Shown here: piece by piece, positions 1 to 64,000 of the stretch
Numbering within the stretch: position 1 is the stretch's first letter
Layout: every line of letters begins with the position of its first letter
NCBI GenBank assembly: GCA_044225505.1
Contig: JBGAIN010000009.1
Coordinates: forward strand, 18,592-82,591
Length of the DNA stretch: 64,000 bases
Direction of reading: 5' to 3'
Source: Limisphaerales bacterium
Lineage (GTDB): Bacteria > Verrucomicrobiota > Verrucomicrobiia > Limisphaerales > SIBE01
Made by a program: the position numbers and the translations under genes
Notes under the pieces: model-generated
The model's input: only the letters and a program-made list of their open reading frames with translations
Told to the model about the DNA's origin: nothing
Database searches by the model: none

Positions 1-195
1 GCTGACGACAAGAGGCGGGCTCGTATCAATTGCATCTCTCATCTGCTCAGCCAGATCCCTTACGACGACCTCACTCCTCGTCCGATCAAGCTGCCTCCGC
101 GCCCGGCTGAAAACGGCTATATCCGTTCGCCGATGAGCGATCAGACATTCGTTCCCGATTTCTTCACGAAGCGACCTCGCCCAGCCGCCGCGTAG
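1..195 (+). CDS. 3' end of an unidentified gene (partial, runs off the left edge)
   Basis: Frame 1 is open from base 1 for 64 codons to TAG at 193-195, with GC-rich third positions (...PRPAENGYIRSPMSDQTFVPDFFTKRPRPAAA*). No domain recognised. Confidence 0.3.
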   Translation, partial: ADDKRRARINCISHLLSQIPYDDLTPRPIKLPPRPAENGYIRSPMSDQTFVPDFFTKRPRPAAA

Positions 196-347
196 CCAGT
201 GTTTTCACGCCGCTGCGTTTGGCCTGAAAGGCAAGTAGCCTGAACGAATCGATTGAGTCCACTCACAGTAGCGGGACCATGGAATTCGTCGAGTCCGGCT
301 CTTTCAAAACACCTTGCGGATCCTTCAAAGGGTGGTAAACGGAAGCT

Positions 348-2294
348 GTGCACCTTAAGCTGGGTTTCTTCTCCATCCTGAATGGTATTAGTTTGTTTGC
401 GATTCTCACGAGTGACGTTCAGCCCAGCGGTGCCCAAACTCCCCGTCCGCAAGGCAGTGTTGTCGCATTTGGGAATCAAAAGCTCCCGGATGTTCCATGG
501 GCAGGGATCAAATCCGTTTCTGCAGGGTTCATGCATACGGTGGCCCTCACCTCGAACGGATGCATTATGGCTTGGGGTGACAATCGAGCCAGCCAGTGTG
601 TGCCACCGGCGGGCAGCAACTTTATCGCGATCGCCGCTAACCCGTTGTTCAGCTTTAGCCCTGGCGCGAATCTAGCCCTGAGGTCGGATGGGTCGCTCGT
701 AGCGTGGGGAGATTCGGCTGGTGCAACTCCCGCTGGAAATGATTTCATTGCCATTGCGGCGGGTGTCAGGCACAGCCTCGCGCTCAGATCGGACGGCTCC
801 ATTGTGCAATGGGGAAGCGATACAAACGGGCCGGCGCCGCCGAGTGAAAAAGGCTTCGTCGCGATCGCGGCAGGGTCAACACATAACTCGGCGCTGCGTG
901 CGGACGGCTCGATTGTCGGGTGGGGAACCAACCCAACCCTGAGCACACCACCGGTGGGAAACGACTTCATTGCGATCGCGGCGGGGAATCAGCACAGTCT
1001 CGCCTTGAAAGCCGATGGGACGGTTGTGGCATGGGGACTTAACAGATACGGCGAAGCATCTCCACCGAGTGACAAAAGGTTTGTGGCGATCGCGGCAGGC
1101 TGGAATATCAGCGTGGGCCTGGAGGCAGACGGTTCCATCGTGGAATGGGGATGGAAACTGAATGCCGCGATGACGCCCCCGCCCAGTCACGATTTCAAGG
1201 GCGTCTCTGCTGGGGGCGAACATTGCGTGGCGTTGAAGCTAGATGGAACGGTCGTCGGGTGGGGTGGTAACGACTTTGGCCAAGCGACTTACCCGGTCGG
1301 CGACAATTTCGTGGCGCTCAGTTGTGCCGCAGATTCCGTCGAAGTGGGTCGGGACTATACCAGCTATCGTTATCATAACTTGGCCTTAAGGGCCGATGGG
1401 ACGATTGTCGCATGGGGGAATAATCAGTTCGGTCAGTCCAGTCCGCCGACAGGGAAGAATTTCATCGCCATTGCCGCGGGCCTTAACCATAGCCTGGCGT
1501 TGACCCAAGAGGGCAGCGTCGTGGCGTGGGGAAACAACCAGTACGGACAAACGAACAGTCCTGCCGATCGAGATTTCGTCGCTATTGCGGCAGGAGCGAA
1601 TCACAGTTTAGCGTTAAGAGCGGACGGAACGGTCATGGGCTGGGGACAGAATGCTTTCAGTCAAGCCACCCCGCCAACCAACGGTGTTTTCAGAGCCATC
1701 GCAGCGAGAGGAGAGCACAGTGTGGGTCTAAGGCCAGACGGATCCATTTCCGTCTGGGGAAAAGGTTGGAGTCTGACGCCCCCAATGGGAAACGACTTTG
1801 TGGCGATCGCGGCTGGAACTTACATTGATGGCGCCTTGCGGTCCGACGGTTCGGTTGCGGGCTGGGGATACGGGTGGGAAGTCAAGTCATTCCCTCCAGT
1901 CGGGAATGACATTGTCGCACTTTCGTCAGGTCAGTTTCAAGGTGCGGCGCTGAAAGCGGACGGATCGATCGTGACGTGGGGATTCAACCCCGAGGTGATC
2001 CAGCCCCCTCTCGGCCAGGGTTATTTCGCGGTCGCGAGCGGAGTGGCGCATGGATTGGCGTTGCGAGCTCCCGCCGGTGCGGTTTTGAGCGAGGCGCATT
2101 ATGGGACTTCGGGCGGGTTTACATTCACCCTTAATGGCCAGGCAGGCGAGAGATTTGAGATCAGGAAGTCATCCGATTTGATAACATGGACGTCTGTGAC
2201 CAACGGACAGCTCAATGCCACGTCCATTTCGATCTACGAAGAAACGCGGCCTGAGATCCAGCAACAGTTCTATCGTGCGATTTCTCACCCCTAG
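348..2294 (+). CDS. Secreted RCC1-repeat (beta-propeller) protein with a C-terminal ...FYR module
   Basis: 648-aa ORF with a GTG start and a hydrophobic N-terminus. It has about a dozen ~50-aa repeats of the RCC1 type (HSLALxxDGxVVAWGxNxxGQ). The C-terminus reads ...SSDLITWTSV...QQQFYRAISHP. Confidence 0.85.
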   Translation: MHLKLGFFSILNGISLFAILTSDVQPSGAQTPRPQGSVVAFGNQKLPDVPWAGIKSVSAGFMHTVALTSNGCIMAWGDNRASQCVPPAGSNFIAIAANPLFSFSPGANLALRSDGSLVAWGDSAGATPAGNDFIAIAAGVRHSLALRSDGSIVQWGSDTNGPAPPSEKGFVAIAAGSTHNSALRADGSIVGWGTNPTLSTPPVGNDFIAIAAGNQHSLALKADGTVVAWGLNRYGEASPPSDKRFVAIAAGWNISVGLEADGSIVEWGWKLNAAMTPPPSHDFKGVSAGGEHCVALKLDGTVVGWGGNDFGQATYPVGDNFVALSCAADSVEVGRDYTSYRYHNLALRADGTIVAWGNNQFGQSSPPTGKNFIAIAAGLNHSLALTQEGSVVAWGNNQYGQTNSPADRDFVAIAAGANHSLALRADGTVMGWGQNAFSQATPPTNGVFRAIAARGEHSVGLRPDGSISVWGKGWSLTPPMGNDFVAIAAGTYIDGALRSDGSVAGWGYGWEVKSFPPVGNDIVALSSGQFQGAALKADGSIVTWGFNPEVIQPPLGQGYFAVASGVAHGLALRAPAGAVLSEAHYGTSGGFTFTLNGQAGERFEIRKSSDLITWTSVTNGQLNATSISIYEETRPEIQQQFYRAISHP

Positions 2295-2344
2295 CAAAGT
2301 TTTGAAGTACCGCTGCCGATGCTCGGAGTGTGATTCGCGCGTCT

Positions 2345-5300
2345 TTAGTCGCTGGCCAGGAGCGATGTGTCAAAGCCGCCACCGAGCGCCTTGATCAGTT
2401 GCACGGTGGACGTCATTTGTTGCATCCGCAGATTCAAAGCCGTGCGCTGATTCGTCAAGAGTGTGGTTTGAGCGGTGATGACGTTGAGATAACTGTCGAT
2501 GCCCAGCGTATAGCGGTCGTTGGCCAAGTTTAAATAGCGTTGAGAGGAGGCAACGGCGGCGTCTTGTTGCTCGATTTCAACTGAAAGGAGGCGCAACGTG
2601 GAGAGATTGTCCTCCACCTCTTGAAACGCGGTGAGCACTGTCTGCCGATACTGTGCGATCACTCCCTGATAGCTGGCCCACGCTTGCTCCGTGACAGCCT
2701 TCCGCCGGCCCGCATCGAAAACCGTTTGAGCGAAGCTGGCTCCTATTGCCCAGAATAGACTCGGTCCGCTAATTAGATTGCCCAACGAGGTGCTTTGATA
2801 TCCCGCCGACCCACTCAGCGAGATCGTCGGAAAGTAGGCCGCCCGCGCGACTCCGATCCGCGCATTAGCCTCGGCCGCCCGTCGCTCCGCCGCGGCCACG
2901 TCCGGACGTCGTTCTAACAAGCGCGACGGCATTTCCAACGGGACCGCCATGGGCTGCGCTGTCCAGGGTTCCGGCACGAGCGAGAAGGTCGACGCGGGTA
3001 GGCCCAGGAGCGCAGCGATCGCATGCTCGAGTTGGGCGCGTTGTATCCCAAGGTCCGTTGCTTGCGCGAGGGTGCTGTTGAGTTGCGTCTCAGCCTGCGC
3101 CACGTCCTGGTCAGATCCAATGCCAGTCTGGTGTCGAACACGGTTTAACCGGAGTGATTCCCGATAGGCCACGACGGCGGAATCAAGGAGCTGCTTTTGG
3201 GCATCCAGAGCGCGGATTTGGAAGTAGTCCGCCGCCATTTCGGCCTGAGCGCTCAACCGGACGTTCTCCAGATCGGCGCGAGTTGCTTCTGCTTCCAGTC
3301 GATCCGCGTGCACGGAGTTTCGAATTCGTCCCCAGAGATCCAATTCCCATTGTAAATCTGCCGGGACCGAGTAGTCGGTGAAAGTGATGGCGGAACCGGT
3401 CGATCCTGTGGACGCCCCGGAGGTGTTGCGAAGTGGGCCCTGACGCGATCGAGTGACGGAAGGGCTGGCACGCACAATTGGAATCAGGTCGGCTCGGGCC
3501 TGTTTCACAATCGCCCGGGCTGCCCACAGATTGGCAAACGCAATGGCCAATGACTGATTGGAAGCGCTCACCCGTTCTTCGAGCGCATTAAGATCCGGCC
3601 GGCCAAAGTGCTCCCACCAATTGCCGCGAAGCGCCCCTTCACTCGGCTCGGCGGTTTTCCAGCCGGCGGTTTGGGCTGCCTGTTCGGGGGTGAGTTCTTT
3701 GAAGGCCTTGGGTGTTGGGGACGACGGTCTCGAGTAATTGGGAGCAAAATTACATCCGGAGAGGGTGGCGACAGCCGCGAGCAGCAGGATTCCCCTCGCG
3801 GCGGCTAGAGTTAACCCGGAATGTGAACCGCTGCGAAATTGTTTCCACCACGCGCGCAGGCGGTCCAGGTAAAGATAGACGATGGGAGTCGTGTAGAGGG
3901 TGAGGGCTTGACTCATAATGAGTCCACCAACGATCGCGATGCCGAGCGGTCGTCGGAGTTCCGATCCTGTGCCGTGGCTCCAGACGAGCGGGAGCGCGCC
4001 GAAGAGGGCCGACGTCGTGGTCATGAGAATGGGACGAAACCGCAGAACACAGGCTTTGAAGATCGCGTCGGACGAAGTCAGGCCTTCATCGCGTTCTGCG
4101 GCGAGTGCGAAATCGACCATCATGATGGCGTTCTTCTTTACAATGCCGATGAGCAAGAGCAGGCCAATAATGGCCATGACACTCAAATCAGTGTTGAACA
4201 GGAGCAAGGCCAGGACCGCGCCGACTCCAGCCGAAGGCAACGTGGAAAGAATCGTGATGGGATGGATCAGACTTTCGTAAAGGATTCCCAAAACGATGTA
4301 GACGGCCGCTAACGCTGCCAGGATGAGCAAGGGTTGACTGGAGAGGGACTGTTGAAATGCTTGCAGCGTTCCGGAGAATCGGCCGTGAATTCGACCGGGC
4401 AACCCTATCCTTTGTTCCATTTCCTGAATGATCCGCACGGCGTCGCTCAGAGCGACACCCGGTCCTAAATTGAAGGACAAGGTCAACGCCGGGAACTGGC
4501 CTTGATGATTGACTCCGATCGGGGCGGTGGTCACTTTGGACTGGGCAATCGCGTTTAACGGAATGACGCGGTTGCTGTTGGTTGGGCGCAAATAAACGGT
4601 GTCCAGCCCTGCCGGGCTTCCCCAGAACCTCGGATCGACCTCCATGACAACGTGATATTGGTTGAGTGAGCGATACATCGTTGAAACCTGGCGCTGGCCA
4701 AACGCGTCGTAGAGCGTGTTGTCGATCAGGGCGGGCGAGATTCCAAGCCTGGCCGCAGTCGCGCGGTCGTAAAGCAGCGATGCTTGAAGGCCATTGTTCT
4801 GCTGATCCGAGTTGACGTCGAAAAACCCCGGCAGCTTGCGCATCTCGGCCAACAGAATGGGCCCCCATTGGACGAGATCTTCCAGAGTGTCGCTCTGGAC
4901 CGTGTACTGAAACTGAGCATTGCTTTGGCGGCCGCCGATGCGCAAATCCTGGCCCGCTTGCAGGAACGCGGTTGCGCCCGAGACGCGCGCCAGTTTGGGC
5001 CGGAGACGGGCGATGACCTGATCCGCGCGAACCCTACGTTCCTGGAGCGGTTTTAGCGCCAGGTAAAGGAAACCGCTGTTGGCGGCGCCGAAGCCGCCCG
5101 TAAAGGCCGTGACACTTTCGACCGCTGGATCCGCTTTGATGAGTTCTACAAAACGACGTGCCGCCGTTTGCATCGCGATGAAGGAGGCGTCCTGCGCGCC
5201 CTGCAGACCGCCAAAGATCGTGCCATTATCTTGCTGGGGGAAGAATCCCTTGGGCACCATGGCGAAGAGAAACAAATTCAACCCAATCGTCAGGACGAGG

Positions 5301-6898
5301 ACAGTGAGGGTGATGGCGGGGTGTCGCAGGACGACGCGCAGACTCCGCTCATAAGCTTCGAGCACGCGATTGAAGAGCTGTTCGCTCCATCGATGAATCG
5401 TTCCATTCCTGTTGCGGGGTTCTGCGCGCAGCAGCCGAGAACACATCATCGGTGTCGTGGTCAGGGAAACGACGAGAGAAACCAAAATAGCTGTGGAAAG
5501 GACCACGGCAAACTCGCGGAACAACCGTCCCACGATGCCTCCCATAAGCAGCAGAGGCAGGAAGACAGCCACCAGGGAGATGCTGATGGAAATCACGGTG
5601 AAACCGACTTCGCGCGCACCCCGGAGTGCTGCGGCTCTTGGCGACAGGCCTGCCTCGAGATGACGGGAGACATTCTCCATCACAACAATGGCATCATCCA
5701 CAACGAAGCCGGTGGAGATGGTCAAGGCCATGAGGGACAGATTGTCCAGACTGTAATGGCAAAGATACATCACTCCAAAGGTGGCGATCAAAGAAACGGG
5801 AACCACCACCGCCGGAATCAGTGTCGCCCTGGCGTTGCCCAGAAAGATGAAGACGACCAGAATCACAAGCATCACGGCGATCATCAAGGTCCGTTCGATC
5901 TCTACCACCGAGGCGCGCACGGTCGTGGACCTGTCCAAGACGATTTGCAGGCGGATGGCCGCGGGCAGTGAAGCTTTCAGCGAGGGGACCGCCGCCTTGA
6001 TCCGATCCACGGTCTCAATGATATTTGCGCCCGGTTGGCGGAAGACGATCATCGGAATGCTGGGCTTTCCATCTAAAAAGCCGGCGACTCGGATGTTTTC
6101 CACTCCATCCGTGAGGGTGGCGACGTCTTCCAATCGCACCGCCGCGCCCTGGCGAAAAGCCACGATCAACGGCCGATAATCGCTTGCTTTCAGCAGTTGA
6201 TCATTAGCGGCAATGTCTGCGGTGGTTTCACCGTCGCTCAATTGGCCCTTGGGCAGATTCGCATTTTGCCGGCTTAGCATGAGGCGGACGTCCTCCAAGC
6301 CGAGCCCAAAACTATTCAAGCGGGCCGGATCCACGTCGACGCGCACCGCGGGCAACGCGCCGCCCCCCACGTTCACTTGCCCGACGCCTTGGATTTGCAG
6401 GAGCCGTTGTTGCACAATGGTCGATGCCGCGTCGTAGACCTGGCCGCGATCGTAAACATCCGACGTCAGGGCCAGGATCATGATCGGTGCGTCGGCCGGG
6501 TTGACCTTGCGGTAAGTGGGATTGTTCGGCAGGGAGGCCGGGAGATTCGCCCGCGCGGCGTTGATGGCGGCCTGAACATCGCGCGCTGCCCCGTCGATAT
6601 TACGACTCAAATCAAACTGGAGAGTAACCGCAGTCGATCCGAGAAAGCTGGCGGAGGTCATTTCGTTGACTCCAGCAATGTGGCCGAGTTCTCGCTCCAG
6701 CGGAGCGGCCACGGACGATGCCATAATTTCCGGGCTGGCTCCGGGCAGCGCGGCACCAACGGTGATGGTGGGAAAGTCGACTTGTGGCAACGGAGCGACA
6801 GGCAATTGCAGATAGGCTACCGCTCCGGCCAGGGCAATCGCGGCTGTGAGCAAGGAGGTAGCAACCGGCCGCCGAATGAATGGAGCGGAAATGTTCAT
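2345..6898 (-). CDS. mdtC: MdtC-type RND permease fused in frame to a NodT/OprM-type outer-membrane factor lipoprotein
   Basis: The ATG at 6898-6896 overlaps the mdtB stop (ATGA). The N-terminal ~1,025 aa match MdtC blocks ([11 protein letters not shown]...[14 protein letters not shown]...[17 protein letters not shown]...). The same frame continues through [21 protein letters not shown] (lipobox) into ~469 aa of an outer-membrane efflux protein. The ORF-track start at 7153 is probably too far upstream. Confidence 0.8.
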
Positions 6899-9800
6899 TC
6901 GGTGACCGGCTCCGGTTCGTCCGGTTGCTCGATCGGTTGGCGAGCGAACCGTTGACTCAAACGTTCGAACCAAAGATAGATGACCGGTGTTGTATAAAGG
7001 GTTAACACCTGGCTGACGAGCAGCCCTCCCACAATCGCGATGCCGAGTGGTTTTCGAAGTTCCGAGCCGACACCATTGCCAAGAGCCAGAGGCAAACCAC
7101 CGAGCAGGGCGGCGAATGTGGTCATCATGATCGGACGAAAGCGCAACAGGCACGCTTGATAGATGGCTTGCTCAGGGCTCTTACGTTCCTCGCGCTCCGC
7201 TTCCAAGGCAAAGTCGATCATCATGATGGCGTTCTTTTTCACGATCCCTATAAGCAAAATGATGCCGATCAAGGCCACCACTCCGAGTTCGGTTCCGCAC
7301 AGCCATAAGGCGAGAATGGCGCCAACACCTGCGGAAGGGAGAGTGGATAAGATCGTGATGGGATGGATGTAGCTCTCGTAGAGCACGCCTAAAACGATGT
7401 AAACCGCCACGATGGCCGCAAGGATCAGCCACGGTTCATTCGCCAGGGAAGCCTGAAACGCCTCGGCTGACCCTTCGAATGAAGCTTGAACACTTAAGGG
7501 CATTCCAATCTCTTTCTGCGCGCGTTCGATGGCAGCCGTGGCCTGGCCCAAAGCGGTGTCCGGAGCGAGGTTGAACGAGATCGTGACACACGGAAATTGG
7601 CCCTGATGATTAATGGCCAGCGGCGCCGTTCCCATTTCAAAGTGTGTCAACTCGCTTAAAGGCACAGCTCCGCCGCTGACGGAACGCACGTAGATATCAT
7701 TCAGTTTGGAGGGATTTCTTTGAAAGGCAGGGAGCGCTTCCAAGACAACGTGATACTGATTGAGTTGAGTAAAAAGTGTCGAAATCTGACGCTGGCCAAA
7801 CGCATCGTAAAGCGCATCGTCGATGGCTTGCGGAGTAATCCCCAAACGTGAAGCGGTCACTCGATCAATCACAAGCATCGCCTGTCCGCCACTCAATTGT
7901 TGGTCCGTCGCCACGTCCTGCAATTCGGGTAGAGTCCGGAACTTGGCTACGAGCCGCTGGGTCCATACGTCGAGTTCCTCAGGATTGGCGTCCTGGAGGG
8001 TGAATTGATACTGCGTCCGGCTAATGCGATCCTCCACGGTCAAATCCTGGACCGGCTGCATATGTAGGGTAATGCCTTCGACCTTGGCGAGTTCCGGTTG
8101 CAAGCGCCGCATGATTTCGGTCGCTCGAACCTTCCGCACGGCGAGCGGCTTAAGATTGATCAGAATGCGACCACTGTTCAGGGTGGTGTTGATCCCATCC
8201 GCTCCGATGAACGATGATAAACTTTCAACGGCAGGGTCCTGTAAAACCACCCGCGCCAGGGCTTGCTGGCGCTCCGCCATCGCGGCGAATGAAATGTTCT
8301 GCGCCGCCTCGGAGATCCCCTGGATGACACCTGTATCCTGGACGGGGAAGAAGCCTTTCGGCACCATGGCAAAGAGCAGGAACGTTAAAACCAGCATGGA
8401 AGCCGCGACCATCAGCGTGGCGACTTGCCGCTGCAAAACCCACTGCAGAGTGCGTCCGTAGTAACGGATGACGTTTTCAAACGCGCGCTCCGATGCTTGA
8501 TAGAGCCGCCCGGGTTTCTTGTTCGATTTCGGTTTGAGCAAGCGCGAGCACATCATCGGAGTGAGCGTCAACGAAACGATGGCCGACACAAGGATCGTGA
8601 CGCTCAACGTGACGGCGAACTCGCGGAATAGCCGTCCGACGATGTCGCCCATAAAGAGCAGGGGAATCAGGACGGCAATGAGCGAAACGGTCAGGGAGAT
8701 GATCGTGAACCCAATTTGCGCAGCCCCTTTCAAGGCGGCTTGCATGGGAGTTTCGCCGGCTTCTAGATATCGGAAAATGTTCTCAATCATCACGATCGCG
8801 TCATCGACGACGAACCCGGTCGAGATCGTCAATGCCATCAAAGTGAGATTGTTCAGACTGTAGCCCAAGAGGTACATCACCCCTAGAGTCCCGACGAGCG
8901 AAAGGGGAACCGCGACGCTTGGGATGATGGTTGCGGCAATATTGCGCAGAAACAAAAACATCGCCATCACTACGAGCGCAATCGTCAACAGGAGCGAGAA
9001 TTGCACGTCTTCTACCGAGGCGCGAATCGTCGTGGTCCGGTCCGTCAGGATGACCACGTCGATGGCGGCGGGCAGGCTCGCTTTCAGCTTCGGCAACAGT
9101 TGTTTGACCCGATCCACGACCTGAATAATGTTGGCGCCCGGTTGGCGTTGAACACTGAGAATGACCGCGGGAACCTCATTCATCCACGCCGCTAATTTCG
9201 TGTTCTCAACTCCGTCGATCACTTGCGCAACGTCAGAAAGGACCACGGGCGCTCCTTGTCGATAGGCCACTACCAGGGATTGGTAATCTTTGCTGCTGAG
9301 CATTTGGTCGTTCGCATTGATCTGGGAGGCTTGATACGCGCCATCCAAGTTCCCCTTGGCTTGATTCACACTCGCTTGCTGCAAGGTCGTGCGAAGATCC
9401 GCCAAGTTAAGTCCGTACGACGAAAGCAAAGCAGGATTCGCCTGAATCCGGACCGCCGGCTTTTGCCCCCCGCTCAGCGTGACCAGACCGACCCCGGGCA
9501 CTTGGGAGAGACGTTGAGCGAGGCGCGTTTCGGTAAAATCCTCGACTTGGGATAAAGGAAAGCCCTTCGACGAGATGGCCAAGGTTAAGATGGGAGCGTC
9601 GGCTGGGTTGGATTTGCTGTAAATGGGAGGCGCTGGAAGGCCGGCTGGCAGGTAGGTCTGCGCGGCATTGATGGCGGCCTGCACCTCCTGCTCCGCGACC
9701 TCTATATCGAGGTTTAGGGCGAATTGTAGAACGATGATTGAGCTCCCGCCTGAGCTGGTCGATGTCATCTGATTCAGACCGGGCAACTGTCCAAACTGCC

Positions 9801-10005
9801 GTTCCAAGGGTGCGGTAATGGCCGAGGCCGTGACCTCCGGGCTGGCACCAGGATAAAAGGTGACGATCTGGATGGTCGGATAGTCCACCTGCGGCAATGC
9901 CGACACGGGCAGTTGTTTGTAAGCGACGATCCCCGTGAGCACCAGTGCCAGCATGAGCAAGGAGGTGGCGACCGGCCGCAGAATGAATGGACGGGACGGA
10001 TTCAC
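6895..10005 (-). CDS. mdtB: RND multidrug efflux permease, MdtB type
   Basis: 1,036 aa with near-colinear similarity to E. coli MdtB ([12 protein letters not shown]...[15 protein letters not shown]...GASPEV...APLERQFGQ...). The GTG start overlaps the mdtA stop (GTGA). Confidence 0.9.
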
Positions 10006-11264
10006 AGCCCTTCACTGGCCTTGGCACTGGCAGCCTTCGGATCCAGAGTTTCGGAGCGCACGTTGACCTTTGCGCCCTCGGCCAAGCGGTTAAAATTGTC
10101 CGCTACAAGCTGACTTCCAGGAGGGATCCCATCGACCGCGGTGACTTTGCCGTCCGTGCTCTTGGTTTCGATCGGACGCATCGTGACCGCTTGATTCGTG
10201 TTGACGAGGTAAACAAACGCGCCTTGCGCATTGTGCTGGATGACCGGGTTCGGAACTAGAGTCACCCCGCGCAGCGTATCGACGAGCAAGCGGACGTTGA
10301 CGAACTGGTTTGGAAACAAGGACTCGTCGTCATTCGTATAAACGGCTTTCAGTTTCACCGTGCCGGTCGATGTATCAATCTGATTGTCGACGGTGGCGAG
10401 CGTCCCAGAGGCAATGACCTTTTGCTGTGTGCGATCCAACGCATCCGCGATCAGAGTTTTGCCAGCACGCAGCTGCGCTTGAACTTGTGGCAGAAAGTCT
10501 TGAGCGATGTTGAATACGACCGTGATTGGGTGGAGCTCTGTGATGACAACGAGCGGATTCGCGTCGCTCGCCCGAACAATGTTTCCCGCATCGACCAACC
10601 GCAATCCCACGCGACCGGAGATGGGCGCAACGATGTGGCAGTAGGCCAGTTGGACCTTGGCATTGGCAACGGAGCCCTGGTCCAGTTTCACGGTGCCTTC
10701 GTACTGATGGACCGTGGCGAGTTGGGTGTCGAGTTGCTGTTTGGGAATAGCGTTCTTCGCAAAAGCTTCCTGGTAGCGGCTCAGGTCCACGCGAGCGTTT
10801 TCCAGGAGTGCAGTATCGCGGGCTAACTGGCCTTCGGCTTGCGCCAGGCTCGCTTCGTAGGAAGAGGGATCAATTTCAACCAGGGGCTCGCCGGCGCGCA
10901 CCGTTTGCCCTTCCTGGTAGTGGACTTTGGTCAACTGTCCATCGACCCGGCTCTTGATGGCGACCGTATTCAGCGGCGTGACTGTTCCCAAGGCGTTCAC
11001 ATAGACTCCGAGATCCCCCTGGCGGCTCAAGACGGTGCGGATCGATACAGGCGGCGGACTGGAATTGGCCTTGGCTTTTGCCGAAGCGGCTCGGGCACGT
11101 TGTCGGAAGAGCAGGGTTCCACCCACAATGACCACCAAAATCAGGATCATCCAAGGCCAGATGTGCCAGTGCCTCGAGAACTTGGGAGGATTGGCCGATG
11201 ATTCTGCAGTCTCCCGGGTGCGTGGCCGCGACGCCGTAAGTTCAGACATGTTCAGATTCCCCAC
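10002..11264 (-). CDS. mdtA: RND efflux membrane-fusion (periplasmic adaptor) protein, MdtA type
   Basis: 420 aa with an N-terminal TM anchor and MdtA-like blocks (SRVDGQL...[21 protein letters not shown]...[16 protein letters not shown]...[15 protein letters not shown]). Confidence 0.9.
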
Positions 11265-11515
11265 CTTTGAGTTCGTCCGCGGCCGTTCGGCGAAAGCGAA
11301 TGCCGCCCTCCGAAACTTTCGCCCGGTTTGAACTGATGTCCACCGGCTTTCTTACTCGGGGAGAAGAGTGCGACAGCGCCAGGCGCAAGTGTCGCACCTG
11401 GATGGCAAACGCCTCCCATTCAAATCGACTGACAACGATGAACAGGGGCATGCGCCGGCCGGGGCCATCTCTTCGTGGAAACTTCATGGAACTCCAAGGT
11501 GTGGGAACGCGCCCT

Positions 11516-11956
11516 TCATGATTGGCCTTGGGCGCTTCCGTGGGCGTAATAGAAGTCCGTGGAACGGCCCGCCAGGCGGGCCAAGCGCACTTCCGCCGGT
11601 TCCTCGAGCAGTCTAGCAATCGTTTGCAGTAACTTCGGAAAGTCGAGCGGCTTTTCGAGCAAGGCTCCGACACCCGAGCCCAACGCCGTGAACAGTTGAT
11701 TGGAGCGGGCCGTGACAATGATCACGCTCAGAAACGGATCGCGCGACGTCAGCCTCTCGAACGTATCCCACCCGCTTTTGTCAGGCAGGTTGAGGTCCAG
11801 CAATACCAGCTCAATCTTTGATGCCTCGGCAATTTCAATGGCAGCTGTCCCTGTCGCCGCTGCCCAAACGTTATACCCTTCACCCACGAGGACGCGCGTG
11901 AGCATCTCGCGAACGGAAGAGTCATCATCAACGACTAAGATTCGGTGTTTTGCCAT
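11516..11956 (-). CDS. Single-domain CheY-like response regulator receiver
   Basis: MAKHRILVVDDDSSVREML...LVLLDLNLPDKSGWD is a REC domain with no output domain. The ATG at 11956 is preferred over the ORF-track start at 11998. Confidence 0.8.
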   Translation of the reverse strand: MAKHRILVVDDDSSVREMLTRVLVGEGYNVWAAATGTAAIEIAEASKIELVLLDLNLPDKSGWDTFERLTSRDPFLSVIIVTARSNQLFTALGSGVGALLEKPLDFPKLLQTIARLLEEPAEVRLARLAGRSTDFYYAHGSAQGQS

Positions 11957-11986
11957 ACGGGGTGTTAATGTCCGAAGAACTGGGGA

Positions 11987-12002
11987 AGCGGCTAACATGC
12001 CA
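11987..12002 (-). promoter_or_regulatory. Candidate sigma-54 promoter (weak -12 element)
   Basis: The minus strand reads TGGCAT-GTTAG-CCGCT. GG and GC have the canonical spacing, and the motif lies ~30 nt upstream of the CheY-like ATG. Confidence 0.3.
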
Positions 12003-12077
12003 ACGCGGTCGAGGACGAGTTTACGGGCTTATGCCGATAAAATGCGTCTGGGTAACAGGTGCGCCAGGGCCGAGCCG

Positions 12078-12096
12078 CTGCATAGCGGCTATGCAG
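12078..12096. promoter_or_regulatory. Perfect 9+1+9 palindrome, candidate enhancer/operator site
   Basis: CTGCATAGC-G-GCTATGCAG sits in the divergent region between the CheY-like/mdt genes and the NtrB/NtrC-type pair. Confidence 0.3.
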
Positions 12097-12219
12097 AGAT
12101 GCATAATGATTGAGCAGTGCTACTTTGCGTTCCGCCGCCGCGTGTTGTCCTGGGGCTGAATTGTCGCGGGTTTTCGGGGTGCATTAGCCACCGACCCCAA
12201 GGAAGCTTTCGCACACTTT

Positions 12220-13614
12220 ATGCAGTGGGCAGACGGAAAACTGGAATTTAGCCTTATGACGTTCGGGATTCAGTGGAGATTAGTTGTGCTAGGAACCGTC
12301 GTGACATTGATGGGTTTACTCATCCTGCTCGCGACGTTAAACTCGCAAAAGCAAGCCGCCGAACTTGGAGCCCGCCTGAGCCAGGTTGACCTGGAAAGTT
12401 TCCGAATCGCTGACCGGTTTCGGGATTCTCTTCGGGAATTGAACAATACCATGCAGCGCTACGGTATTGAACGTGAGCCTGCCGTTTGGGAAGAGTTTCT
12501 GAAAGCCAGCCGCAAACTCGACGATTGGATCGATCAGCAAAAGCCGAAACTGACCACACGCGAAGAGCAGGAAGCCCTGGCCGAGATCGATGCTGCTTAC
12601 GATCGTTACCAGCGCGTTGCCCAGGAGTTGCAGGCCAAGGTGCTGTTTCTCGAAGGCAAGAGTCCTTCGCTCGCCGATTACGACACGTTCCGCAAGGCTT
12701 CCCAGCGTCTTTTTGACTTGGGCCAGAACCTGGGAAAGGCTCACTATGAATCGCGCAAGATCCTGCTCGCGCACGCGGGACAAACCCTGAAACACCTGCG
12801 CTGGTCAGTTCTCGCTTCCCTCGCCTTGCTCTTTGCCTTCGGCGTCGCGCTCGCGGGCGTGGTTTACCGGGATATGATCGCACCGCTGCGCGTGAAGCTC
12901 GTGCAAAGCGAAAGCTTCATCGAGCGTCACGAGAAATTGGCGTCGCTTGGCATGCTCGCGGCAGGCGTTGCCCACGAGATTCGCAACCCACTCACGGCGA
13001 TCAAAGCGGCGCTCTTTATCCAGCAAAAAAAGTTCCGGCCAGGATCTCCTGAATACGGAGACATGAAGTTGGTGGAGCGCGAGATCCTTCGTTTAGAGAG
13101 GATCGTAAATGACTTTTTGCATTTTGCCCGCCCGACCGATCCTGACTTTGTGACACTTCCCGCCGCGGCTGTGCTAGTGGAAACCCAGCGACTGATGGCC
13201 GCGCCTCTCGCCGCTTCTAACATCGAACTGAAGATTGCGTCAGCGGTGGAGACTCCCATCCGCCTTGACCCCGAGCAAATCAAACAGGTCTTGATTAACA
13301 TTGTGCAAAACGCCTCGGATAGCATTGGCCGCGATGGAACTGTGATCCTTCGCGCTCGGCCCGATCGGATGCTGCTTTCGGGCAAGGAAACGCCCGTGGT
13401 GATCCTGGAAGTTTCTGATTCGGGCAAAGGAATACCTCCGGAAGTGGAAAAGCGCTTGTTCGACCCGTTTTTCACCACTAAGCAGAATGGGACGGGCCTG
13501 GGTTTGTCCATCGCGGCGCGTATCGTGCAGAAGCACGGTGGAGTCTTGCAGTATCAAACGCGCGTGAACCATGGGACAACCTTTGGTATTGTATTGCCGG
13601 GAGCTGATGCATGA
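12220..13614 (+). CDS. Sensor histidine kinase (two TM segments, helical periplasmic domain, HisKA + HATPase_c)
   Basis: H-box LGMLAAGVAHEIRNPLTAI, N-box IVQNASDS, G-boxes DSGKGIP and GTGLGLSIA. Confidence 0.85.
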   Translation: MQWADGKLEFSLMTFGIQWRLVVLGTVVTLMGLLILLATLNSQKQAAELGARLSQVDLESFRIADRFRDSLRELNNTMQRYGIEREPAVWEEFLKASRKLDDWIDQQKPKLTTREEQEALAEIDAAYDRYQRVAQELQAKVLFLEGKSPSLADYDTFRKASQRLFDLGQNLGKAHYESRKILLAHAGQTLKHLRWSVLASLALLFAFGVALAGVVYRDMIAPLRVKLVQSESFIERHEKLASLGMLAAGVAHEIRNPLTAIKAALFIQQKKFRPGSPEYGDMKLVEREILRLERIVNDFLHFARPTDPDFVTLPAAAVLVETQRLMAAPLAASNIELKIASAVETPIRLDPEQIKQVLINIVQNASDSIGRDGTVILRARPDRMLLSGKETPVVILEVSDSGKGIPPEVEKRLFDPFFTTKQNGTGLGLSIAARIVQKHGGVLQYQTRVNHGTTFGIVLPGADA

Positions 13615-15049
13615 CATGACGAACGCGGCCAGAATTCTGTTGATTGAAGACGATATTGGTATTGCCGATACCTTGCGGCGAGTTTTTGCGGAGGAAGGCG
13701 ACGAGGTGATTGTGCACCAGCGGGGCGACAATGGTTTGGCTTGCGCTGTCCAAGAATCGTTCAATGTGGTGATTACCGATTTGCGCCTGCCCGGGCTCGA
13801 TGGCCTCGAGTTGGTTAGGCAATTGCACGCTGCGCAGCCGCGGTTGCCAATCATCCTTGTGACGGCGTTTGGGACGACCGAGACCGCCATTCAAGCGATG
13901 AAACTGGGCGCCTACGATTACCTGATCAAACCCTTTGATATGCCCGAGTTGATCGATCTCGTGCGGAGGGCGGCAAACAGCAATCGGCTCATGTCGGAGC
14001 CTGTGGTTTTGGGCGAGCCGGGAGCAGCGCGCAGTGCGCTCGTGGGGCGAAGCCCGGCGATGCAAGCGATCTACAAAGCCGTCGGGCGCGTTGCGTCGAA
14101 ACCGGTCAGCGTTCTGATCCTGGGCGAGACTGGGACGGGCAAGGAACTGATTGCCCGCGCCCTTTATCAGCATAGCGACCGGGCCAACGCGCCGTTCATC
14201 GCGATCCACTGCGCGGCGATTCCGGAAACGTTGTTGGAAAGCGAGCTCTTCGGACACGAACGCGGCGCCTTTACGGGCGCGGAGGCGCGGCGGATCGGGC
14301 GCTTTGAACAAGCGGACCGAGGGACTCTTTTTCTCGATGAAATCGGAGACATGACTCCGGGCACTCAAGTAAAACTCCTTCGCGTTCTGCAGGAACGCTG
14401 TCTGCAACGGCTTGGGGGTAAGGAAACCATTCCCGTGGATGTGCGTGTCGTCGCGGCGACGCATCGCGATTTGGAGGAGGCCATCCGCACGAAGCAATTC
14501 CGGGAAGATCTCTATTACCGACTCAGTGTCGTCGTCATTAACCTACCCTCACTGCGCGAACGCCGCCAGGATATCCCAGATCTGGTCCATTATTTCCTGG
14601 AGAAACACGGCCCGGAACTCGGGAGCAGCAATCCGTCGATTCACCCTGAGGCGCTGGAATTCCTTCGATCCCAGGCGTGGCCTGGCAACGTTCGTGAATT
14701 GGAGAATGCCATTCGCAAAGCGTTGCTTCTGGCACAGAACTACACGATCACAGTGGACCACCTTCGCACCGTGCTCAGCAAAGGCCACGCATTTCACTCC
14801 GGCGCGGCTTTCTCTTTTGGAACCTATATCGATGACTTGTTGGCGGCAGCGCAACGTGGGGAGGTGGCCGATGTCCACGATCGGGTGGTGGCAACGGCGG
14901 AGCGTGAACTGATCGGGCGTGCGATCGCTCTGGCGCAAGGGAACCAGGCCAAAGCCGCGCGATGGCTGGGGATTTCGCGCATTACCATGAAGGCGAAGCT
15001 TGTTCAGTTTGGCCTGCACCCAGGGACAGAGGAAGGAGGAGCAGGGTAG
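13607..15049 (+). CDS. Sigma-54-dependent response regulator (NtrC family: REC + AAA+ + Fis-type HTH)
   Basis: REC ([14 protein letters not shown]...[12 protein letters not shown]), Walker [15 protein letters not shown] motif ([15 protein letters not shown]) and a C-terminal HTH ([15 protein letters not shown]). The ATG at 13607 overlaps the kinase stop; 13616 is an alternative start. Confidence 0.9.
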
Positions 15050-15137
15050 CCAGGGGGCAAATGGCTGGGCGACTTGACGTCGGAAGGGGCATTCGCGAGC
15101 CGAGACCGGGAGCCTCGATGTCGCGTCACGGCCCGCG

Positions 15138-16295
15138 TCACTTCTGCATTTCGGCGGTGTGGTGGTATTCCTTGTAAGTGAAGAGCAAGGTGCCCAAAAT
15201 CAGGAACAAGACCGCTCCGAAGACGAGAGCGCTCACTGCAGTCGCGGCATTTCCCGTGGACCAGTGAAACACGTTTTGCAGTCCCTCATTCTGCACGAGC
15301 AAGCCCTTGAGATGCCGCATCAGCGAGAGAGCGTTGATATTCGTTGGGATACGCCCAATGCCCATTTCTACGATCGCCCCGTAAACAACGGCCAAAGCCA
15401 TATAGCGTTTGGAGACGAGTCCGAGGAACAAGCCGAGCGCGCTCCAAGCCGTGACCGCCAGAACTTGAGCTCCAAGAAATGACGGGAGCAATGAAGTCAG
15501 GGCGGGAATATCTCGCAGTTGGCCAGCAATGAACACCAGAACGGTCTGCGCGAGAAACCAAATTTGCAAGACCGCGGTTTGGGACAAAAACTTGACGACC
15601 AATAGCCGTGCCCGACTCAACGGCCGCGTGGTGAGGAAACTCATGGTGTTGGCTTCCAGTTCGTCGCGAATCAAGGCTCCGCACATGCGGACGCAGTTGA
15701 GAGGCAGGATCATGAAAAAGTAGAGATCGATCAGGCAACGGTAAAAGGGTGCGGTGCGTCCCCAGGTCGGCTCATCAGCGGGGACCACCCGCTGTTGGCT
15801 CTGGCGGCGCTGGTATGCTTGAAATTCTTTCCATTGGCGTTCTTCAAGGAGAGGCTCGGCGCGGCGCGCTATCCGTTCATCGCATTGTTCAAGCCAAACG
15901 CGCTGTTCGTCACCATCGGTTTGCGGTCGCGCGTTCTGCAAGGCATCGACCTCCGTTTGTTTGAACTCCTCCGAAATGATGCGTAAAAGCTCCATCCGCT
16001 GCTCTCGGCTCAACGGGGTTCCATTGCGTGCCGACCGTTTCGCAAACGTGTTGAGATAAGACCCGGCATTGGGCATTTGCAGGAAGTGGCTCTCCACCCA
16101 TTGTTTTGGCGACGACGTCGTCACGTAGATCAACACAGGCAGCGCGAGCATCGCCGCTCCGCTCACCGTCATGCGCCACCACGTGAGTTGGCTTTTCCAC
16201 GTCAGCAGCCACATGCCCAACAACGCTTTGATGAAGCCAGGCTCCGGGGATTTCGAATTCCCGGAACTCGTGGAGGGATGTCCGTCGGTACTCAA
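15138..16295 (-). CDS. Polytopic membrane protein, probable ABC-2-type permease partner
   Basis: 385 aa with multiple hydrophobic segments and a charged soluble insert. A 4-bp overlap joins it to the upstream ABC ATPase gene. Confidence 0.55.
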   Translation of the reverse strand: MSTDGHPSTSSGNSKSPEPGFIKALLGMWLLTWKSQLTWWRMTVSGAAMLALPVLIYVTTSSPKQWVESHFLQMPNAGSYLNTFAKRSARNGTPLSREQRMELLRIISEEFKQTEVDALQNARPQTDGDEQRVWLEQCDERIARRAEPLLEERQWKEFQAYQRRQSQQRVVPADEPTWGRTAPFYRCLIDLYFFMILPLNCVRMCGALIRDELEANTMSFLTTRPLSRARLLVVKFLSQTAVLQIWFLAQTVLVFIAGQLRDIPALTSLLPSFLGAQVLAVTAWSALGLFLGLVSKRYMALAVVYGAIVEMGIGRIPTNINALSLMRHLKGLLVQNEGLQNVFHWSTGNAATAVSALVFGAVLFLILGTLLFTYKEYHHTAEMQK

Positions 16296-17218
16296 GCGGT
16301 AACCTTTTCGAAGATGTTTCGCAACGAGCGGCTCTGACTGCGAATAGCATGGACCGTGACCTGGCTTCCCAGCAACAATTCAGTCCAGCGAGCGTAGAAC
16401 GTCGGGGCATCCTTTACGCGAATGTCCAACCGCTGCTCCGCCAGATCGAGGTCGAACCCAAGGAGCACTCCGGCATCGAACAAGTGTTTGGCCAAAACTT
16501 CCGGAGCGTCACAATGAATCGTCAACGACTCGGCCCAGCTCTTGAGGTCATTGCGGATTTCCTGCTGGCTGCCCGATGCCAAAACGCGGCCCCAATTCAG
16601 GACTAAAACATCGCGGCACAGAGACTCAAGTTCCGCGAGGATGTGGCTGGAGATAATTATCTGCACTCCTTCGGAGGCCAAGGCCTTGAGCATGGTGGCC
16701 ACTTCCTGCCGTCCCATCGGATCCAGACCGTTCATTGGTTCATCCAGGACCAGCAAATCCGGTTTGTGCAACAATCCTTGGGCCAGCTTGACTCGTTGCT
16801 TCATCCCTTTGGAAAACTGCACCATTCGTTTGGACCAGTGTTCCCTCCCCAAGCCGACGCGATCCAAAATCTCTTCCGCCCGCGCCGTTGCGGCTTTGGC
16901 ACTCAGCCCGGATAATAGCGCCAGCCCTCTGAGCCAATCGAGAGGGCGCAAATCCTTTGGCACCGCCTCGCCTTCCGGGCAGTAGCCAATCCGTCGAATC
17001 AATTCTGGATTGTTCCATGGAATCTCACCAAAAACGGTCAAGCGCCCGGAACTCGGCTCGAGTTGGCCGGTCACAATCTGCAGAAGAGTGCTCTTGCCCG
17101 CGCCATTGGGTCCCACCAACCCAGTCAGGCCCGGCCCGATCTCAAAACTGACGTTGTTGAGCCCCATCACGATCCCATACCACCGACTTAGTTCGACCGC
17201 TTGAACGATAGCGCTCAT
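16292..17218 (-). CDS. ABC transporter ATP-binding protein
   Basis: Walker A GPNGAGKSTLL, signature FSKGMKQR, Walker B LLVLDEP. Confidence 0.9.
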   Translation of the reverse strand: MSAIVQAVELSRWYGIVMGLNNVSFEIGPGLTGLVGPNGAGKSTLLQIVTGQLEPSSGRLTVFGEIPWNNPELIRRIGYCPEGEAVPKDLRPLDWLRGLALLSGLSAKAATARAEEILDRVGLGREHWSKRMVQFSKGMKQRVKLAQGLLHKPDLLVLDEPMNGLDPMGRQEVATMLKALASEGVQIIISSHILAELESLCRDVLVLNWGRVLASGSQQEIRNDLKSWAESLTIHCDAPEVLAKHLFDAGVLLGFDLDLAEQRLDIRVKDAPTFYARWTELLLGSQVTVHAIRSQSRSLRNIFEKVTA

Positions 17219-18210
17219 TCCGGTTTGACCCTTTGGAAAATGACCCAGACCGCAACGCTGAGCATCACGGAAAGCGCCAGCAGCGAAGGAAGTGTCGGCG
17301 GTGCGCTCAAGGCTGCGATCGTCTTGGCACTGACCGGGCGCATCATGTCTCCTAAAATCGGGATGTTATCCTGAGCGGCGCGCAAATCCTCGCCCACATG
17401 AAACAAAGCGAGACCGAGCTGGTCTAGATTGTAGTTGAAGCTCAGATGTTGGAGCCACGGCTTGGTGTGGAGGGCGATCGGCGTCAAAACACCGCCCAAA
17501 ATCCACCAGATAAACCAAACTGCGACAGTGGTTTTTTCCTTGGCGCAAAGCGATGAAATCCCAAGCGCCAACAGACTCAGGATCGACATGCTGCTCAATC
17601 CGAAAAGCAACACGTGTCCTAGCGCAGCTCGCGCGTGCCAAAAGAATCGCCAGTCAGGTGCCAGAAGATTTCCCAGGAACCAGGCGGCGCAGACCGGACC
17701 CAGCCAGACGACGACGAGCAAGCCGAACGCGGTAGCAAATTTTCCGAAGAGATAATCCCCCCGGCTAACGGCTTTTGACGCATAGATGGTGATGGCGTTG
17801 CTCGCCAGGTCGCGAGTCACCAGGAGCGGGATGGCCATGCCCAGTGCAAAGATACTGAGTCGCATGAGATTGCTGCAGAAGTAATAGAACAAGACGTTCT
17901 GAGTCGTCTGCACAGAAATCTCAGGATGCTGTTCCAGCCACGAAGTCAGCATCTGGGCGAATGCCTGCAATTGTGGGTTCAGATTCTCCAGCGATTGCAC
18001 GACGATACTATCTGCGACGAGGAGTTGGCCGATGAAGAACAAGAGGCCCGAAACAGCCAGTCCCGTCACCCAGCAAACCACGGTGAGGTGCCGGAGAAAC
18101 TTGTTTTGGAAGCAGGCCGCCAGGCCGTTGCGCGTGATGGCGAAGCGGCGCCACCAGAGTCCCCGGTGTTCGCCTTCCCAGTGTTGATAAGTGGCGCTAT
18201 GCAGCGGCAT
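17215..18210 (-). CDS. Polytopic membrane protein, probable ABC-2-type permease
   Basis: Six or more hydrophobic segments. It overlaps both flanking ABC genes. The start is uncertain (18234 in the ORF track; an internal ATG at 18210). Confidence 0.55.
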   Translation of the reverse strand: MPLHSATYQHWEGEHRGLWWRRFAITRNGLAACFQNKFLRHLTVVCWVTGLAVSGLLFFIGQLLVADSIVVQSLENLNPQLQAFAQMLTSWLEQHPEISVQTTQNVLFYYFCSNLMRLSIFALGMAIPLLVTRDLASNAITIYASKAVSRGDYLFGKFATAFGLLVVVWLGPVCAAWFLGNLLAPDWRFFWHARAALGHVLLFGLSSMSILSLLALGISSLCAKEKTTVAVWFIWWILGGVLTPIALHTKPWLQHLSFNYNLDQLGLALFHVGEDLRAAQDNIPILGDMMRPVSAKTIAALSAPPTLPSLLALSVMLSVAVWVIFQRVKPE

Positions 18211-19141
18211 GGGAAAGTTCGAGCGCTTGCACAAAAGTCTCTTCCAGAGCGTTCGGACTGGGAATGACTTCCAAAGGTGCCAGGTTCAACTCATGCAACA
18301 ATTGGAGGAGAGGGTTGAGAGAGTCTGATTTATGTTCCACTTTCAAATGGCCGCTGGGCAAAAGCTCGCAAGGCCACTGCCGCCGGGCACACGCCTGACG
18401 CAGTTCTTCGTGTCGCTCGGCCACCACCACTTCGGCGGCACCCCGCTTGCGGGCCTTCAGATTCGCCAAGCTGTCGTGCACCAGGACGCGACCGCGCGCG
18501 ATAATGATAATCTGCTCGCAGATCCGATCGACATCGTGCAATAAGTGCGACGAGACCACGACAGAGATGCCGTAAGCTCGCCAGAGGCTATGGACCAGTT
18601 CCAGAATCTGCGCTTGTCCTTTCGGATCCAGTCCATTGGTCGGTTCATCCAGAAACACAATCTCCGGGTCATGCACAATGGCTTGAGCCAACTTTAAGCG
18701 CTGCTTCATCCCGGTCGAATAGGTATCGATCTTCCGGTAACGTTCCTGACCCATGCCCACGAAATCCAGCATCTCATGGGCGCGCTGGCGTGCCACTTGG
18801 AAGGGTAAGCCGCACAATTGCGCACAGTACGTCACGTACTCGCAGCCGACCATTCCCGGGATGTGGCAATCCTGTTCCGGGGTGTATCCCACGCGCTTGC
18901 GTATCTCTCGGCCTTCACTCCCAACTTCGCGTCCCAAAAGCTTGGCGGTGCCCGAAGTGATGGGCTGCAGTTGCAGGAGACATTTCATTAGCGTGCTCTT
19001 ACCGGCACCATTCGGACCGAGCAAGCCAATCGCCCCGGGCACGACCTGTAACTGGATTCCGTCCAAAGCACGTTGCGACCCGTAAACTTTGGACAAGTTC
19101 TCCGTTTCAATGACCAGCGGTGGCAACATTGCGTTTCGCAC
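18197..19141 (-). CDS. ABC transporter ATP-binding protein
   Basis: Walker A GPNGAGKSTLM, signature YSTGMKQR, Walker B IVFLDEP. Confidence 0.9.
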   Translation of the reverse strand: MRNAMLPPLVIETENLSKVYGSQRALDGIQLQVVPGAIGLLGPNGAGKSTLMKCLLQLQPITSGTAKLLGREVGSEGREIRKRVGYTPEQDCHIPGMVGCEYVTYCAQLCGLPFQVARQRAHEMLDFVGMGQERYRKIDTYSTGMKQRLKLAQAIVHDPEIVFLDEPTNGLDPKGQAQILELVHSLWRAYGISVVVSSHLLHDVDRICEQIIIIARGRVLVHDSLANLKARKRGAAEVVVAERHEELRQACARRQWPCELLPSGHLKVEHKSDSLNPLLQLLHELNLAPLEVIPSPNALEETFVQALELSHAAA

Positions 19142-19894
19142 TCTTCGAACGAATCTTCAATTGCGCAAGGTAATTCTGCTCAGTCATTTGTGATCCTTCC
19201 GCCCTGCACCTGGCAGAGCACGGTGGGATCGCATTTCGACTATCGAAAAGACACAGCAACTCACGAATTGTTGCATACGACGCAGAGATATCTTCTGAAC
19301 TCCATTTTCACCCATCGTTCGGCTCGCGATGCGTTGGAAGGATTGCAGCAGGGATTTGCCACCGAATCCGCAATCACTGCGTTGCCGAATCCAAACGTAA
19401 ATCTTTTTTCCGAAACGAGTTCCGAAGCGCTCAACGCGGTGGACAATTCGGAATACGGGAGCCTCATCCAAAACGACCATGACACCTGGGGCGGCGAAGC
19501 CGCACTGGTTCAGTGGGGGACCGGCAACCATGGCGCCCAGGGCTGGATCAAGCACAATCGCCATGAGCGAAAGGCCAACCACATCGACACAGACGGCCAT
19601 GTCGAGTTGCTCTGCTGGAGCAGGGCGCGCGATGACCAATTTCCTGATCACCAAGTCCGATGACCCTTATCAATGGTTCCTGCGGCGTGATTGAAACTGG
19701 CGTGAGAATAAGGAGCGCGGCTGTGTCGTCAGACCAGCCGCAGCAATTCCGCCTTTTCAAGACTCCTTCGATGAACGCGAGGTGTTCTCCGTACCGGTCG
19801 CTGCGGCGGCTAGGCTTGTCGGACTCGCCATAGCCGCGCTCCGCGGACGACATTGCTGCTGACCCGCGTTCATGACGGCGCCGGCCAAATCCTG

Positions 19895-21664
19895 CTAATT
19901 CCGGGATTGCGCAGGGACAAACTCTTCCATGACCGCTTTACGGAGTAGAGGCGGCGGAACGCAGCCTTGCGCAAGGACAAAATCGTTGAAGGCCAGACGG
20001 TCGAACTTGTCGCGTAATGCAAGCTGCGCGGCCTGGCGGGTTTCCATGAGCCGCTGGTAGCCGTAGAAATAGCAGGTGGCCTGGCCGGGGCTGCGGAAGG
20101 TGTATCTTCGCATCTCTTGGGTCGCCATGCCTTCAGAGAGAAGAACTTCCTCCGTCAAGAAAGTCTTCACGCCCTCGGGGGTGATTTGGCCGAGGTTCAC
20201 CATCGGATCCAGGAAGGCGCGGGCGGCCCGAAGCATGCGGTGCTGGAGCGCGAAAACTTGCCCATCGAGCGGTTCATAAGGCTGCAACTCCGCTTCGGCA
20301 TAGAGCGCCCAGCCCTCGATATTGACACTGTTCCAAGCAAAGATAGCGCGGGCCGTGGACACGCCGGCCTCAAGCATCTTCGCGAACTGCAGTTCGTGGC
20401 CTGGCCGTGCTTCATGGGCCGTCAGTGTCCACGTTCCCGCTTCATGAGAAAAGTCGTCAAATGAAAGGGTTTTCCCGGTGGCATTCGGAGGCAGTCCCGT
20501 GGTCAGCACGAATTCACCGTATTCCCCGGTATTGCCAATCATCCGTGGTGGGTCCATATGGGGTGCGGGTTGCGCAGCGTTCTCGGCGTCGGTTGCCAGT
20601 CGGATGGCGGCTTTGCGATCCGGAAGCGTGACAATACGGTGCCGCCGAATCGCCGCTTCAATTTCGGCCAGCCGATTGGTGTAAGTTGGCAACACTCGGT
20701 CCCTAGGCAGCTGTTTCTTCTTCAACTCGCGCACCACGACTTTGTAATCGGCGGTGCCGGTATTCGTGAGCCCGAGTTGTCCGGCCAGGAGCGCCGTCGT
20801 GATGTTCAGCTGGTTGCGGATTTCGGCGAACGAGGTGAGGGCGCGCGAGACGAGCTCTTCCGGGCTTATATCGATCCCTTCTTCGCGGAGCTTGTTCGCA
20901 TACACTTCTGCAGGGAGTCGATGATCCTCCCGGGCGCGCGGCAGGATTTCGGACTTGATCCATGCATAATACTCGGTGAGCTGACTTTGCAGAGCCTCGA
21001 ATGAGGGCTGCCAGCCTTGCAACTCACTTTTTAACAAAAGCTCGCGGATCCCCGCCATAAGGTGGGGCGCATCGTTTAAAGACTGTTCTACCTGTCCTTT
21101 AAAAGGTCCGAGCAAATGCGGATCGGCTTTGAGTCGTTCGAGCGTCCGTTCACGCGCAAGTTCTGCAGCCGGACGAAAGCCGCTCGTAATTCCGGCATAC
21201 TTGCGCAGGCGGGTGAGAAGCGATTTCTGTCGGTCCTTCGAGATGCGCGGGTCCAAGGTCGACCGTGCAACGCCAAAGATTTCTGCCGCGAGGTCCAGGA
21301 ACGGGATAAAATACTTTCGCGAAAGAGCCGCCGAGCGCAGATCATCCTCAGCACGCCGAATGAGAATCTCGAGATCCTGCTTTACCTTCGTGTCGCTTTC
21401 CGAGGCGAGGCGCTTGCGGAATTCATCGATAACCTGACGGGTATCGGCGTTGCGCGCTTCGAAAAGGTCGCGCGACAAGTCGGCGATTTGCTCGTCGTAG
21501 CCGTCGACGCCAAGCCAACTGGCTTGTTCGGGAGAATATTTAGCCGTCAGTTCGAGCAGGAGTTTCGCGTTGGCATTGCTTTTGGCAACCCACGGAAGCT
21601 CAGCAGCAACCGTGCACGCCGTCATCACCAAAGCGGCGGTCAGAGTGGGCAAGAACCGGTTCAT
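19895..21664 (-). CDS. DUF885-family protein (putative secreted metallopeptidase-like)
   Basis: Signal peptide MNRFLPTLTAALVMTACTVAA, and a DUF885-type HExxPGH motif (AHEARPGHELQF) near the C-terminus. Confidence 0.75.
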   Translation of the reverse strand: MNRFLPTLTAALVMTACTVAAELPWVAKSNANAKLLLELTAKYSPEQASWLGVDGYDEQIADLSRDLFEARNADTRQVIDEFRKRLASESDTKVKQDLEILIRRAEDDLRSAALSRKYFIPFLDLAAEIFGVARSTLDPRISKDRQKSLLTRLRKYAGITSGFRPAAELARERTLERLKADPHLLGPFKGQVEQSLNDAPHLMAGIRELLLKSELQGWQPSFEALQSQLTEYYAWIKSEILPRAREDHRLPAEVYANKLREEGIDISPEELVSRALTSFAEIRNQLNITTALLAGQLGLTNTGTADYKVVVRELKKKQLPRDRVLPTYTNRLAEIEAAIRRHRIVTLPDRKAAIRLATDAENAAQPAPHMDPPRMIGNTGEYGEFVLTTGLPPNATGKTLSFDDFSHEAGTWTLTAHEARPGHELQFAKMLEAGVSTARAIFAWNSVNIEGWALYAEAELQPYEPLDGQVFALQHRMLRAARAFLDPMVNLGQITPEGVKTFLTEEVLLSEGMATQEMRRYTFRSPGQATCYFYGYQRLMETRQAAQLALRDKFDRLAFNDFVLAQGCVPPPLLRKAVMEEFVPAQSRN

Positions 21665-21729
21665 CGGGCCAAGGTTGCACCGGCGGCATTCGATGAAAAG
21701 GGAAAACAATCGAGTGCCCAATGGCTCGA

Positions 21730-23778
21730 CTATTCCCTTGCGGTTTCGGTGATCGCCGATGTTCGCACTCGAAAGAAACGATTCGGACCGGTCAGGGGCG
21801 TCGACCAGGGGCTAGTGGCATTGGCCACTGCCGACCATGGTCCCAGGCTCGAAGCGGCCCCTTCGAGCACGCCCTCCTTCCAGCTCAGCTCCAAACCGGA
21901 CGGTTTGCGTTCGGCTCGCAACACCACGCCGATGTCCGCGATGTTCCAGAGCCTGACAATGTCCGCACCGGTCAGCACTTGCGTGCCAGAGGCGTTGAAA
22001 TTCACAGATTCGACCGGGGCAGTGTGGCCCGCAAACACTCGGAGCTCTCTGCCCGAACGCCACTCCAGCAAGCGCGCGGTGAAGGAAGGCCAGCCTTCAC
22101 CCACGAGCAGACGCTCGCCGTCCGGAGAGAGGGCAATGTCGTTAATAAATCCGCTGGCTGCCCATTCCGCTCTGACTTGTCCAGTTGCCAGGTTGAACGC
22201 ACGGATTAAACCTTCCTCCCACGCGACCACCAGCTCCGTGCCTGAGGGCGAAAACGCCAACCCCTTCACCGTTCCGGCCTCGGCTATGTGAATGGCATGA
22301 GGTTGGCCCGTCTCGACATTCCAAATGCGCACCGCCGGATCAGTGCTGGAGCCTCCTCCAGCGACCAGCTTTCCATCCGGTGAGAACGCCACGCTGTGGA
22401 CATACCCAGCGCCATGGCCCAGCGTGTGGATGAGGTCGCCCGTCGCGGTGTTCCAGATCCGGAGGGTACGGTCCTGAGCGCCGGTCGCAATCCGGCTTCC
22501 ATCCGGGGAGAACGCGGCCGCCAGGAGCCAGTCGGTATGCCCCCGGAACTCTCGTTCGAGCACACCGGTCTCTGTCCTCCACAGTTGCGTGGGCCACTTG
22601 GGAGATCCGGATGTGGTGAGAACGTGCTGGCCATCCGGCGAAAACGCCGCGACATGGGTGCCAGCCGGGTGCCCCGCAAACGCGCGCACTTGGCTCCCGT
22701 CCGCCCGCCTCCACAACCGGGTCGACTTTTCCACGCCCCCCGAGAGGACGTACTGTCCGTCGGGCGAAAACGCCACCGCGAGAGTCACGCTGGTGGTATG
22801 TCCTTCGATGGCCCGCTGCGTCAGACCGCTGCGGAAATCGACCGTGCGGATCAATAGATCGGTGGTTGAGGTCAAAATCGTGTCCGAGCCGGGAATCCAG
22901 CTCATGCTGTTGAGCGGTTCCGTCATCCAGGTATGCAGCCCGTTGCCGGTGTTCGTGTCCCAAACGATCACACGTTGATCTTCAGAGCCGGCAATGAGCA
23001 ACGGCGAACCGGGCACCGCCACAAGATGGCGCACCCCGCCCTGTGCGCCCGTGAACGTGGCGAGCCGCTCGCCCGTTGCGAGGTTCCAAACGCACACTTG
23101 GCGATCTTCCCCTCCAGTCGCGAGCTTCCCATCGGGCAGGAGTGCAAGCGACAGCACAGAACCGGTGTGATGCCCAAACACACGCCGGGTTTCTCCGGAT
23201 TGAAAGTCCCACAAGCGGACGGTGTTGGTGCGAGACGTATCCGCCGTGATCAGCCCTGTCCCGTCCGGCGTGAATAGGGCCGTGTTGATGAAGCTTCCCT
23301 GCACGGTCATGTGCTGAATTGGGGCTCCCGATTCTGTGGACCAAATTGCCGCAACGTTATCGCTGCTAGCCGAAACGAACCGACCGCCATCCGCGGAGAA
23401 ATTTAAGGCGTTAATCTCACCGTGATGCCCCGTAAGCATGCGAAGGAGTGTGCCTGTTTCCGCAGACCATATTCCGATGGCGCCATACCTCGTCCCTGTC
23501 ACTAGCCGAGACCCGTCCGGCGAGAACGCCAGAGCTGTAATGCGCATCCCGTGCGTTTCTAACCGATGGCGCACGACGCCAGATGGAAAGTCCCACAGAT
23601 AGGCCGCACTCTCTCCGCCGGTTGCCAGGGTCCTTTGGTCTGGAGAAAGCGCTGCCGGACCCAAATCGCCCAGTCCGTAGCGCTGCGTCGGCTGGGTGAC
23701 AACATCCCCTCTAGCCACCCAAGCCACCGCCAGCAAAACTCCCAGCCCCAACGCCCGGCACGGTAAATGTCGTCTCAT
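21730..23778 (-). CDS. Secreted WD40-repeat protein (two propellers' worth of repeats) with a C-terminal ...FFR module
   Basis: More than 12 repeats of GHxxxVxxxAFSPDGxxLxxGxxDxTxRxW. The likely start is MRRHLPCRALGLGVLLAVAWV (ATG 23778). The C-terminus reads ...GPWSAV...PNRFFRVRT. Confidence 0.85.
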   Translation of the reverse strand: MRRHLPCRALGLGVLLAVAWVARGDVVTQPTQRYGLGDLGPAALSPDQRTLATGGESAAYLWDFPSGVVRHRLETHGMRITALAFSPDGSRLVTGTRYGAIGIWSAETGTLLRMLTGHHGEINALNFSADGGRFVSASSDNVAAIWSTESGAPIQHMTVQGSFINTALFTPDGTGLITADTSRTNTVRLWDFQSGETRRVFGHHTGSVLSLALLPDGKLATGGEDRQVCVWNLATGERLATFTGAQGGVRHLVAVPGSPLLIAGSEDQRVIVWDTNTGNGLHTWMTEPLNSMSWIPGSDTILTSTTDLLIRTVDFRSGLTQRAIEGHTTSVTLAVAFSPDGQYVLSGGVEKSTRLWRRADGSQVRAFAGHPAGTHVAAFSPDGQHVLTTSGSPKWPTQLWRTETGVLEREFRGHTDWLLAAAFSPDGSRIATGAQDRTLRIWNTATGDLIHTLGHGAGYVHSVAFSPDGKLVAGGGSSTDPAVRIWNVETGQPHAIHIAEAGTVKGLAFSPSGTELVVAWEEGLIRAFNLATGQVRAEWAASGFINDIALSPDGERLLVGEGWPSFTARLLEWRSGRELRVFAGHTAPVESVNFNASGTQVLTGADIVRLWNIADIGVVLRAERKPSGLELSWKEGVLEGAASSLGPWSAVANATSPWSTPLTGPNRFFRVRTSAITETARE

Positions 23779-24068
23779 CGCCCGACAGCGTACCCGATGC
23801 GCGTCCACCGGCAATGGAACGAAAGTGGCATCGGGTTGACAGCTTGCACGGGCGATCGGGGTTTTTTCGGCTTCCGGGGAGAACACCCTCTTTAGAATAC
23901 CCGGGCTGCTTCTAAACCGTAGTATTGGCCACGGTGGAGTCTGACGATCGACGGCCTCAGCGCTGGGGGAGAGTAAAACCACAAACCTCCCTTGCACAGT
24001 CGAACAACCGGATTACCGTGCCCAACATTCGAGGAGAGTCAGCAGGCGTTTTTGTCCTACAAAGGGGG

Positions 24069-25926
24069 ATGAGCGCTCAGCCTATGAGTTACCAACCTAT
24101 TGAGAACTACGGACTGATCGGGGACCTGAGCACGGTCGCTCTGGTGGGTATGGACGGCTCGATTGATTTCATGTGTTTCCCACAGTTCGATTCGCCCAGC
24201 ATCTTTGCCGCTCTGCTGGATGACAAAAAGGGCGGCCGCTTCCAACTCGCTCCAATGCTTGAGAATTGCCGGCACAAACAGATGTACATGCCCGATTCCA
24301 ATGTCCTTCTCACCCGCTTTTTAGCCCCGGAAGGTGTGGCGAAGTGTCCGATTTCATGCCGATCGAAGCGCTGGGGCATCGGCACGACCTGGTGCGCCGA
24401 GCCAAGGTGGTGCGCGGCGAAATGAAGTTTCAGATGGTCTGTTCACCCCGATTCGACTACGGCCGCGCTCGCCACCGGTTGGAGATCAAGACCACGAAGT
24501 TCTGTTCATCAGCGAAGGCACAGACCAGGTTGTGCTCCGGCTACGCTCGGAAGTGCCGCTTCGGTGTGAGAACGGCGACGCCCGGGCCGAATTTACGCTG
24601 CGCAACGGCGAGACGGCCGCCTTTGTCTTGGAGGATGCCAGCGATGGCGCTTCACCATCCGCCATGGCCGACTACGTGGCCGATTCGTTCAAAGAGACGG
24701 TCAACTTCTGGCAGCGCTGGGTGCGCAAGTGCAACTATAGTGGCCGCTGGCGCGAGATGGTGACCCGCTCGGCCCTGACCCTGAAGCTTCTGACCTCCTC
24801 CACCTATGGCTCGGTGGTGGCTGCACCCACCTTTGGACTGCCGGAAGCCGTGGGCGGCGTGCGGAATTGGGATTATCGTTATACCTGGATCCGGGACGCC
24901 TCATTCACCATGCACGCCCTTATGCGCCTTGGGTATACTGAGGAAGCCACGGCGTTCCTGCGCTGGATTGAAGCCCGTTGTCGCGAATTGGAGCCGGGCA
25001 ATCCGCTCCGGCCAATGTACCGCGTCGACGGCGGCCATGATCTGCCCGAGGTCATCCTGAACGGCTTCGAGGGCTATCGCGGCTCGCGCCCAGTGCGGAT
25101 TGGCAATGGTGCCTCCGACCAGCAGCAGCTCGATGTCTACGGGGAATTGGTCGACGCCGTCTACATTTACAACCGTTCGGTAGAGCCGATCTCCTACGAT
25201 TTCTGGGGCAACCTGGTCACCCTCATCGATTGGGTCTGCGACCACTGGCGGGAGCCCGATGCCGGCATTTGGGAAGTGCGAGGTGGGGTCCGTCCGTTTC
25301 TCTACTCTCGGGTTATGTGCTGGGTCGCGATTGATCGCGGCCTCCGGCTGGCTCGACACCGGTCATTCCCTGCGCCGCGGGAACGCTGGGCGCAAGTCCG
25401 GGACGACATTTACCGCAACATTTATGAACGCTTTTGGAATGAGGATCTCAAGAGCTTCGTGCAGTATGAAGGCGCCGACGCTGTCGACGCCGCGGCGCTC
25501 CTGATGCCGATCGTGAAGTTTACCGGACCGATGGATCCGCGCTGGCTTTCCACTCTGCGGGAGATCAATCGGCGCTTGGTCGAGGATTCCCTCGTCTACC
25601 GCTACGAGATCGCGCGCGGCGCGGACACTGGGTTCACGGGCCGGGAAGGGACTTTTTCCATATGTTCCTTTTGGAATGTGGAGTGCCTGGCTCGCTCCGG
25701 CGATTTGAAGCAAGCCAGGCTCAACTTTGAAAGGGCGTTGAGTTATGCCAATCATCTTGGGCTTTATGCCGAGGAACTCGGGCAGGAAGGGCAGCAACTG
25801 GGAAATTTCCCCCAAGCATTCACGCATCTTGGTCTGATCAGCGCCGCTTTCTACCTCGATGGACGGCTAGAGGCGTCTGTAGCCACTGAGTGCCCAAGGA
25901 GGAATAGCGAATCACGACCGCGATAG
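24069..25926 (+). pseudogene. GH15 glycoside hydrolase (glucoamylase/trehalase-like) interrupted by two frameshifts
   Basis: The N-terminus ([43 protein letters not shown]...[12 protein letters not shown]) is in frame 0. [49 protein letters not shown] is in a second frame. DHEVLFISEG...WDYRYTWIRDASF... to the end is in a third frame. The shifts lie near 24339-24344 and 24484-24493. Confidence 0.8.
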
Positions 25927-26309
25927 CCCTGTTGCCTCGCAAGGTTGGCGGCTACAGATCGTTGGGCTGGCTGCCGGCCAAGTGCTGGCAGAGATTCCAA
26001 AGGAATATCCTTAGCACCTGGATCAGAGCTGGTTGTACTCCCATCAATCGCTGATCGGCTTTGACGGCACCGGTTTCGGCCGATTGTTACTGGGAGACGA
26101 CTTGCTTGCGCCTGCGAGAGCCCAAAATCCTTCGCCGCGAAAGGATACGGACTTAGCGCTCGGCACCCTAGTTTGCGACTTGGCTCCAATGCATTGCGTG
26201 GCGCGGTTCGCGTCGGGACGGATGCGGCAACAGGCGTGCTTAGAACCAACGCGCCACAGCTTTTTCCCTGGCCAGTTTTCGCTATTGCTGTCATACAGCC
26301 TTACCCCGT

Positions 26310-27059
26310 ATGGCACTGTCTACGTTTTACCGCCAGGCGGCGCCGGGCGGCGCCGCCGCGTTTGCCACGACTCACTGGAGTGTGGTGCTGACCGCCGGCG
26401 AAAGCGACCGGGAAAAGGCACGCGAAGCCCTCGGGTTGCTCTGCGCGGCCTATTGGTACCCGTTGTACGTCTTTGCACGCCGGCAGGGCTGCGATGCCGC
26501 CGAAAGCGAGGATCTCACTCAGGAATTCCTAGCCCAACTGCTGCAAAGAAACGATTTCGCCGAAGTGAGCCCGGAGCGAGGCCGTTTCCGGTCTTTTCTC
26601 ATGGCGTCGTTCAAGCACCTCCTGACCAACGCATATCACCGCCAGCGGACCGAGAAACGCGGCGGGCGGGTCACCTTTGTCTCGCTGGAGAACGAAGCTC
26701 CTGAAACGCGTTACCGGCTCGAACCTGCCGACCTGGCGACGCCTGAGACCCTCTTCGAGCGACGCTGGGCACTGACCGTGTTGGAACGGGCGGTGGAACG
26801 GATTCGGGAAGAATATGTTTCGTCCGAGAAGGCGGATTTGTTCGAGGAGTTGAAGGAGTTCCTTTCCAACCAGAAAGCGCTGCCCCACGCGGCGATCGCA
26901 GCCAAGCACGGCATCAGCGTTGGAGCGGTCGGCGTGACCATTCATCGGCTCCGCAAACGCTACGCCGAGGTTCTGCGCGAAGAGATTTCCCACACGGTCG
27001 GGACGCCGGCAGAAGTCGACGACGAGATTCGGCATTTGATTGCCGTGATGGGCCGGTGA
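26310..27059 (+). CDS. ECF-type sigma-70 family sigma factor (kinase-associated type)
   Basis: FATTHWSVVL...AREALGLLCAAYWYPLYVFARRQG...EDLTQEF... (region 2) and a C-terminal region 4 HTH (IAAKHGISVGAVGVTIHRLRKR). A Ser/Thr kinase gene follows directly. Confidence 0.85.
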   Translation: MALSTFYRQAAPGGAAAFATTHWSVVLTAGESDREKAREALGLLCAAYWYPLYVFARRQGCDAAESEDLTQEFLAQLLQRNDFAEVSPERGRFRSFLMASFKHLLTNAYHRQRTEKRGGRVTFVSLENEAPETRYRLEPADLATPETLFERRWALTVLERAVERIREEYVSSEKADLFEELKEFLSNQKALPHAAIAAKHGISVGAVGVTIHRLRKRYAEVLREEISHTVGTPAEVDDEIRHLIAVMGR

Positions 27060-27107
27060 AGCAAAGCCCGTAAGGTTTGGACTGTTTCCTTTCTGTAAAA
27101 GCAGAGC

Positions 27108-30100
27108 ATGCCTCCCATTAAATCCTGCCTCACTTGTGGTGCGGTAATCTCACCGGCTACGCCGGCGGGAGTTTGCGCCTCGTGCCTGCTCGCTCCGGGA
27201 TTGGAACCGCTGACACATGCGGAGGTTCCCCAACCGACAGACCTGACGCCGATCCTGGTTAAGCCAGCCCCGCCCCTGGTCGTTAAGTTCCATTCCTTCG
27301 GCGACTACGAATTGATCGAGGAGATTGCGCGCGGTGGGATGGGGGTGGTGTTTCGGGCCCGGCAGCTCAGCCTCAACCGAATCGTGGCCTTGAAGTTCAT
27401 TCATCCCGTCAGGCTCAACTCGCCCGAGGCCGTGCGCCGATTTCGCATGGAGGCCGAAGCCGCCGCGAGTTTGAACCATCCCAACATCGTCACCATCTAC
27501 TCAGTCGAACAGTCTGATCGGACACATTTCCTCTCCATGGAACTGGTGGAAGGACGCCCCCTGAGCGACCTGATTCCTCCAGGAGGCTTCGATTTGGAAA
27601 AGTTGTTCGCACTTGGGATTCCGCTGTCTGACGCCTTGGTGGCGGCACACGCGCGCGGCATCGGTCATCGCGATCTCAAAGCCTCCAACGTCATGGTCAA
27701 CAACCAGGGTCGCTTGAAAGTGATCGACTTTGGCCTGGCCAAACTGTTCCAGCGGGACTCCGATGCCATCCATCCCGAGACGCCTGCTTTGTCCCAGACC
27801 GCGGCAGGTCAAATTCTGGGGACGCCCGCTTACATGTCGCCCGAGCAGATCGAAGGACGCCGAGGCGATCATCGCACCGACATTTTTTCCCTGGGCATTC
27901 TCCTATACGAGATGGCGACGGCTCAGCTTCCTTTCCAGGGAGACAGCTCCGTTGCCGTCATGTCTGCCATCCTTCGGGATTCGCCCAAGCCACTGACCGA
28001 TCTCAAGCCAGACTGGCCCGAACATTTGGGCCGGATCATTGGGCGTTGTCTGCAAAAAGATCCGGACGATCGTTACCAGAGCGCCGTCGAGGTAAGGGAT
28101 GCACTGCAAGCGCTGGAGGGAGAAGCCACGATGGCTCGCAACAACCGATCCCACAATCTGCCAGTGCAACTGACCAGCTTCATCGGCCGCGAGCGCGAGA
28201 TGGCCGAGGTCACCGGCCTGATCGTCGGAGATGCTGTTCACGAGGCATCTGGAACCCGGCTGTTGACGCTGACGGGGCCGGGCGGCACCGGAAAGACGCG
28301 GCTCGCCTTGCAGGTCGCCGCCGGCTTGGTCGAGCGCTTCCCGGACGGTGTCTGGCTGGTTGAGCTGGCCGCACTGGCCGATCCCTCGCTAGTGTCCCAA
28401 ACCGTGGCCTCCGCAATGGGCTTGCTCAACACGGCCGGACGGCCGCCGCTGGAACTACTGACGCGATACCTCAAGCCGAAACTGGGGCTGCTGCTGCTCG
28501 ATAACTGCGAGCACCTCGTTGCGGCTTGCGCCGACCTCGTGGATGCGCTGCTGCGGGTTTGCCCACGGTTGAAGGTCCTGACCACCAGCCGGGAAGGCCT
28601 CAGGCTCGCTGGCGAGACCACGTGGCTGGTACCCTCACTCTCGGTGCCGAGCTTGGCCGGTGGGGAGTTGGAAAGCGGCACCCTGGGCGCGCTCGGGCAG
28701 TTCGAATCGATCAAACTCTTCGTCGAGCGGGCCAAGGCGGTCACGCCGACGTTTGAGCTAAATGAACACAACGCGGCGGCCCTGGCTCAGCTCTGCTATC
28801 GACTGGACGGCATCCCCTTGGCCATCGAATTGGCTGCCGCTCGCACCAGGCTGTTGTCGGTCGAGCACTTGGCCGATCGTGTGCACGACCGCTTCCGGCT
28901 GCTGACAGGTGGCAGCCGGACAGCTCTGGCGAGGCACCAGACGCTGCGCGCGCTGGTGGACTGGAGCTATGACCTCCTTTCCGACGAGGAACGGTTGCTC
29001 TTCGACCGCCTGTCGGTCTTCGCGGGTGGGTGGACGCTCGAGGCGGCTGAGGCCGTGTGCGTCGACGACCCGGGACCAGGCACGATTGGCGAACAAGGGC
29101 CGAAGGAATTTCTCCGTTCCAAGGATATCCTCGAGCTACTCGGTCATCTGTTGGAGAAGTCGATGGTTGTGCGGGAGCGGTCCGTCGGCGGCATGGCGCG
29201 CTACCGCCTCTTGGAGACGTTGCGACAGTACGCCCAGGAGCGGCTGGCCATACGCGGCGCGGCGGCAAACGATGCTCTGCGCGCACGGCACGTTAAATAC
29301 TTCGTCACCCTGGGGGAACAGGTGGCTTTGGCCATGCACGGCCCCGACCAGCCCAAATGGTCCGACCGTCTCGAAGTCGAGCACGATAACATCCGGGCGG
29401 GGCTCGAGTGGGGCAAGGCGGCGGACGCCCCGCCGGACCGAGTGGAGTTGGTGCTCCGCCTCGCCGCGCCACTCTACCTTCCGTGGCTGCGGCAGGGACA
29501 TGGCCGGGAAGGACGCCAACATTTCGATACCCTGCTCTCCCATCCCAATGCCCAGCGTCCGACACGAGCGCGAGCGCAGGTGCTCTTCGCCCTTGGGTCG
29601 TTGGCCTTGTGGCAGCATGGCGACGAGGCCACCGCTTGGGCGCTCCTGAACGAATGCTTGACGCTGGCAACACGCTTAGGGGACACACACGTCATGGCTG
29701 ACGCGCACCACAACCTCGGAGTGGTGCTGTCCAACCGTGGTGACAACGTCGGCGCCCGACAGCATCACGAGGAGGCGTTGCGATTGACGCGGGCCGACGG
29801 CGATCTGTCCGGTATCCGCTGGTCGCTGGAGGATCTGGCTGACGTGGCGGCTGAGGACGGAAAAGCGGATCAGGCGTTGGCGCTCTATGTGGAAGCGCTC
29901 TCCCTGGCGCGTCAGACTGGCGACCAGCACGGCATCGCCTCCATCTTGCAGAGTATGGGCATCTTGGCGAAAGCTGTCGGGAAAGCTGAACGTGCCGCGG
30001 AGCTGATTGGCGAAGGGCTGAGCATCATGCGGCGGATTGGATGCCAGCATTGCTGCGCGCGAATGCTCGCCCAGTTGGCGTTCATTGCTAGTGCGTCCGC

Positions 30101-30335
30101 GACGCCAGAGCGGGCGGTGCGGCTCCTCGGGGCTGCGGACGCGCTGCGGGAACGGACCGGCATTGTGATCCCAACAAATTCCGTGGCGACCTTTGAGCAA
30201 ACCATGGAAGATGCGCGGCGGCGGCTGGGTGAGGCCGCTTATGCCGCTGCGTGGGGCGAGGGCCGGCTGATGGCTTTGTCCCAGGCTGTGGCCTACGCCC
30301 TGCCTCCTTCCGCACCATCCCTCTCCGGCCAGTAG
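27108..30335 (+). CDS. Ser/Thr protein kinase fused to a STAND/NB-ARC-like ATPase and TPR repeats (PknK-like architecture)
   Basis: N-terminal Cys pairs (CLTCG...CASC). Kinase motifs are GGMGVVFRA, HRDLKASN, DFGLAK and GTPAYMSPE. The P-loop is LTGPGGTGKTRLA with Walker B LLLLDNCEH. The C-terminal ~350 aa are TPR-like. Confidence 0.9.
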   Translation: MPPIKSCLTCGAVISPATPAGVCASCLLAPGLEPLTHAEVPQPTDLTPILVKPAPPLVVKFHSFGDYELIEEIARGGMGVVFRARQLSLNRIVALKFIHPVRLNSPEAVRRFRMEAEAAASLNHPNIVTIYSVEQSDRTHFLSMELVEGRPLSDLIPPGGFDLEKLFALGIPLSDALVAAHARGIGHRDLKASNVMVNNQGRLKVIDFGLAKLFQRDSDAIHPETPALSQTAAGQILGTPAYMSPEQIEGRRGDHRTDIFSLGILLYEMATAQLPFQGDSSVAVMSAILRDSPKPLTDLKPDWPEHLGRIIGRCLQKDPDDRYQSAVEVRDALQALEGEATMARNNRSHNLPVQLTSFIGREREMAEVTGLIVGDAVHEASGTRLLTLTGPGGTGKTRLALQVAAGLVERFPDGVWLVELAALADPSLVSQTVASAMGLLNTAGRPPLELLTRYLKPKLGLLLLDNCEHLVAACADLVDALLRVCPRLKVLTTSREGLRLAGETTWLVPSLSVPSLAGGELESGTLGALGQFESIKLFVERAKAVTPTFELNEHNAAALAQLCYRLDGIPLAIELAAARTRLLSVEHLADRVHDRFRLLTGGSRTALARHQTLRALVDWSYDLLSDEERLLFDRLSVFAGGWTLEAAEAVCVDDPGPGTIGEQGPKEFLRSKDILELLGHLLEKSMVVRERSVGGMARYRLLETLRQYAQERLAIRGAAANDALRARHVKYFVTLGEQVALAMHGPDQPKWSDRLEVEHDNIRAGLEWGKAADAPPDRVELVLRLAAPLYLPWLRQGHGREGRQHFDTLLSHPNAQRPTRARAQVLFALGSLALWQHGDEATAWALLNECLTLATRLGDTHVMADAHHNLGVVLSNRGDNVGARQHHEEALRLTRADGDLSGIRWSLEDLADVAAEDGKADQALALYVEALSLARQTGDQHGIASILQSMGILAKAVGKAERAAELIGEGLSIMRRIGCQHCCARMLAQLAFIASASATPERAVRLLGAADALRERTGIVIPTNSVATFEQTMEDARRRLGEAAYAAAWGEGRLMALSQAVAYALPPSAPSLSGQ

Positions 30336-30489
30336 AATTTCTTCCGACAAACTCTGTAAGGTTTCTCTGAGGTTCTTTCTTTAGAGGAGTGAAGGCAGTT
30401 GTTGCACCAGCGCAGGTCACCCACTCGGCGGCCCGTCAGTGCCCAGCGCCTTAAACTCAAATAACAAGGACAACCAACCAATCAGACCA

Positions 30490-31044
30490 ATGAAGACCAT
30501 CAGATTCCTTACCTTCGCGGCACTGGCCGCCGCGCTCCTACTCCAAACTCCGATTTCCCGAGCTGACGGCCATGGCCAACGAGGCGACGACCACGGCAAA
30601 AAGGGCGACGGCCACGGCCAACGGGGTGACAACAATGGAAAGGGAGACCGCGACTGCCGTGAAGCTCAGACCACTTTCACGAAATGGATCATTGCCCCCT
30701 TCCCGCCAAGCACGGGAATTTTTGCAAACATGGGGGGCGTCGTCGGAGGCGATGTCGGGGCTGGCAGTTTCATCGGGGAGGCCCTTACCTTCGATTTAGA
30801 CGGCAGCACCGGCGTTATTACGATCGAGGCGGTTTATCACTTCCATGGCTCGAAGCACTCGTTCACCGCCAACGTCCATGTAGTGCAAACGGGCCTCATC
30901 GGCGTGGTGACAGGCGTCATCACGGATGGCTGGAGGAAAGGCCACGTCGTGGAAGGGCAATATACGCAGGTCGATTGCGATAAGGCCCCGACCTTTACTT
31001 GCTACCAGGGCACTCTCGAAATCGAGGACGACTCCAACGACTGA
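30490..31044 (+). CDS. Secreted protein: His/Gly/Asp-rich repeat + one copy of an unrecognised ~130-aa domain
   Basis: Signal peptide MKTIRFLTFAALAAALLLQTPISRA, then DGHGQRGDDHGKKGDGHGQRGDNNGKGD, then TFTKWIIAPFP...NMGGVVGGDVGAGSFIGEAL...YHFHGSKHSFTANVHVVQTG...GTLEI. Confidence 0.7.
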   Translation: MKTIRFLTFAALAAALLLQTPISRADGHGQRGDDHGKKGDGHGQRGDNNGKGDRDCREAQTTFTKWIIAPFPPSTGIFANMGGVVGGDVGAGSFIGEALTFDLDGSTGVITIEAVYHFHGSKHSFTANVHVVQTGLIGVVTGVITDGWRKGHVVEGQYTQVDCDKAPTFTCYQGTLEIEDDSND

Positions 31045-31216
31045 CACCCGGCAATTAAGAGACCCTCGTGAAGTTCACGCCGCCCGCAGTTAATCGGATC
31101 AGGCGTGCGGCGCCTGTCGCTTCCGTTGACTGCTCGGCGCGCGTCTTGCACCAGGCGCTGTTCTGGCTAAAGGAAGCGAAAGCGCCAGAACCAACGAAAC
31201 CAAAGAACAAGCCTCA

Positions 31217-32278
31217 ATGAAAATAGTCAAATCTCTCACATTCTCGGCCCTGGCGGCCGTTACATTCGCTCTGGCGGCTCCGTCCGCTCTTGGGCAGGAT
31301 CCCATCATTAGTTCCCTCAGCCAAAACGGGCAACTGGTCTGCGTAGATCTGCAACCTGGCAGCACCGCCACCGTGGAATGGGCTTCGTCAGCGACGGGGC
31401 CATGGACCAACAACTGGTCGGCGTTGGAGTCGGTCACGGTGAACCCGAACGGGACGATCCAGGTGAGCGTGCCGATGTTCTATCGGGTGCGCGGAACGCC
31501 CGCTCCTCCCCTTGGCAAAGCCACTTTCACGAAATGGGTCACGGCTTTCCCAAATCAACCGGGCCTGATCGCCAATATGGCGGGCACAGTTGGAGGGGAT
31601 GTCGGCAGCGGCACTTATACCGGGGAAGTCCTCAAAATGAGCACCGACCCAGTCACGGGCGTCACTGAAATAGTGGCCTTTTACCATCTCAATGGCCCGG
31701 CACACTCCTTCACCGCGCTTGTCCACGTCCTGCAAACAGGTGCCGTCACCGGCTCAAAGGCTGTGATCGATGGCGTCGTCACGGAGGGTTGGCTGGCCGG
31801 GCACGCTGTCGCAGGGGAATTTACGCAGATCGCGATTGATCATGACGGTGGGACGGGTTACCAGGGCACGCTCGAGATCAAGAGTGCTCCTCCACCGCCT
31901 TCCTTAGGCAAGGCTACGTTTACGAAATGGGTGACCGCGTTCCCGAACCAGCCGGGCCTGATCGCCAATATGGCGGGCACAGTTGGAGGGGATGTCGGCA
32001 GCGGCACTTATACCGGGGAAGTGCTCAAAATGAGCACCGATCCAGTCACGGGCGTCACTGAAATAGTGGCCTTTTACCATCTCAATGGCCCGGCACACTC
32101 CTTCACCGCGCTCGTCCACGTCCTGCAAACAGGCGCCGTCACCGGCTCAAAAGCCGTGATCGGCGGGGTTGTCATCGATGGGTGGCTCAAAGGCCACGCT
32201 GTGGCAGGGGAATTCACGCAGATCGCGATCGACCATGACGGTGGGACAGGTTACCAGGGCACTCTGGACATCAGGTGA
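31217..32278 (+). CDS. Secreted protein: N-terminal ...FYR module + two tandem copies of the same unrecognised domain
   Basis: Signal peptide MKIVKSLTFSALAAVTFALAAPSALG, then ...VEWASSATGPWTNNW...PMFYRVRG, then 2x (GKATFTKWVTAFPNQPGLIANMAGTVGGDVGSGTYTGEVL...YHLNGPAHSFTALVHVLQTG...YQGTL). Confidence 0.75.
   Translation: MKIVKSLTFSALAAVTFALAAPSALGQDPIISSLSQNGQLVCVDLQPGSTATVEWASSATGPWTNNWSALESVTVNPNGTIQVSVPMFYRVRGTPAPPLGKATFTKWVTAFPNQPGLIANMAGTVGGDVGSGTYTGEVLKMSTDPVTGVTEIVAFYHLNGPAHSFTALVHVLQTGAVTGSKAVIDGVVTEGWLAGHAVAGEFTQIAIDHDGGTGYQGTLEIKSAPPPPSLGKATFTKWVTAFPNQPGLIANMAGTVGGDVGSGTYTGEVLKMSTDPVTGVTEIVAFYHLNGPAHSFTALVHVLQTGAVTGSKAVIGGVVIDGWLKGHAVAGEFTQIAIDHDGGTGYQGTLDIR
31514..32275 (+). repeat. 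In-frame tandem duplication, period 393 bp (131 codons), 1.9 copies
   Basis: 31514-31906 aligns with 31907-32275. The core (31559-31745 vs 31952-32138) differs at only about 4-6 positions. The first 51 nt of each unit carry 10 differences, all synonymous. Confidence 0.9.
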
Positions 32279-32354
32279 GGCCCTGGGGACTGACAGAGCA
32301 GGGCCATCGCTTGACCTCATGAGGGCACGATTCCCACAAAGCGAAACTGAGCGA

Positions 32355-32388
32355 ATCAACCTCGGAAAGAGCAACATCCGAGGTTGAT
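32355..32388. terminator. Hairpin between convergent genes (possible bidirectional terminator)
   Basis: ATCAACCTCGGA-aagagcaaca-TCCGAGGTTGAT has a 12-bp perfect stem. There is no strong U-tract. Confidence 0.35.
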
Positions 32389-32630
32389 CTCGGCAATTGC
32401 GCGGGGTGCGCCGAACCAGCTGTCCGCTATCATAACAGGTTACCTACAACCGGATCCAGTGGCTGAACTAGACGACTGCAACAGCCAATACAGAAGACGA
32501 GCCGACCGCCTGCGGAGGGGGCGGTCGCCGTCTTTACGATCTTCGAATTCGTTGCCTGAATTCCAAAGACCACCAGCGCGACTCTGGCGACGAGCAGGGC
32601 CAGAAAATAGCTCCATTCATGGAGACTTCC

Positions 32631-33455
32631 TCAAACTGCGACCGTCACACAGAGGAATGTCGCAGGAATGGTCGTGGCATTTTTATCCGAGCTTTTGTTC
32701 TGGCTTTGGAACAAGGCTTCCAATTCGTTCTGCAAATCCTTGGCCCGGCCGGATTTTTCCGCAGCTTCAAAAGCGTTCATCGTCGGTCCGTAGTATTTCC
32801 GGAAATCATCCACGAACGCCGAAGGCGGCTTGGGCGCATGGAAGGTGAACGTCTCTCGGGAGAAGGAGATTCTCTCCTTGGGTATCCCCGCGTGAGCAAA
32901 GCGCTCAATCACGTGATCTTCCAGGCCCCACGTCATGGGGCTGACAAATCCTTTTGGGGGCGGCGGCGTATAGGCCGAACTGACTCGCAAGATCTGCGCG
33001 ACGAGCGTCGGGTCGTTCGGAATCCAGTTGCCCATGACAATCCGGCCGCCAGGTTTGGTCACGCGTACTTTCTCCTTGGCCACTTGGTGTGGGTTAGATG
33101 CAAACATCGCGCCAAAGACGCTCACCACGAGGTCGAATGATTTGTCGTTCAATTCGCGCAAATCGGAGGCGTCCCCTTCCTGGAAGCGACAATTCGCGAG
33201 CCCCAGTTCCTGGGCGCGTCTGTTCCCGGCTTCCACGAGGTTGGAGGCGATGTCCACGCCGGATACCAACGCGCCCAGCTTCGCGGCTGGCACCGCGGTC
33301 GTCCCGTCGCCGCAGCCCAGGTCCAGGACTTTCATTCCTTGTTTAATTCCGAGTTGGCGAACGAGCGCTTCACCGCTTTCGCGCATGGTGGCGGCGATAC
33401 GAGTGAAGTCACCTTTTTCCCAGAGTGCTTTGTTTGGATTCATGGCAGTATTCAT
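32631..33455 (-). CDS. Class I SAM-dependent methyltransferase
   Basis: Motif I VLDLGCGDGT, then post-I/II motifs (GVDIA, FDLVVSVFG, KPGGRIVM). Confidence 0.8.
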   Translation of the reverse strand: MNTAMNPNKALWEKGDFTRIAATMRESGEALVRQLGIKQGMKVLDLGCGDGTTAVPAAKLGALVSGVDIASNLVEAGNRRAQELGLANCRFQEGDASDLRELNDKSFDLVVSVFGAMFASNPHQVAKEKVRVTKPGGRIVMGNWIPNDPTLVAQILRVSSAYTPPPPKGFVSPMTWGLEDHVIERFAHAGIPKERISFSRETFTFHAPKPPSAFVDDFRKYYGPTMNAFEAAEKSGRAKDLQNELEALFQSQNKSSDKNATTIPATFLCVTVAV

Positions 33456-33498
33456 TTTTTGGATGGTTCGTATAGTTCTTGTGCTTGTTTTTGTTGGA

Positions 33499-34185
33499 CT
33501 AATAGGATGTGAAAAGTGTGGAAGTGCCCCGCGATTTTTCGAGTTGCAGTGTCCTCACGTCGGCGAGAATCAAGCGCGGGTCGAGAGTGCCGGAGCTGTA
33601 GATGTTTCGGATCCTGCCAGCCGAATCGATCAGGAACACCCGTAAGGTGTGGTTGAGCGGTCCGGTGGGATCGAAGGCGTTCGCCTTCTTATCGACGGCT
33701 TGGCCGTAGGCGTCCAGGATGGGTTTCAGATCCGCCTCGGATCGTGTGGTGACGAAATGCCACGGGGCCGCGTCCGGACGTCGTGATGCGAGTTGGGCAT
33801 AATCGGCCATTCGCTTGGGCGTGTCGTTCGCCGGATCGAAGCTGAGGCTCACGAGGCGAAGTTGCTTCGAGAGCGAGGCGTCATCGGCGCTTTCGCGATG
33901 AAGCTGCAACAAAACACCAGTGGCGTAGGGACAGGCCTTCGCCGCGGCGCAGCGCGTGTAGATGAAACTCATCACGGTGACGCGGCCGTGGGTGAGATCG
34001 GCCAGGCGAATCGATCGGCCTGTGCAATCCAGTAACGCGCCATCAGCGGCAGATTTGATGACGGGCAGAGTGTAAGACCCCGGCTCGGGCGCTTCGTAAT
34101 CGTATTCGGACGTGTGAGCAGTTTCCGCCTGCAGCCCAATAAGACCGGCGGTGGCGAGCATGATCAGTTGAGTGACGGTGTTCAT
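33499..34185 (-). CDS. SCO1/SenC-family thioredoxin-fold protein (copper chaperone-like)
   Basis: Signal sequence MNTVTQLIMLATAGLIG, a Cys pair in FIYTRCAAAKACPYATG, and a conserved His region HTLRVFLIDSAGRIRNIY. The ATG at 34185 lies 8 nt after the upstream stop. Confidence 0.8.
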   Translation of the reverse strand: MNTVTQLIMLATAGLIGLQAETAHTSEYDYEAPEPGSYTLPVIKSAADGALLDCTGRSIRLADLTHGRVTVMSFIYTRCAAAKACPYATGVLLQLHRESADDASLSKQLRLVSLSFDPANDTPKRMADYAQLASRRPDAAPWHFVTTRSEADLKPILDAYGQAVDKKANAFDPTGPLNHTLRVFLIDSAGRIRNIYSSGTLDPRLILADVRTLQLEKSRGTSTLFTSY

Positions 34186-34193
34186 GGGAGTCT

Positions 34194-35528
34194 TCAGTTC
34201 GCTTTGGCGATACGGTTTTGTCCGAGTTTGCTGGAGCCGAAAAGCATGTGGTGCGGGCGTCCCAGTCGGAGCATGGTGAAGTCGAGCGCGAACTTGGGCG
34301 TTAGTGCTTTGCCGTCCCAACCGTAAGCTCGGAGAAACTGTTCGTTGTCGTCGCCGCTCTTATCCCAATGCGCGAGCAGTGAACTGGAAAAGTAGAGCCG
34401 CTTTCCGTCCCAGCTTTGGGATACCATGTTCAGCTGGCGGCCGATTTGAGTCTCGCAGATCGCTCTGGGCTCTTGCGGATTCGACACGTCGAACACCCGG
34501 CACTTGCCGTCTCCAAAGCAATCCACGAAGAGCGTTTTGTCGTCCGCGCTAAGGCTGATGTCCACCGGGAGCACCCCGCCCTTTGGACCAATCTGAGCCA
34601 CGCCTTTCGCTTGCCATTCGCCTTTCTCGTCCTCGTAGCAGAGCCAGAGTTTCGAACCCAGGGCCGTGGCTGTGAAGGCGTAGTTGTGTTTCTCTCCCCA
34701 CGCCCAACGGATCTCCAGGGGCGCTCCTGGGACTGGAAACACCTTCTTTGGTTGGCGGGTGTGAAAATTCCACAAGACCATGGAATTGCCGAACTGCTTG
34801 AGCGCCTCGGGATCGTTGGCAATCTCGCCAAACGGCCGGGTGTAGTTGTTCCAACCGGTGAAGGATGTGGTCAATAGCACATTTTTGCGCGGCAAGACAC
34901 GGGCATCATAGTTGTACCCGTCTGCGAATTGCGCACCGGTGATCCCGGCTGCATTCTTGGTGGGCATCCAGTAAGTGGCGATATAGTCACCTTCGTTACT
35001 GAACTCGACGAGGGCGGTGCGACCGCCCCGATCCCGCGCGTTGGAAAGGCATGGAATCAACACGCGGCCGGGCAACGCGTAAACGCCATGCGGTCCGACC
35101 GCGCCGCCCGTGAGCGTTTCGAAATGATCGATCGTCTTGATCAACTGAGGCCGGGCGGGTTGTGAATGGACGTCGAAGATGAAAATCTTGCTCGTCTCCA
35201 GCCCGGATAACCATAATTGGCGGCGGTCGTCGGTAAAGCCGCCGTGGTGCGCTTCGTTCCGCCCTTCGACGGAGCAACTATAGAGGACCTTTCCATAACT
35301 CGCGGAGCCGGGCTTTACATCGACGACGACGAGTTTGTCTGCGCCATCCCCAAGGCCTTGGACGCCGAGGGTCCAGACGTAAACATATTCCTCCTGTCCC
35401 TCGATACGGGCCAGGTAGGGCGAGGAGCAAGTTTCGTCCGCCCGGCTGTCGGCGACGAACGTGGGCGCGGTCAGAGCGAGCGCCAGGTAAGCGGCGACCT
35501 GGCAGGCCAGTGGAATTCGGTTGTTCAT
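34194..35528 (-). CDS. mtoX: Selenium-binding protein 56 (SBP56) family, methanethiol oxidase (MtoX)-like
   Basis: Colinear with SELENBP1 blocks: NEAHHGG, GYNYDARV, MVLWNFHTRQ, PLEIRW, DISLSADDKTLFV...RVFDVSNPQEPR and NMVSQSWDGKRLYFSSSLLAHWDK. It has a signal-like N-terminus, and an SCO1 gene lies immediately downstream. Confidence 0.8.
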   Translation of the reverse strand: MNNRIPLACQVAAYLALALTAPTFVADSRADETCSSPYLARIEGQEEYVYVWTLGVQGLGDGADKLVVVDVKPGSASYGKVLYSCSVEGRNEAHHGGFTDDRRQLWLSGLETSKIFIFDVHSQPARPQLIKTIDHFETLTGGAVGPHGVYALPGRVLIPCLSNARDRGGRTALVEFSNEGDYIATYWMPTKNAAGITGAQFADGYNYDARVLPRKNVLLTTSFTGWNNYTRPFGEIANDPEALKQFGNSMVLWNFHTRQPKKVFPVPGAPLEIRWAWGEKHNYAFTATALGSKLWLCYEDEKGEWQAKGVAQIGPKGGVLPVDISLSADDKTLFVDCFGDGKCRVFDVSNPQEPRAICETQIGRQLNMVSQSWDGKRLYFSSSLLAHWDKSGDDNEQFLRAYGWDGKALTPKFALDFTMLRLGRPHHMLFGSSKLGQNRIAKAN

Positions 35529-35634
35529 AAAACTGATAGGTGGATGGGTAGTGATTTGGAGCGGAGATTCAGAGTGGTGGTCACGGCCTGTGCGAGTCCT
35601 CGTGACCCACCCTCCTGATTCTCCACCGCTCGTC

Positions 35635-35907
35635 CTAGTCCGCAGTCGTCGGATCGATGATGGTCTTCACCGGATAGATCGAATCTGCCGGAAACCCCGA
35701 ACGGACGGCGTGTTCACGGATCAATTCAGGATTCGGTGCCAAGTAAATGCAGAACAGTTTGTGGTCCGTGACGTAACTCTGCACCCACTGGATCGACGGC
35801 CCGAGCTCGCTCAGGACGCGGCAGGATCTCCCGGACGCTTCGTGGAGTTCTTTCGGGCTCATCTTGCCCGCGTTGGGGACGTTTCGTTCGATGACGTACT
35901 TTGGCAT
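35635..35907 (-). CDS. DUF4242-family small protein
   Basis: MPKYVIERNVPNAGKMSPKELHEASGRSCRVLSELGPSIQWVQSYVTDHKLFCIYLAPNPELIREHAVRSGFPADSIYPVKTIIDPTTAD matches the DUF4242 pattern as I recall it. The internal ATG at 35907 is preferred. Confidence 0.6.
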   Translation of the reverse strand: MPKYVIERNVPNAGKMSPKELHEASGRSCRVLSELGPSIQWVQSYVTDHKLFCIYLAPNPELIREHAVRSGFPADSIYPVKTIIDPTTAD

Positions 35908-35980
35908 AAGCAATTTCGTGTTCGTGTTTTGTTGAATGTCGCGCGCCTTTGCCGTTGGCAACGCGCGGCGAGAGACCTTA

Positions 35981-35996
35981 TGCAATCCAGATGCCA
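35981..35996 (-). promoter_or_regulatory. Sigma-54 (-24/-12) promoter
   Basis: The minus strand reads TGGCAT-CTGGA-TTGCA, a near-consensus match to TGGCAC-N5-TTGCW. It lies 74 nt upstream of the DUF4242 ATG and just downstream of a sigma-54 activator gene. Confidence 0.65.
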
Positions 35997-36072
35997 CCGG
36001 GTGGGTTTCGAGGATCAGCGCTGGATGCCAGTCGCTTATAGAAAATCGACGACGTGCAGGTTCGTGTGAGAA

Positions 36073-36121
36073 TTCGCGAAACGTGGAATTTCGCGAGCCG
36101 CAATCGCGAATCTTCGCGCGA
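36073..36121. promoter_or_regulatory. Cluster of four TCGCGA-core palindromic motifs (candidate upstream activator sites)
   Basis: TTCGCGAA (36073-36080), TTTCGCGAG, ATCGCGAAT and TTCGCGCGA lie 77-125 bp upstream of the -24 element. Confidence 0.4.
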
Positions 36122-36142
36122 GCGGACTCCGAGAGAAAAGCG

Positions 36143-38074
36143 TCAGGCGGGAGATTTGACGCCGAGCGCTTTCATGCGCGAGCGCAACGTGGACGGATTC
36201 ATTCCAAGCAACGCCGCGGCACCGCCGTCACCCGAAATCCTCCATTGAGCAGAGGCGAGGGCCCGCATCAGATTGTCACGCTCTAGATTCTCCAGCTCTT
36301 GCGACGTATGAATGCGAGCCGATGTCTTGGCTTCCTTGAGGGCGTTAGGCCCGGCGGGTTTTAGCTCGGGCAATGCGCGATCAAGGTTCAACCGCCCATC
36401 CGCCGCTGTAATGACCGCGCGTTCGATGACATTCTGCAGTTCACGCACATTGCCTGGCCATGCGTAAGCTTGAAGCCTGCGCTGGTCTTCGGCAGTCAGT
36501 GGGAGGAGGGAGCAGCCGATTTGTTGGGAAAAGCGGCGCGCGAAGGAAGCGGCCAACGCGGGGATGTCCTCTTTACGTTCGCGCAAGGGCGGCAGTGTCA
36601 GTGGAAAAACATTCAGCCGATAAAACAAGTCTTCGCGAAAGCGGCCCTCCTTCACTTCGTGTGCCAAATCGCGATTGGTCGCGGTTACGATGCGGACGTT
36701 GACTTTGCGTGTGGTCGAGCCTCCGACCAGCTCGAAGGTCCCATCTTGCAGGACCCGTAACAGTTTGCTCTGCAGTTCGAGAGGCAGCTCCCCCACTTCA
36801 TCCAAAAAGATCGTCCCGCCATCGGCCAGCGCAAAGCGGCCCTCCCGTTTGGTCGTTGCACCGGTGAAAGCCCCGCGTTCGTGCCCGAAGAATTCGCTTT
36901 CGATCAGAGTTGCTGGTATCGCTGCACAGTTGACCGTGACCAGCGGCTTTTCACGCCGCTTGCTGGCGGCGTGAATGGCGCGAGCAAAAAGCTCCTTGCC
37001 CGTTCCGGTTTCCCCCTGAATCAGAACGGTCGTGTCGGTCACTGCGACCTGCTCGACATCGCGCAGCACTCGCCGCAAGACCGGGCTCTGGCCGATAATC
37101 TCTCCGAATTGGCGCAACGCCTGCAGCTCTTCCTGCAGATATTCGGCCTGGGAAGAAAGCGCTTGAATTCTCCGCTCCGCTTCCAGCCGCTCGTCCACGT
37201 TCCGGAGAATAATAGCGTGGTAGGTTTGTCCGCGGTTGCTGAATCGCGACAGTGTGGCCTCGGCGGGAAACAGGGACTTGTCCCAGCGTTGGACCGTCAA
37301 GCTGTGCGGAATCCAAAGCTGCCCTTTACCGATGGGCTTGGTGTTCAGTTCGTCCGCAAAAACAGCCAGCTGGCTGGCGCTCACATGATGCAGAAAATCA
37401 CGCAGGTTTTCGCCGAGCAAATCCTCTGCCGTGCAGCCAAGCAGGCGTTCGGCGGCCGGATTCACGCGCACGATGTTCATTTGAGCATCGAGAACCACGA
37501 TGGCATCCATGGCGCTTCCCAAAAGCGCACTCAATTCTTCCTCACGGAGCCGGACTTCTTCCTCAATCTTCAACCGGCGCACTTCCGCCGCGGCCCGAGC
37601 GGCGAAGATTTCAAAAAGTGACAGCAGCCTCGGCTCCGCTGGCATGGCCTTATCGTCCAGAATGGACACATGCCCCATCACGGCACCATCCGTTCCTAGC
37701 AGCGGCGCGCCGAGATAACTTACCGGTTTCACCGGCAGAAAGCCCGGTTTGGGTGGGTATAGGTCGATGAGCCGCTCTGGAACGTGAATCAACCGCTTGG
37801 ACTCCACCACCGGGGCGCAAACCGTCCCGGCAATGTCATATTCAAAGTCCTCAAGATAGGTGCCTTGCAGCCAGAAAGCGTAAGCCCGCAAGCGCTTCCG
37901 CTCGGGTAGGTATTCCGTTACCCAGGCGCCAGCCGTGTCCGCGACCATGGCCAAATTCTTCACCAAGGCGCGGAAGAACTCGACGCCCGTTTCGGAAACG
38001 GTCCCTTCCACGACCAAACGCAGTGCATCTTCGTCTTTCATACTCCCACGGGCTGGCATCGATAGCATGCACAA
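36143..38074 (-). CDS. Sigma-54-dependent transcriptional activator (GAF + PAS + AAA+ + HTH)
   Basis: A GAF-like N-terminus, a PAS domain (LGSAMDAIVVLDAQMNIVRVNPAAERLLG), then [30 protein letters not shown] and a C-terminal Fis-type HTH. The start is uncertain (TTG 38074; ATGs at 38068, 38059 and 38041). Confidence 0.9.
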   Translation of the reverse strand: MCMLSMPARGSMKDEDALRLVVEGTVSETGVEFFRALVKNLAMVADTAGAWVTEYLPERKRLRAYAFWLQGTYLEDFEYDIAGTVCAPVVESKRLIHVPERLIDLYPPKPGFLPVKPVSYLGAPLLGTDGAVMGHVSILDDKAMPAEPRLLSLFEIFAARAAAEVRRLKIEEEVRLREEELSALLGSAMDAIVVLDAQMNIVRVNPAAERLLGCTAEDLLGENLRDFLHHVSASQLAVFADELNTKPIGKGQLWIPHSLTVQRWDKSLFPAEATLSRFSNRGQTYHAIILRNVDERLEAERRIQALSSQAEYLQEELQALRQFGEIIGQSPVLRRVLRDVEQVAVTDTTVLIQGETGTGKELFARAIHAASKRREKPLVTVNCAAIPATLIESEFFGHERGAFTGATTKREGRFALADGGTIFLDEVGELPLELQSKLLRVLQDGTFELVGGSTTRKVNVRIVTATNRDLAHEVKEGRFREDLFYRLNVFPLTLPPLRERKEDIPALAASFARRFSQQIGCSLLPLTAEDQRRLQAYAWPGNVRELQNVIERAVITAADGRLNLDRALPELKPAGPNALKEAKTSARIHTSQELENLERDNLMRALASAQWRISGDGGAAALLGMNPSTLRSRMKALGVKSPA

Positions 38075-38134
38075 TAATCGGTGATCAGCGGAAGTGCACT
38101 AGAACTTTCGGTGAAGACCCTGGTCGGGTGACGT

Positions 38135-38401
38135 ATGAATTCTCCGACCGGTTCCAAATCGAAACATGGCCGTCGGTTGCGTCCCCTCGACGGCGGAACC
38201 ACCGACACGGGGCATCCCTATTACGTCATGGAATTGGCCCAGGGCGTGCCAATCATCGAATTCTGCGACAAGAACAAACTCCCGGGCCGGGAGCGGCTCA
38301 AGCTGTTCATTCAAGTCTGCCAGGCTGTCCAGAGCGCGCACCTGAAAGACAAGCTCTACATTCGCACGGCTAAGCACTTGTGGGTTTTGAGGGAGAATTG
38401 A
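38135..38401 (+). pseudogene. Fragment of a Ser/Thr protein kinase gene
   Basis: Only ~45 codons (38213-38341) look kinase-like: HPYYVMELAQGVPIIEFCDKNKLPGRERLKLFIQVCQAVQSAH, i.e. subdomains V to VIa. The HRDLK catalytic loop and everything else are missing. Confidence 0.5.
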
Positions 38402-39758
38402 AGTTAAACAAATCCTTCCGCACGCGATCTCGTTCCCGATCAATCTGTTCATCGGTCGCTCCCAATTGCTCCATCAGGAAATCGGCCATGGAAAGTGCAA
38501 CTTCCCCTTCGTTCGAGAAAATCGCATTCGCGCCGGCTTTCCTTAGTGCCTCCGATTCCGCCAGGTAATTCGCCCGCGTCAGGATGCGCAGGTTGGGATT
38601 CAGTTCTCGGGCGGCCTTGATAATCCCGGCGGCTTCCGCCGTGGAACTGGAGATGATCAATCCGGCCGCCGATTCCAGTTCCGCATGACGCAGAATTTCC
38701 ACCTTTACCGCGTCACCGTAAATGGCGTGCCGTCCCTCGGCGGTCAGTTTTTTGACCGTATCAATATTCATGTCGAGGACGACGGGTTGGATCCCGTTAT
38801 CGATTAAAATGCGGCTGACGGTACGTCCCACTGGGCCATAGCCAATCACGACCACATGGTCTTGGGCACCGTCTTTTTTGAACGGTTTCGAAGCAGGAGC
38901 GGCGGACGCAGGACGCAACCATTGACGCGCTTCCAGCCAGCGGACGGTAGGGGCAATGCCTTGGTAGAGTATCGGATTAATGGTAATGGAAAGAATCGAT
39001 CCGGCCACCAGGGCGTTCATAACCTCAGCGGGCATGATCTTCAATGACACAGCGAGCGTTGCCAGAATGAAGGAGAACTCACCGATTTGAGCCAGCGCCA
39101 CCGCGATGGTCAGGGCCACTTGCAGAGGACGTTTCAGGATCAACACAACCAACAAAGCCGCCAGGGGTTTTCCAATCAAAACAATCCCCAGCGTTACCAG
39201 CATGAGCGGCCAACCTTCGCGAATTGCGCCCGGATCAAACAGCATTCCGACTGACACGAAAAAGAGAACGGCAAAGGCATCCCGCATCGGGAGTGCATCG
39301 GACGCGGCTCGGGCGCTGAAATCCGACTGGCCCACGATCATCCCTGCGAGGAATGCCCCAAGTGCCATGGAGGCACCAAAGACCTTGGTTGCGCCCACCG
39401 CGATGCCCAGGGCCAATACCAAAACGCTCAGGGTGAACAATTCTCGGGAACCCGTCCGGGCGACGTATCCTAAGAGCATCGGGATCACTCGTTGACCGAT
39501 GGTGAAGGTGAAAACAATGAGGCCGCCCAGTTTCAGCATGCCAATGGCAAGAGTTTTCCAGACGGCACCGCCCGCTTGCGCTTCCGAACCTCCGCCAAAG
39601 ATCGCCGGTAAAAGAACCAACACCACGATGGTGAAAAGGTCTTCGACGATCAGCCATCCGATTGCTATGTGGCCCGTGGGCGTGTGCAACGCCCGGTTGT
39701 CCGCAAGCACTCGCGTCAACACCACGGTGCTCGCCACTGAAATCGCTACGCCAAACAC
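38370..39758 (-). CDS. CPA2 (YbaL/KefB-type) cation:proton antiporter with TrkA-N domain, 5'-truncated (possible pseudogene)
   Basis: The similarity starts at the equivalent of YbaL residue ~115 (FGVAISVASTVVLTRVL...GHIAIGWLIVEDL...SRELFTLSVLVLALG...DAFAVLFFVSVGMLFDP) and continues through the TrkA-N domain (VVVIGYGPVGR). About 110 N-terminal aa (first TM helices) are missing. An in-frame TGA lies 3 codons upstream of the GTG. Confidence 0.8.
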   Translation of the reverse strand: MFGVAISVASTVVLTRVLADNRALHTPTGHIAIGWLIVEDLFTIVVLVLLPAIFGGGSEAQAGGAVWKTLAIGMLKLGGLIVFTFTIGQRVIPMLLGYVARTGSRELFTLSVLVLALGIAVGATKVFGASMALGAFLAGMIVGQSDFSARAASDALPMRDAFAVLFFVSVGMLFDPGAIREGWPLMLVTLGIVLIGKPLAALLVVLILKRPLQVALTIAVALAQIGEFSFILATLAVSLKIMPAEVMNALVAGSILSITINPILYQGIAPTVRWLEARQWLRPASAAPASKPFKKDGAQDHVVVIGYGPVGRTVSRILIDNGIQPVVLDMNIDTVKKLTAEGRHAIYGDAVKVEILRHAELESAAGLIISSSTAEAAGIIKAARELNPNLRILTRANYLAESEALRKAGANAIFSNEGEVALSMADFLMEQLGATDEQIDRERDRVRKDLFNFNSPSKPTSA

Positions 39759-39760
39759 CG

Positions 39761-39808
39761 AAATGTCTCACACTCCGTCCACAATTGTGGACGGAGTGTG
39801 AGACATTT
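39761..39808. repeat. Perfect 48-bp palindrome (24+24, no spacer)
   Basis: AAATGTCTCACACTCCGTCCACAA|TTGTGGACGGAGTGTGAGACATTT. All 24 pairs were checked by hand. Confidence 0.95.
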
Positions 39809-39865
39809 GCCTCGGAGCTTTCCCTATTAATTATTCACCACTTGATCTCGAACAGCCGCAAGGGC

Positions 39866-40675
39866 CTACGCTTTCTTGGCGGAACGAGCTTCACGCACCT
39901 GCGCGAGAACCGAAGGCGGCGTGAGGAATAAGATCTTCAGGTCGAGCCAGAAGGAGCGACTGGCGACATACTCGAGGTCCATCTGCATCATCTGGTTGAA
40001 GTTCGTGCCCGAACGGCGCTTCATCTGCCATAACCCAGTCATCCCCGGGGGTGTTTCGAACCGTCGCAACTGAGCTTCCTTCAAGTGGTTATACTCGTAA
40101 TCCATACACGGACGGGGCCCCACCATGCTCATGTCACCGAGGAGCACATTAATTAATTGGGGGAGTTCGTCCACGCAGGAGGTGCGCAAGACCCGGCCGA
40201 AGGGAATCACCCGTTTGTCCCCTTTGCTATCCAGCTTGACCATCGGTTGGTTGCTGGCAATCAGCTTTTGGACATGCTCACGATGCGTCCCTTGGCTAGC
40301 ATTGACGTGCATCGTTCGGAACTTCCAGCAAGTGAACGACTTACCGAGATACCCAACGCGTTGCTGCTTGAAGAAGACGGGGCCTTTCGAAACTAGCTTA
40401 ATAATCAGGGCAGCCACCAGCATCACGGGCAGCACGACGGGGAGACCCAGCAACAACAGGGTGAGATCCAAGCCGCGTTTCCAGAGAGGGCAAGCTCGTT
40501 GCGCTTGGTTCTCCACGATGGGAGTCTCCGAAACGGCCACGTGGCCAATCGCCGCGCTGCTGTTTGCGTGCAGGCGACCGATAGACGCCAGACCGGCGTC
40601 GAAAGGGCTCAGAGCCGTGGTGCTTCTCGAATCTGTTGTCAAGCTACTTGTCATTGCTGTCCAGTTTTTAGTCAC
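39866..40675 (-). CDS. Bacterial sugar transferase (polyprenyl-phosphate hexose-1-phosphate transferase, WbaP/EpsL-like small type)
   Basis: KRGLDLTLLLLGLPVVLPV...KLVSKGPVFFKQQRVGYLGKSFTCWKFRTM...DELPQLINVLLGDMSMVGPRP. Confidence 0.85.
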   Translation of the reverse strand: MTKNWTAMTSSLTTDSRSTTALSPFDAGLASIGRLHANSSAAIGHVAVSETPIVENQAQRACPLWKRGLDLTLLLLGLPVVLPVMLVAALIIKLVSKGPVFFKQQRVGYLGKSFTCWKFRTMHVNASQGTHREHVQKLIASNQPMVKLDSKGDKRVIPFGRVLRTSCVDELPQLINVLLGDMSMVGPRPCMDYEYNHLKEAQLRRFETPPGMTGLWQMKRRSGTNFNQMMQMDLEYVASRSFWLDLKILFLTPPSVLAQVREARSAKKA

Positions 40676-41280
40676 TGTCGTTACAACGATATAAACAAAG
40701 AAGCGCTACACTTGGTAACCTGAATCGCTTATGGAACGTGTCGCGTGCGACGCTAACAGTTCGTGAGCAAGTGTTTATGTTGGTCATTCTATTATTTTAT
40801 TTTAATTTTCGCCCATCCAGGACAGGTCGGTGTGGAACACTCTCATCACCAGTCGGTTCCGTATAATGCGGATCATTTTAAGCTGGCCTGGGTGGCTCTC
40901 ACCGAATTTTCCCTGCCTAATCCCGGTTTTGAGCCGCTAATAGTCGACGTTCAGACGGTTGAAGGGCCCTAGTTAATTCAGTAAGTCTCCTGTGAGATTT
41001 CTAACTTGCTACCGAACAGGAGTTTGCGTCGGTGATGGGGGCCTCGTGGAACGTCTTTCTTGGCTAAAGCCCCGGAACGATCAGCAAACAGCGTAGGTCA
41101 GGGCCAAAAACGGTCTACTTTTCGTGGCAAGCGCCAGGAGACCACGGATCGCCCATGGCAAACCAGGCGCGAGAGTCGAACGAAGTTTTAACCCGTTCGT
41201 GAGGGAACCAGAGGTAGGTTGGGGGCCGCAGCCCATAATTTCGGAATCCGTTGCGGGTCGAATTCGGCTGGATTCGATAA

Positions 41281-41374
41281 TAACACGGAATTTACATGGA
41301 TTGGACACGGATTTAAAACGGATAAAACCCGTGTTATGTCCCTGTTATATCCGTGTTATATCCCTGTTATAAAC
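41281..41374 (+). promoter_or_regulatory. Array of short direct/inverted repeats upstream of the CotH/LTD gene
   Basis: Four tandem 11-mers (gtgttatgtcc / ctgttatatcc / gtgttatatcc / ctgttataaac, 41331-41374) are preceded by the inverted half-sites ACACGGA (41284, 41306). Confidence 0.35.
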
Positions 41375-41437
41375 GAATGAAAGGCTTGCGGTCCTTCACG
41401 CTTGCCCCGGAGCCTCAACCTCCGACAGAGTAGCAAC

Positions 41438-44400
41438 GTGAAAGCTCCTCGGCCGCTTTGGCTCGAACTGCTGGCGGCCCTCCTAATATTAGGTCCTGTC
41501 CTGACCAAGGCATCACTGGAGGACTACGACCAGACTGTCACCCAGGACGCCGCCGCTGGCTTGGTTCCGCTCGCCCGCCTGAGCTCCGCCATTCATCTGT
41601 CTGGTTCGGACAGGGTTCCATTTAACTTCGGAAACACGAGCGGCGATGCGACCCTGGAGTTCATTTTGGAGGGCGATCCAGAGGCAAATGTCGGTTCCTA
41701 CCTGGCCGTAGGTGAAAACGCTCATAGCAACCTGCGCTACGAGTTGTGGTTCGATACGGGCCAGCTCGGCTTCACGGAGTTGGGAGTGCTCGATTACACC
41801 TTCGATTCCGAAGTGCCCTCCCCAACCGAGCCCACTCCTGTCGCTTACGTCTGGAACGACCTTAGTACGACCATGGAGCTCTACCTGAACGGGGCGTTAA
41901 CCGGGTCGCGCAGCGGGGTGAACGCGTCCTTTGCGATGCCGCATGGCGAGGGTTGGCTGGGGGCCAATCCTTCCGGGGGAGAGGCGATGGTCGGGAGTGT
42001 CTACCGGGTCACTGTGTATCCCGGCCGAGTGTCGAGCGGAGTGATTCTCGCGCACGCGAATGCGTTCCGAAGTGTGGTGGATCCGCCGACCATCGTATCG
42101 TTCACGTCGAGTGCGCCGGTCTTGTTCACGCCCGGGACGGCAACCTTGAGGTGGGAAGTCCGCAATGCCTTGGAAGTTCGGCTTGACGAGGTGAATGTGA
42201 CCGGACAATCCGAACAAACAGTCTCTCCGACCGGGACTCATACCTACCGATTGATCGCGACCAATGCCGGCGCGAGTAACACTGCCGAACTGACGATCGT
42301 GGTTAACCCGCCGCCGGTGGTTCTCCGTTTTGGATCGGATCAGACGAGTGTCGCTCCTGGGGGAGAAACGACCTTGCGCTGGACGACTCAATACGCGGAG
42401 ACGGTCTCGATTGCGCCGGGGATCGGCGACGTGACCGCGCGAACCGTTGACGGCGTGGGTTCGATCCTCATCCAGCCCTCGGAGACGACGACCTATGAGA
42501 TTACCGCCCGAAGCGGCTACGGGACTCAGAGCGCGTCCGTCACGGTGCATCGGGTGCAGTCGGCCAACCACCTGGTGATCTCCGAGTTCATGGCCAACGA
42601 TGAATCGACGCTGCCGGACGAAAACGGCAAGTTTTCCGGCTGGATTGAGATCTATAACCCAACGTCGCAAACGGTGGCCCTGCAGGGCTACTCCTTGACC
42701 GATGACCCGACTGATCTAAGGCAATGGTCCTTCCCTCCAATCGATTTGGTCCCGGGAGCGTATCTCGTCGTCTTTGCCTCAGGGAACGACCGGCGGCAGC
42801 CGGGATTGCCACTGCACACGAACTTCCGGCTCGCAGACGCCGGCGAGTTTCTCGGGTTGATCGCTCCGGGAGGCGGTCTAGTTCACTCCTTTCCGCCGGC
42901 ATTTCCGCCGCAGCGTCCAGGAATTTCCTACGGCCTGCTGGGAGGCGACACGAATCAGGTGCAGTTTTTTGGGAAGCCGACGCCCGGAGCGCCGAACGAT
43001 CCCACCGCCGCGCCGCCGGCGGCCGTGCAATTGTCTACGGGCAATCGGGTGTTTCGGGATCCGTTCGCCGTGACATTGACCGCGGCGGAAGCATCGGCGC
43101 AAATTTACTTCACTCTGGATGGTTCGCCTCCTGGGTTAACCAATGGTTACCGCTATCAGACGCCAATTCAGATTACGAATACGACGCACTTGCGCGCTGT
43201 GGCGGTGGCCGGTGACAAAGTGGGCTCGATCAGCGGGGCCAGTTACATCCGGCTGGCGCAGGAGCTCGTGGGATACACGTCCTCGTTGCCGATCCTGGTT
43301 GTGGAGAACTTCGGCGCGGGGAAGATTCCGCAAAAAGGGTGGAATTCAACCGGATCGGGCATCAAACAAGTGCCGCGACAAGCGGCGGCGTGGGCAACGT
43401 TTGAACTGAACGGAGGCGTAAGCGCTTTCGCGGATGCGCCGCAACTGTTCAGTTTGATTGGGATCCGCGGACGCGGGGCCTATTCGACGGAATGGCGCCA
43501 GAAACCTTATAGCGTCGAAGTCATCGACGAAACCGGTGCCGAAGCCAAGACCGCTCTCTTGGGGATGCCCGCTCACGCCGATTGGGTTCTTTACTTCCCG
43601 GACCCGGATCAAAACCGGGATCCTACGCTGCTCTTCAACACGTTTGCCTATGAGTTGAGCCGGCAAATGGGCAGGTATGCGGTGCGCTTCCGCTGGGTGG
43701 AAGCCTTTGTTAATGAAGACGGCGGCGAACTCAAGCTGGCGGATCGGCGCGGCGTTTATGCGGTCTTGGAAAAGGTGGCGCGGGGCAAGGATCGTCTCGA
43801 TTTTCAAGCCCTGGCTCCGGACGGTTCGAGCGGCAGTTGGCTGTTGAACATCAACCGCATGGATCCGGTTCCCGAAACCGGATGGCCGGCGCCGAACGGG
43901 GCGACGCGCCCCTGGTTCTTTCACACCGCGGGTCCGAACCGGATTCTCGAGACCAAGCCGAACACAGCGTATGGCGATGTTCCCGGAGATGATCTGCCCC
44001 AGCAATCGAATGGATACCTGAACTTCGACAATCCGAATGGATATGTGATTAGCACGAACCAACGGGCTGCGATCGAGGGTTGGTTGGAGAAGTTTGAGGA
44101 CGTGCTCTACAACGATGCCTTGTGGCTTAACCCGACCAATGGTTACCGCCAATATCTCGATACGCGCGACTTTACGGACTACTTCATCCTGAACGTGCTG
44201 ACCAGGAATGGCGACGGCCTGCTGATTAGCATGTTCCCTTGGAAAGGAGACGACAACAAGCTGAGGATGGGACCGGCCTGGGATTACAACTGGGCCTCGT
44301 ATTACATCTCGGGCGGACCTACTGGCTCCCTGATGCACCGGGCGGAGCAGCTCTGGTATCCGCGCCTCTTCTCTGATCCCGATTTTCAACAGGGCTATAT

Positions 44401-46030
44401 CGATCGCTGGTGGGAACTCCGACGGGGGCCGTTGTCGAACGTTGCCATGGGCAAGATCATTGACGATCAGGCCGCCGAGATCACTCCAGGGAAAGCAGCC
44501 TTGAACGGGTTGCCAAGCGCGGTGGAGTGGACACGGCGCCTTCGCCAGATGAAAGACTGGCTGACCCAGCGCGCCGATTGGATGGATAGCAACTACCTTC
44601 GTCCTCCGACCTTCAGCCGCATGGGCGGGGAGGTTGCCCCGGGGTTCAATCTGCTCGTTTCTGGAACTGGCGGAACGATTTATGTCACGACCGACGGGAC
44701 GGATCCGCGTGGGGCAGGGGGTCGCCTCTCAGGCGGGGCGCGGGTCTACGCCGGCCCGGTGATCATTCAGGCTCAAACGGTCGTGCAAGCGCGCATTAAG
44801 AATGGCGGCACCTGGAGCGGCCTGACGCGCGCCTTTTTTTCCACCGCGCAAGATCTCACCCGTCTCGCCGTCACGGAGATCATGTACGACCCTCTGGCGT
44901 CCGCCGAGTGGGCTGGAGAAGATCTTGAATTTCTTGAACTCCAAAACACTGGGACAAACGTTCTGCAATTGGGTGGGCTGGAATTCACGAGCGGGATCGT
45001 ATTTGCCTTCCCTGAGGACGCTCAGCTCGAGCCGGGGGCATTTTACTTGCTCGGACGCAACCCGGCAGCCATCACAGCCACGTATCCGGGCATTGTCCTC
45101 AATGGCGTGTATACCGGCAAGTTGAACAACGACGGGGAAACCTTGCGCCTGGCCTCCGTGACTGGAACGAACCTGTTTGACTTCACCTATCAAAATCAGC
45201 CGCCCTGGCCGCCCGCCGCGGCGGGGCTCGGCTTTTCACTCGTCCCGCGGGAGGGGACCATTTTCGGTTCCTCAAACCCCGCGGACTGGCGATCCAGCGC
45301 CGCCATGGGAGGTTCTCCTGGCCGGGCTGACCCACCACCAGTGGCGGAATGCCTGGCTGGGCGGGCGCCGGCCATCTTGCAAGATCCTTTGAGTCAGACG
45401 GTCGTCGCGGGCGGCTTGGTCGGATTCAGTGTCGAGGTGACGAATACCGCGGCGCTGCCTATTACCTATCGCTGGCAGCGAAATGGTGAGGACGTGCCTG
45501 GCGGAACTGTTGTGCTCGAGCGGCATCGGGCATTTCTCAGCGTTGCGTTAGTCCAATTGCCCTACACGAATTACACCGTCCACGTTAGTAATCCAGCGTG
45601 TCCGACCGGATTTACGAGTGCCAATGCCATACTCTCGTTCCTTACGGATACAGACCAAGATGGGCAACCGGACACATGGGAATCAGCGTTCGGTTTGGAC
45701 CCGCGCAACCCTTCTGACCGCGATGAAGACAGCGACGGCGATGGCCTGACGAATAATCAGGAATACTTGTCCGGAACGAATCCGAAGGATCCAACGAGTT
45801 GCCTGAAGTTGGAAGTCTCCTTCAACGAAAACGGCTCAGGAGCCCGCATCAAAGTGCGTGCTCTGGCCAATCGCACCTACCGTGTCGAGTCCACAGACTC
45901 GCTGGTAACGCCCCAGTGGGCGTCCGTGGAAGAGATCGTAGCCCAGACGGCCGACCGGGACGCGCTCTTGGTGGACCCCGCGGCGGCGGCCAAGCGGTTT
46001 TACCGTGTGGTCACGCCGAGTTCGCCGTGA
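41438..46030 (+). CDS. Giant secreted protein: LamG-like + Ig-like + lamin-tail domain + CotH kinase-like + second lamin-tail + Ig + Ca-binding repeats + ...FYR module
   Basis: Signal peptide (V/M)KAPRPLWLELLAALLILGPVLTKA. LTD 1 reads LVISEFMANDESTLPDENGKFSGWIEIYNPT...GYSLTDD. CotH blocks are YSVEVIDE...DWVLYFPDPDQNRDPTLLFN...VRFRWVEAFVN. LTD 2 reads LAVTEIMYDP...EFLELQNTG. The Ca-binding repeat is DTDQDGQPDTWE...DSDGDGLTNNQEY. The C-terminus is ...KRFYRVVTPSSP. The start is uncertain (TTG 41402 in the ORF track; GTG 41438). Confidence 0.85.
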   Translation: MKAPRPLWLELLAALLILGPVLTKASLEDYDQTVTQDAAAGLVPLARLSSAIHLSGSDRVPFNFGNTSGDATLEFILEGDPEANVGSYLAVGENAHSNLRYELWFDTGQLGFTELGVLDYTFDSEVPSPTEPTPVAYVWNDLSTTMELYLNGALTGSRSGVNASFAMPHGEGWLGANPSGGEAMVGSVYRVTVYPGRVSSGVILAHANAFRSVVDPPTIVSFTSSAPVLFTPGTATLRWEVRNALEVRLDEVNVTGQSEQTVSPTGTHTYRLIATNAGASNTAELTIVVNPPPVVLRFGSDQTSVAPGGETTLRWTTQYAETVSIAPGIGDVTARTVDGVGSILIQPSETTTYEITARSGYGTQSASVTVHRVQSANHLVISEFMANDESTLPDENGKFSGWIEIYNPTSQTVALQGYSLTDDPTDLRQWSFPPIDLVPGAYLVVFASGNDRRQPGLPLHTNFRLADAGEFLGLIAPGGGLVHSFPPAFPPQRPGISYGLLGGDTNQVQFFGKPTPGAPNDPTAAPPAAVQLSTGNRVFRDPFAVTLTAAEASAQIYFTLDGSPPGLTNGYRYQTPIQITNTTHLRAVAVAGDKVGSISGASYIRLAQELVGYTSSLPILVVENFGAGKIPQKGWNSTGSGIKQVPRQAAAWATFELNGGVSAFADAPQLFSLIGIRGRGAYSTEWRQKPYSVEVIDETGAEAKTALLGMPAHADWVLYFPDPDQNRDPTLLFNTFAYELSRQMGRYAVRFRWVEAFVNEDGGELKLADRRGVYAVLEKVARGKDRLDFQALAPDGSSGSWLLNINRMDPVPETGWPAPNGATRPWFFHTAGPNRILETKPNTAYGDVPGDDLPQQSNGYLNFDNPNGYVISTNQRAAIEGWLEKFEDVLYNDALWLNPTNGYRQYLDTRDFTDYFILNVLTRNGDGLLISMFPWKGDDNKLRMGPAWDYNWASYYISGGPTGSLMHRAEQLWYPRLFSDPDFQQGYIDRWWELRRGPLSNVAMGKIIDDQAAEITPGKAALNGLPSAVEWTRRLRQMKDWLTQRADWMDSNYLRPPTFSRMGGEVAPGFNLLVSGTGGTIYVTTDGTDPRGAGGRLSGGARVYAGPVIIQAQTVVQARIKNGGTWSGLTRAFFSTAQDLTRLAVTEIMYDPLASAEWAGEDLEFLELQNTGTNVLQLGGLEFTSGIVFAFPEDAQLEPGAFYLLGRNPAAITATYPGIVLNGVYTGKLNNDGETLRLASVTGTNLFDFTYQNQPPWPPAAAGLGFSLVPREGTIFGSSNPADWRSSAAMGGSPGRADPPPVAECLAGRAPAILQDPLSQTVVAGGLVGFSVEVTNTAALPITYRWQRNGEDVPGGTVVLERHRAFLSVALVQLPYTNYTVHVSNPACPTGFTSANAILSFLTDTDQDGQPDTWESAFGLDPRNPSDRDEDSDGDGLTNNQEYLSGTNPKDPTSCLKLEVSFNENGSGARIKVRALANRTYRVESTDSLVTPQWASVEEIVAQTADRDALLVDPAAAAKRFYRVVTPSSP

Positions 46031-46521
46031 TGGCGCATTCTCACCTACCGCAGCTACTCTCGTCCATGCCGCGGAAATAAAGGGTGCTCGAATGTTGATG
46101 CGATGGCGAACCGCGGGCTGTGGTTGCGCGGCGAAGCCGTAAGGCTGGCGCGCAGACGCGACCTAATCCTTCGAGGCCCCATCCTTAACCCGTAACGGCT
46201 GCGGGTGGAGATCGTCAGGTTCGCCGTACCTGGAGTTCATCATCGACAAGGATACGGGCGCGTTGCCTCCAACTTTCAGTCGTGGCCAGGGCACCGCGGA
46301 ACTGTCGCTAAAAAGGAAATGCTTCCCTTAAAAGATAAACGATAAGAAATACGTATTTGACGACATGGTAAGATCAGTAATACTGTTTATCTGGGTGTGA
46401 AACATCGCGAGCATTTTACGGACGAGTCGCTCATCATCGTTCGCCTTGACCATCCTCCCAAGAACGGTGGACGTGCTCCCTGGGACGCAAGCCAGGCAGC
46501 GCTGCCGCCAGGAGCCGCTGC

Positions 46522-48384
46522 ATGATCCGCAAGACGGTGGGGCGCAAGTTGACGACGGCAGTAGACATCACGGTGCTGCTGATCATCAGCGTTTTTGCCT
46601 ACGTCAACATACGGTCGCATAACAACAACCTCCTCGCGGAGGTCGAGCGGCACGCGATCCAGGTCAGCCAGACCGTCAAAACGAGCACTGAGTACGATAT
46701 GCTGCTCAACGAACCTGATCGCATTCACCAGACCATCCGACGTCTCGGTCAGGAGAAGAGCATCGAGCGCATTCGCATCATGAACAAGGCGGGCGAGATC
46801 ACTTACTCGTCCGACACCAATGAGATTGGCAAAACCGTGGATCTTAGCGCGGAGAGCTGCATCCACTGTCATAGCGTCGATCCGCCACTCGAGCGGCTGG
46901 AAAAGAGGGCCCGCACCCGAGTCTTTCAACGTCCTGGGGATCGCAGCCGCGCGTTCGGAGTTATCACTCCGATTTATAACCAGCCTTCCTGTTGGAGTGC
47001 CGCTTGCCATGCCCACCCAGAATCGAAGACGGTCCTCGGGGTTTTCGATGTCATCATGCCGCTGACCGCGGTCGACGAGGACATGCGTCGCGGGCGGGTG
47101 GAGATCCTCATCTTCGCGGCCAGTGCCGTCGTGGTGCTCAGCCTGATTACCGGTGTCTTTGTGCGGCGCTGGGTAAGCATTCCCGTGGAGCAGTTGGTCG
47201 CCGCCACGCGCCACGTGGCCAGTGGCAATCTCAGCGGCACGATTGACGAATCCCGACAAGATGAGCTCGGGATGCTGGCCCGCTCGTTCAACCAGATGAC
47301 CCGCAAGCTCGCGGAGGCGCGGCTGCAACTTGTGCAATCCGACAAACTGGCCTCGCTTGGCCGTCTCGCGGCGGGCGTCGCGCACGAGATCAACAATCCC
47401 CTGACGGGCGTCCTCAGTTATAGCAGCTTGATGCTCAAACGCGCCCGAGCGCCTGAGGAGCAGGAAGATTTAAGAGTGATCGTGCGTGAGACCATCCGGT
47501 GCCGCGACATCGTCAAGAGCCTGCTCGACTTTGCGCGCCAGTCCGTCCCGCGAAAGCGAGAATCAGATATCAATGAGGTCATCCAGCGGGCCATTTCCGT
47601 TGTAGAACGGCAGCTCGCGTTGAAGCGGATTGTGGTCGAAAAGCAACTGCAGCCGAACCTTCCGCACCCGGTGGTCGATGCCAACCAGATGCAACAGGTC
47701 ATCGTGAATCTGATCGTCAACGCGGCCGATGCGATCAGCGGCGACGGCGGCACCATCACCCTGCGCACCGCACTAATCAGCCTCTCTCCAGTCGGTGTGC
47801 GGCAGATCAAGCAAGCGGTCTGCCCGAAGCGCCACGACTTGATCGACAGCGAAGTGCGGTTCGATGGCAAACCGTCGATCCGGATCAAGGCGCGTTGCGA
47901 GGACCAGGAAGGCTACGTTTATATCGATCCGGTCTATGGCAAGGCCGGAAACCATCATGGGTTTACGTTCGACGAACGGAAAAAGGCCCAATTCCTTTGT
48001 CCCGAGTGCTCCACGTCGTTGATTGTCGAGGGTCGAACGTGTCCTCGGTGCGCCGCGACGGTGTTTACGTTTGAGGCCCCACCGAAAGGAATGGTGGAAA
48101 TCTGCACGCGCCGGGGGTGCGGTTGGCAGCGCTGGGATGACGTCGATGCGTCCAAGAACCGGGAATACATCGAGATCCAGGTTCGAGATACCGGGTGCGG
48201 CATTCCAGCGGAGCAGATCCCTAAAATCTACGAACCGTTCCATTCCACGAAAGGGGCGAAAGGAACGGGGCTCGGACTCGCGGTTGTGTGGGGCATTATC
48301 GACGGGCACGACGGCTCGATCAGCGTGCAGAGCGAAGTCGGCAAGGGCACCACGTTCACCATTAGAGTCCCGGAGAAACCATGA
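46522..48384 (+). CDS. Sensor histidine kinase: periplasmic domain with c-type haem motifs, HAMP, HisKA, and HATPase_c split by a Cys-rich insert
   Basis: TM segments at aa ~13-30 and ~193-215. CIHCH lies at aa 113-117 and CWSAACH at aa 157-163. H-box LGRLAAGVAHEINNPLTGV, N-box NLIVNAADA (aa 396-404), G1 DTGCGI (aa 556-561), G2 GTGLGL. Confidence 0.85.
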   Translation: MIRKTVGRKLTTAVDITVLLIISVFAYVNIRSHNNNLLAEVERHAIQVSQTVKTSTEYDMLLNEPDRIHQTIRRLGQEKSIERIRIMNKAGEITYSSDTNEIGKTVDLSAESCIHCHSVDPPLERLEKRARTRVFQRPGDRSRAFGVITPIYNQPSCWSAACHAHPESKTVLGVFDVIMPLTAVDEDMRRGRVEILIFAASAVVVLSLITGVFVRRWVSIPVEQLVAATRHVASGNLSGTIDESRQDELGMLARSFNQMTRKLAEARLQLVQSDKLASLGRLAAGVAHEINNPLTGVLSYSSLMLKRARAPEEQEDLRVIVRETIRCRDIVKSLLDFARQSVPRKRESDINEVIQRAISVVERQLALKRIVVEKQLQPNLPHPVVDANQMQQVIVNLIVNAADAISGDGGTITLRTALISLSPVGVRQIKQAVCPKRHDLIDSEVRFDGKPSIRIKARCEDQEGYVYIDPVYGKAGNHHGFTFDERKKAQFLCPECSTSLIVEGRTCPRCAATVFTFEAPPKGMVEICTRRGCGWQRWDDVDASKNREYIEIQVRDTGCGIPAEQIPKIYEPFHSTKGAKGTGLGLAVVWGIIDGHDGSISVQSEVGKGTTFTIRVPEKP

Positions 48385-49199
48385 AGACGGCGCGGGATAT
48401 CCTGGTGATTGACGACGAACCGGTCGTGCTGCAGGGCGTCGCGCGGATTTGTGGCAGCGAGGACCTTTCCGTCGACACGGCCGCTACCGGGCGAGCCGGC
48501 TTGGATTGCCTCGAGAAGTCTACCTACCGGTTGATTATCTGCGACATCATGATGGGCGATCTCGATGGATTTGAGTTTCTGGCTCAAGCCGGACGCCGCG
48601 GCAACGGTGCCCCCGTTGTCATGGCGACGGGCAATGCGACCGTTCAGAATGCGGTCCGCTCTCTCCGTTGCGGAGCCATCGACTACCTGTGCAAGCCGTT
48701 TACGGTGGATGAGCTCATGGCCGTCGTGACGCGCGGCCTGAATTATCAGGCGCTGCAAAACAGCGGCAAGGATGCGCTACCCGACGCGCGGTCCTGCCCC
48801 GCGCACTTCGCTCGCCTCGGATTCGTCAGTTGGGCGGCGACGGAATCCGAGGGAACGGTGCTCATGGGCGCGAATGAGATTTTTGTCAAAACACTGAAAG
48901 GCGTTCGAAGCGTCGAGCTCGTGCCTCCTGCTACCGAATTAATCCAGGGGACCGGTTGCGCGACCTTGGTCTCGGCCGACGGGCTCGCGCATGAGCTTCT
49001 TTGCCCCATGAGCGGGCAGGTGATCGAAACCCACGCCGAGATGGTGGTGCAGCCCGCGAAGATTGAAAAGGATCCATACGGGGCCGGTTGGCTCTATCGG
49101 ATCCTGCCGTCCGATTTAGAGTACAGCCTCAGAAATCTGACGACCCAGTCAAATTCACCGGGCCCCGAGAAAGTTTTTACCAAAGGAGAATCAACATGA
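48381..49199 (+). CDS. Response-regulator receiver fused to a GcvH-like (lipoyl/biotinyl-barrel) domain
   Basis: REC: DILVIDDEPVVLQG...LIICDIMMGDLDGFE...CGAIDYLCKPF. The C-terminal half aligns to the glycine-cleavage H pattern (...VELVPPATELIQGTGCATLVSADGLAHELLCPMSGQVIETHAEM...KDPYGAGWLYRI). The ATG overlaps the kinase stop (ATGA). Confidence 0.75.
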   Translation: MKTARDILVIDDEPVVLQGVARICGSEDLSVDTAATGRAGLDCLEKSTYRLIICDIMMGDLDGFEFLAQAGRRGNGAPVVMATGNATVQNAVRSLRCGAIDYLCKPFTVDELMAVVTRGLNYQALQNSGKDALPDARSCPAHFARLGFVSWAATESEGTVLMGANEIFVKTLKGVRSVELVPPATELIQGTGCATLVSADGLAHELLCPMSGQVIETHAEMVVQPAKIEKDPYGAGWLYRILPSDLEYSLRNLTTQSNSPGPEKVFTKGEST

Positions 49200-50356
49200 C
49201 TATCGGACTCTTCATTCTTTTCGCGCTCACTTGTTACCTGGCCGATTTAGCCGCACGCACGGTTCTGGAGCGATTTCGTGAGCAGCGGCACCGTCGCGAA
49301 CGCGAAGCGGCACTCGCGGAGGGCCTGAAACTCGACTTCACCCGCGAAGCCAAGACGCTCAAGCGGGTCGAGGTTAAAGAACCCATAGCGCACATTCTCT
49401 GTGTCGACGACGAAGACATCGTTCTGGATAGCTTCCGAAAAATTTTGGTTCCGGACGGCTATTCGGTCGATACCGTGCAGACGGGGCAGGAGGCGCTGGG
49501 GCTCATCCAAACACACCACTATGACTTTGTTTTCACCGACCTCCGGATGCCCGCCATGGATGGCGTTGAGTTGGTCAAGTCGGTGAAGCATATGCGCGGT
49601 GACATCGATGTGATCGTTATTACAGGATACGCCACCGTCGAGACGGCGGTGGAATGCATGAAGTTCGGCGCCATGGATTACGTGCAGAAGCCGTTCACGG
49701 AGGATGAGTTAAGAGCATTCACGAAAACTGCAGTGATTCGGCGTCAGGCCCGAATCGAAAGGCAATTGAAACCGACCATTCACATCACACACCGGACGCA
49801 CCCGGGGGAGGTGCCTGCCAGTGAATTCTCCATACCTGGCGGTGTCTTGATTTCCAAAGGCCATTGCTGGGCCAGTTTGGCGCCGGATGGCTCGGTAAAG
49901 GTGGGTATAGACGACTTTGCCAAGAAACTCGTCGGGCGCGTTGACGCCATCGAGTTGCCAAGCGTCGGTGCGACCGTGCGCGCCGGCCAACCCTTGTTCG
50001 TCGTTCGTCAGAAATCGCGGCGCATCCAATTCCTCGCCCCTGTCAGCGGCCGCGTGACTCAAGTGAACGAGGCTTTGAGCGAAATGACATCTAAATTGGA
50101 TGAGACTTCCTACCATCAACAGTGGATCGGAGAGATCCAAGGAGAGAACCTCGACGCCGAAATCCCAACGCTGAAGATTGGACGGTCCGCAGAGGTGCTG
50201 TTTCAGGAAGATATCGGGAGATTTATTGCCTTCATGCGGAATCTCGCCCAGTTGAAACGGAGCGAAGATACGTCGAGCAACGCTCTTTGCGTCGGTGCAC
50301 TCGAACAGTTGAATGATGAGCAATGGAATCAGGCCGCGCGGGAGTTCTTCGCCTGA
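49196..50356 (+). CDS. Membrane-anchored receiver + GcvH-like domain protein (paralogue of the previous gene)
   Basis: AAGGAG lies 6 nt upstream and the ATG overlaps the upstream stop (ATGA). TM helix MTIGLFILFALTCYLADLAA. REC: HILCVDDEDIVLDS...FVFTDLRMPAMDG...GAMDYVQKPF. GcvH-like: HCWASLAPDGSVKVGIDDFAKKLVGRVDAIELPSVGATVRAGQPLFVVRQKSRRIQFLAPVSGRVTQVNEAL. Confidence 0.75.
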   Translation: MTIGLFILFALTCYLADLAARTVLERFREQRHRREREAALAEGLKLDFTREAKTLKRVEVKEPIAHILCVDDEDIVLDSFRKILVPDGYSVDTVQTGQEALGLIQTHHYDFVFTDLRMPAMDGVELVKSVKHMRGDIDVIVITGYATVETAVECMKFGAMDYVQKPFTEDELRAFTKTAVIRRQARIERQLKPTIHITHRTHPGEVPASEFSIPGGVLISKGHCWASLAPDGSVKVGIDDFAKKLVGRVDAIELPSVGATVRAGQPLFVVRQKSRRIQFLAPVSGRVTQVNEALSEMTSKLDETSYHQQWIGEIQGENLDAEIPTLKIGRSAEVLFQEDIGRFIAFMRNLAQLKRSEDTSSNALCVGALEQLNDEQWNQAAREFFA

Positions 50357-50479
50357 AGTCGTGACAAGAGAAGCGGACCGTTCTCCGTAAGCACGGGTGT
50401 CGTAAACCCGGTCGAAAATTCCATTGTGCTAGCTGCAAATCATCGCGAAACAACGCTGTCTAAGTGGTGACATATTAAG

Positions 50480-50783
50480 TAATGCCATTCGGTAATTGCC
50501 TCCTGGCGCCCCGGATGGGGCAACTCGAGAATAGCTCGGCGTTTTAACGCCGAGGTTGAATGGGCGCGATTCCAAGTCCCGACGGGACGGCCGAGGACGT
50601 GGCATTGAACGGAAGAACCGGAGATAAAGCGGATCACAAGGTCGGTGAACCCAAACGCCCTTTCTCGCCGCACTCAGCGCCCCTCCGGGCTTGGGCCCTC
50701 TCACTTGAGCACCCGGCGCTAAAGCGACCGGGCTTCTTTCATTCTGTCCCTTCGGGACTGAAAAGAATTACCGAATGGCATTA
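50480..50783. repeat. 304-bp non-coding element bounded by perfect 18-bp inverted repeats (MITE-like element or structured RNA)
   Basis: TAATGCCATTCGGTAATT (50480-50497) pairs with AATTACCGAATGGCATTA (50766-50783). Internal GC-rich hairpins lie at 50535-50554, 50576-50588 and 50746-50758. Confidence 0.6.
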
Positions 50784-52085
50784 GACAAACTAAGATTTTG
50801 TTTCCATATGGGCTGACGAGAATGCTCTCCGGATCCACCATACTCTCTACTAAGGTAAGAGAAGACTCTCCCATCCGAACTTCGAGGCGCCGCGCCTCGC
50901 TTCTGGAAGACTTCCCAGTCGCCGTTTTTAAGAACAAGTCACGAGCGGCCCATTGGTCGCCACTCGTGCATTGGATCATGAAAATGGCCACCATTCCTGT
51001 GGCCGGGTTGACCGATAGATCCGTGCCATAGGCGCCATCACCGAACATGCCGTTGCGTAGGTGATAGCCCAGGGCTGTAATTGACCTTGGTTGCACCGGT
51101 CTGTCTTTCTGCAACTCTTCCATAGCGGCATGGGATAGGTATCGCTTGCCCTCCAATTCACCGTCGTTCGCCAGCAGGAGACCGTAGCGCATCATATCAT
51201 GGGTCGTAGAAAACAGGCCTCCGCCGGCTTCTGGAAAGCGATGAAGACGATCACCGTAGGGCTTGCTCAGAAAACTGATGCTGCCCCGCGAATACCCGTT
51301 TTTCTCCTTGTTCGGGCCGTAAGCACCGGCCAGACGAGCCAGCTGCGCGTCGCTTGGCCAAAACGTTGTGTCGTTCATGCCTAGCGGATCGAAGAAGCGC
51401 TTTTCCAGAAATTCTTCGTAAGGCATGCCGCTGACAATTTCCACAATGCGCGCGGCGATGTTCATGCCCTGATTGCCATAGGCGTATTTGTCGCCCGGCT
51501 GCCACTGGAGCGGGCCGGTGACCGAACTAAGCGCGCGGACCTTTAACGGAGTGCTGTCGGAGCCGGTCAATTGCTGGAGCTCAGACATGCCTGTCAATCC
51601 ACTGGTATGGCTTAAGAGATGCCGGATCGTGACGGGGCGGCTCAACGGTTTGAGCAGCACATGTGAGGAATCCTTTTCTTCCACCACCATCCATCTCTCG
51701 AGTTGAGGGATGAAACGGGTGACGGGATCGTCCAAGCTCAATTTGCCTTGGTCGACCAGCATTAGGATGGACGCGCCGGCAAACATCTTGGTCATGGAAG
51801 CGATCCAAACAGCTGGCTTTCATGCATCGGCAAGTTGGCCTCGACATCCGCATATCCTGCGATGTTTTTGAAATGAATCGCACCGGTCTTATCGGCTATG
51901 ATCGCGATGTATCCTGCCAATTTATAGCTGTCCAGGTAAGGCTGGAGGGCGGTCGCGACCTCCGGCTGGCGGGCGGAGGGTTTTGGTGGGCGATGTCGTC
52001 CGCGTTGATGAGCAAAGCAGAAAGTAATGACAGGAATACCGAATGCAATGGAAGGTGCTTCATACCGTTGGTTCGAGATAGACAA
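50719..52085 (-). pseudogene. Beta-lactamase-fold serine hydrolase split by a frameshift at the catalytic Ser codon
   Basis: ORF 51792-52085 ends ...MHESQLFGSLP*, and ORF 50719-51795 starts MTKMFAGASILMLVDQGKLSLDDPV. Restoring one base gives FGSL-S-MTK-MFAG, the SxxK motif. The 3' end of the ORF reads through the right inverted repeat of the 304-bp element. Confidence 0.7.
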
Positions 52086-52414
52086 GCATTTGAAAGCCGA
52101 ACAAGCGAAATCTGACTTTTTCTGGGCGCCCGGGCGTATCTTGACTTACCACCAGGGGATTTATCCCGCAGGAATGTCCGCAGGCACGACCGCGATCGCG
52201 AAGGATTCGAGCGCTGCTGGCCGCATCGGACGGTCCGGCGGACTCAAGTCCGCGCGCCAACAAAGGGTGGTACTGTCGAGATGCACCCTGGGCGCCCGGC
52301 GCTTGTTGCGAAGGAGTTGGTTGAAGGCGGGCGAATTTCGATGGATTATCGTGGTGAAGCCTATGGCCCTTCGAAGTTTGATCCGGTCGCGGGCCAGCGC
52401 CCCCCATTCTCACA

Positions 52415-54340
52415 TCACCGTTTCGGGGAATCTGCTGTCGATTGCAGGTCGCGGTCGAGGGACGCACCGTCAAAAGGAACCACGATGACTTTGCTGCCAT
52501 GACCGTCGTTGCCTTTCTCCTGCTCTTTTTCCACGTCAATCACGGCCAGGGTCAGGGCAGCGACATGCCCGTTTTCGATATACACCGAGGGCCGCTCGGC
52601 TTTATTCCAGTGATTCACGGTGCCGTTGCGGTAACGGACGATGGCTTCGCGAGGGTCGTAAGCCAAGCCGCGATTCGCCCAGTCATGAATGCCGTCGCGC
52701 GAGGTCAGGTGATATGCCGTCCGAGTGGACCAGGAGTTGACCACAATGTGATACAAGCCGCCGGAATACCAGATGCACGGATCTTCCAGGTTTGGGATTC
52801 CTTTGGGGAACACCGAAGGGCCCTGCGGCTTGTATGGACCCAGGATGCCTTTGTCGCTGAAGAAGATTCGGCCGTCGCGGGGCACGAACTCGAAGTTGCC
52901 ATCGGGACGAGCCATGATCGCGACATTGGACGCGTGCCACTTCGGTTCACCTTCAACCGTGATGGTGCCAAGATGCTCCCAAGGGCCGTCGAGTGACTTG
53001 GAGACGTAGACTTCGCAAGGGCGCGTTTCGCTGATGACAATGGCATAGCGGCCGTCAGGTAGGGTGAGCGCGGTCACATTGTGGCCCTTTCCGCTGTGGT
53101 CGTCAGGCCAACAAAGACCTTTGTCCACGTACGGCCCGAGCAGAGAATCGGACACGGCGTGAACGGCGACAGAACCGAACCAGCCGTCGTGACCTTTGGG
53201 TTCATCCCAGCGGCTGGCGAACATGTGAAATTTGCCGTCCGAGGCCTTGATAATCTGCCCGTCCCAGTAGCAGTACTTCTTCATCGTGGTGTCTTCCAGG
53301 CCGTTTCGGGTGTCGCGGGGAAGAACGTTGGACGCGCCCCAAGTCTCTCGCCCTAACTCGCCTTGCGGTGGTGTGGGGAGAAAATAGTTGATGAAAGGCT
53401 TCGACTCGCTCAGCCCGGGCGATTTGGGCTGCATCAGCACTGCCTCGCTCAGCCAAGCGACAAAACTCTCTTTCCATAGCGTGGCTGAGGCTCCGCGCCC
53501 TTCGCCCAGATCAAAACCATGGCTACCTTTTGAAAACACGTGCAATTCAGGATGCGCACCCGCTTTCAGCAGCGCCTGGTAGAGATCGACGCATCGGTTG
53601 GCCGGAGTTACTGTATCATCGGCGGCATTGATCAGGAAAATGGGCGGGATCCGCGTCGCCTTCGTCACCAGTTCGCTGAATTCTTCTCTCAGACCGGGGT
53701 AGAACAAACCGGCAAAATCAGGTTTGCCGCTGGCCTGCGGCGAATCCGAACCGAGCTCGGGCCGGAAGACGGCCTTGAGAGCAAGATTGCCGCCGGCCGA
53801 AAATCCACAGATCCCGATGGTCTTGAGATGCAAGTCCGCCGCTCGTGAGCGCAGGATCCGGATCGCCTGCTGCGCGTCGGCCAGCACGGCCGGATCGTAG
53901 ACGTCCGCCGGAAACTGCCTTCCGCCCCCGGGCGCATCTGCGTTGGTCCGATACTTTAGAACCAATGAGGTCACACCTTTCGCTTTCAGCCAGAGGGCGA
54001 GGTCATGGCCTTCGCGATCGAGCCAGACGTCCCGGTAGCCGCCGCCTGGGCAGATGACCAGGCCGACGCCCGTGGCGATGGCCTCGACCGCCTGGTGAAT
54101 GCTGTAGGTCGGCAACGTGACGAAGCTGTAGACCCGATTCGATCCCGAGGGAGACCCTTGGGGAGGTTGATTCTCGCGCACCGCCTCCGGAACATCGTAA
54201 CGGATCGGATTCTGAAAATTTGCTTCAGTCCAGAGCGGCTTTTCTTCGGGTAACGAAGCTGGCCGTGCCGTTGTGGGATGAAGCAAGGCCAAACCAGTGA
54301 CGCTCGCGATAACGGCAGACGACAGGAGGCGGCAGATCAT
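52415..54340 (-). CDS. Secreted bifunctional-looking protein: alpha/beta-hydrolase (esterase) + five-bladed-propeller GH43-like domain
   Basis: Signal peptide; esterase motifs VICPGGGY and GFSAGGNLAL. The C-terminal half (KFHMFASRW...GPYVDKG...GPWEHLG...LEDPCIWYSGGLYHIV) resembles the GH43/GH32 clan. Confidence 0.7.
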   Translation of the reverse strand: MICRLLSSAVIASVTGLALLHPTTARPASLPEEKPLWTEANFQNPIRYDVPEAVRENQPPQGSPSGSNRVYSFVTLPTYSIHQAVEAIATGVGLVICPGGGYRDVWLDREGHDLALWLKAKGVTSLVLKYRTNADAPGGGRQFPADVYDPAVLADAQQAIRILRSRAADLHLKTIGICGFSAGGNLALKAVFRPELGSDSPQASGKPDFAGLFYPGLREEFSELVTKATRIPPIFLINAADDTVTPANRCVDLYQALLKAGAHPELHVFSKGSHGFDLGEGRGASATLWKESFVAWLSEAVLMQPKSPGLSESKPFINYFLPTPPQGELGRETWGASNVLPRDTRNGLEDTTMKKYCYWDGQIIKASDGKFHMFASRWDEPKGHDGWFGSVAVHAVSDSLLGPYVDKGLCWPDDHSGKGHNVTALTLPDGRYAIVISETRPCEVYVSKSLDGPWEHLGTITVEGEPKWHASNVAIMARPDGNFEFVPRDGRIFFSDKGILGPYKPQGPSVFPKGIPNLEDPCIWYSGGLYHIVVNSWSTRTAYHLTSRDGIHDWANRGLAYDPREAIVRYRNGTVNHWNKAERPSVYIENGHVAALTLAVIDVEKEQEKGNDGHGSKVIVVPFDGASLDRDLQSTADSPKR

Positions 54341-54392
54341 GGCCCCAGACTCCCTCGCCGCGGAGATTCGTCAAGTTATCTTGCGACGCGGC

Positions 54393-54640
54393 TCAGAATT
54401 CCAGGGCGATCTTCCCAAAGTGGCCACCGGCCCGTGACCCCTGAATGGGTTGCGGCCATGTGCCTACGCCTCCAAGTTCGATCCGTGATCGCCGTTCGCT
54501 AACTCGGTCACTTCGGGGCCGACGCCTTCGACAATCCCCACTCCGTCGGACTCGGATCTCACCGCTTTTCGACGACCGGGATCGGGGCAGATCCACCCGG
54601 GGCATCGGCTCGAGCCGTGAAGGGAGTTCCGGTCTTATCG
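54393..54640 (-). pseudogene. Remnant of a medium-chain dehydrogenase/quinone oxidoreductase gene
   Basis: One frame gives ...SESDGVGIVEGVGPEVTELANGDH..., the N-terminal catalytic-domain signature, and ends in TAG. Another frame gives the typical C-terminus ...GGHFGKIALEF*. The roughly 250 codons in between are absent. Confidence 0.35.
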
Positions 54641-54760
54641 CCTTTATCAATTCCTGACTAAAGCCACACGAGAGCTCAACAAGCGCAGCATTGCCGACAA
54701 CTCAGTTTGCTTGATTCGCCTTATCGTCCTGCGCCTAAAGCCGGTGTGGTCCGTTCGTTG

Positions 54761-56023
54761 CTATTGTGAGGCTCTCCCCCCTTCCATAACGAGCCGGGAG
54801 AGGAGATAGAGGCGAGGGACCATGCTCGTTAAATCGGCGAATTCATCGGGTCCGTGACCGCCTCCGCCAACGAGTCCCAGTCCGTCGAGCGAAGGTGTAC
54901 CAACGCCCGCGGAAAAACCGCTGTCAGCTGCGCCACCTGCCCCCTCCATGCCGAGATCGCGGCCCAATTCGGCGTAGAGACGTTGCGCTTGAGCCGCCAG
55001 GGTTTCGGTTGCGGCATTCCGTGGCAGTGGAGGGAAGTTGCGCCGCAGTGTGGCTGCCACGTGCGTGTCGGGAATCAATTTGGTTTTCACGAGCTCAGCC
55101 AGATCCCGCTCTATTCGAGAAAACTCGTCGGTGGTCGCCGCACGGACGTCCGCCTTGGCAATCGCGTAGTTGGGGATGACATTTTCTCGGTCGCCCGACT
55201 GCACCACGGTGAGATTGACCGTGGTTAGCCGAGCTGGGGCTTCCAGTTTGCTCAACTGCAACGCTTGATGGGCTATTTCTAAAGCGGCATTTCGGCCAAG
55301 CTCAGGCGCATTGCCGGCGTGGGAGGATTTGCCCGTGGCGATGACCTCAATCACTGCGCTGCCCTTGCGCCAGACGATCACCTTGTCACCAACGCGACCG
55401 GCTTCGAGGTTAAACGCGACGTTGTGCTGGCGTGCAAGCGATTCGATCAGATCACGCGAACCGATCGAGCCGACTTCCTCGTTGCAGTTCAGCATGAAGG
55501 TAATGGTCGCGAAATCCCGAAAACTCAGATCATGAAGGATTCTCAAAACGTAAAGCCCGACCACGATGCCGCCTTTATCGTCGCAAACCCCGGGGCCATA
55601 AGCGCGCTGGCCCTCGATCCGAAACGGACGCACCTTTGCGGTCCCAGGCTGAAACACGGTGTCCATGTGGGCGATCAGCAAAACCTTGCCTTTTCCGGAG
55701 CCTTTGAAGGTTGCGACAATGTTCTTTCCAGCCATCGGAGTTGCGTTAAGCAATTCAATTTGCGCGCCGAGTGAGCTCAGTTCGGCGGTGAGAATATCCG
55801 CCAACTGGTTGAGGCCTTCCAGGTGTCCAGTGCCGCTGTCGATATTCACCAAGCGCTCGAGCAACTGGATTGCTGGTGCCTGATACTGTTCCGCTTTGGC
55901 GTAAAGCGCATCATCGCGGGTCGCGGCATCAAGTGACGGCAAAATCGCGCCGCTCACCGTCAAGACAAAGCACGCAAATTGTTTCGCAACCTTGTGGAAC
56001 CGCTGCATGGTAAGGAATGGCAT
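54761..56023 (-). CDS. M20-family metallopeptidase (glutamate carboxypeptidase/CPG2-like), secreted
   Basis: Signal-like N-terminus, then LLIAHMDTVF, GPGVCDDKGG, NCNEEVGS and HAGNAPE. Confidence 0.85.
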   Translation of the reverse strand: MPFLTMQRFHKVAKQFACFVLTVSGAILPSLDAATRDDALYAKAEQYQAPAIQLLERLVNIDSGTGHLEGLNQLADILTAELSSLGAQIELLNATPMAGKNIVATFKGSGKGKVLLIAHMDTVFQPGTAKVRPFRIEGQRAYGPGVCDDKGGIVVGLYVLRILHDLSFRDFATITFMLNCNEEVGSIGSRDLIESLARQHNVAFNLEAGRVGDKVIVWRKGSAVIEVIATGKSSHAGNAPELGRNAALEIAHQALQLSKLEAPARLTTVNLTVVQSGDRENVIPNYAIAKADVRAATTDEFSRIERDLAELVKTKLIPDTHVAATLRRNFPPLPRNAATETLAAQAQRLYAELGRDLGMEGAGGAADSGFSAGVGTPSLDGLGLVGGGGHGPDEFADLTSMVPRLYLLSRLVMEGGRASQ

Positions 56024-56357
56024 GGGTCGATGGGCGAGTTCTACGCGGCCTTAGGCCGCATTCATAGTGAAATCTGAACCAGTTCAACTGAGACGATCCC
56101 GGGCCTGGCGGCCAGCCAGGCGTCGACCGGCAGACCGACTTCGCTTTTGCTCGTCAGTGTTGAGAGACGCAATCCACTAGCGAGCTCTCTGGATTGGATC
56201 GATCGGATCCCACCCTCCACGCAGGTTTGCCAAGCAACCGCTGTTCAGTTGGCAAATTGGCACCAGAGCTGCCCCAGGGACCATTCCTGATCCGATTTCC
56301 CCGGCCACTTGCGGGTTCTGCTCCACGGCAGCAGCTACGAACTGGCCGAACGCTCGC

Positions 56358-59300
56358 TCAATTTGGTAACCGTAAGCGAAAGAACTTGTCCGGTCCTACC
56401 GCTGCCGGGTGAAACGGCGATACGGCTCCAGGCACAGCGATCCATGGTCCGTTCACATCGGTGGCTTGTTCGAGGGTTACGGTCGGATCGGACCACAGGA
56501 GCGTCGCGGTCGTGGCGGACGGGAAGATCTGTAGCTCCGGGTTCAGCGTCAAAATGGCAGCCTGGCTCCAGACGTCGTGACACGGGTTACTGACTTGCAC
56601 GCGGTAGGTGCCGGCATCCGTCGGAGCGACATCGCGAATCGTCAACGTCGCGGTGGTTGCGCCTCCAATTCGTGGAGCCGGACTGCCAAAGGGGAGTTCG
56701 ACGGAATCAACGACTGGGGCGTCGCCGTGGAACCATTGATACTTGAGGGCGGGCGGGCCTGTCGCTGAAACGGTGAAGGTGGCAATGCTGCCGGCGCGAC
56801 GGTATTGCGCGGCAGGCTGTTCGTTGAGGAGCGGAGTGTCCACCGCGATTAACTCCCAGGTTTCACCGCTAAGGTCGCGAGCGCCGTTGCCCGTGGCGCC
56901 GCCGAACAGAACTGTAACGTGTCGAGCCTCATCATAGGCCATTGCCAGACTGTAGCGGGGGGACGGCCGCACGACGGGTTGGAAGACCGCCCAGCTCGTG
57001 CCATCAAGAAAGCCCGTATCATTAGACGGTTTATTGCCGCCGAACCACACGGCCCGCCGGCGGTAGCGGTCGTAGCTAAGATCCCCAAATTGGGCGCGCC
57101 TGAATTCCGGCGTATTAAAGTCGAATTTGCCAGCCCAGCGGCTGCCATCCCAGCCCCAGAAAGTCCATTCGGTGGTTGGAATGTCCTCCACGGTCGGCCC
57201 AAAGAGCCAAAGAGGGCGAGCTTGTGAAACGTGTCGTAGGCCAGGCCGCCGTAAACCTGACTGTAGTTGATACTCGGGCCGTTTGTTGCGATGTAGGATT
57301 GCCAACCGTTTCCGTTCCATTCCCAAACCGCTCCAGGAGTTGGGTCCGGCGCACCGCCCGAGACAAATCCGCCCGTCATGACAATCACGCCGCGAGAGCT
57401 GTCGTAGGTCATCGCCGGGTTGCTTCTCGGGGCAGGGCCGTCGGAGGTGCGGTAGTGCCAGTTCAGCCCGTCCCATTCCCATGTGTCGTTGAGAAAAACT
57501 TGAAAGCGCAATGGATCATAAGTGACGCCGCCGAAAAGAACCAGCCGTCCGCGCCGTGCGTCATAGGCCATGGCATGTTGCCGCCGCGCCACGGGGCGAA
57601 CGGTATTCTGAGGTTTAAAACCGCCACGTCCGTCTGGGAGCCAGCCGGTTTGGCGATCGAGCGGCAAGCGTTCCGTCCAGCGGTTCCCATCCCATTCCCA
57701 AAGATCGTTCGCCTCACTGGGCGTGTCGGAACTCGCATCCAGGACGTTACCTCCAAATAGGGTGGTGACGCGTCGCATGGAATCGTAGGCGAGCGCGTGC
57801 TCCGCCCGGGCGGGCGGTCCATTGGTCCGCCGTTGAACCCATTGTGGACCTGGCTTCACCGTCAACTTGGCGACTTTACTGGTGACGACATTCGCCGGAT
57901 GGCAAGAGTCGGAGATGATAACGTCGTAGTTGCCTTCATGAGCATAGAGCACCGGCTGAATGAACAAGCTTGAGGATTGGGCGCCCGCGATGGTGCTGTC
58001 GCCATTCGTTAACGTGGCCCCATCGAGCCTCCATTGAAACTGGAACGGTTTCACTCCGAGGGCTTCAACCGATAGAGTCGCGCCAGAACAAACGTCGACG
58101 GCGGTGTTGGCCGGTTGAGTTACGATCTCGAGCCCGACGCGAATGTAGAATTCGTCGGAAAAGACCGTGCCGCATGAATTGGTGAGTTCAAAACGGTAAA
58201 ACCCAGTATCCGATTCAGCTGCCTTCTCGATAAAAAAGAACTCGCGTCCGGCAAACACGGAGTAGGAAAGCCCGGTATTGCTCCAAGTGGCTCCGGTTCT
58301 TTTCTGCAGTCGAATCTCAATCGGCAAGCTCCCGGCATAACGCGGCGCTTGGATGGAGACCGAGTCTCCGGGGCAAACCGCCGCGTCATAGACCGGGGGA
58401 CCGGTCAGAGACGGAGGTTCCAGGACATTGACCAAGCACCGGCGGCTGGCGATCTCGCCGCATTCATTCTTAGCGACGCAAACGTAAGTGCCAGCGTCGG
58501 GCGCGGCGGCGGAACGAACGACCAGGATTTTGCCGGTGGCGCCTTCGATAGGTTGATCGTTCCTATACCATTGCACTTCCGCGTCTCCCGCCACAGTGAC
58601 CGCCAGCACTCCATTCTCGCCCTGGCACCAGTCCGCGCGCGGTGGCAAGTCCACAACCCACCCGGGTTCCCCGCGCAGCAGTTGCCAGGTATCCGTGAAA
58701 TAGAAAGAATTGTCGGGTGGATCGAGGCGGAACCCGCCGTAAAGAACCATTTGCCCAAGATCCGGATCGAAACACAGCGCCGAGCCACCGCGCCGCGCGC
58801 TGGACGGCATGGCACCGATAATCGTCCATTTGGACGCCGCCGCGTCCCAAGCATAGGTCGCTTCGAGGTAGGAGTAGAGCGAACTCGGGGCTTTGCCGCC
58901 CTGGCGAATGACTTGGCGACGGTACGAATCGTAGGCCAGGCCCACGCCGATGTGCCCTTCGAACGGGGCACCGGAGACAGCTACTTGTTGCCAGCGGCTC
59001 TGCGCGGCAGTTGCGCCTGGAATATACTCCCATGTCTCTTCGAAAATGCTGTCCCAGTCGATGGCGTAAAGAAGTCCGCGGCCGCGGCCGCTGTCGAAAC
59101 AGAAGGCTGGCCGCCCTTGGCCGCCGACAGGCCCCAAGTTGGGCCCTTGTTCCCAAGCTGTCCCGGTCCACTCCCAGGTCTGGTACAGGCCATTGGGCAA
59201 GTCATTTAAAGCGTGCAGCAGGATGACGCGATCGCGACCGGAGTCGTAGATCATAGAATCGAAATTGGACGCTAATGGCCACGCGCCAGGATGTTTAATC

Positions 59301-59782
59301 TCGCTCCAGCGCGAGCCATTCCACTCCCAGAAGTCGTTCCGATAGGTGAATCCAATAAAGCCGCCGAAAAGCATAAGAGTGCCGCGGGCGGTGTTGAAAC
59401 AAGTCCCAAATTCAGAACGCGGGCCTTGCGGAATGGGCAAAGGCGAATTGACCTCGAACCATTCGCGGCCATTCCAGTGAAAGAGGTGAATCTCTTGAAA
59501 ACAACGATCGCAAACTTCGCAATTCCCGCAGTATTGCGGATCAGGAAGCGGTGGACGACCCAGCACGGCCAATGGCATATGCCGGACGGAATCGTAGACC
59601 AAGCCATCCAGGGACCAGTGTTTGTCTCCAAGTGCGGGCGCTATCTCGGCCAAGCGGCGCCATTCGAAACACTGCGCTCCGCTGACACTCCGCCCGAGAT
59701 CGGTCAGGCACCCGAGCAGGAAAAGGAAAAACAAACTCGCCCGGACGGAACGAAGCGGCCCTCTTTTGGTCACGTTTTTCAT
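56358..59782 (-). pseudogene. Large secreted Kelch-repeat / Ig-like-domain protein broken by an 8-bp tandem duplication
   Basis: Signal peptide MKNVTKRGPLRSVRASLFFLFLLG. Repeated WEW(N/D)GxxW...(L/V)FGG Kelch motifs. Four I-set-like Ig domains (DAGTYVCVAKNECG, DTGFYRFELTNSCG, HEGNYDVIISDSCH, DAGTYRVQVSNPCH). The frame switches at 57199-57214. The C-terminus is ...GPWIAV...DKFFRLRLPN. Confidence 0.8.
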
Positions 59783-60139
59783 TGCCTCGAGTTTGACCTT
59801 TTCCCGGGAACGGCTCGGAAAGTTGCCCGGATCATAGACGGCGGAGACCGCCAGACAACACCGAAGTGACTGTGCGACTTCCTGGCAAAGACGCCCCTGG
59901 TTTAGCATCCCGATTTCTTCCAAGGATCCGTCGGCTTGGTCAAACCGGGCGCTTATCGACTGCGCGGGAGGGCGAATAGCCGACGGCCTGCTTCATGTTT
60001 TCTCTTGGCACTTCTTTATAGCGTCTTGTTCTGGGGCCGATTTCAATGGTCCGCTATGCATGGTTCGAGCCCTGTTCCTGCTCAACTGGCTCCGGCAAAG
60101 ACCTGCACGGCAAGTCCTGAGACAGGGCCCACCCGCGGC

Positions 60140-60970
60140 TCACAAGGCCGCGTAGAGTCGCTGCATTCCCTCCAAAGCCGAGAGGGACAAACCAATGGCG
60201 TTGTCCGGAACAGTTGCCTCCCTGCAATTGAGCCGGATGAGAGTGCCTCGCAGCCGCGCGGCGAGCCGTTCCGACGTAACCCTTACGGTCGGAATAGCCG
60301 TGCCTGCGCCTAGTTCCACAACAACGAACCTGGCGCTGGACTCCTGCAATCCTTCCACCCAAAGCCGGAACCGGTCCTGTTGATCCCGGGTCCGCCTGTC
60401 GAGCCAGGACCCGTCTCCGAACATCAGGATATTGGGACGCGCCAAAGCAGAGCAAAATTGACACCGGGGAAGTGGATCCAACGCCCTGAACGCCCTCTCG
60501 TCAATCCTGACCGTTTCTCCGTCGGCTTTCCAGATTTCCTGGCAGCACGGTCTCGTGCATTGAAGGTGGTGGATCGAGCCATGGCACTCCACGATACGCT
60601 CCGGCGCAAAACCGGCCCTCTGAAAGTGTCCATCGACATTGGACGTGAACACCCAATAGTGGTGCTTTTTTGGAGAGCCAATCTCTAGGAGATGGCCAAA
60701 GCCCCGATGTGGGTTGGTGCAACGATAAAGATTCAGGCGATGTCCATAGAAGGCCCAGGCCAAATGCGGATCGGTCTGAAACCAGGCCGGGTTCGCCATC
60801 TCCTCGAACGATAATCCGAGCTTTGCAATGACCGGGTAAGCTCTCCAAAAACCCTCGGTGCCACGGAAATCAGGCAGACCGGAATCGACGCCCATTCCAG
60901 CTCCGGCAGAGACCAGGAGCGCATCGGATTCACGCAGTGCGGCAGCGGCCTGCCTGATCTGTTCAGACAT
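60140..60970 (-). CDS. SIR2-family NAD-dependent protein deacylase (sirtuin)
   Basis: SAGAGMGVDSGLPDFRG, TSNVDGHF, ECHGS, and Zn-binding Cys pairs (CTRPCC...CQFC). The start is ATG 60970 (MSEQIRQAAA) or 60988. Confidence 0.85.
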   Translation of the reverse strand: MSEQIRQAAAALRESDALLVSAGAGMGVDSGLPDFRGTEGFWRAYPVIAKLGLSFEEMANPAWFQTDPHLAWAFYGHRLNLYRCTNPHRGFGHLLEIGSPKKHHYWVFTSNVDGHFQRAGFAPERIVECHGSIHHLQCTRPCCQEIWKADGETVRIDERAFRALDPLPRCQFCSALARPNILMFGDGSWLDRRTRDQQDRFRLWVEGLQESSARFVVVELGAGTAIPTVRVTSERLAARLRGTLIRLNCREATVPDNAIGLSLSALEGMQRLYAAL

Positions 60971-61035
60971 GGTGGAAGTTTCCCTCATACTCCCCCGGAT
61001 CGACAAGTTCCAACCATGTCCAAGCCAAAACCAAG

Positions 61036-61815
61036 TCACCGCTTCCGCGGTGCCGGGAAGAAGAAGCGGATTTGGCTATCTACAGCCGCAGCTTTCTCCG
61101 TCAGCTCCTCGTAGGGACGGCGCGCCATGATAAACTCCAGCAACTCGGACATCAGCTCCCTCAGCTTCCGTCGACGTTCAAGCTGTTCCCTCCGCCGTTC
61201 CTTCTGCTCGCTGTTCGCCTCGGCGGCGGGCGCTTCTACCGTCTTGGCTGCCGCTTCGACCATTCGCGCCGTGATCCTTCGCGAACCCGCCCGCGCGGCG
61301 GCCTGCTGCCACGCCTCAATTCTCTTGGGCGGGTCCAGGCGCACCAAGGCGCGCAGCTGTGATTCGAATTCGGGTTGAACCAGACCGGGGACGCTCCGGA
61401 GGGTGTCGGATACGGACGCGGCTCCGATCAAGTAATAAACTTTGGAACGGCCAAAGCCCCAGCGCACGCTGCAGTAGGCGTCAAAGCTAAGATAACTTCC
61501 TCGCCAAAGTTCCTGTTGGCAAATCTGGCGGAGGGCTCGTCCAGCCTCAAGCCAACTGCTGTTGGCCGTGGCGACAAGCTCTTCGTAGGTCAACAGCTGC
61601 AAATACTCCGCGTCGGAGAGGGCGTCGGTGGCGCCGAGCACGCCGATATTTTGGACGTCCGACTTAGGCCTCTCGGGGGCGGGTGATGCCGCATCGGCTT
61701 TTACGATGGCAAGGCTGGAGCTGGATTGATTTGCTGGCCCTTCGCTCGACGGCGATTGGCCATGGGTTGCCTCGAGTGCGGTGCTGGGTCTTGGCGACGA
61801 GTGTGGATTTCGCAT
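61036..61815 (-). CDS. Hypothetical protein with a possible HTH-like segment and a charged coiled C-terminus
   Basis: The coding-looking frame ends 4 bp into the ORF-track sirtuin ORF. The segment LEAGRALRQICQQELWRGSYLSFDAYCSVRWGFGRSKVYYLIGAASV resembles HTH segments of ParB-like/phage-plasmid proteins, from memory only. The N-terminus is low-complexity. Confidence 0.45.
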   Translation of the reverse strand: MRNPHSSPRPSTALEATHGQSPSSEGPANQSSSSLAIVKADAASPAPERPKSDVQNIGVLGATDALSDAEYLQLLTYEELVATANSSWLEAGRALRQICQQELWRGSYLSFDAYCSVRWGFGRSKVYYLIGAASVSDTLRSVPGLVQPEFESQLRALVRLDPPKRIEAWQQAAARAGSRRITARMVEAAAKTVEAPAAEANSEQKERRREQLERRRKLRELMSELLEFIMARRPYEELTEKAAAVDSQIRFFFPAPRKR

Positions 61816-62834
61816 GGTTATAACTTTGGCCGGGCAGCCTTGGGGTGCCCTTTTAGGAATGATCTGACTCGCATCGGCGGGTGGAGAGCGGGTCCAGGAA
61901 CCCACTCGCTTCGGCGCCAGCGCCAGTCAGTTTATGTCAGTTCGCTATGGCTAAAGTTAAACCGGGGATTACTAATGCATGATGTTCGAAGAATGTCAAT
62001 GACTTATGCTTGTCCGTGCGCCTCTCCGCCACGCCGTGTCCGAACCGGGCTCGGCACAGTCAGGAGTCTTCCACATTTGTGGACGCTTTTATAAGTATCG
62101 GATAGTAAACAATTTCGCGATTAGCCAGCGCCGCTAAGTCGCACTGTTGCGGTCTTCGTCGCATTCAGAAAAAGATAAATCAGAGAGTCGCTCCTGCAGC
62201 TGAAACGACATCTTCCCGAGGTTGGAGCCACGCTTGTCCGTTAGGGAATGCACTTCGCGATGGGGAAAGAAATTCGTTCTCTTCTCTCACTCGTGTGCAC
62301 CGGCGTTTGCATTGGTGACTTGGGGAACGTTGTCTGAGGCGGACAAGCTTCCAATCGCGTTCGGACTCGATCAGGGGCTTAGCGGGAAGATCCCTTTGCC
62401 GTTTGGCATATCGTCCCGATGCATCTGGAACGATCGCATCTTCCTCACGGGTTTTGATCAGGATCGCAAGACGCGGCTCCATCGTCGCTCGCCACAGAAG
62501 TGGATCACCACCTCTGAGCTTGATAATGTCCAGCGGGACGCAGCGGCGAGGAATTGTTTGCTGACGGAGCCAGAGAATCAGGCAAAGATTTTCAATGTCT
62601 TTTGCGGGACGGTTCGCCGTTGGGTCGGAAGCCTTTGGCCGGATCCGTCCTGCGTTATCGCGGGAAGCGGACGCAAGCGAATTTCGGATCCTGAGAGAGG
62701 AAACCGGTTTGCTTCCGTCTTCAACGGACGCTAGTCCTGGGGACGAAAAGACGGTTGCGCTTCAACCGCTCTCGTTTGCAGCATCGAATGGGACTAAAGC
62801 CTCGACCATGGTGTTGATGCTCTGGATGTCCGAA

Positions 62835-63647
62835 TCAGCCGATGAGCACCGCGGCGGTGACCCCGGTGAGGAGAGCAAATGAAAGCTTGAGACGGTCGTG
62901 GGCATGGAATTGAAGTTCGGGGAGGAGATCCGCGCAGGCGATGCAAAGGAAGGTCCCTGCGGAAAACGCCAGGGCTGCCCCAAGACCCGAGGGGTGCGAC
63001 GTTCTCAAGTGCTCAGCGCCGAAGAAGAAGAGGAGCGCACCCAGCGGCGTTACCAGGGCAAAGGCTGCATTCACGATGTGCAACCAGCGCCCCGGGATAC
63101 GGCTTGCGGACATGAGTGTAGTGATCGCCAAGGCACCAAATGGTTTGTGCAGAATGACGGCTAACGCGGTGCCAACGCCCAGGGCACCGGTGTGTCCTTG
63201 CCGGTCAGCAATGACTGCCGACGCCAGGGCCAACCCGTCAAATACGGAGTGCAACGACAGTCCGATCGCGACACCCAGCCAGTCAAGGTGCTTAGGCTGA
63301 AAACTTCCGACAGCGTTGACGTGAGAATCGCCCGCTGCCGGTCCGCCTTCGGACACGTCGTGGTGGTGGAAAGGCAAAAACCGCTGGAGGAAAAACATGG
63401 TGAGAAATCCGCCCAGCAGCCACGCGACACCAGCATCAATAGACCGCAACTCGTGGACGCTGTGTGGAAGCAGGTGCAAGAGCGATAGACCTAGCATGAG
63501 ACCCGCCACGAAACTGATTCCCACCTGCAGCCGGGTATGGGTCAAGCGGAGGCGTGTCGGAAGCCACCCACCCAAGAGCGCAGCAAGAAATACAAGCAGA
63601 CTGTAAAAGGCCACCAATAGCGAGGGTGAGGACATGAAAGTTTTCAT
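62835..63647 (-). CDS. ZIP-family divalent metal transporter
   Basis: About 8 TM segments and a His-rich loop (FHHHDVSEGG). The ZIP signature region reads GLSLHSVFDGLALA...LAVILHKPFGALAI. The internal ATG at 63647 is preferred. Confidence 0.8.
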   Translation of the reverse strand: MKTFMSSPSLLVAFYSLLVFLAALLGGWLPTRLRLTHTRLQVGISFVAGLMLGLSLLHLLPHSVHELRSIDAGVAWLLGGFLTMFFLQRFLPFHHHDVSEGGPAAGDSHVNAVGSFQPKHLDWLGVAIGLSLHSVFDGLALASAVIADRQGHTGALGVGTALAVILHKPFGALAITTLMSASRIPGRWLHIVNAAFALVTPLGALLFFFGAEHLRTSHPSGLGAALAFSAGTFLCIACADLLPELQFHAHDRLKLSFALLTGVTAAVLIG

Positions 63648-63666
63648 GAAAAGGAACGCCCGAGTT

Positions 63667-64000
63667 TCAAGCGTGAGCACAGTGACAGTGACTCTGCGTA
63701 TCCGGTGGGTGGAGCTTGGATCCGGCCAATCGCGGTGAATAGGTGGAGCGAGCAATCTCCAACTCCCCCACCGAAGCTTCGTGCGGCATGAATTCCTCAC
63801 CCTGCCGGACCAGTCGAAAACTGTTAAACACGACCAGAAGCGACCCGGCCACATGGAAGAGAGCTGCCGCGATCGCATTGATATAGTTCAATCCGGCCAA
63901 GACGAGTCCGCCCAGCACGAAACTCACCCCTAACAAGAAATTCTGGTTGATCACTGATCGGGTCGTCCGAGACAGGTGCAGCAAAAAGGGCAGACGCCTC
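63667..64000 (-). CDS. C-terminal end of a P1B-type heavy-metal ATPase (partial, runs off the right edge)
   Basis: ...LSRTTRSVINQNFLLGVSFVLGGLVLAGL...GSLLVVFNSFRL corresponds to the last two TM helices of P1B ATPases. The His/Cys tail is HCHCAHA*. The frame stays open to base 64000. Confidence 0.7.
   Translation of the reverse strand, partial: RRLPFLLHLSRTTRSVINQNFLLGVSFVLGGLVLAGLNYINAIAAALFHVAGSLLVVFNSFRLVRQGEEFMPHEASVGELEIARSTYSPRLAGSKLHPPDTQSHCHCAHA

Follow-up and report, generated by a model that had tools for sequence, protein, structure and literature searches.

[quoted passage not shown] Both are encoded by a single open frame of 1,517 codons with an internal lipobox. The first-pass annotation had claimed as much, and every element of that claim held on the minus strand (Table 1). 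The RND-OMF fusion is real and has been kept in well over a hundred environmental bacterial lineages. To our knowledge, tripartite efflux pumps are textbook three-gene machines, whose OMF has always been described as a separate protein with an N-terminal signal peptide. Here a natural and long-maintained alternative is found: the ribosome makes the outer-membrane channel as the C-terminal portion of the inner-membrane permease, and its release would require cutting at an internal lipobox or, in a sister group, at an internal AXA site. As far as its sequence can tell, the fusion implies that an outer-membrane protein is delivered by a 'polyprotein' route of a kind not described before.

A permease and a complete outer-membrane factor in one frame

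The listed frame spans 2345..7153 on the minus strand, with the true start at the ATG at 6898, which overlaps the stop codon of the upstream RND gene (6895..10005) as ATGA. A protein of 1,517 residues in NCBI-derived data (P0121) is 100% identical to the product. The nearest named relatives and a PVC-like gene content are in keeping with a Verrucomicrobiota origin of the window. The permease moiety matched Pfam ACR_tran (PF00873) over residues 5-1011 with 1064.7 bits and NF033617 RND_permease_2 over residues 5-1013 with 1268.4 bits (cut-off 1250), identifying it as a full-length HAE-1 permease. The best-scoring NCBIfam model was that for MdtC (NF007905, residues 1-1020), and to this extent the earlier label 'MdtC-type' was appropriate. 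However, the score of 1424.8 bits did not reach the equivalog cut-off of 1774, and we therefore call the permease MdtC/MuxC-like rather than MdtC. Its nearest solved structure is MdtB (9lyq).

The OMF part is complete and of the NodT/OprM type, in agreement with the approximately 469 residues previously assigned to it. The NodT model TIGR01845 aligned to residues 1041-1508, covering profile positions 2-460 of 460, with 418.8 bits against a cut-off of 210.05. Pfam OEP (PF02321) matched two stretches, and OprM (1wp1) aligned to the mature OMF with E=1.9e-59 (1-463 to 1-452). Between them, the profile and PDB matches establish the folds of both moieties.

Table 1. Features of the fused gene and of its neighbours in the window.
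Feature	Position	Strand	Remarks
Fused ORF	2345..6898	-	ATG at 6898, stop 2345-2347
RND (HAE-1) permease moiety, MdtC/MuxC-like	3866..6898	-	residues 1-1011, ends at TM12 (...TTPIVYLYL)
Basic linker	3794..3865	-	D1012-R1035, net charge +4, without ATG/GTG/TTG
Hydrophobic h-region	3755..3793	-	G1036-G1048, last hydrophobic segment after TM12
Lipobox L-S-G-C	3752..3763	-	Cys1049 codon 3752-3754
Mature NodT/OprM-type OMF, 469 aa	2348..3754	-	C1049-D1517
RND permease 1, MdtB/MuxB-like, 1,036 aa	6895..10005	-	NF007798 1550.5 bits, cut-off 1584
Periplasmic adaptor, MdtA/MuxA-like MFP, 420 aa	10002..11264	-	NF008589 376.9 bits, cut-off 391
Response-regulator receiver protein	11516..11998	-	operon head; same gene order in L081-L086
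Histidine kinase	12220-13614	+	divergent from operon; syntenic with fused operon in relatives
Sigma-54 NtrC-type activator	13571-15049	+	divergent from operon; syntenic with fused operon in relatives

The linker joining the two moieties is homologous to the C-terminal tail of unfused relatives and would be cytoplasmic, acting as a signal peptide n-region. In the window it departs from the family consensus (LTLAAARG versus ALQPAA). The h-region that follows (Kyte-Doolittle peak at residues 1028-1046) is predicted to insert N-in/C-out; its 13 uncharged residues make it the shortest of the fused set. The Cys codon lies where the first-pass annotation had placed it, and Cys1049 aligns residue-for-residue with Cys1 of mature OprM (1wp1), making it the residue that would accept the diacylglyceryl group and begin the mature OMF. 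The lipobox rule of the PROSITE PS51257 type reads {DERK}(6)-[LIVMFWSTAG](2)-[LIVMFYSTAGCQ]-[AGS]-C, a pattern matched by the window junction and by 51 of 52 fused homologues. The rule also wants the Cys within approximately the first 35 residues, after an N-terminal basic n-region, whereas here the Cys is residue 1049 and the basic segment preceding it (net +4) is the RND tail. Between codon 995 (ATG, in TM12) and codon 1110 (GTG, 61 residues past the Cys) the fused frame of the window contains neither a stop codon nor an ATG, GTG or TTG, bearing out the earlier statement that the OMF has no evident start of its own.

The adaptor, RND1 and RND2::OMF genes follow one another with overlapping stop and start codons (the adaptor gene overlaps the RND1 start by 4 nt), which is the order of a two-RND operon. 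Both the adaptor and RND-B score just under the MdtA/MuxA and MdtB/MuxB equivalog cut-offs (Table 1), and the adaptor reached 209.5 bits with TIGR01730 (cut-off 94.9). The separate OMF gene, with its own start and N-terminal signal peptide, of MdtABC/MuxABC-OpmB-type operons is absent from this operon. All family-1 fused loci fetched (L081-L090) likewise have the order adaptor-RND1-RND2::OMF and no separate OMF gene, with differing flanking genes. The divergently transcribed histidine kinase and NtrC-type activator are likely the operon's regulators.

Conservation, recurrence and origin of the fusion

The proposed comparison of the RND 3' end and OMF 5' end in related genomes returned approximately 52 full-length fused homologues (family 1; 1,494-1,552 aa, 57-75% identical, on contigs of up to 5.9 Mb) with an open frame and a homologous, in-frame junction; the set was gathered by searching for fused proteins, so selection accounts in part for the junction never being out of frame. 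The recurrence of the fused architecture with a homologous junction is far beyond chance. The Cys is invariant in 53 of 53 aligned fused sequences and the Gly before it nearly so: position -1 is Gly in 50 and Ala in 2 of the 52 homologues, and position +2 is Ser (38), Asn (7), Ala (3), Thr (2), Val (1) or Asp (1). Linker net charge ranges from +2 to +7 and the uncharged h-region from 13 to 31 residues. One identical fused protein (P0138) occurs on 20 contigs from at least 6 metagenome samples.

A second fused family of the same design comprises 76 aligned homologues from Candidatus Omnitrophota and is an independent recurrence of the fusion design. Its members have a K-rich linker, an h-region and, in 67 of the 76, [S/T/A/N]GC. 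The nine most divergent lack the Cys and display AXA-type signal-peptidase-I sites at the same spot (for example LSLPVRA|EDPA and TGPAQA|EEAP). A further, distant fused protein (P0277) carries LGAC. Other lineages have a decayed OMF part, in which either the Cys is lost (AGGSSFAPKY) or deletions and frameshifts have accumulated; this loss of the Cys is a negative control for the predicted processing.

In unfused relatives the RND gene ends in a stop and is followed by a separate OMF gene with its own Met and lipobox, and this arrangement is the ancestral state. When GTDB representatives were scanned with junction alignment and classified by motif-pair analysis, none of the 80 loci among the matches listed was fused: in 73 a stop separated RND and OMF or the two lay in different frames, and 7 had no usable RND-OMF pair. 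These listed loci (at least 80) give the ancestral state, not the frequency of fusion. Free lipoprotein OMFs share the sequence that follows the Cys (SFAPKYxKP...), and unfused relatives have a similar h-region with a similar basic segment before it. The two genes probably became one when deletion removed the RND stop codon together with the intergenic spacer and the n-region of the OMF signal peptide. In a neighbour-joining tree built from the RND part, fused and unfused sequences interleave. Its sampling is biased, with unfused sequences only at 75% identity or above, and it lacks bootstrap support, so that it permits no inference on how many fusions and fissions took place or in which direction. 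A junction-only protein search yielded short fused fragments and many 'both-domain' fragments attributable to frameshift noise, and these were excluded as evidence.

A probable route from one frame to an outer-membrane channel

We consider it probable that the fusion is a polyprotein, in which the internal hydrophobic stretch inserts, the lipobox is cut and a lipidated OMF is freed. In the established topology of AcrB, the 12-TM permease has its C-terminus in the cytoplasm. The fused permease would be inserted co-translationally in the same way, and its basic linker would be kept inside by the positive-inside rule. The hydrophobic stretch would then act as an internal signal peptide, entering the Sec/YidC translocon N-in/C-out and leading to export of the OMF. 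Lgt would place diacylglycerol on Cys1049 and LspA (signal peptidase II) would cut between Gly1048 and Cys1049. The freed lipidated OMF would be N-acylated and carried by Lol to the outer membrane; its +2 residue is Asn and no Asp retention signal. In the outer membrane it would trimerise and serve the pump, and the used signal peptide would remain on the permease as a short hydrophobic tail at its C-terminus.

The comparative evidence backs lipobox processing of this kind, which the first-pass annotation had proposed as an N-in/C-out helix cut by signal peptidase II: the Cys is invariant with Gly/Ala at -1, the linker is positive, Cys1049 corresponds to OprM Cys1, the Cys is lost upon OMF decay and AXA sites occur in the non-lipoprotein fusions. 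From these features we infer the cleavage itself. We know of no documented action of Lgt or LspA on a lipobox approximately 1,050 residues into a polytopic protein. Full-text literature searches found no description of an internal lipobox or of natural RND-OMF fusions, consistent with the earlier remark that no description of a polyprotein route for tripartite pumps was known. Stoichiometry would count against the polyprotein: if the MdtB2C1 ratio of E. coli, as cited in PMC7015380, holds here, one OMF protomer per heterotrimer would be a third of the pump's need.

Since cleavage is deduced from sequence, the hydrophobic stretch could instead be a permanent 13th transmembrane helix, leaving the OMF covalently attached to the permease. 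The approximately 40 residues from Cys1049 to the first strongly conserved OMF block (RGNWWE, ~1091) might serve as a long tether, and the 1:1 ratio in single-RND fusions would fit a 3:3 complex. We nevertheless judge an uncleaved fusion unlikely. An invariant Cys with Gly/Ala at -1 would be useless to a plain membrane anchor and would not be expected to disappear when the OMF decays; nor would AXA cleavage motifs be expected to stand in for the lipobox in non-lipoprotein fusions. The residues following the Cys also match those of free lipoprotein OMFs, and the alignment with OprM starts at residue 1. Given the dimensions of AcrAB-TolC, a tether of 40 residues would at most just span the gap between the inner membrane and the OMF equatorial domain, or would fall short of it. 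Furthermore, judging by PMC7015380, a B2C heterotrimer would be unable to supply three OMF protomers in cis. It is similarly improbable that the fusion goes beyond gene economy, with the OMF tethered for good, or long enough before LspA cleavage to matter for function, such that each nascent pump templates its own channel with the signal helix as a functional 13th helix. Were this true, one polypeptide would contact both membranes, and the retained helix would somewhat resemble the small protein AcrZ.

Alternatively, a separate OMF could be made by internal initiation from a start, perhaps non-canonical, in the linker or h-region, RND read-through being incidental after a lost stop. An in-frame ATG stands at the position of a 'MALQPA' motif in about nine family members, TTG or GTG lies nearby in some others, and in the window an AGGGGA purine run precedes the ATC/CTG codons 1037-1039. 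However, other members have L, V, A, T, I, S or F in place of this Met, and no conserved internal start codon was found when the junction codons of seven fused genes were read by eye at the DNA level. The only in-frame candidate in L090 is a GTG eight residues before the Cys, and the window has no ATG, GTG or TTG between codons 995 and 1110. Starting at the CTG codons of the window would give a signal peptide of approximately 10 residues without a basic n-region. Internal initiation would also leave the basic linker and the always-open frame without selection, and we give it little chance.

The first-pass annotation had cautioned that a single-base indel, real or from assembly, could have fused two genes, making the fusion an artefact or a very recent accident. 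A TAA (3813-3811) and a TAG (3807-3805) are indeed present in the +1 frame of the window linker and could mark the proper end of the RND gene; close unfused relatives exist, and many fragmentary 'both-domain' matches on long-read MAG contigs (for example P0006-P0009 and P0166/L012) are clearly frameshift noise. This explanation is refuted by the approximately 52 diverged full-length proteins sharing the junction and by the occurrence of P0138 in independent metagenome assemblies, and we give it almost no credence. Even were the RND frame shifted, the OMF frame would have no start codon. The off-frame stops are not conserved and are absent from L090, and the TTA codon of the window that makes the off-frame TAA lies, without a shift of frame, where the MALQPA homologues have their ATG.

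Programmed ribosomal frameshifting that ends most RND chains at an off-frame stop, setting a ratio of RND alone to RND-OMF, is barely credible: such linker stops occur in the window, L081, L082, L087, L088 and L089, but their frame (+1 or +2) and position vary and L090 has none, reading the junction codons of seven fused genes by eye revealed no conserved off-frame stop or shared slippery site, and non-shifted ribosomes alone would make OMF, so that the fusion would still be the OMF route.

Known systems and significance

The operon most resembles the two-RND tripartite pumps MuxABC-OpmB of Pseudomonas aeruginosa and MdtABC of E. coli (Mima 2009, Kim 2010, cited in PMC7015380). It shares the order adaptor, RND-B, RND-C, OMF with MuxABC-OpmB, its best NCBIfam matches are MdtA/MuxA, MdtB/MuxB and MdtC, and its OMF is of the NodT/OprM type. 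In contrast to these pumps, RND-C and OMF occupy one frame, the OMF lacks a start and N-terminal signal peptide of its own, and the scores remain under the curated equivalog cut-offs.

OMFs of the OprM type are made as lipoproteins with an N-terminal lipobox and pass through Lgt, LspA, Lnt and Lol. The fusion shares the lipobox and the Cys equivalent to OprM Cys1. In contrast, its signal peptide is internal, approximately 1,030 residues in and directly after a 12-TM protein; the n-region is the permease's own C-terminal tail, and the signal peptide would remain on the permease after the predicted cleavage.

The FbcH polyprotein is cut by signal peptidase I and both of its products remain in the inner membrane. 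Work by Thony-Meyer et al. in 1989/1991 reportedly established that this cytochrome b-c1 polyprotein of Bradyrhizobium japonicum is separated by signal-peptidase cleavage. As in FbcH, the ORF of the fusion begins with a polytopic inner-membrane protein and runs on through an internal signal peptide into a partner that belongs to the same complex and is exported. Unlike FbcH, the site is a signal-peptidase-II lipobox, the product must reach the outer membrane and cleavage is predicted; the nine AXA-type RND-OMF fusions are the closer analogues. Engineered covalent efflux fusions such as linked AcrB trimers (PMC10924465) also place components of one pump in one polypeptide, but these are laboratory-made from like subunits in one membrane, whereas the window encodes a natural inner-/outer-membrane fusion.

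If confirmed, the polyprotein would be, as far as we could find, the first case of a polytopic membrane protein with a built-in substrate of the lipoprotein pathway (Lgt/LspA/Lol) and the first polyprotein route to the outer membrane. It would also be a naturally occurring system in which to study how far Lgt and LspA depend on a free N-terminus and how the expression of pump components is coupled.

Databases name the ~1,500-aa fusions either 'RND permease' or 'outer membrane subunit'. Through this one-sided naming, the OMF or the permease is missed in pump counts for Verrucomicrobiota, Acidobacteriota and Omnitrophota genomes.

A single frame for permease and outer-membrane factor

The fused gene lies on the minus strand, within an open frame that spans 2345..7153 in the ORF listing. 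When the ATG at 6898 was taken as the start, 1,517 codons resulted, followed by a stop at 2345-2347. The ORF, the Pfam and NCBIfam domains and Cys1049 all bear out the first-pass annotation of one RND-outer-membrane factor (OMF) frame of this length with an internal lipobox. The permease part scored above the HAE-1 RND subfamily cut-off and below the MdtC equivalog cut-off, and the OMF part scored above the NodT/OprM OMF cut-off. Taken singly, the HAE-1 RND permease and the NodT/OprM OMF are ordinary; what is unusual is that they are joined and that the lipobox lies internally. The in-frame ATG, GTG or TTG codons nearest to Cys1049 in the window are codon 995 on the 5' side, within TM12, and codon 1110 on the 3' side, with none between, and thus the OMF indeed has no evident start of its own. 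The off-frame TAA (3813-3811) and TAG (3807-3805) noted earlier at the junction are likewise present.

Features of the fused gene, its operon and related fusions
Feature	Location	Strand	Source
ACR_tran	residues 5-1011 of fused protein	-	Pfam
OEP	C-terminal third of fused protein	-	Pfam
MdtC-like RND permease	residues 1-1020	-	NCBIfam
NodT OMF, TIGR01845	residues 1041-1508 (profile positions 2-460 of 460)	-	NCBIfam
Cys1049 (junction lipobox)	3754-3752	-	sequence
RND1, best match MdtB/MuxB	6895-10005	-	
Adaptor, best match MdtA/MuxA	10002-11264	-	
Response regulator (receiver-domain gene), operon head	11516-11998	-	
Histidine kinase and sigma-54 NtrC-type activator, divergent	12220-15049	+	
AXA-type fusions P0507, P0515, P0516, P0522, P0525, P0528-P0530, P0532	loci L093/L094, 5001-9581		

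A full-length protein search recovered an identical 1,517-aa protein (P0121) and approximately 52 further full-length RND-OMF fusions of 1,494-1,552 aa, with identities of 57-75% and coverage of 95-100%. These were drawn from NCBI, JGI, ENA and Logan assemblies, and one is found on a 5.9-Mb contig and another on a 995-kb contig. Comparison with these relatives found the open frame kept throughout, with the junction Cys invariant, the preceding Gly nearly so, and linkers that differ in length by whole codons only. One identical fused sequence (P0138) occurs on 20 contigs, and the places listed for it span six or more metagenome samples, four from JGI and two from ENA; peat or soil datasets with P0138 include JGI 3300036717, 3300029922, 3300037083 and 3300037223. 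At the DNA level the off-frame stops vary in frame and position among homologues, and locus L090 has none; the TTA-ACT codons of the window, the source of the off-frame TAA, occupy the position of ATG-GCG in the 'MALQPA' members. These observations contradict the earlier caveat that a single-base indel had fused two normal genes. Given the identical copy, the many fusions with their invariant Cys, the recurrence of P0138 and the non-conserved stops, the joining is almost certainly a real, functional translational fusion and not an artefact.

Operon context and unfused relatives

Every fused locus fetched from this family (family 1) has the order adaptor, RND1 (∼1,030 aa), RND2::OMF, which is also the gene order in the window. 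None of them contains a separate OMF gene, though their flanking genes differ. The window operon has the MuxABC-OpmB layout known from P. aeruginosa (cited in PMC7015380), except that its last two genes are joined. The start ATG at 6898 overlaps the stop of the upstream gene (6895..10005) in a four-base ATGA (6895-6898), and adaptor and RND1 overlap in the same manner as GTGA (10002-10005). The entire operon looks translationally coupled, with the fusion as the extreme end of that trend. The receiver gene and the divergent kinase/sigma-54 activator (11516-15049) are syntenic with positions 1-3400 of loci L081-L086, and this synteny suggests that the pump may be under sigma-54-dependent control.

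As a sample of the ancestral state, GTDB representative genomes were scanned with the junction alignment. None of the 80 matching loci listed was fused. In 73 of them the RND either runs into a stop codon or occupies a different frame, and the OMF starts with a Met of its own, followed by a basic n-region and a lipobox; the other 7 yielded no usable RND-OMF pair. The unfused RND nearest to the window in a neighbour-joining tree of the RND part, which carries no bootstrap support, was P0201. At its locus (L091) a TAA and one base precede an unjoined OMF gene that begins with ATG and has ...GGCNFAPKYSRPSV. Since the 'G(M)ALQPAA' segment of the fused linker has its homologous counterpart in the tails of unfused RNDs (...GMAPQAAFG*, ...EPQPALG*), the fusion looks like the product of a deletion that took out the RND stop, the spacer behind it and the OMF signal peptide's n-region.

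The junction segment and its variants

Among 52 fused proteins, the residues that follow TM12 have a net charge of +2 to +7 (median +4); next comes an uncharged run 13-31 residues long (median 22), and then [L/A/G/F/V..]-[S/T/G..]-[G50/A2]-C. The +2 residue is Ser in 38, Asn in 7, Ala in 3, Thr in 2, and Val and Asp in one each. A PROSITE-style lipobox expression matched 51 of these proteins, the exception being LNGC. Counted from Cys1049 as residue 1, OMF residues 1-463 align to 1-452 of mature OprM (1wp1), whose chain starts at the lipidated Cys.

Several homologues represent decayed descendants of the fusion. In a 1,103-aa class (P0179, at L092 1683-5600, and six sister clusters) Ser stands in place of the Cys (AGGSSFAPKY), and frameshifts together with truncation or deletion have disrupted the OMF. 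P0174 lacks an internal part of the OMF, P0233 terminates ...FAGG* exactly at the expected Cys codon, and P0210 also belongs to this group. Decayed lineages have lost the Cys, which is thus retained only as long as it has an OMF behind it.

An exhaustive representative search also brought up more distant fused proteins, which share only 32-38% identity with the window protein. From the lead P0269 we obtained 76 aligned fused RND::OMF homologues, mostly from Candidatus Omnitrophota and of a different RND subfamily. This second family (P0269, P0414-P0485; for example GenBank MCA9394794.1) is ∼35% identical to the window protein and constitutes an independent recurrence of the design. The fused architecture is real, conserved and recurrent. 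A K-rich linker, h-region and [S/T/A/N]GC are found in 67 of the 76 members. The nine most divergent are without the Cys, and classical AXA sites for signal peptidase I stand there instead (LSLPVRA/EDPA, TGPAQA/EEAP, AFPALA/QESA); one of them, P0522, was found on 12 contigs and is encoded in an operon of the type MarR-adaptor-RND::OMF. The predicted cleavage motif, lipobox or AXA, always suits the type of OMF behind it, which would be hard to explain unless the junction is cleaved. The truncated P0276 (789 aa) has an AcrB-like RND tail, a long linker without Cys or clear AXA (...VLAPGSEAALWKIGPDYQKP) and an OMF, and its linker may be another junction type.

Proposed maturation and rival explanations

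In AcrB topology the permease C-terminus is cytoplasmic. The fused permease would be inserted co-translationally with its C-terminus toward the cytoplasm, the basic linker would remain inside, and the hydrophobic stretch would enter the translocon N-in/C-out, allowing export of the OMF moiety. Cys1049 would then be modified and cut by Lgt and LspA (signal peptidase II), Lnt and Lol would take the OMF, now lipidated in the normal way, to the outer membrane, and the spent signal peptide would be left on the permease as a C-terminal hydrophobic tail. We infer every step after translation, and consider the whole chain probable. Its core, an N-in/C-out helix with release by signal peptidase II, had been proposed in the first-pass annotation and gains support, at the level of sequence comparison, from the lipobox, the OprM alignment, the loss of Cys on decay and the AXA variants. 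The mechanism is weakened by the short h-region and atypical linker of the window protein relative to its fused homologues. It would also be disfavoured by a possible stoichiometric shortfall, should the B2C rule for MdtBC of E. coli (cited in PMC7015380) apply.

We know of no precedent for Lgt and LspA acting on an internal lipobox, and a full-text search for one found none. Conceptually, the nearest precedent known to us comes from Bradyrhizobium japonicum, whose cytochrome b-c1 polyprotein FbcH is reportedly cleaved at an internal signal peptide.

A permanently uncleaved fusion is unlikely, as it leaves the invariant lipobox, the AXA variants and the loss of Cys on decay unexplained. Slightly less probable still is that internal initiation yields the OMF: the window has no start codon for it, and L090 offers only a GTG eight residues before the Cys. 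Neither an internal start codon nor a frameshift signal was conserved in the fused genes compared at the junction. With no such frameshift signal, programmed frameshifting is very improbable; conservation and independent assemblies leave an assembly or indel artefact equally implausible.

No description of natural RND-OMF fusions was found in the full-text literature searched, which covered few subscription journals, so an earlier mention is possible. Database labels for these fusions read 'multidrug efflux pump' or 'efflux transporter outer membrane subunit', and JGI uses 'HAE1 family protein/NodT family ... lipoprotein'. Second-family GenBank labels are only 'efflux transporter outer membrane subunit' or 'RND permease'. 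Many hits across the RND/OMF junction in 'MFD' long-read MAGs (P0006-P0009, P0012, P0015, P0018, P0166/L012 and others) end in out-of-frame garbage; this is assembly frameshift noise that could mislead a domain-architecture census.

Outside the window, P0139 and P0148 appear to join two RND units in one ORF. P0139 (2,131 aa) has two C-terminal TTPVIYLY copies, at residues 1006 and 2099; in P0148 (2,095 aa, 6.87-Mb contig) a strict motif search gave one copy only, at 2057. If true, these would be natural covalent RND-RND fusions of the two-RND pump type.

Among the 18 large window ORFs scanned there was no further RND or OEP gene. Gene content typical of the PVC group (RCC1-repeat, WD40, Ser/Thr kinase with TPR, 1,542-aa CotH/LTD and Kelch/Ig-repeat proteins) is found at 348-2294, 21730-23997, 27108-30335, 41402-46030 and 56849-59923. 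On a coarse ORF map the window is 85% coding, with a few gaps of 600-870 bp (for example 33455-34194, 40675-41402, 48384-49088 and 56023-56849).
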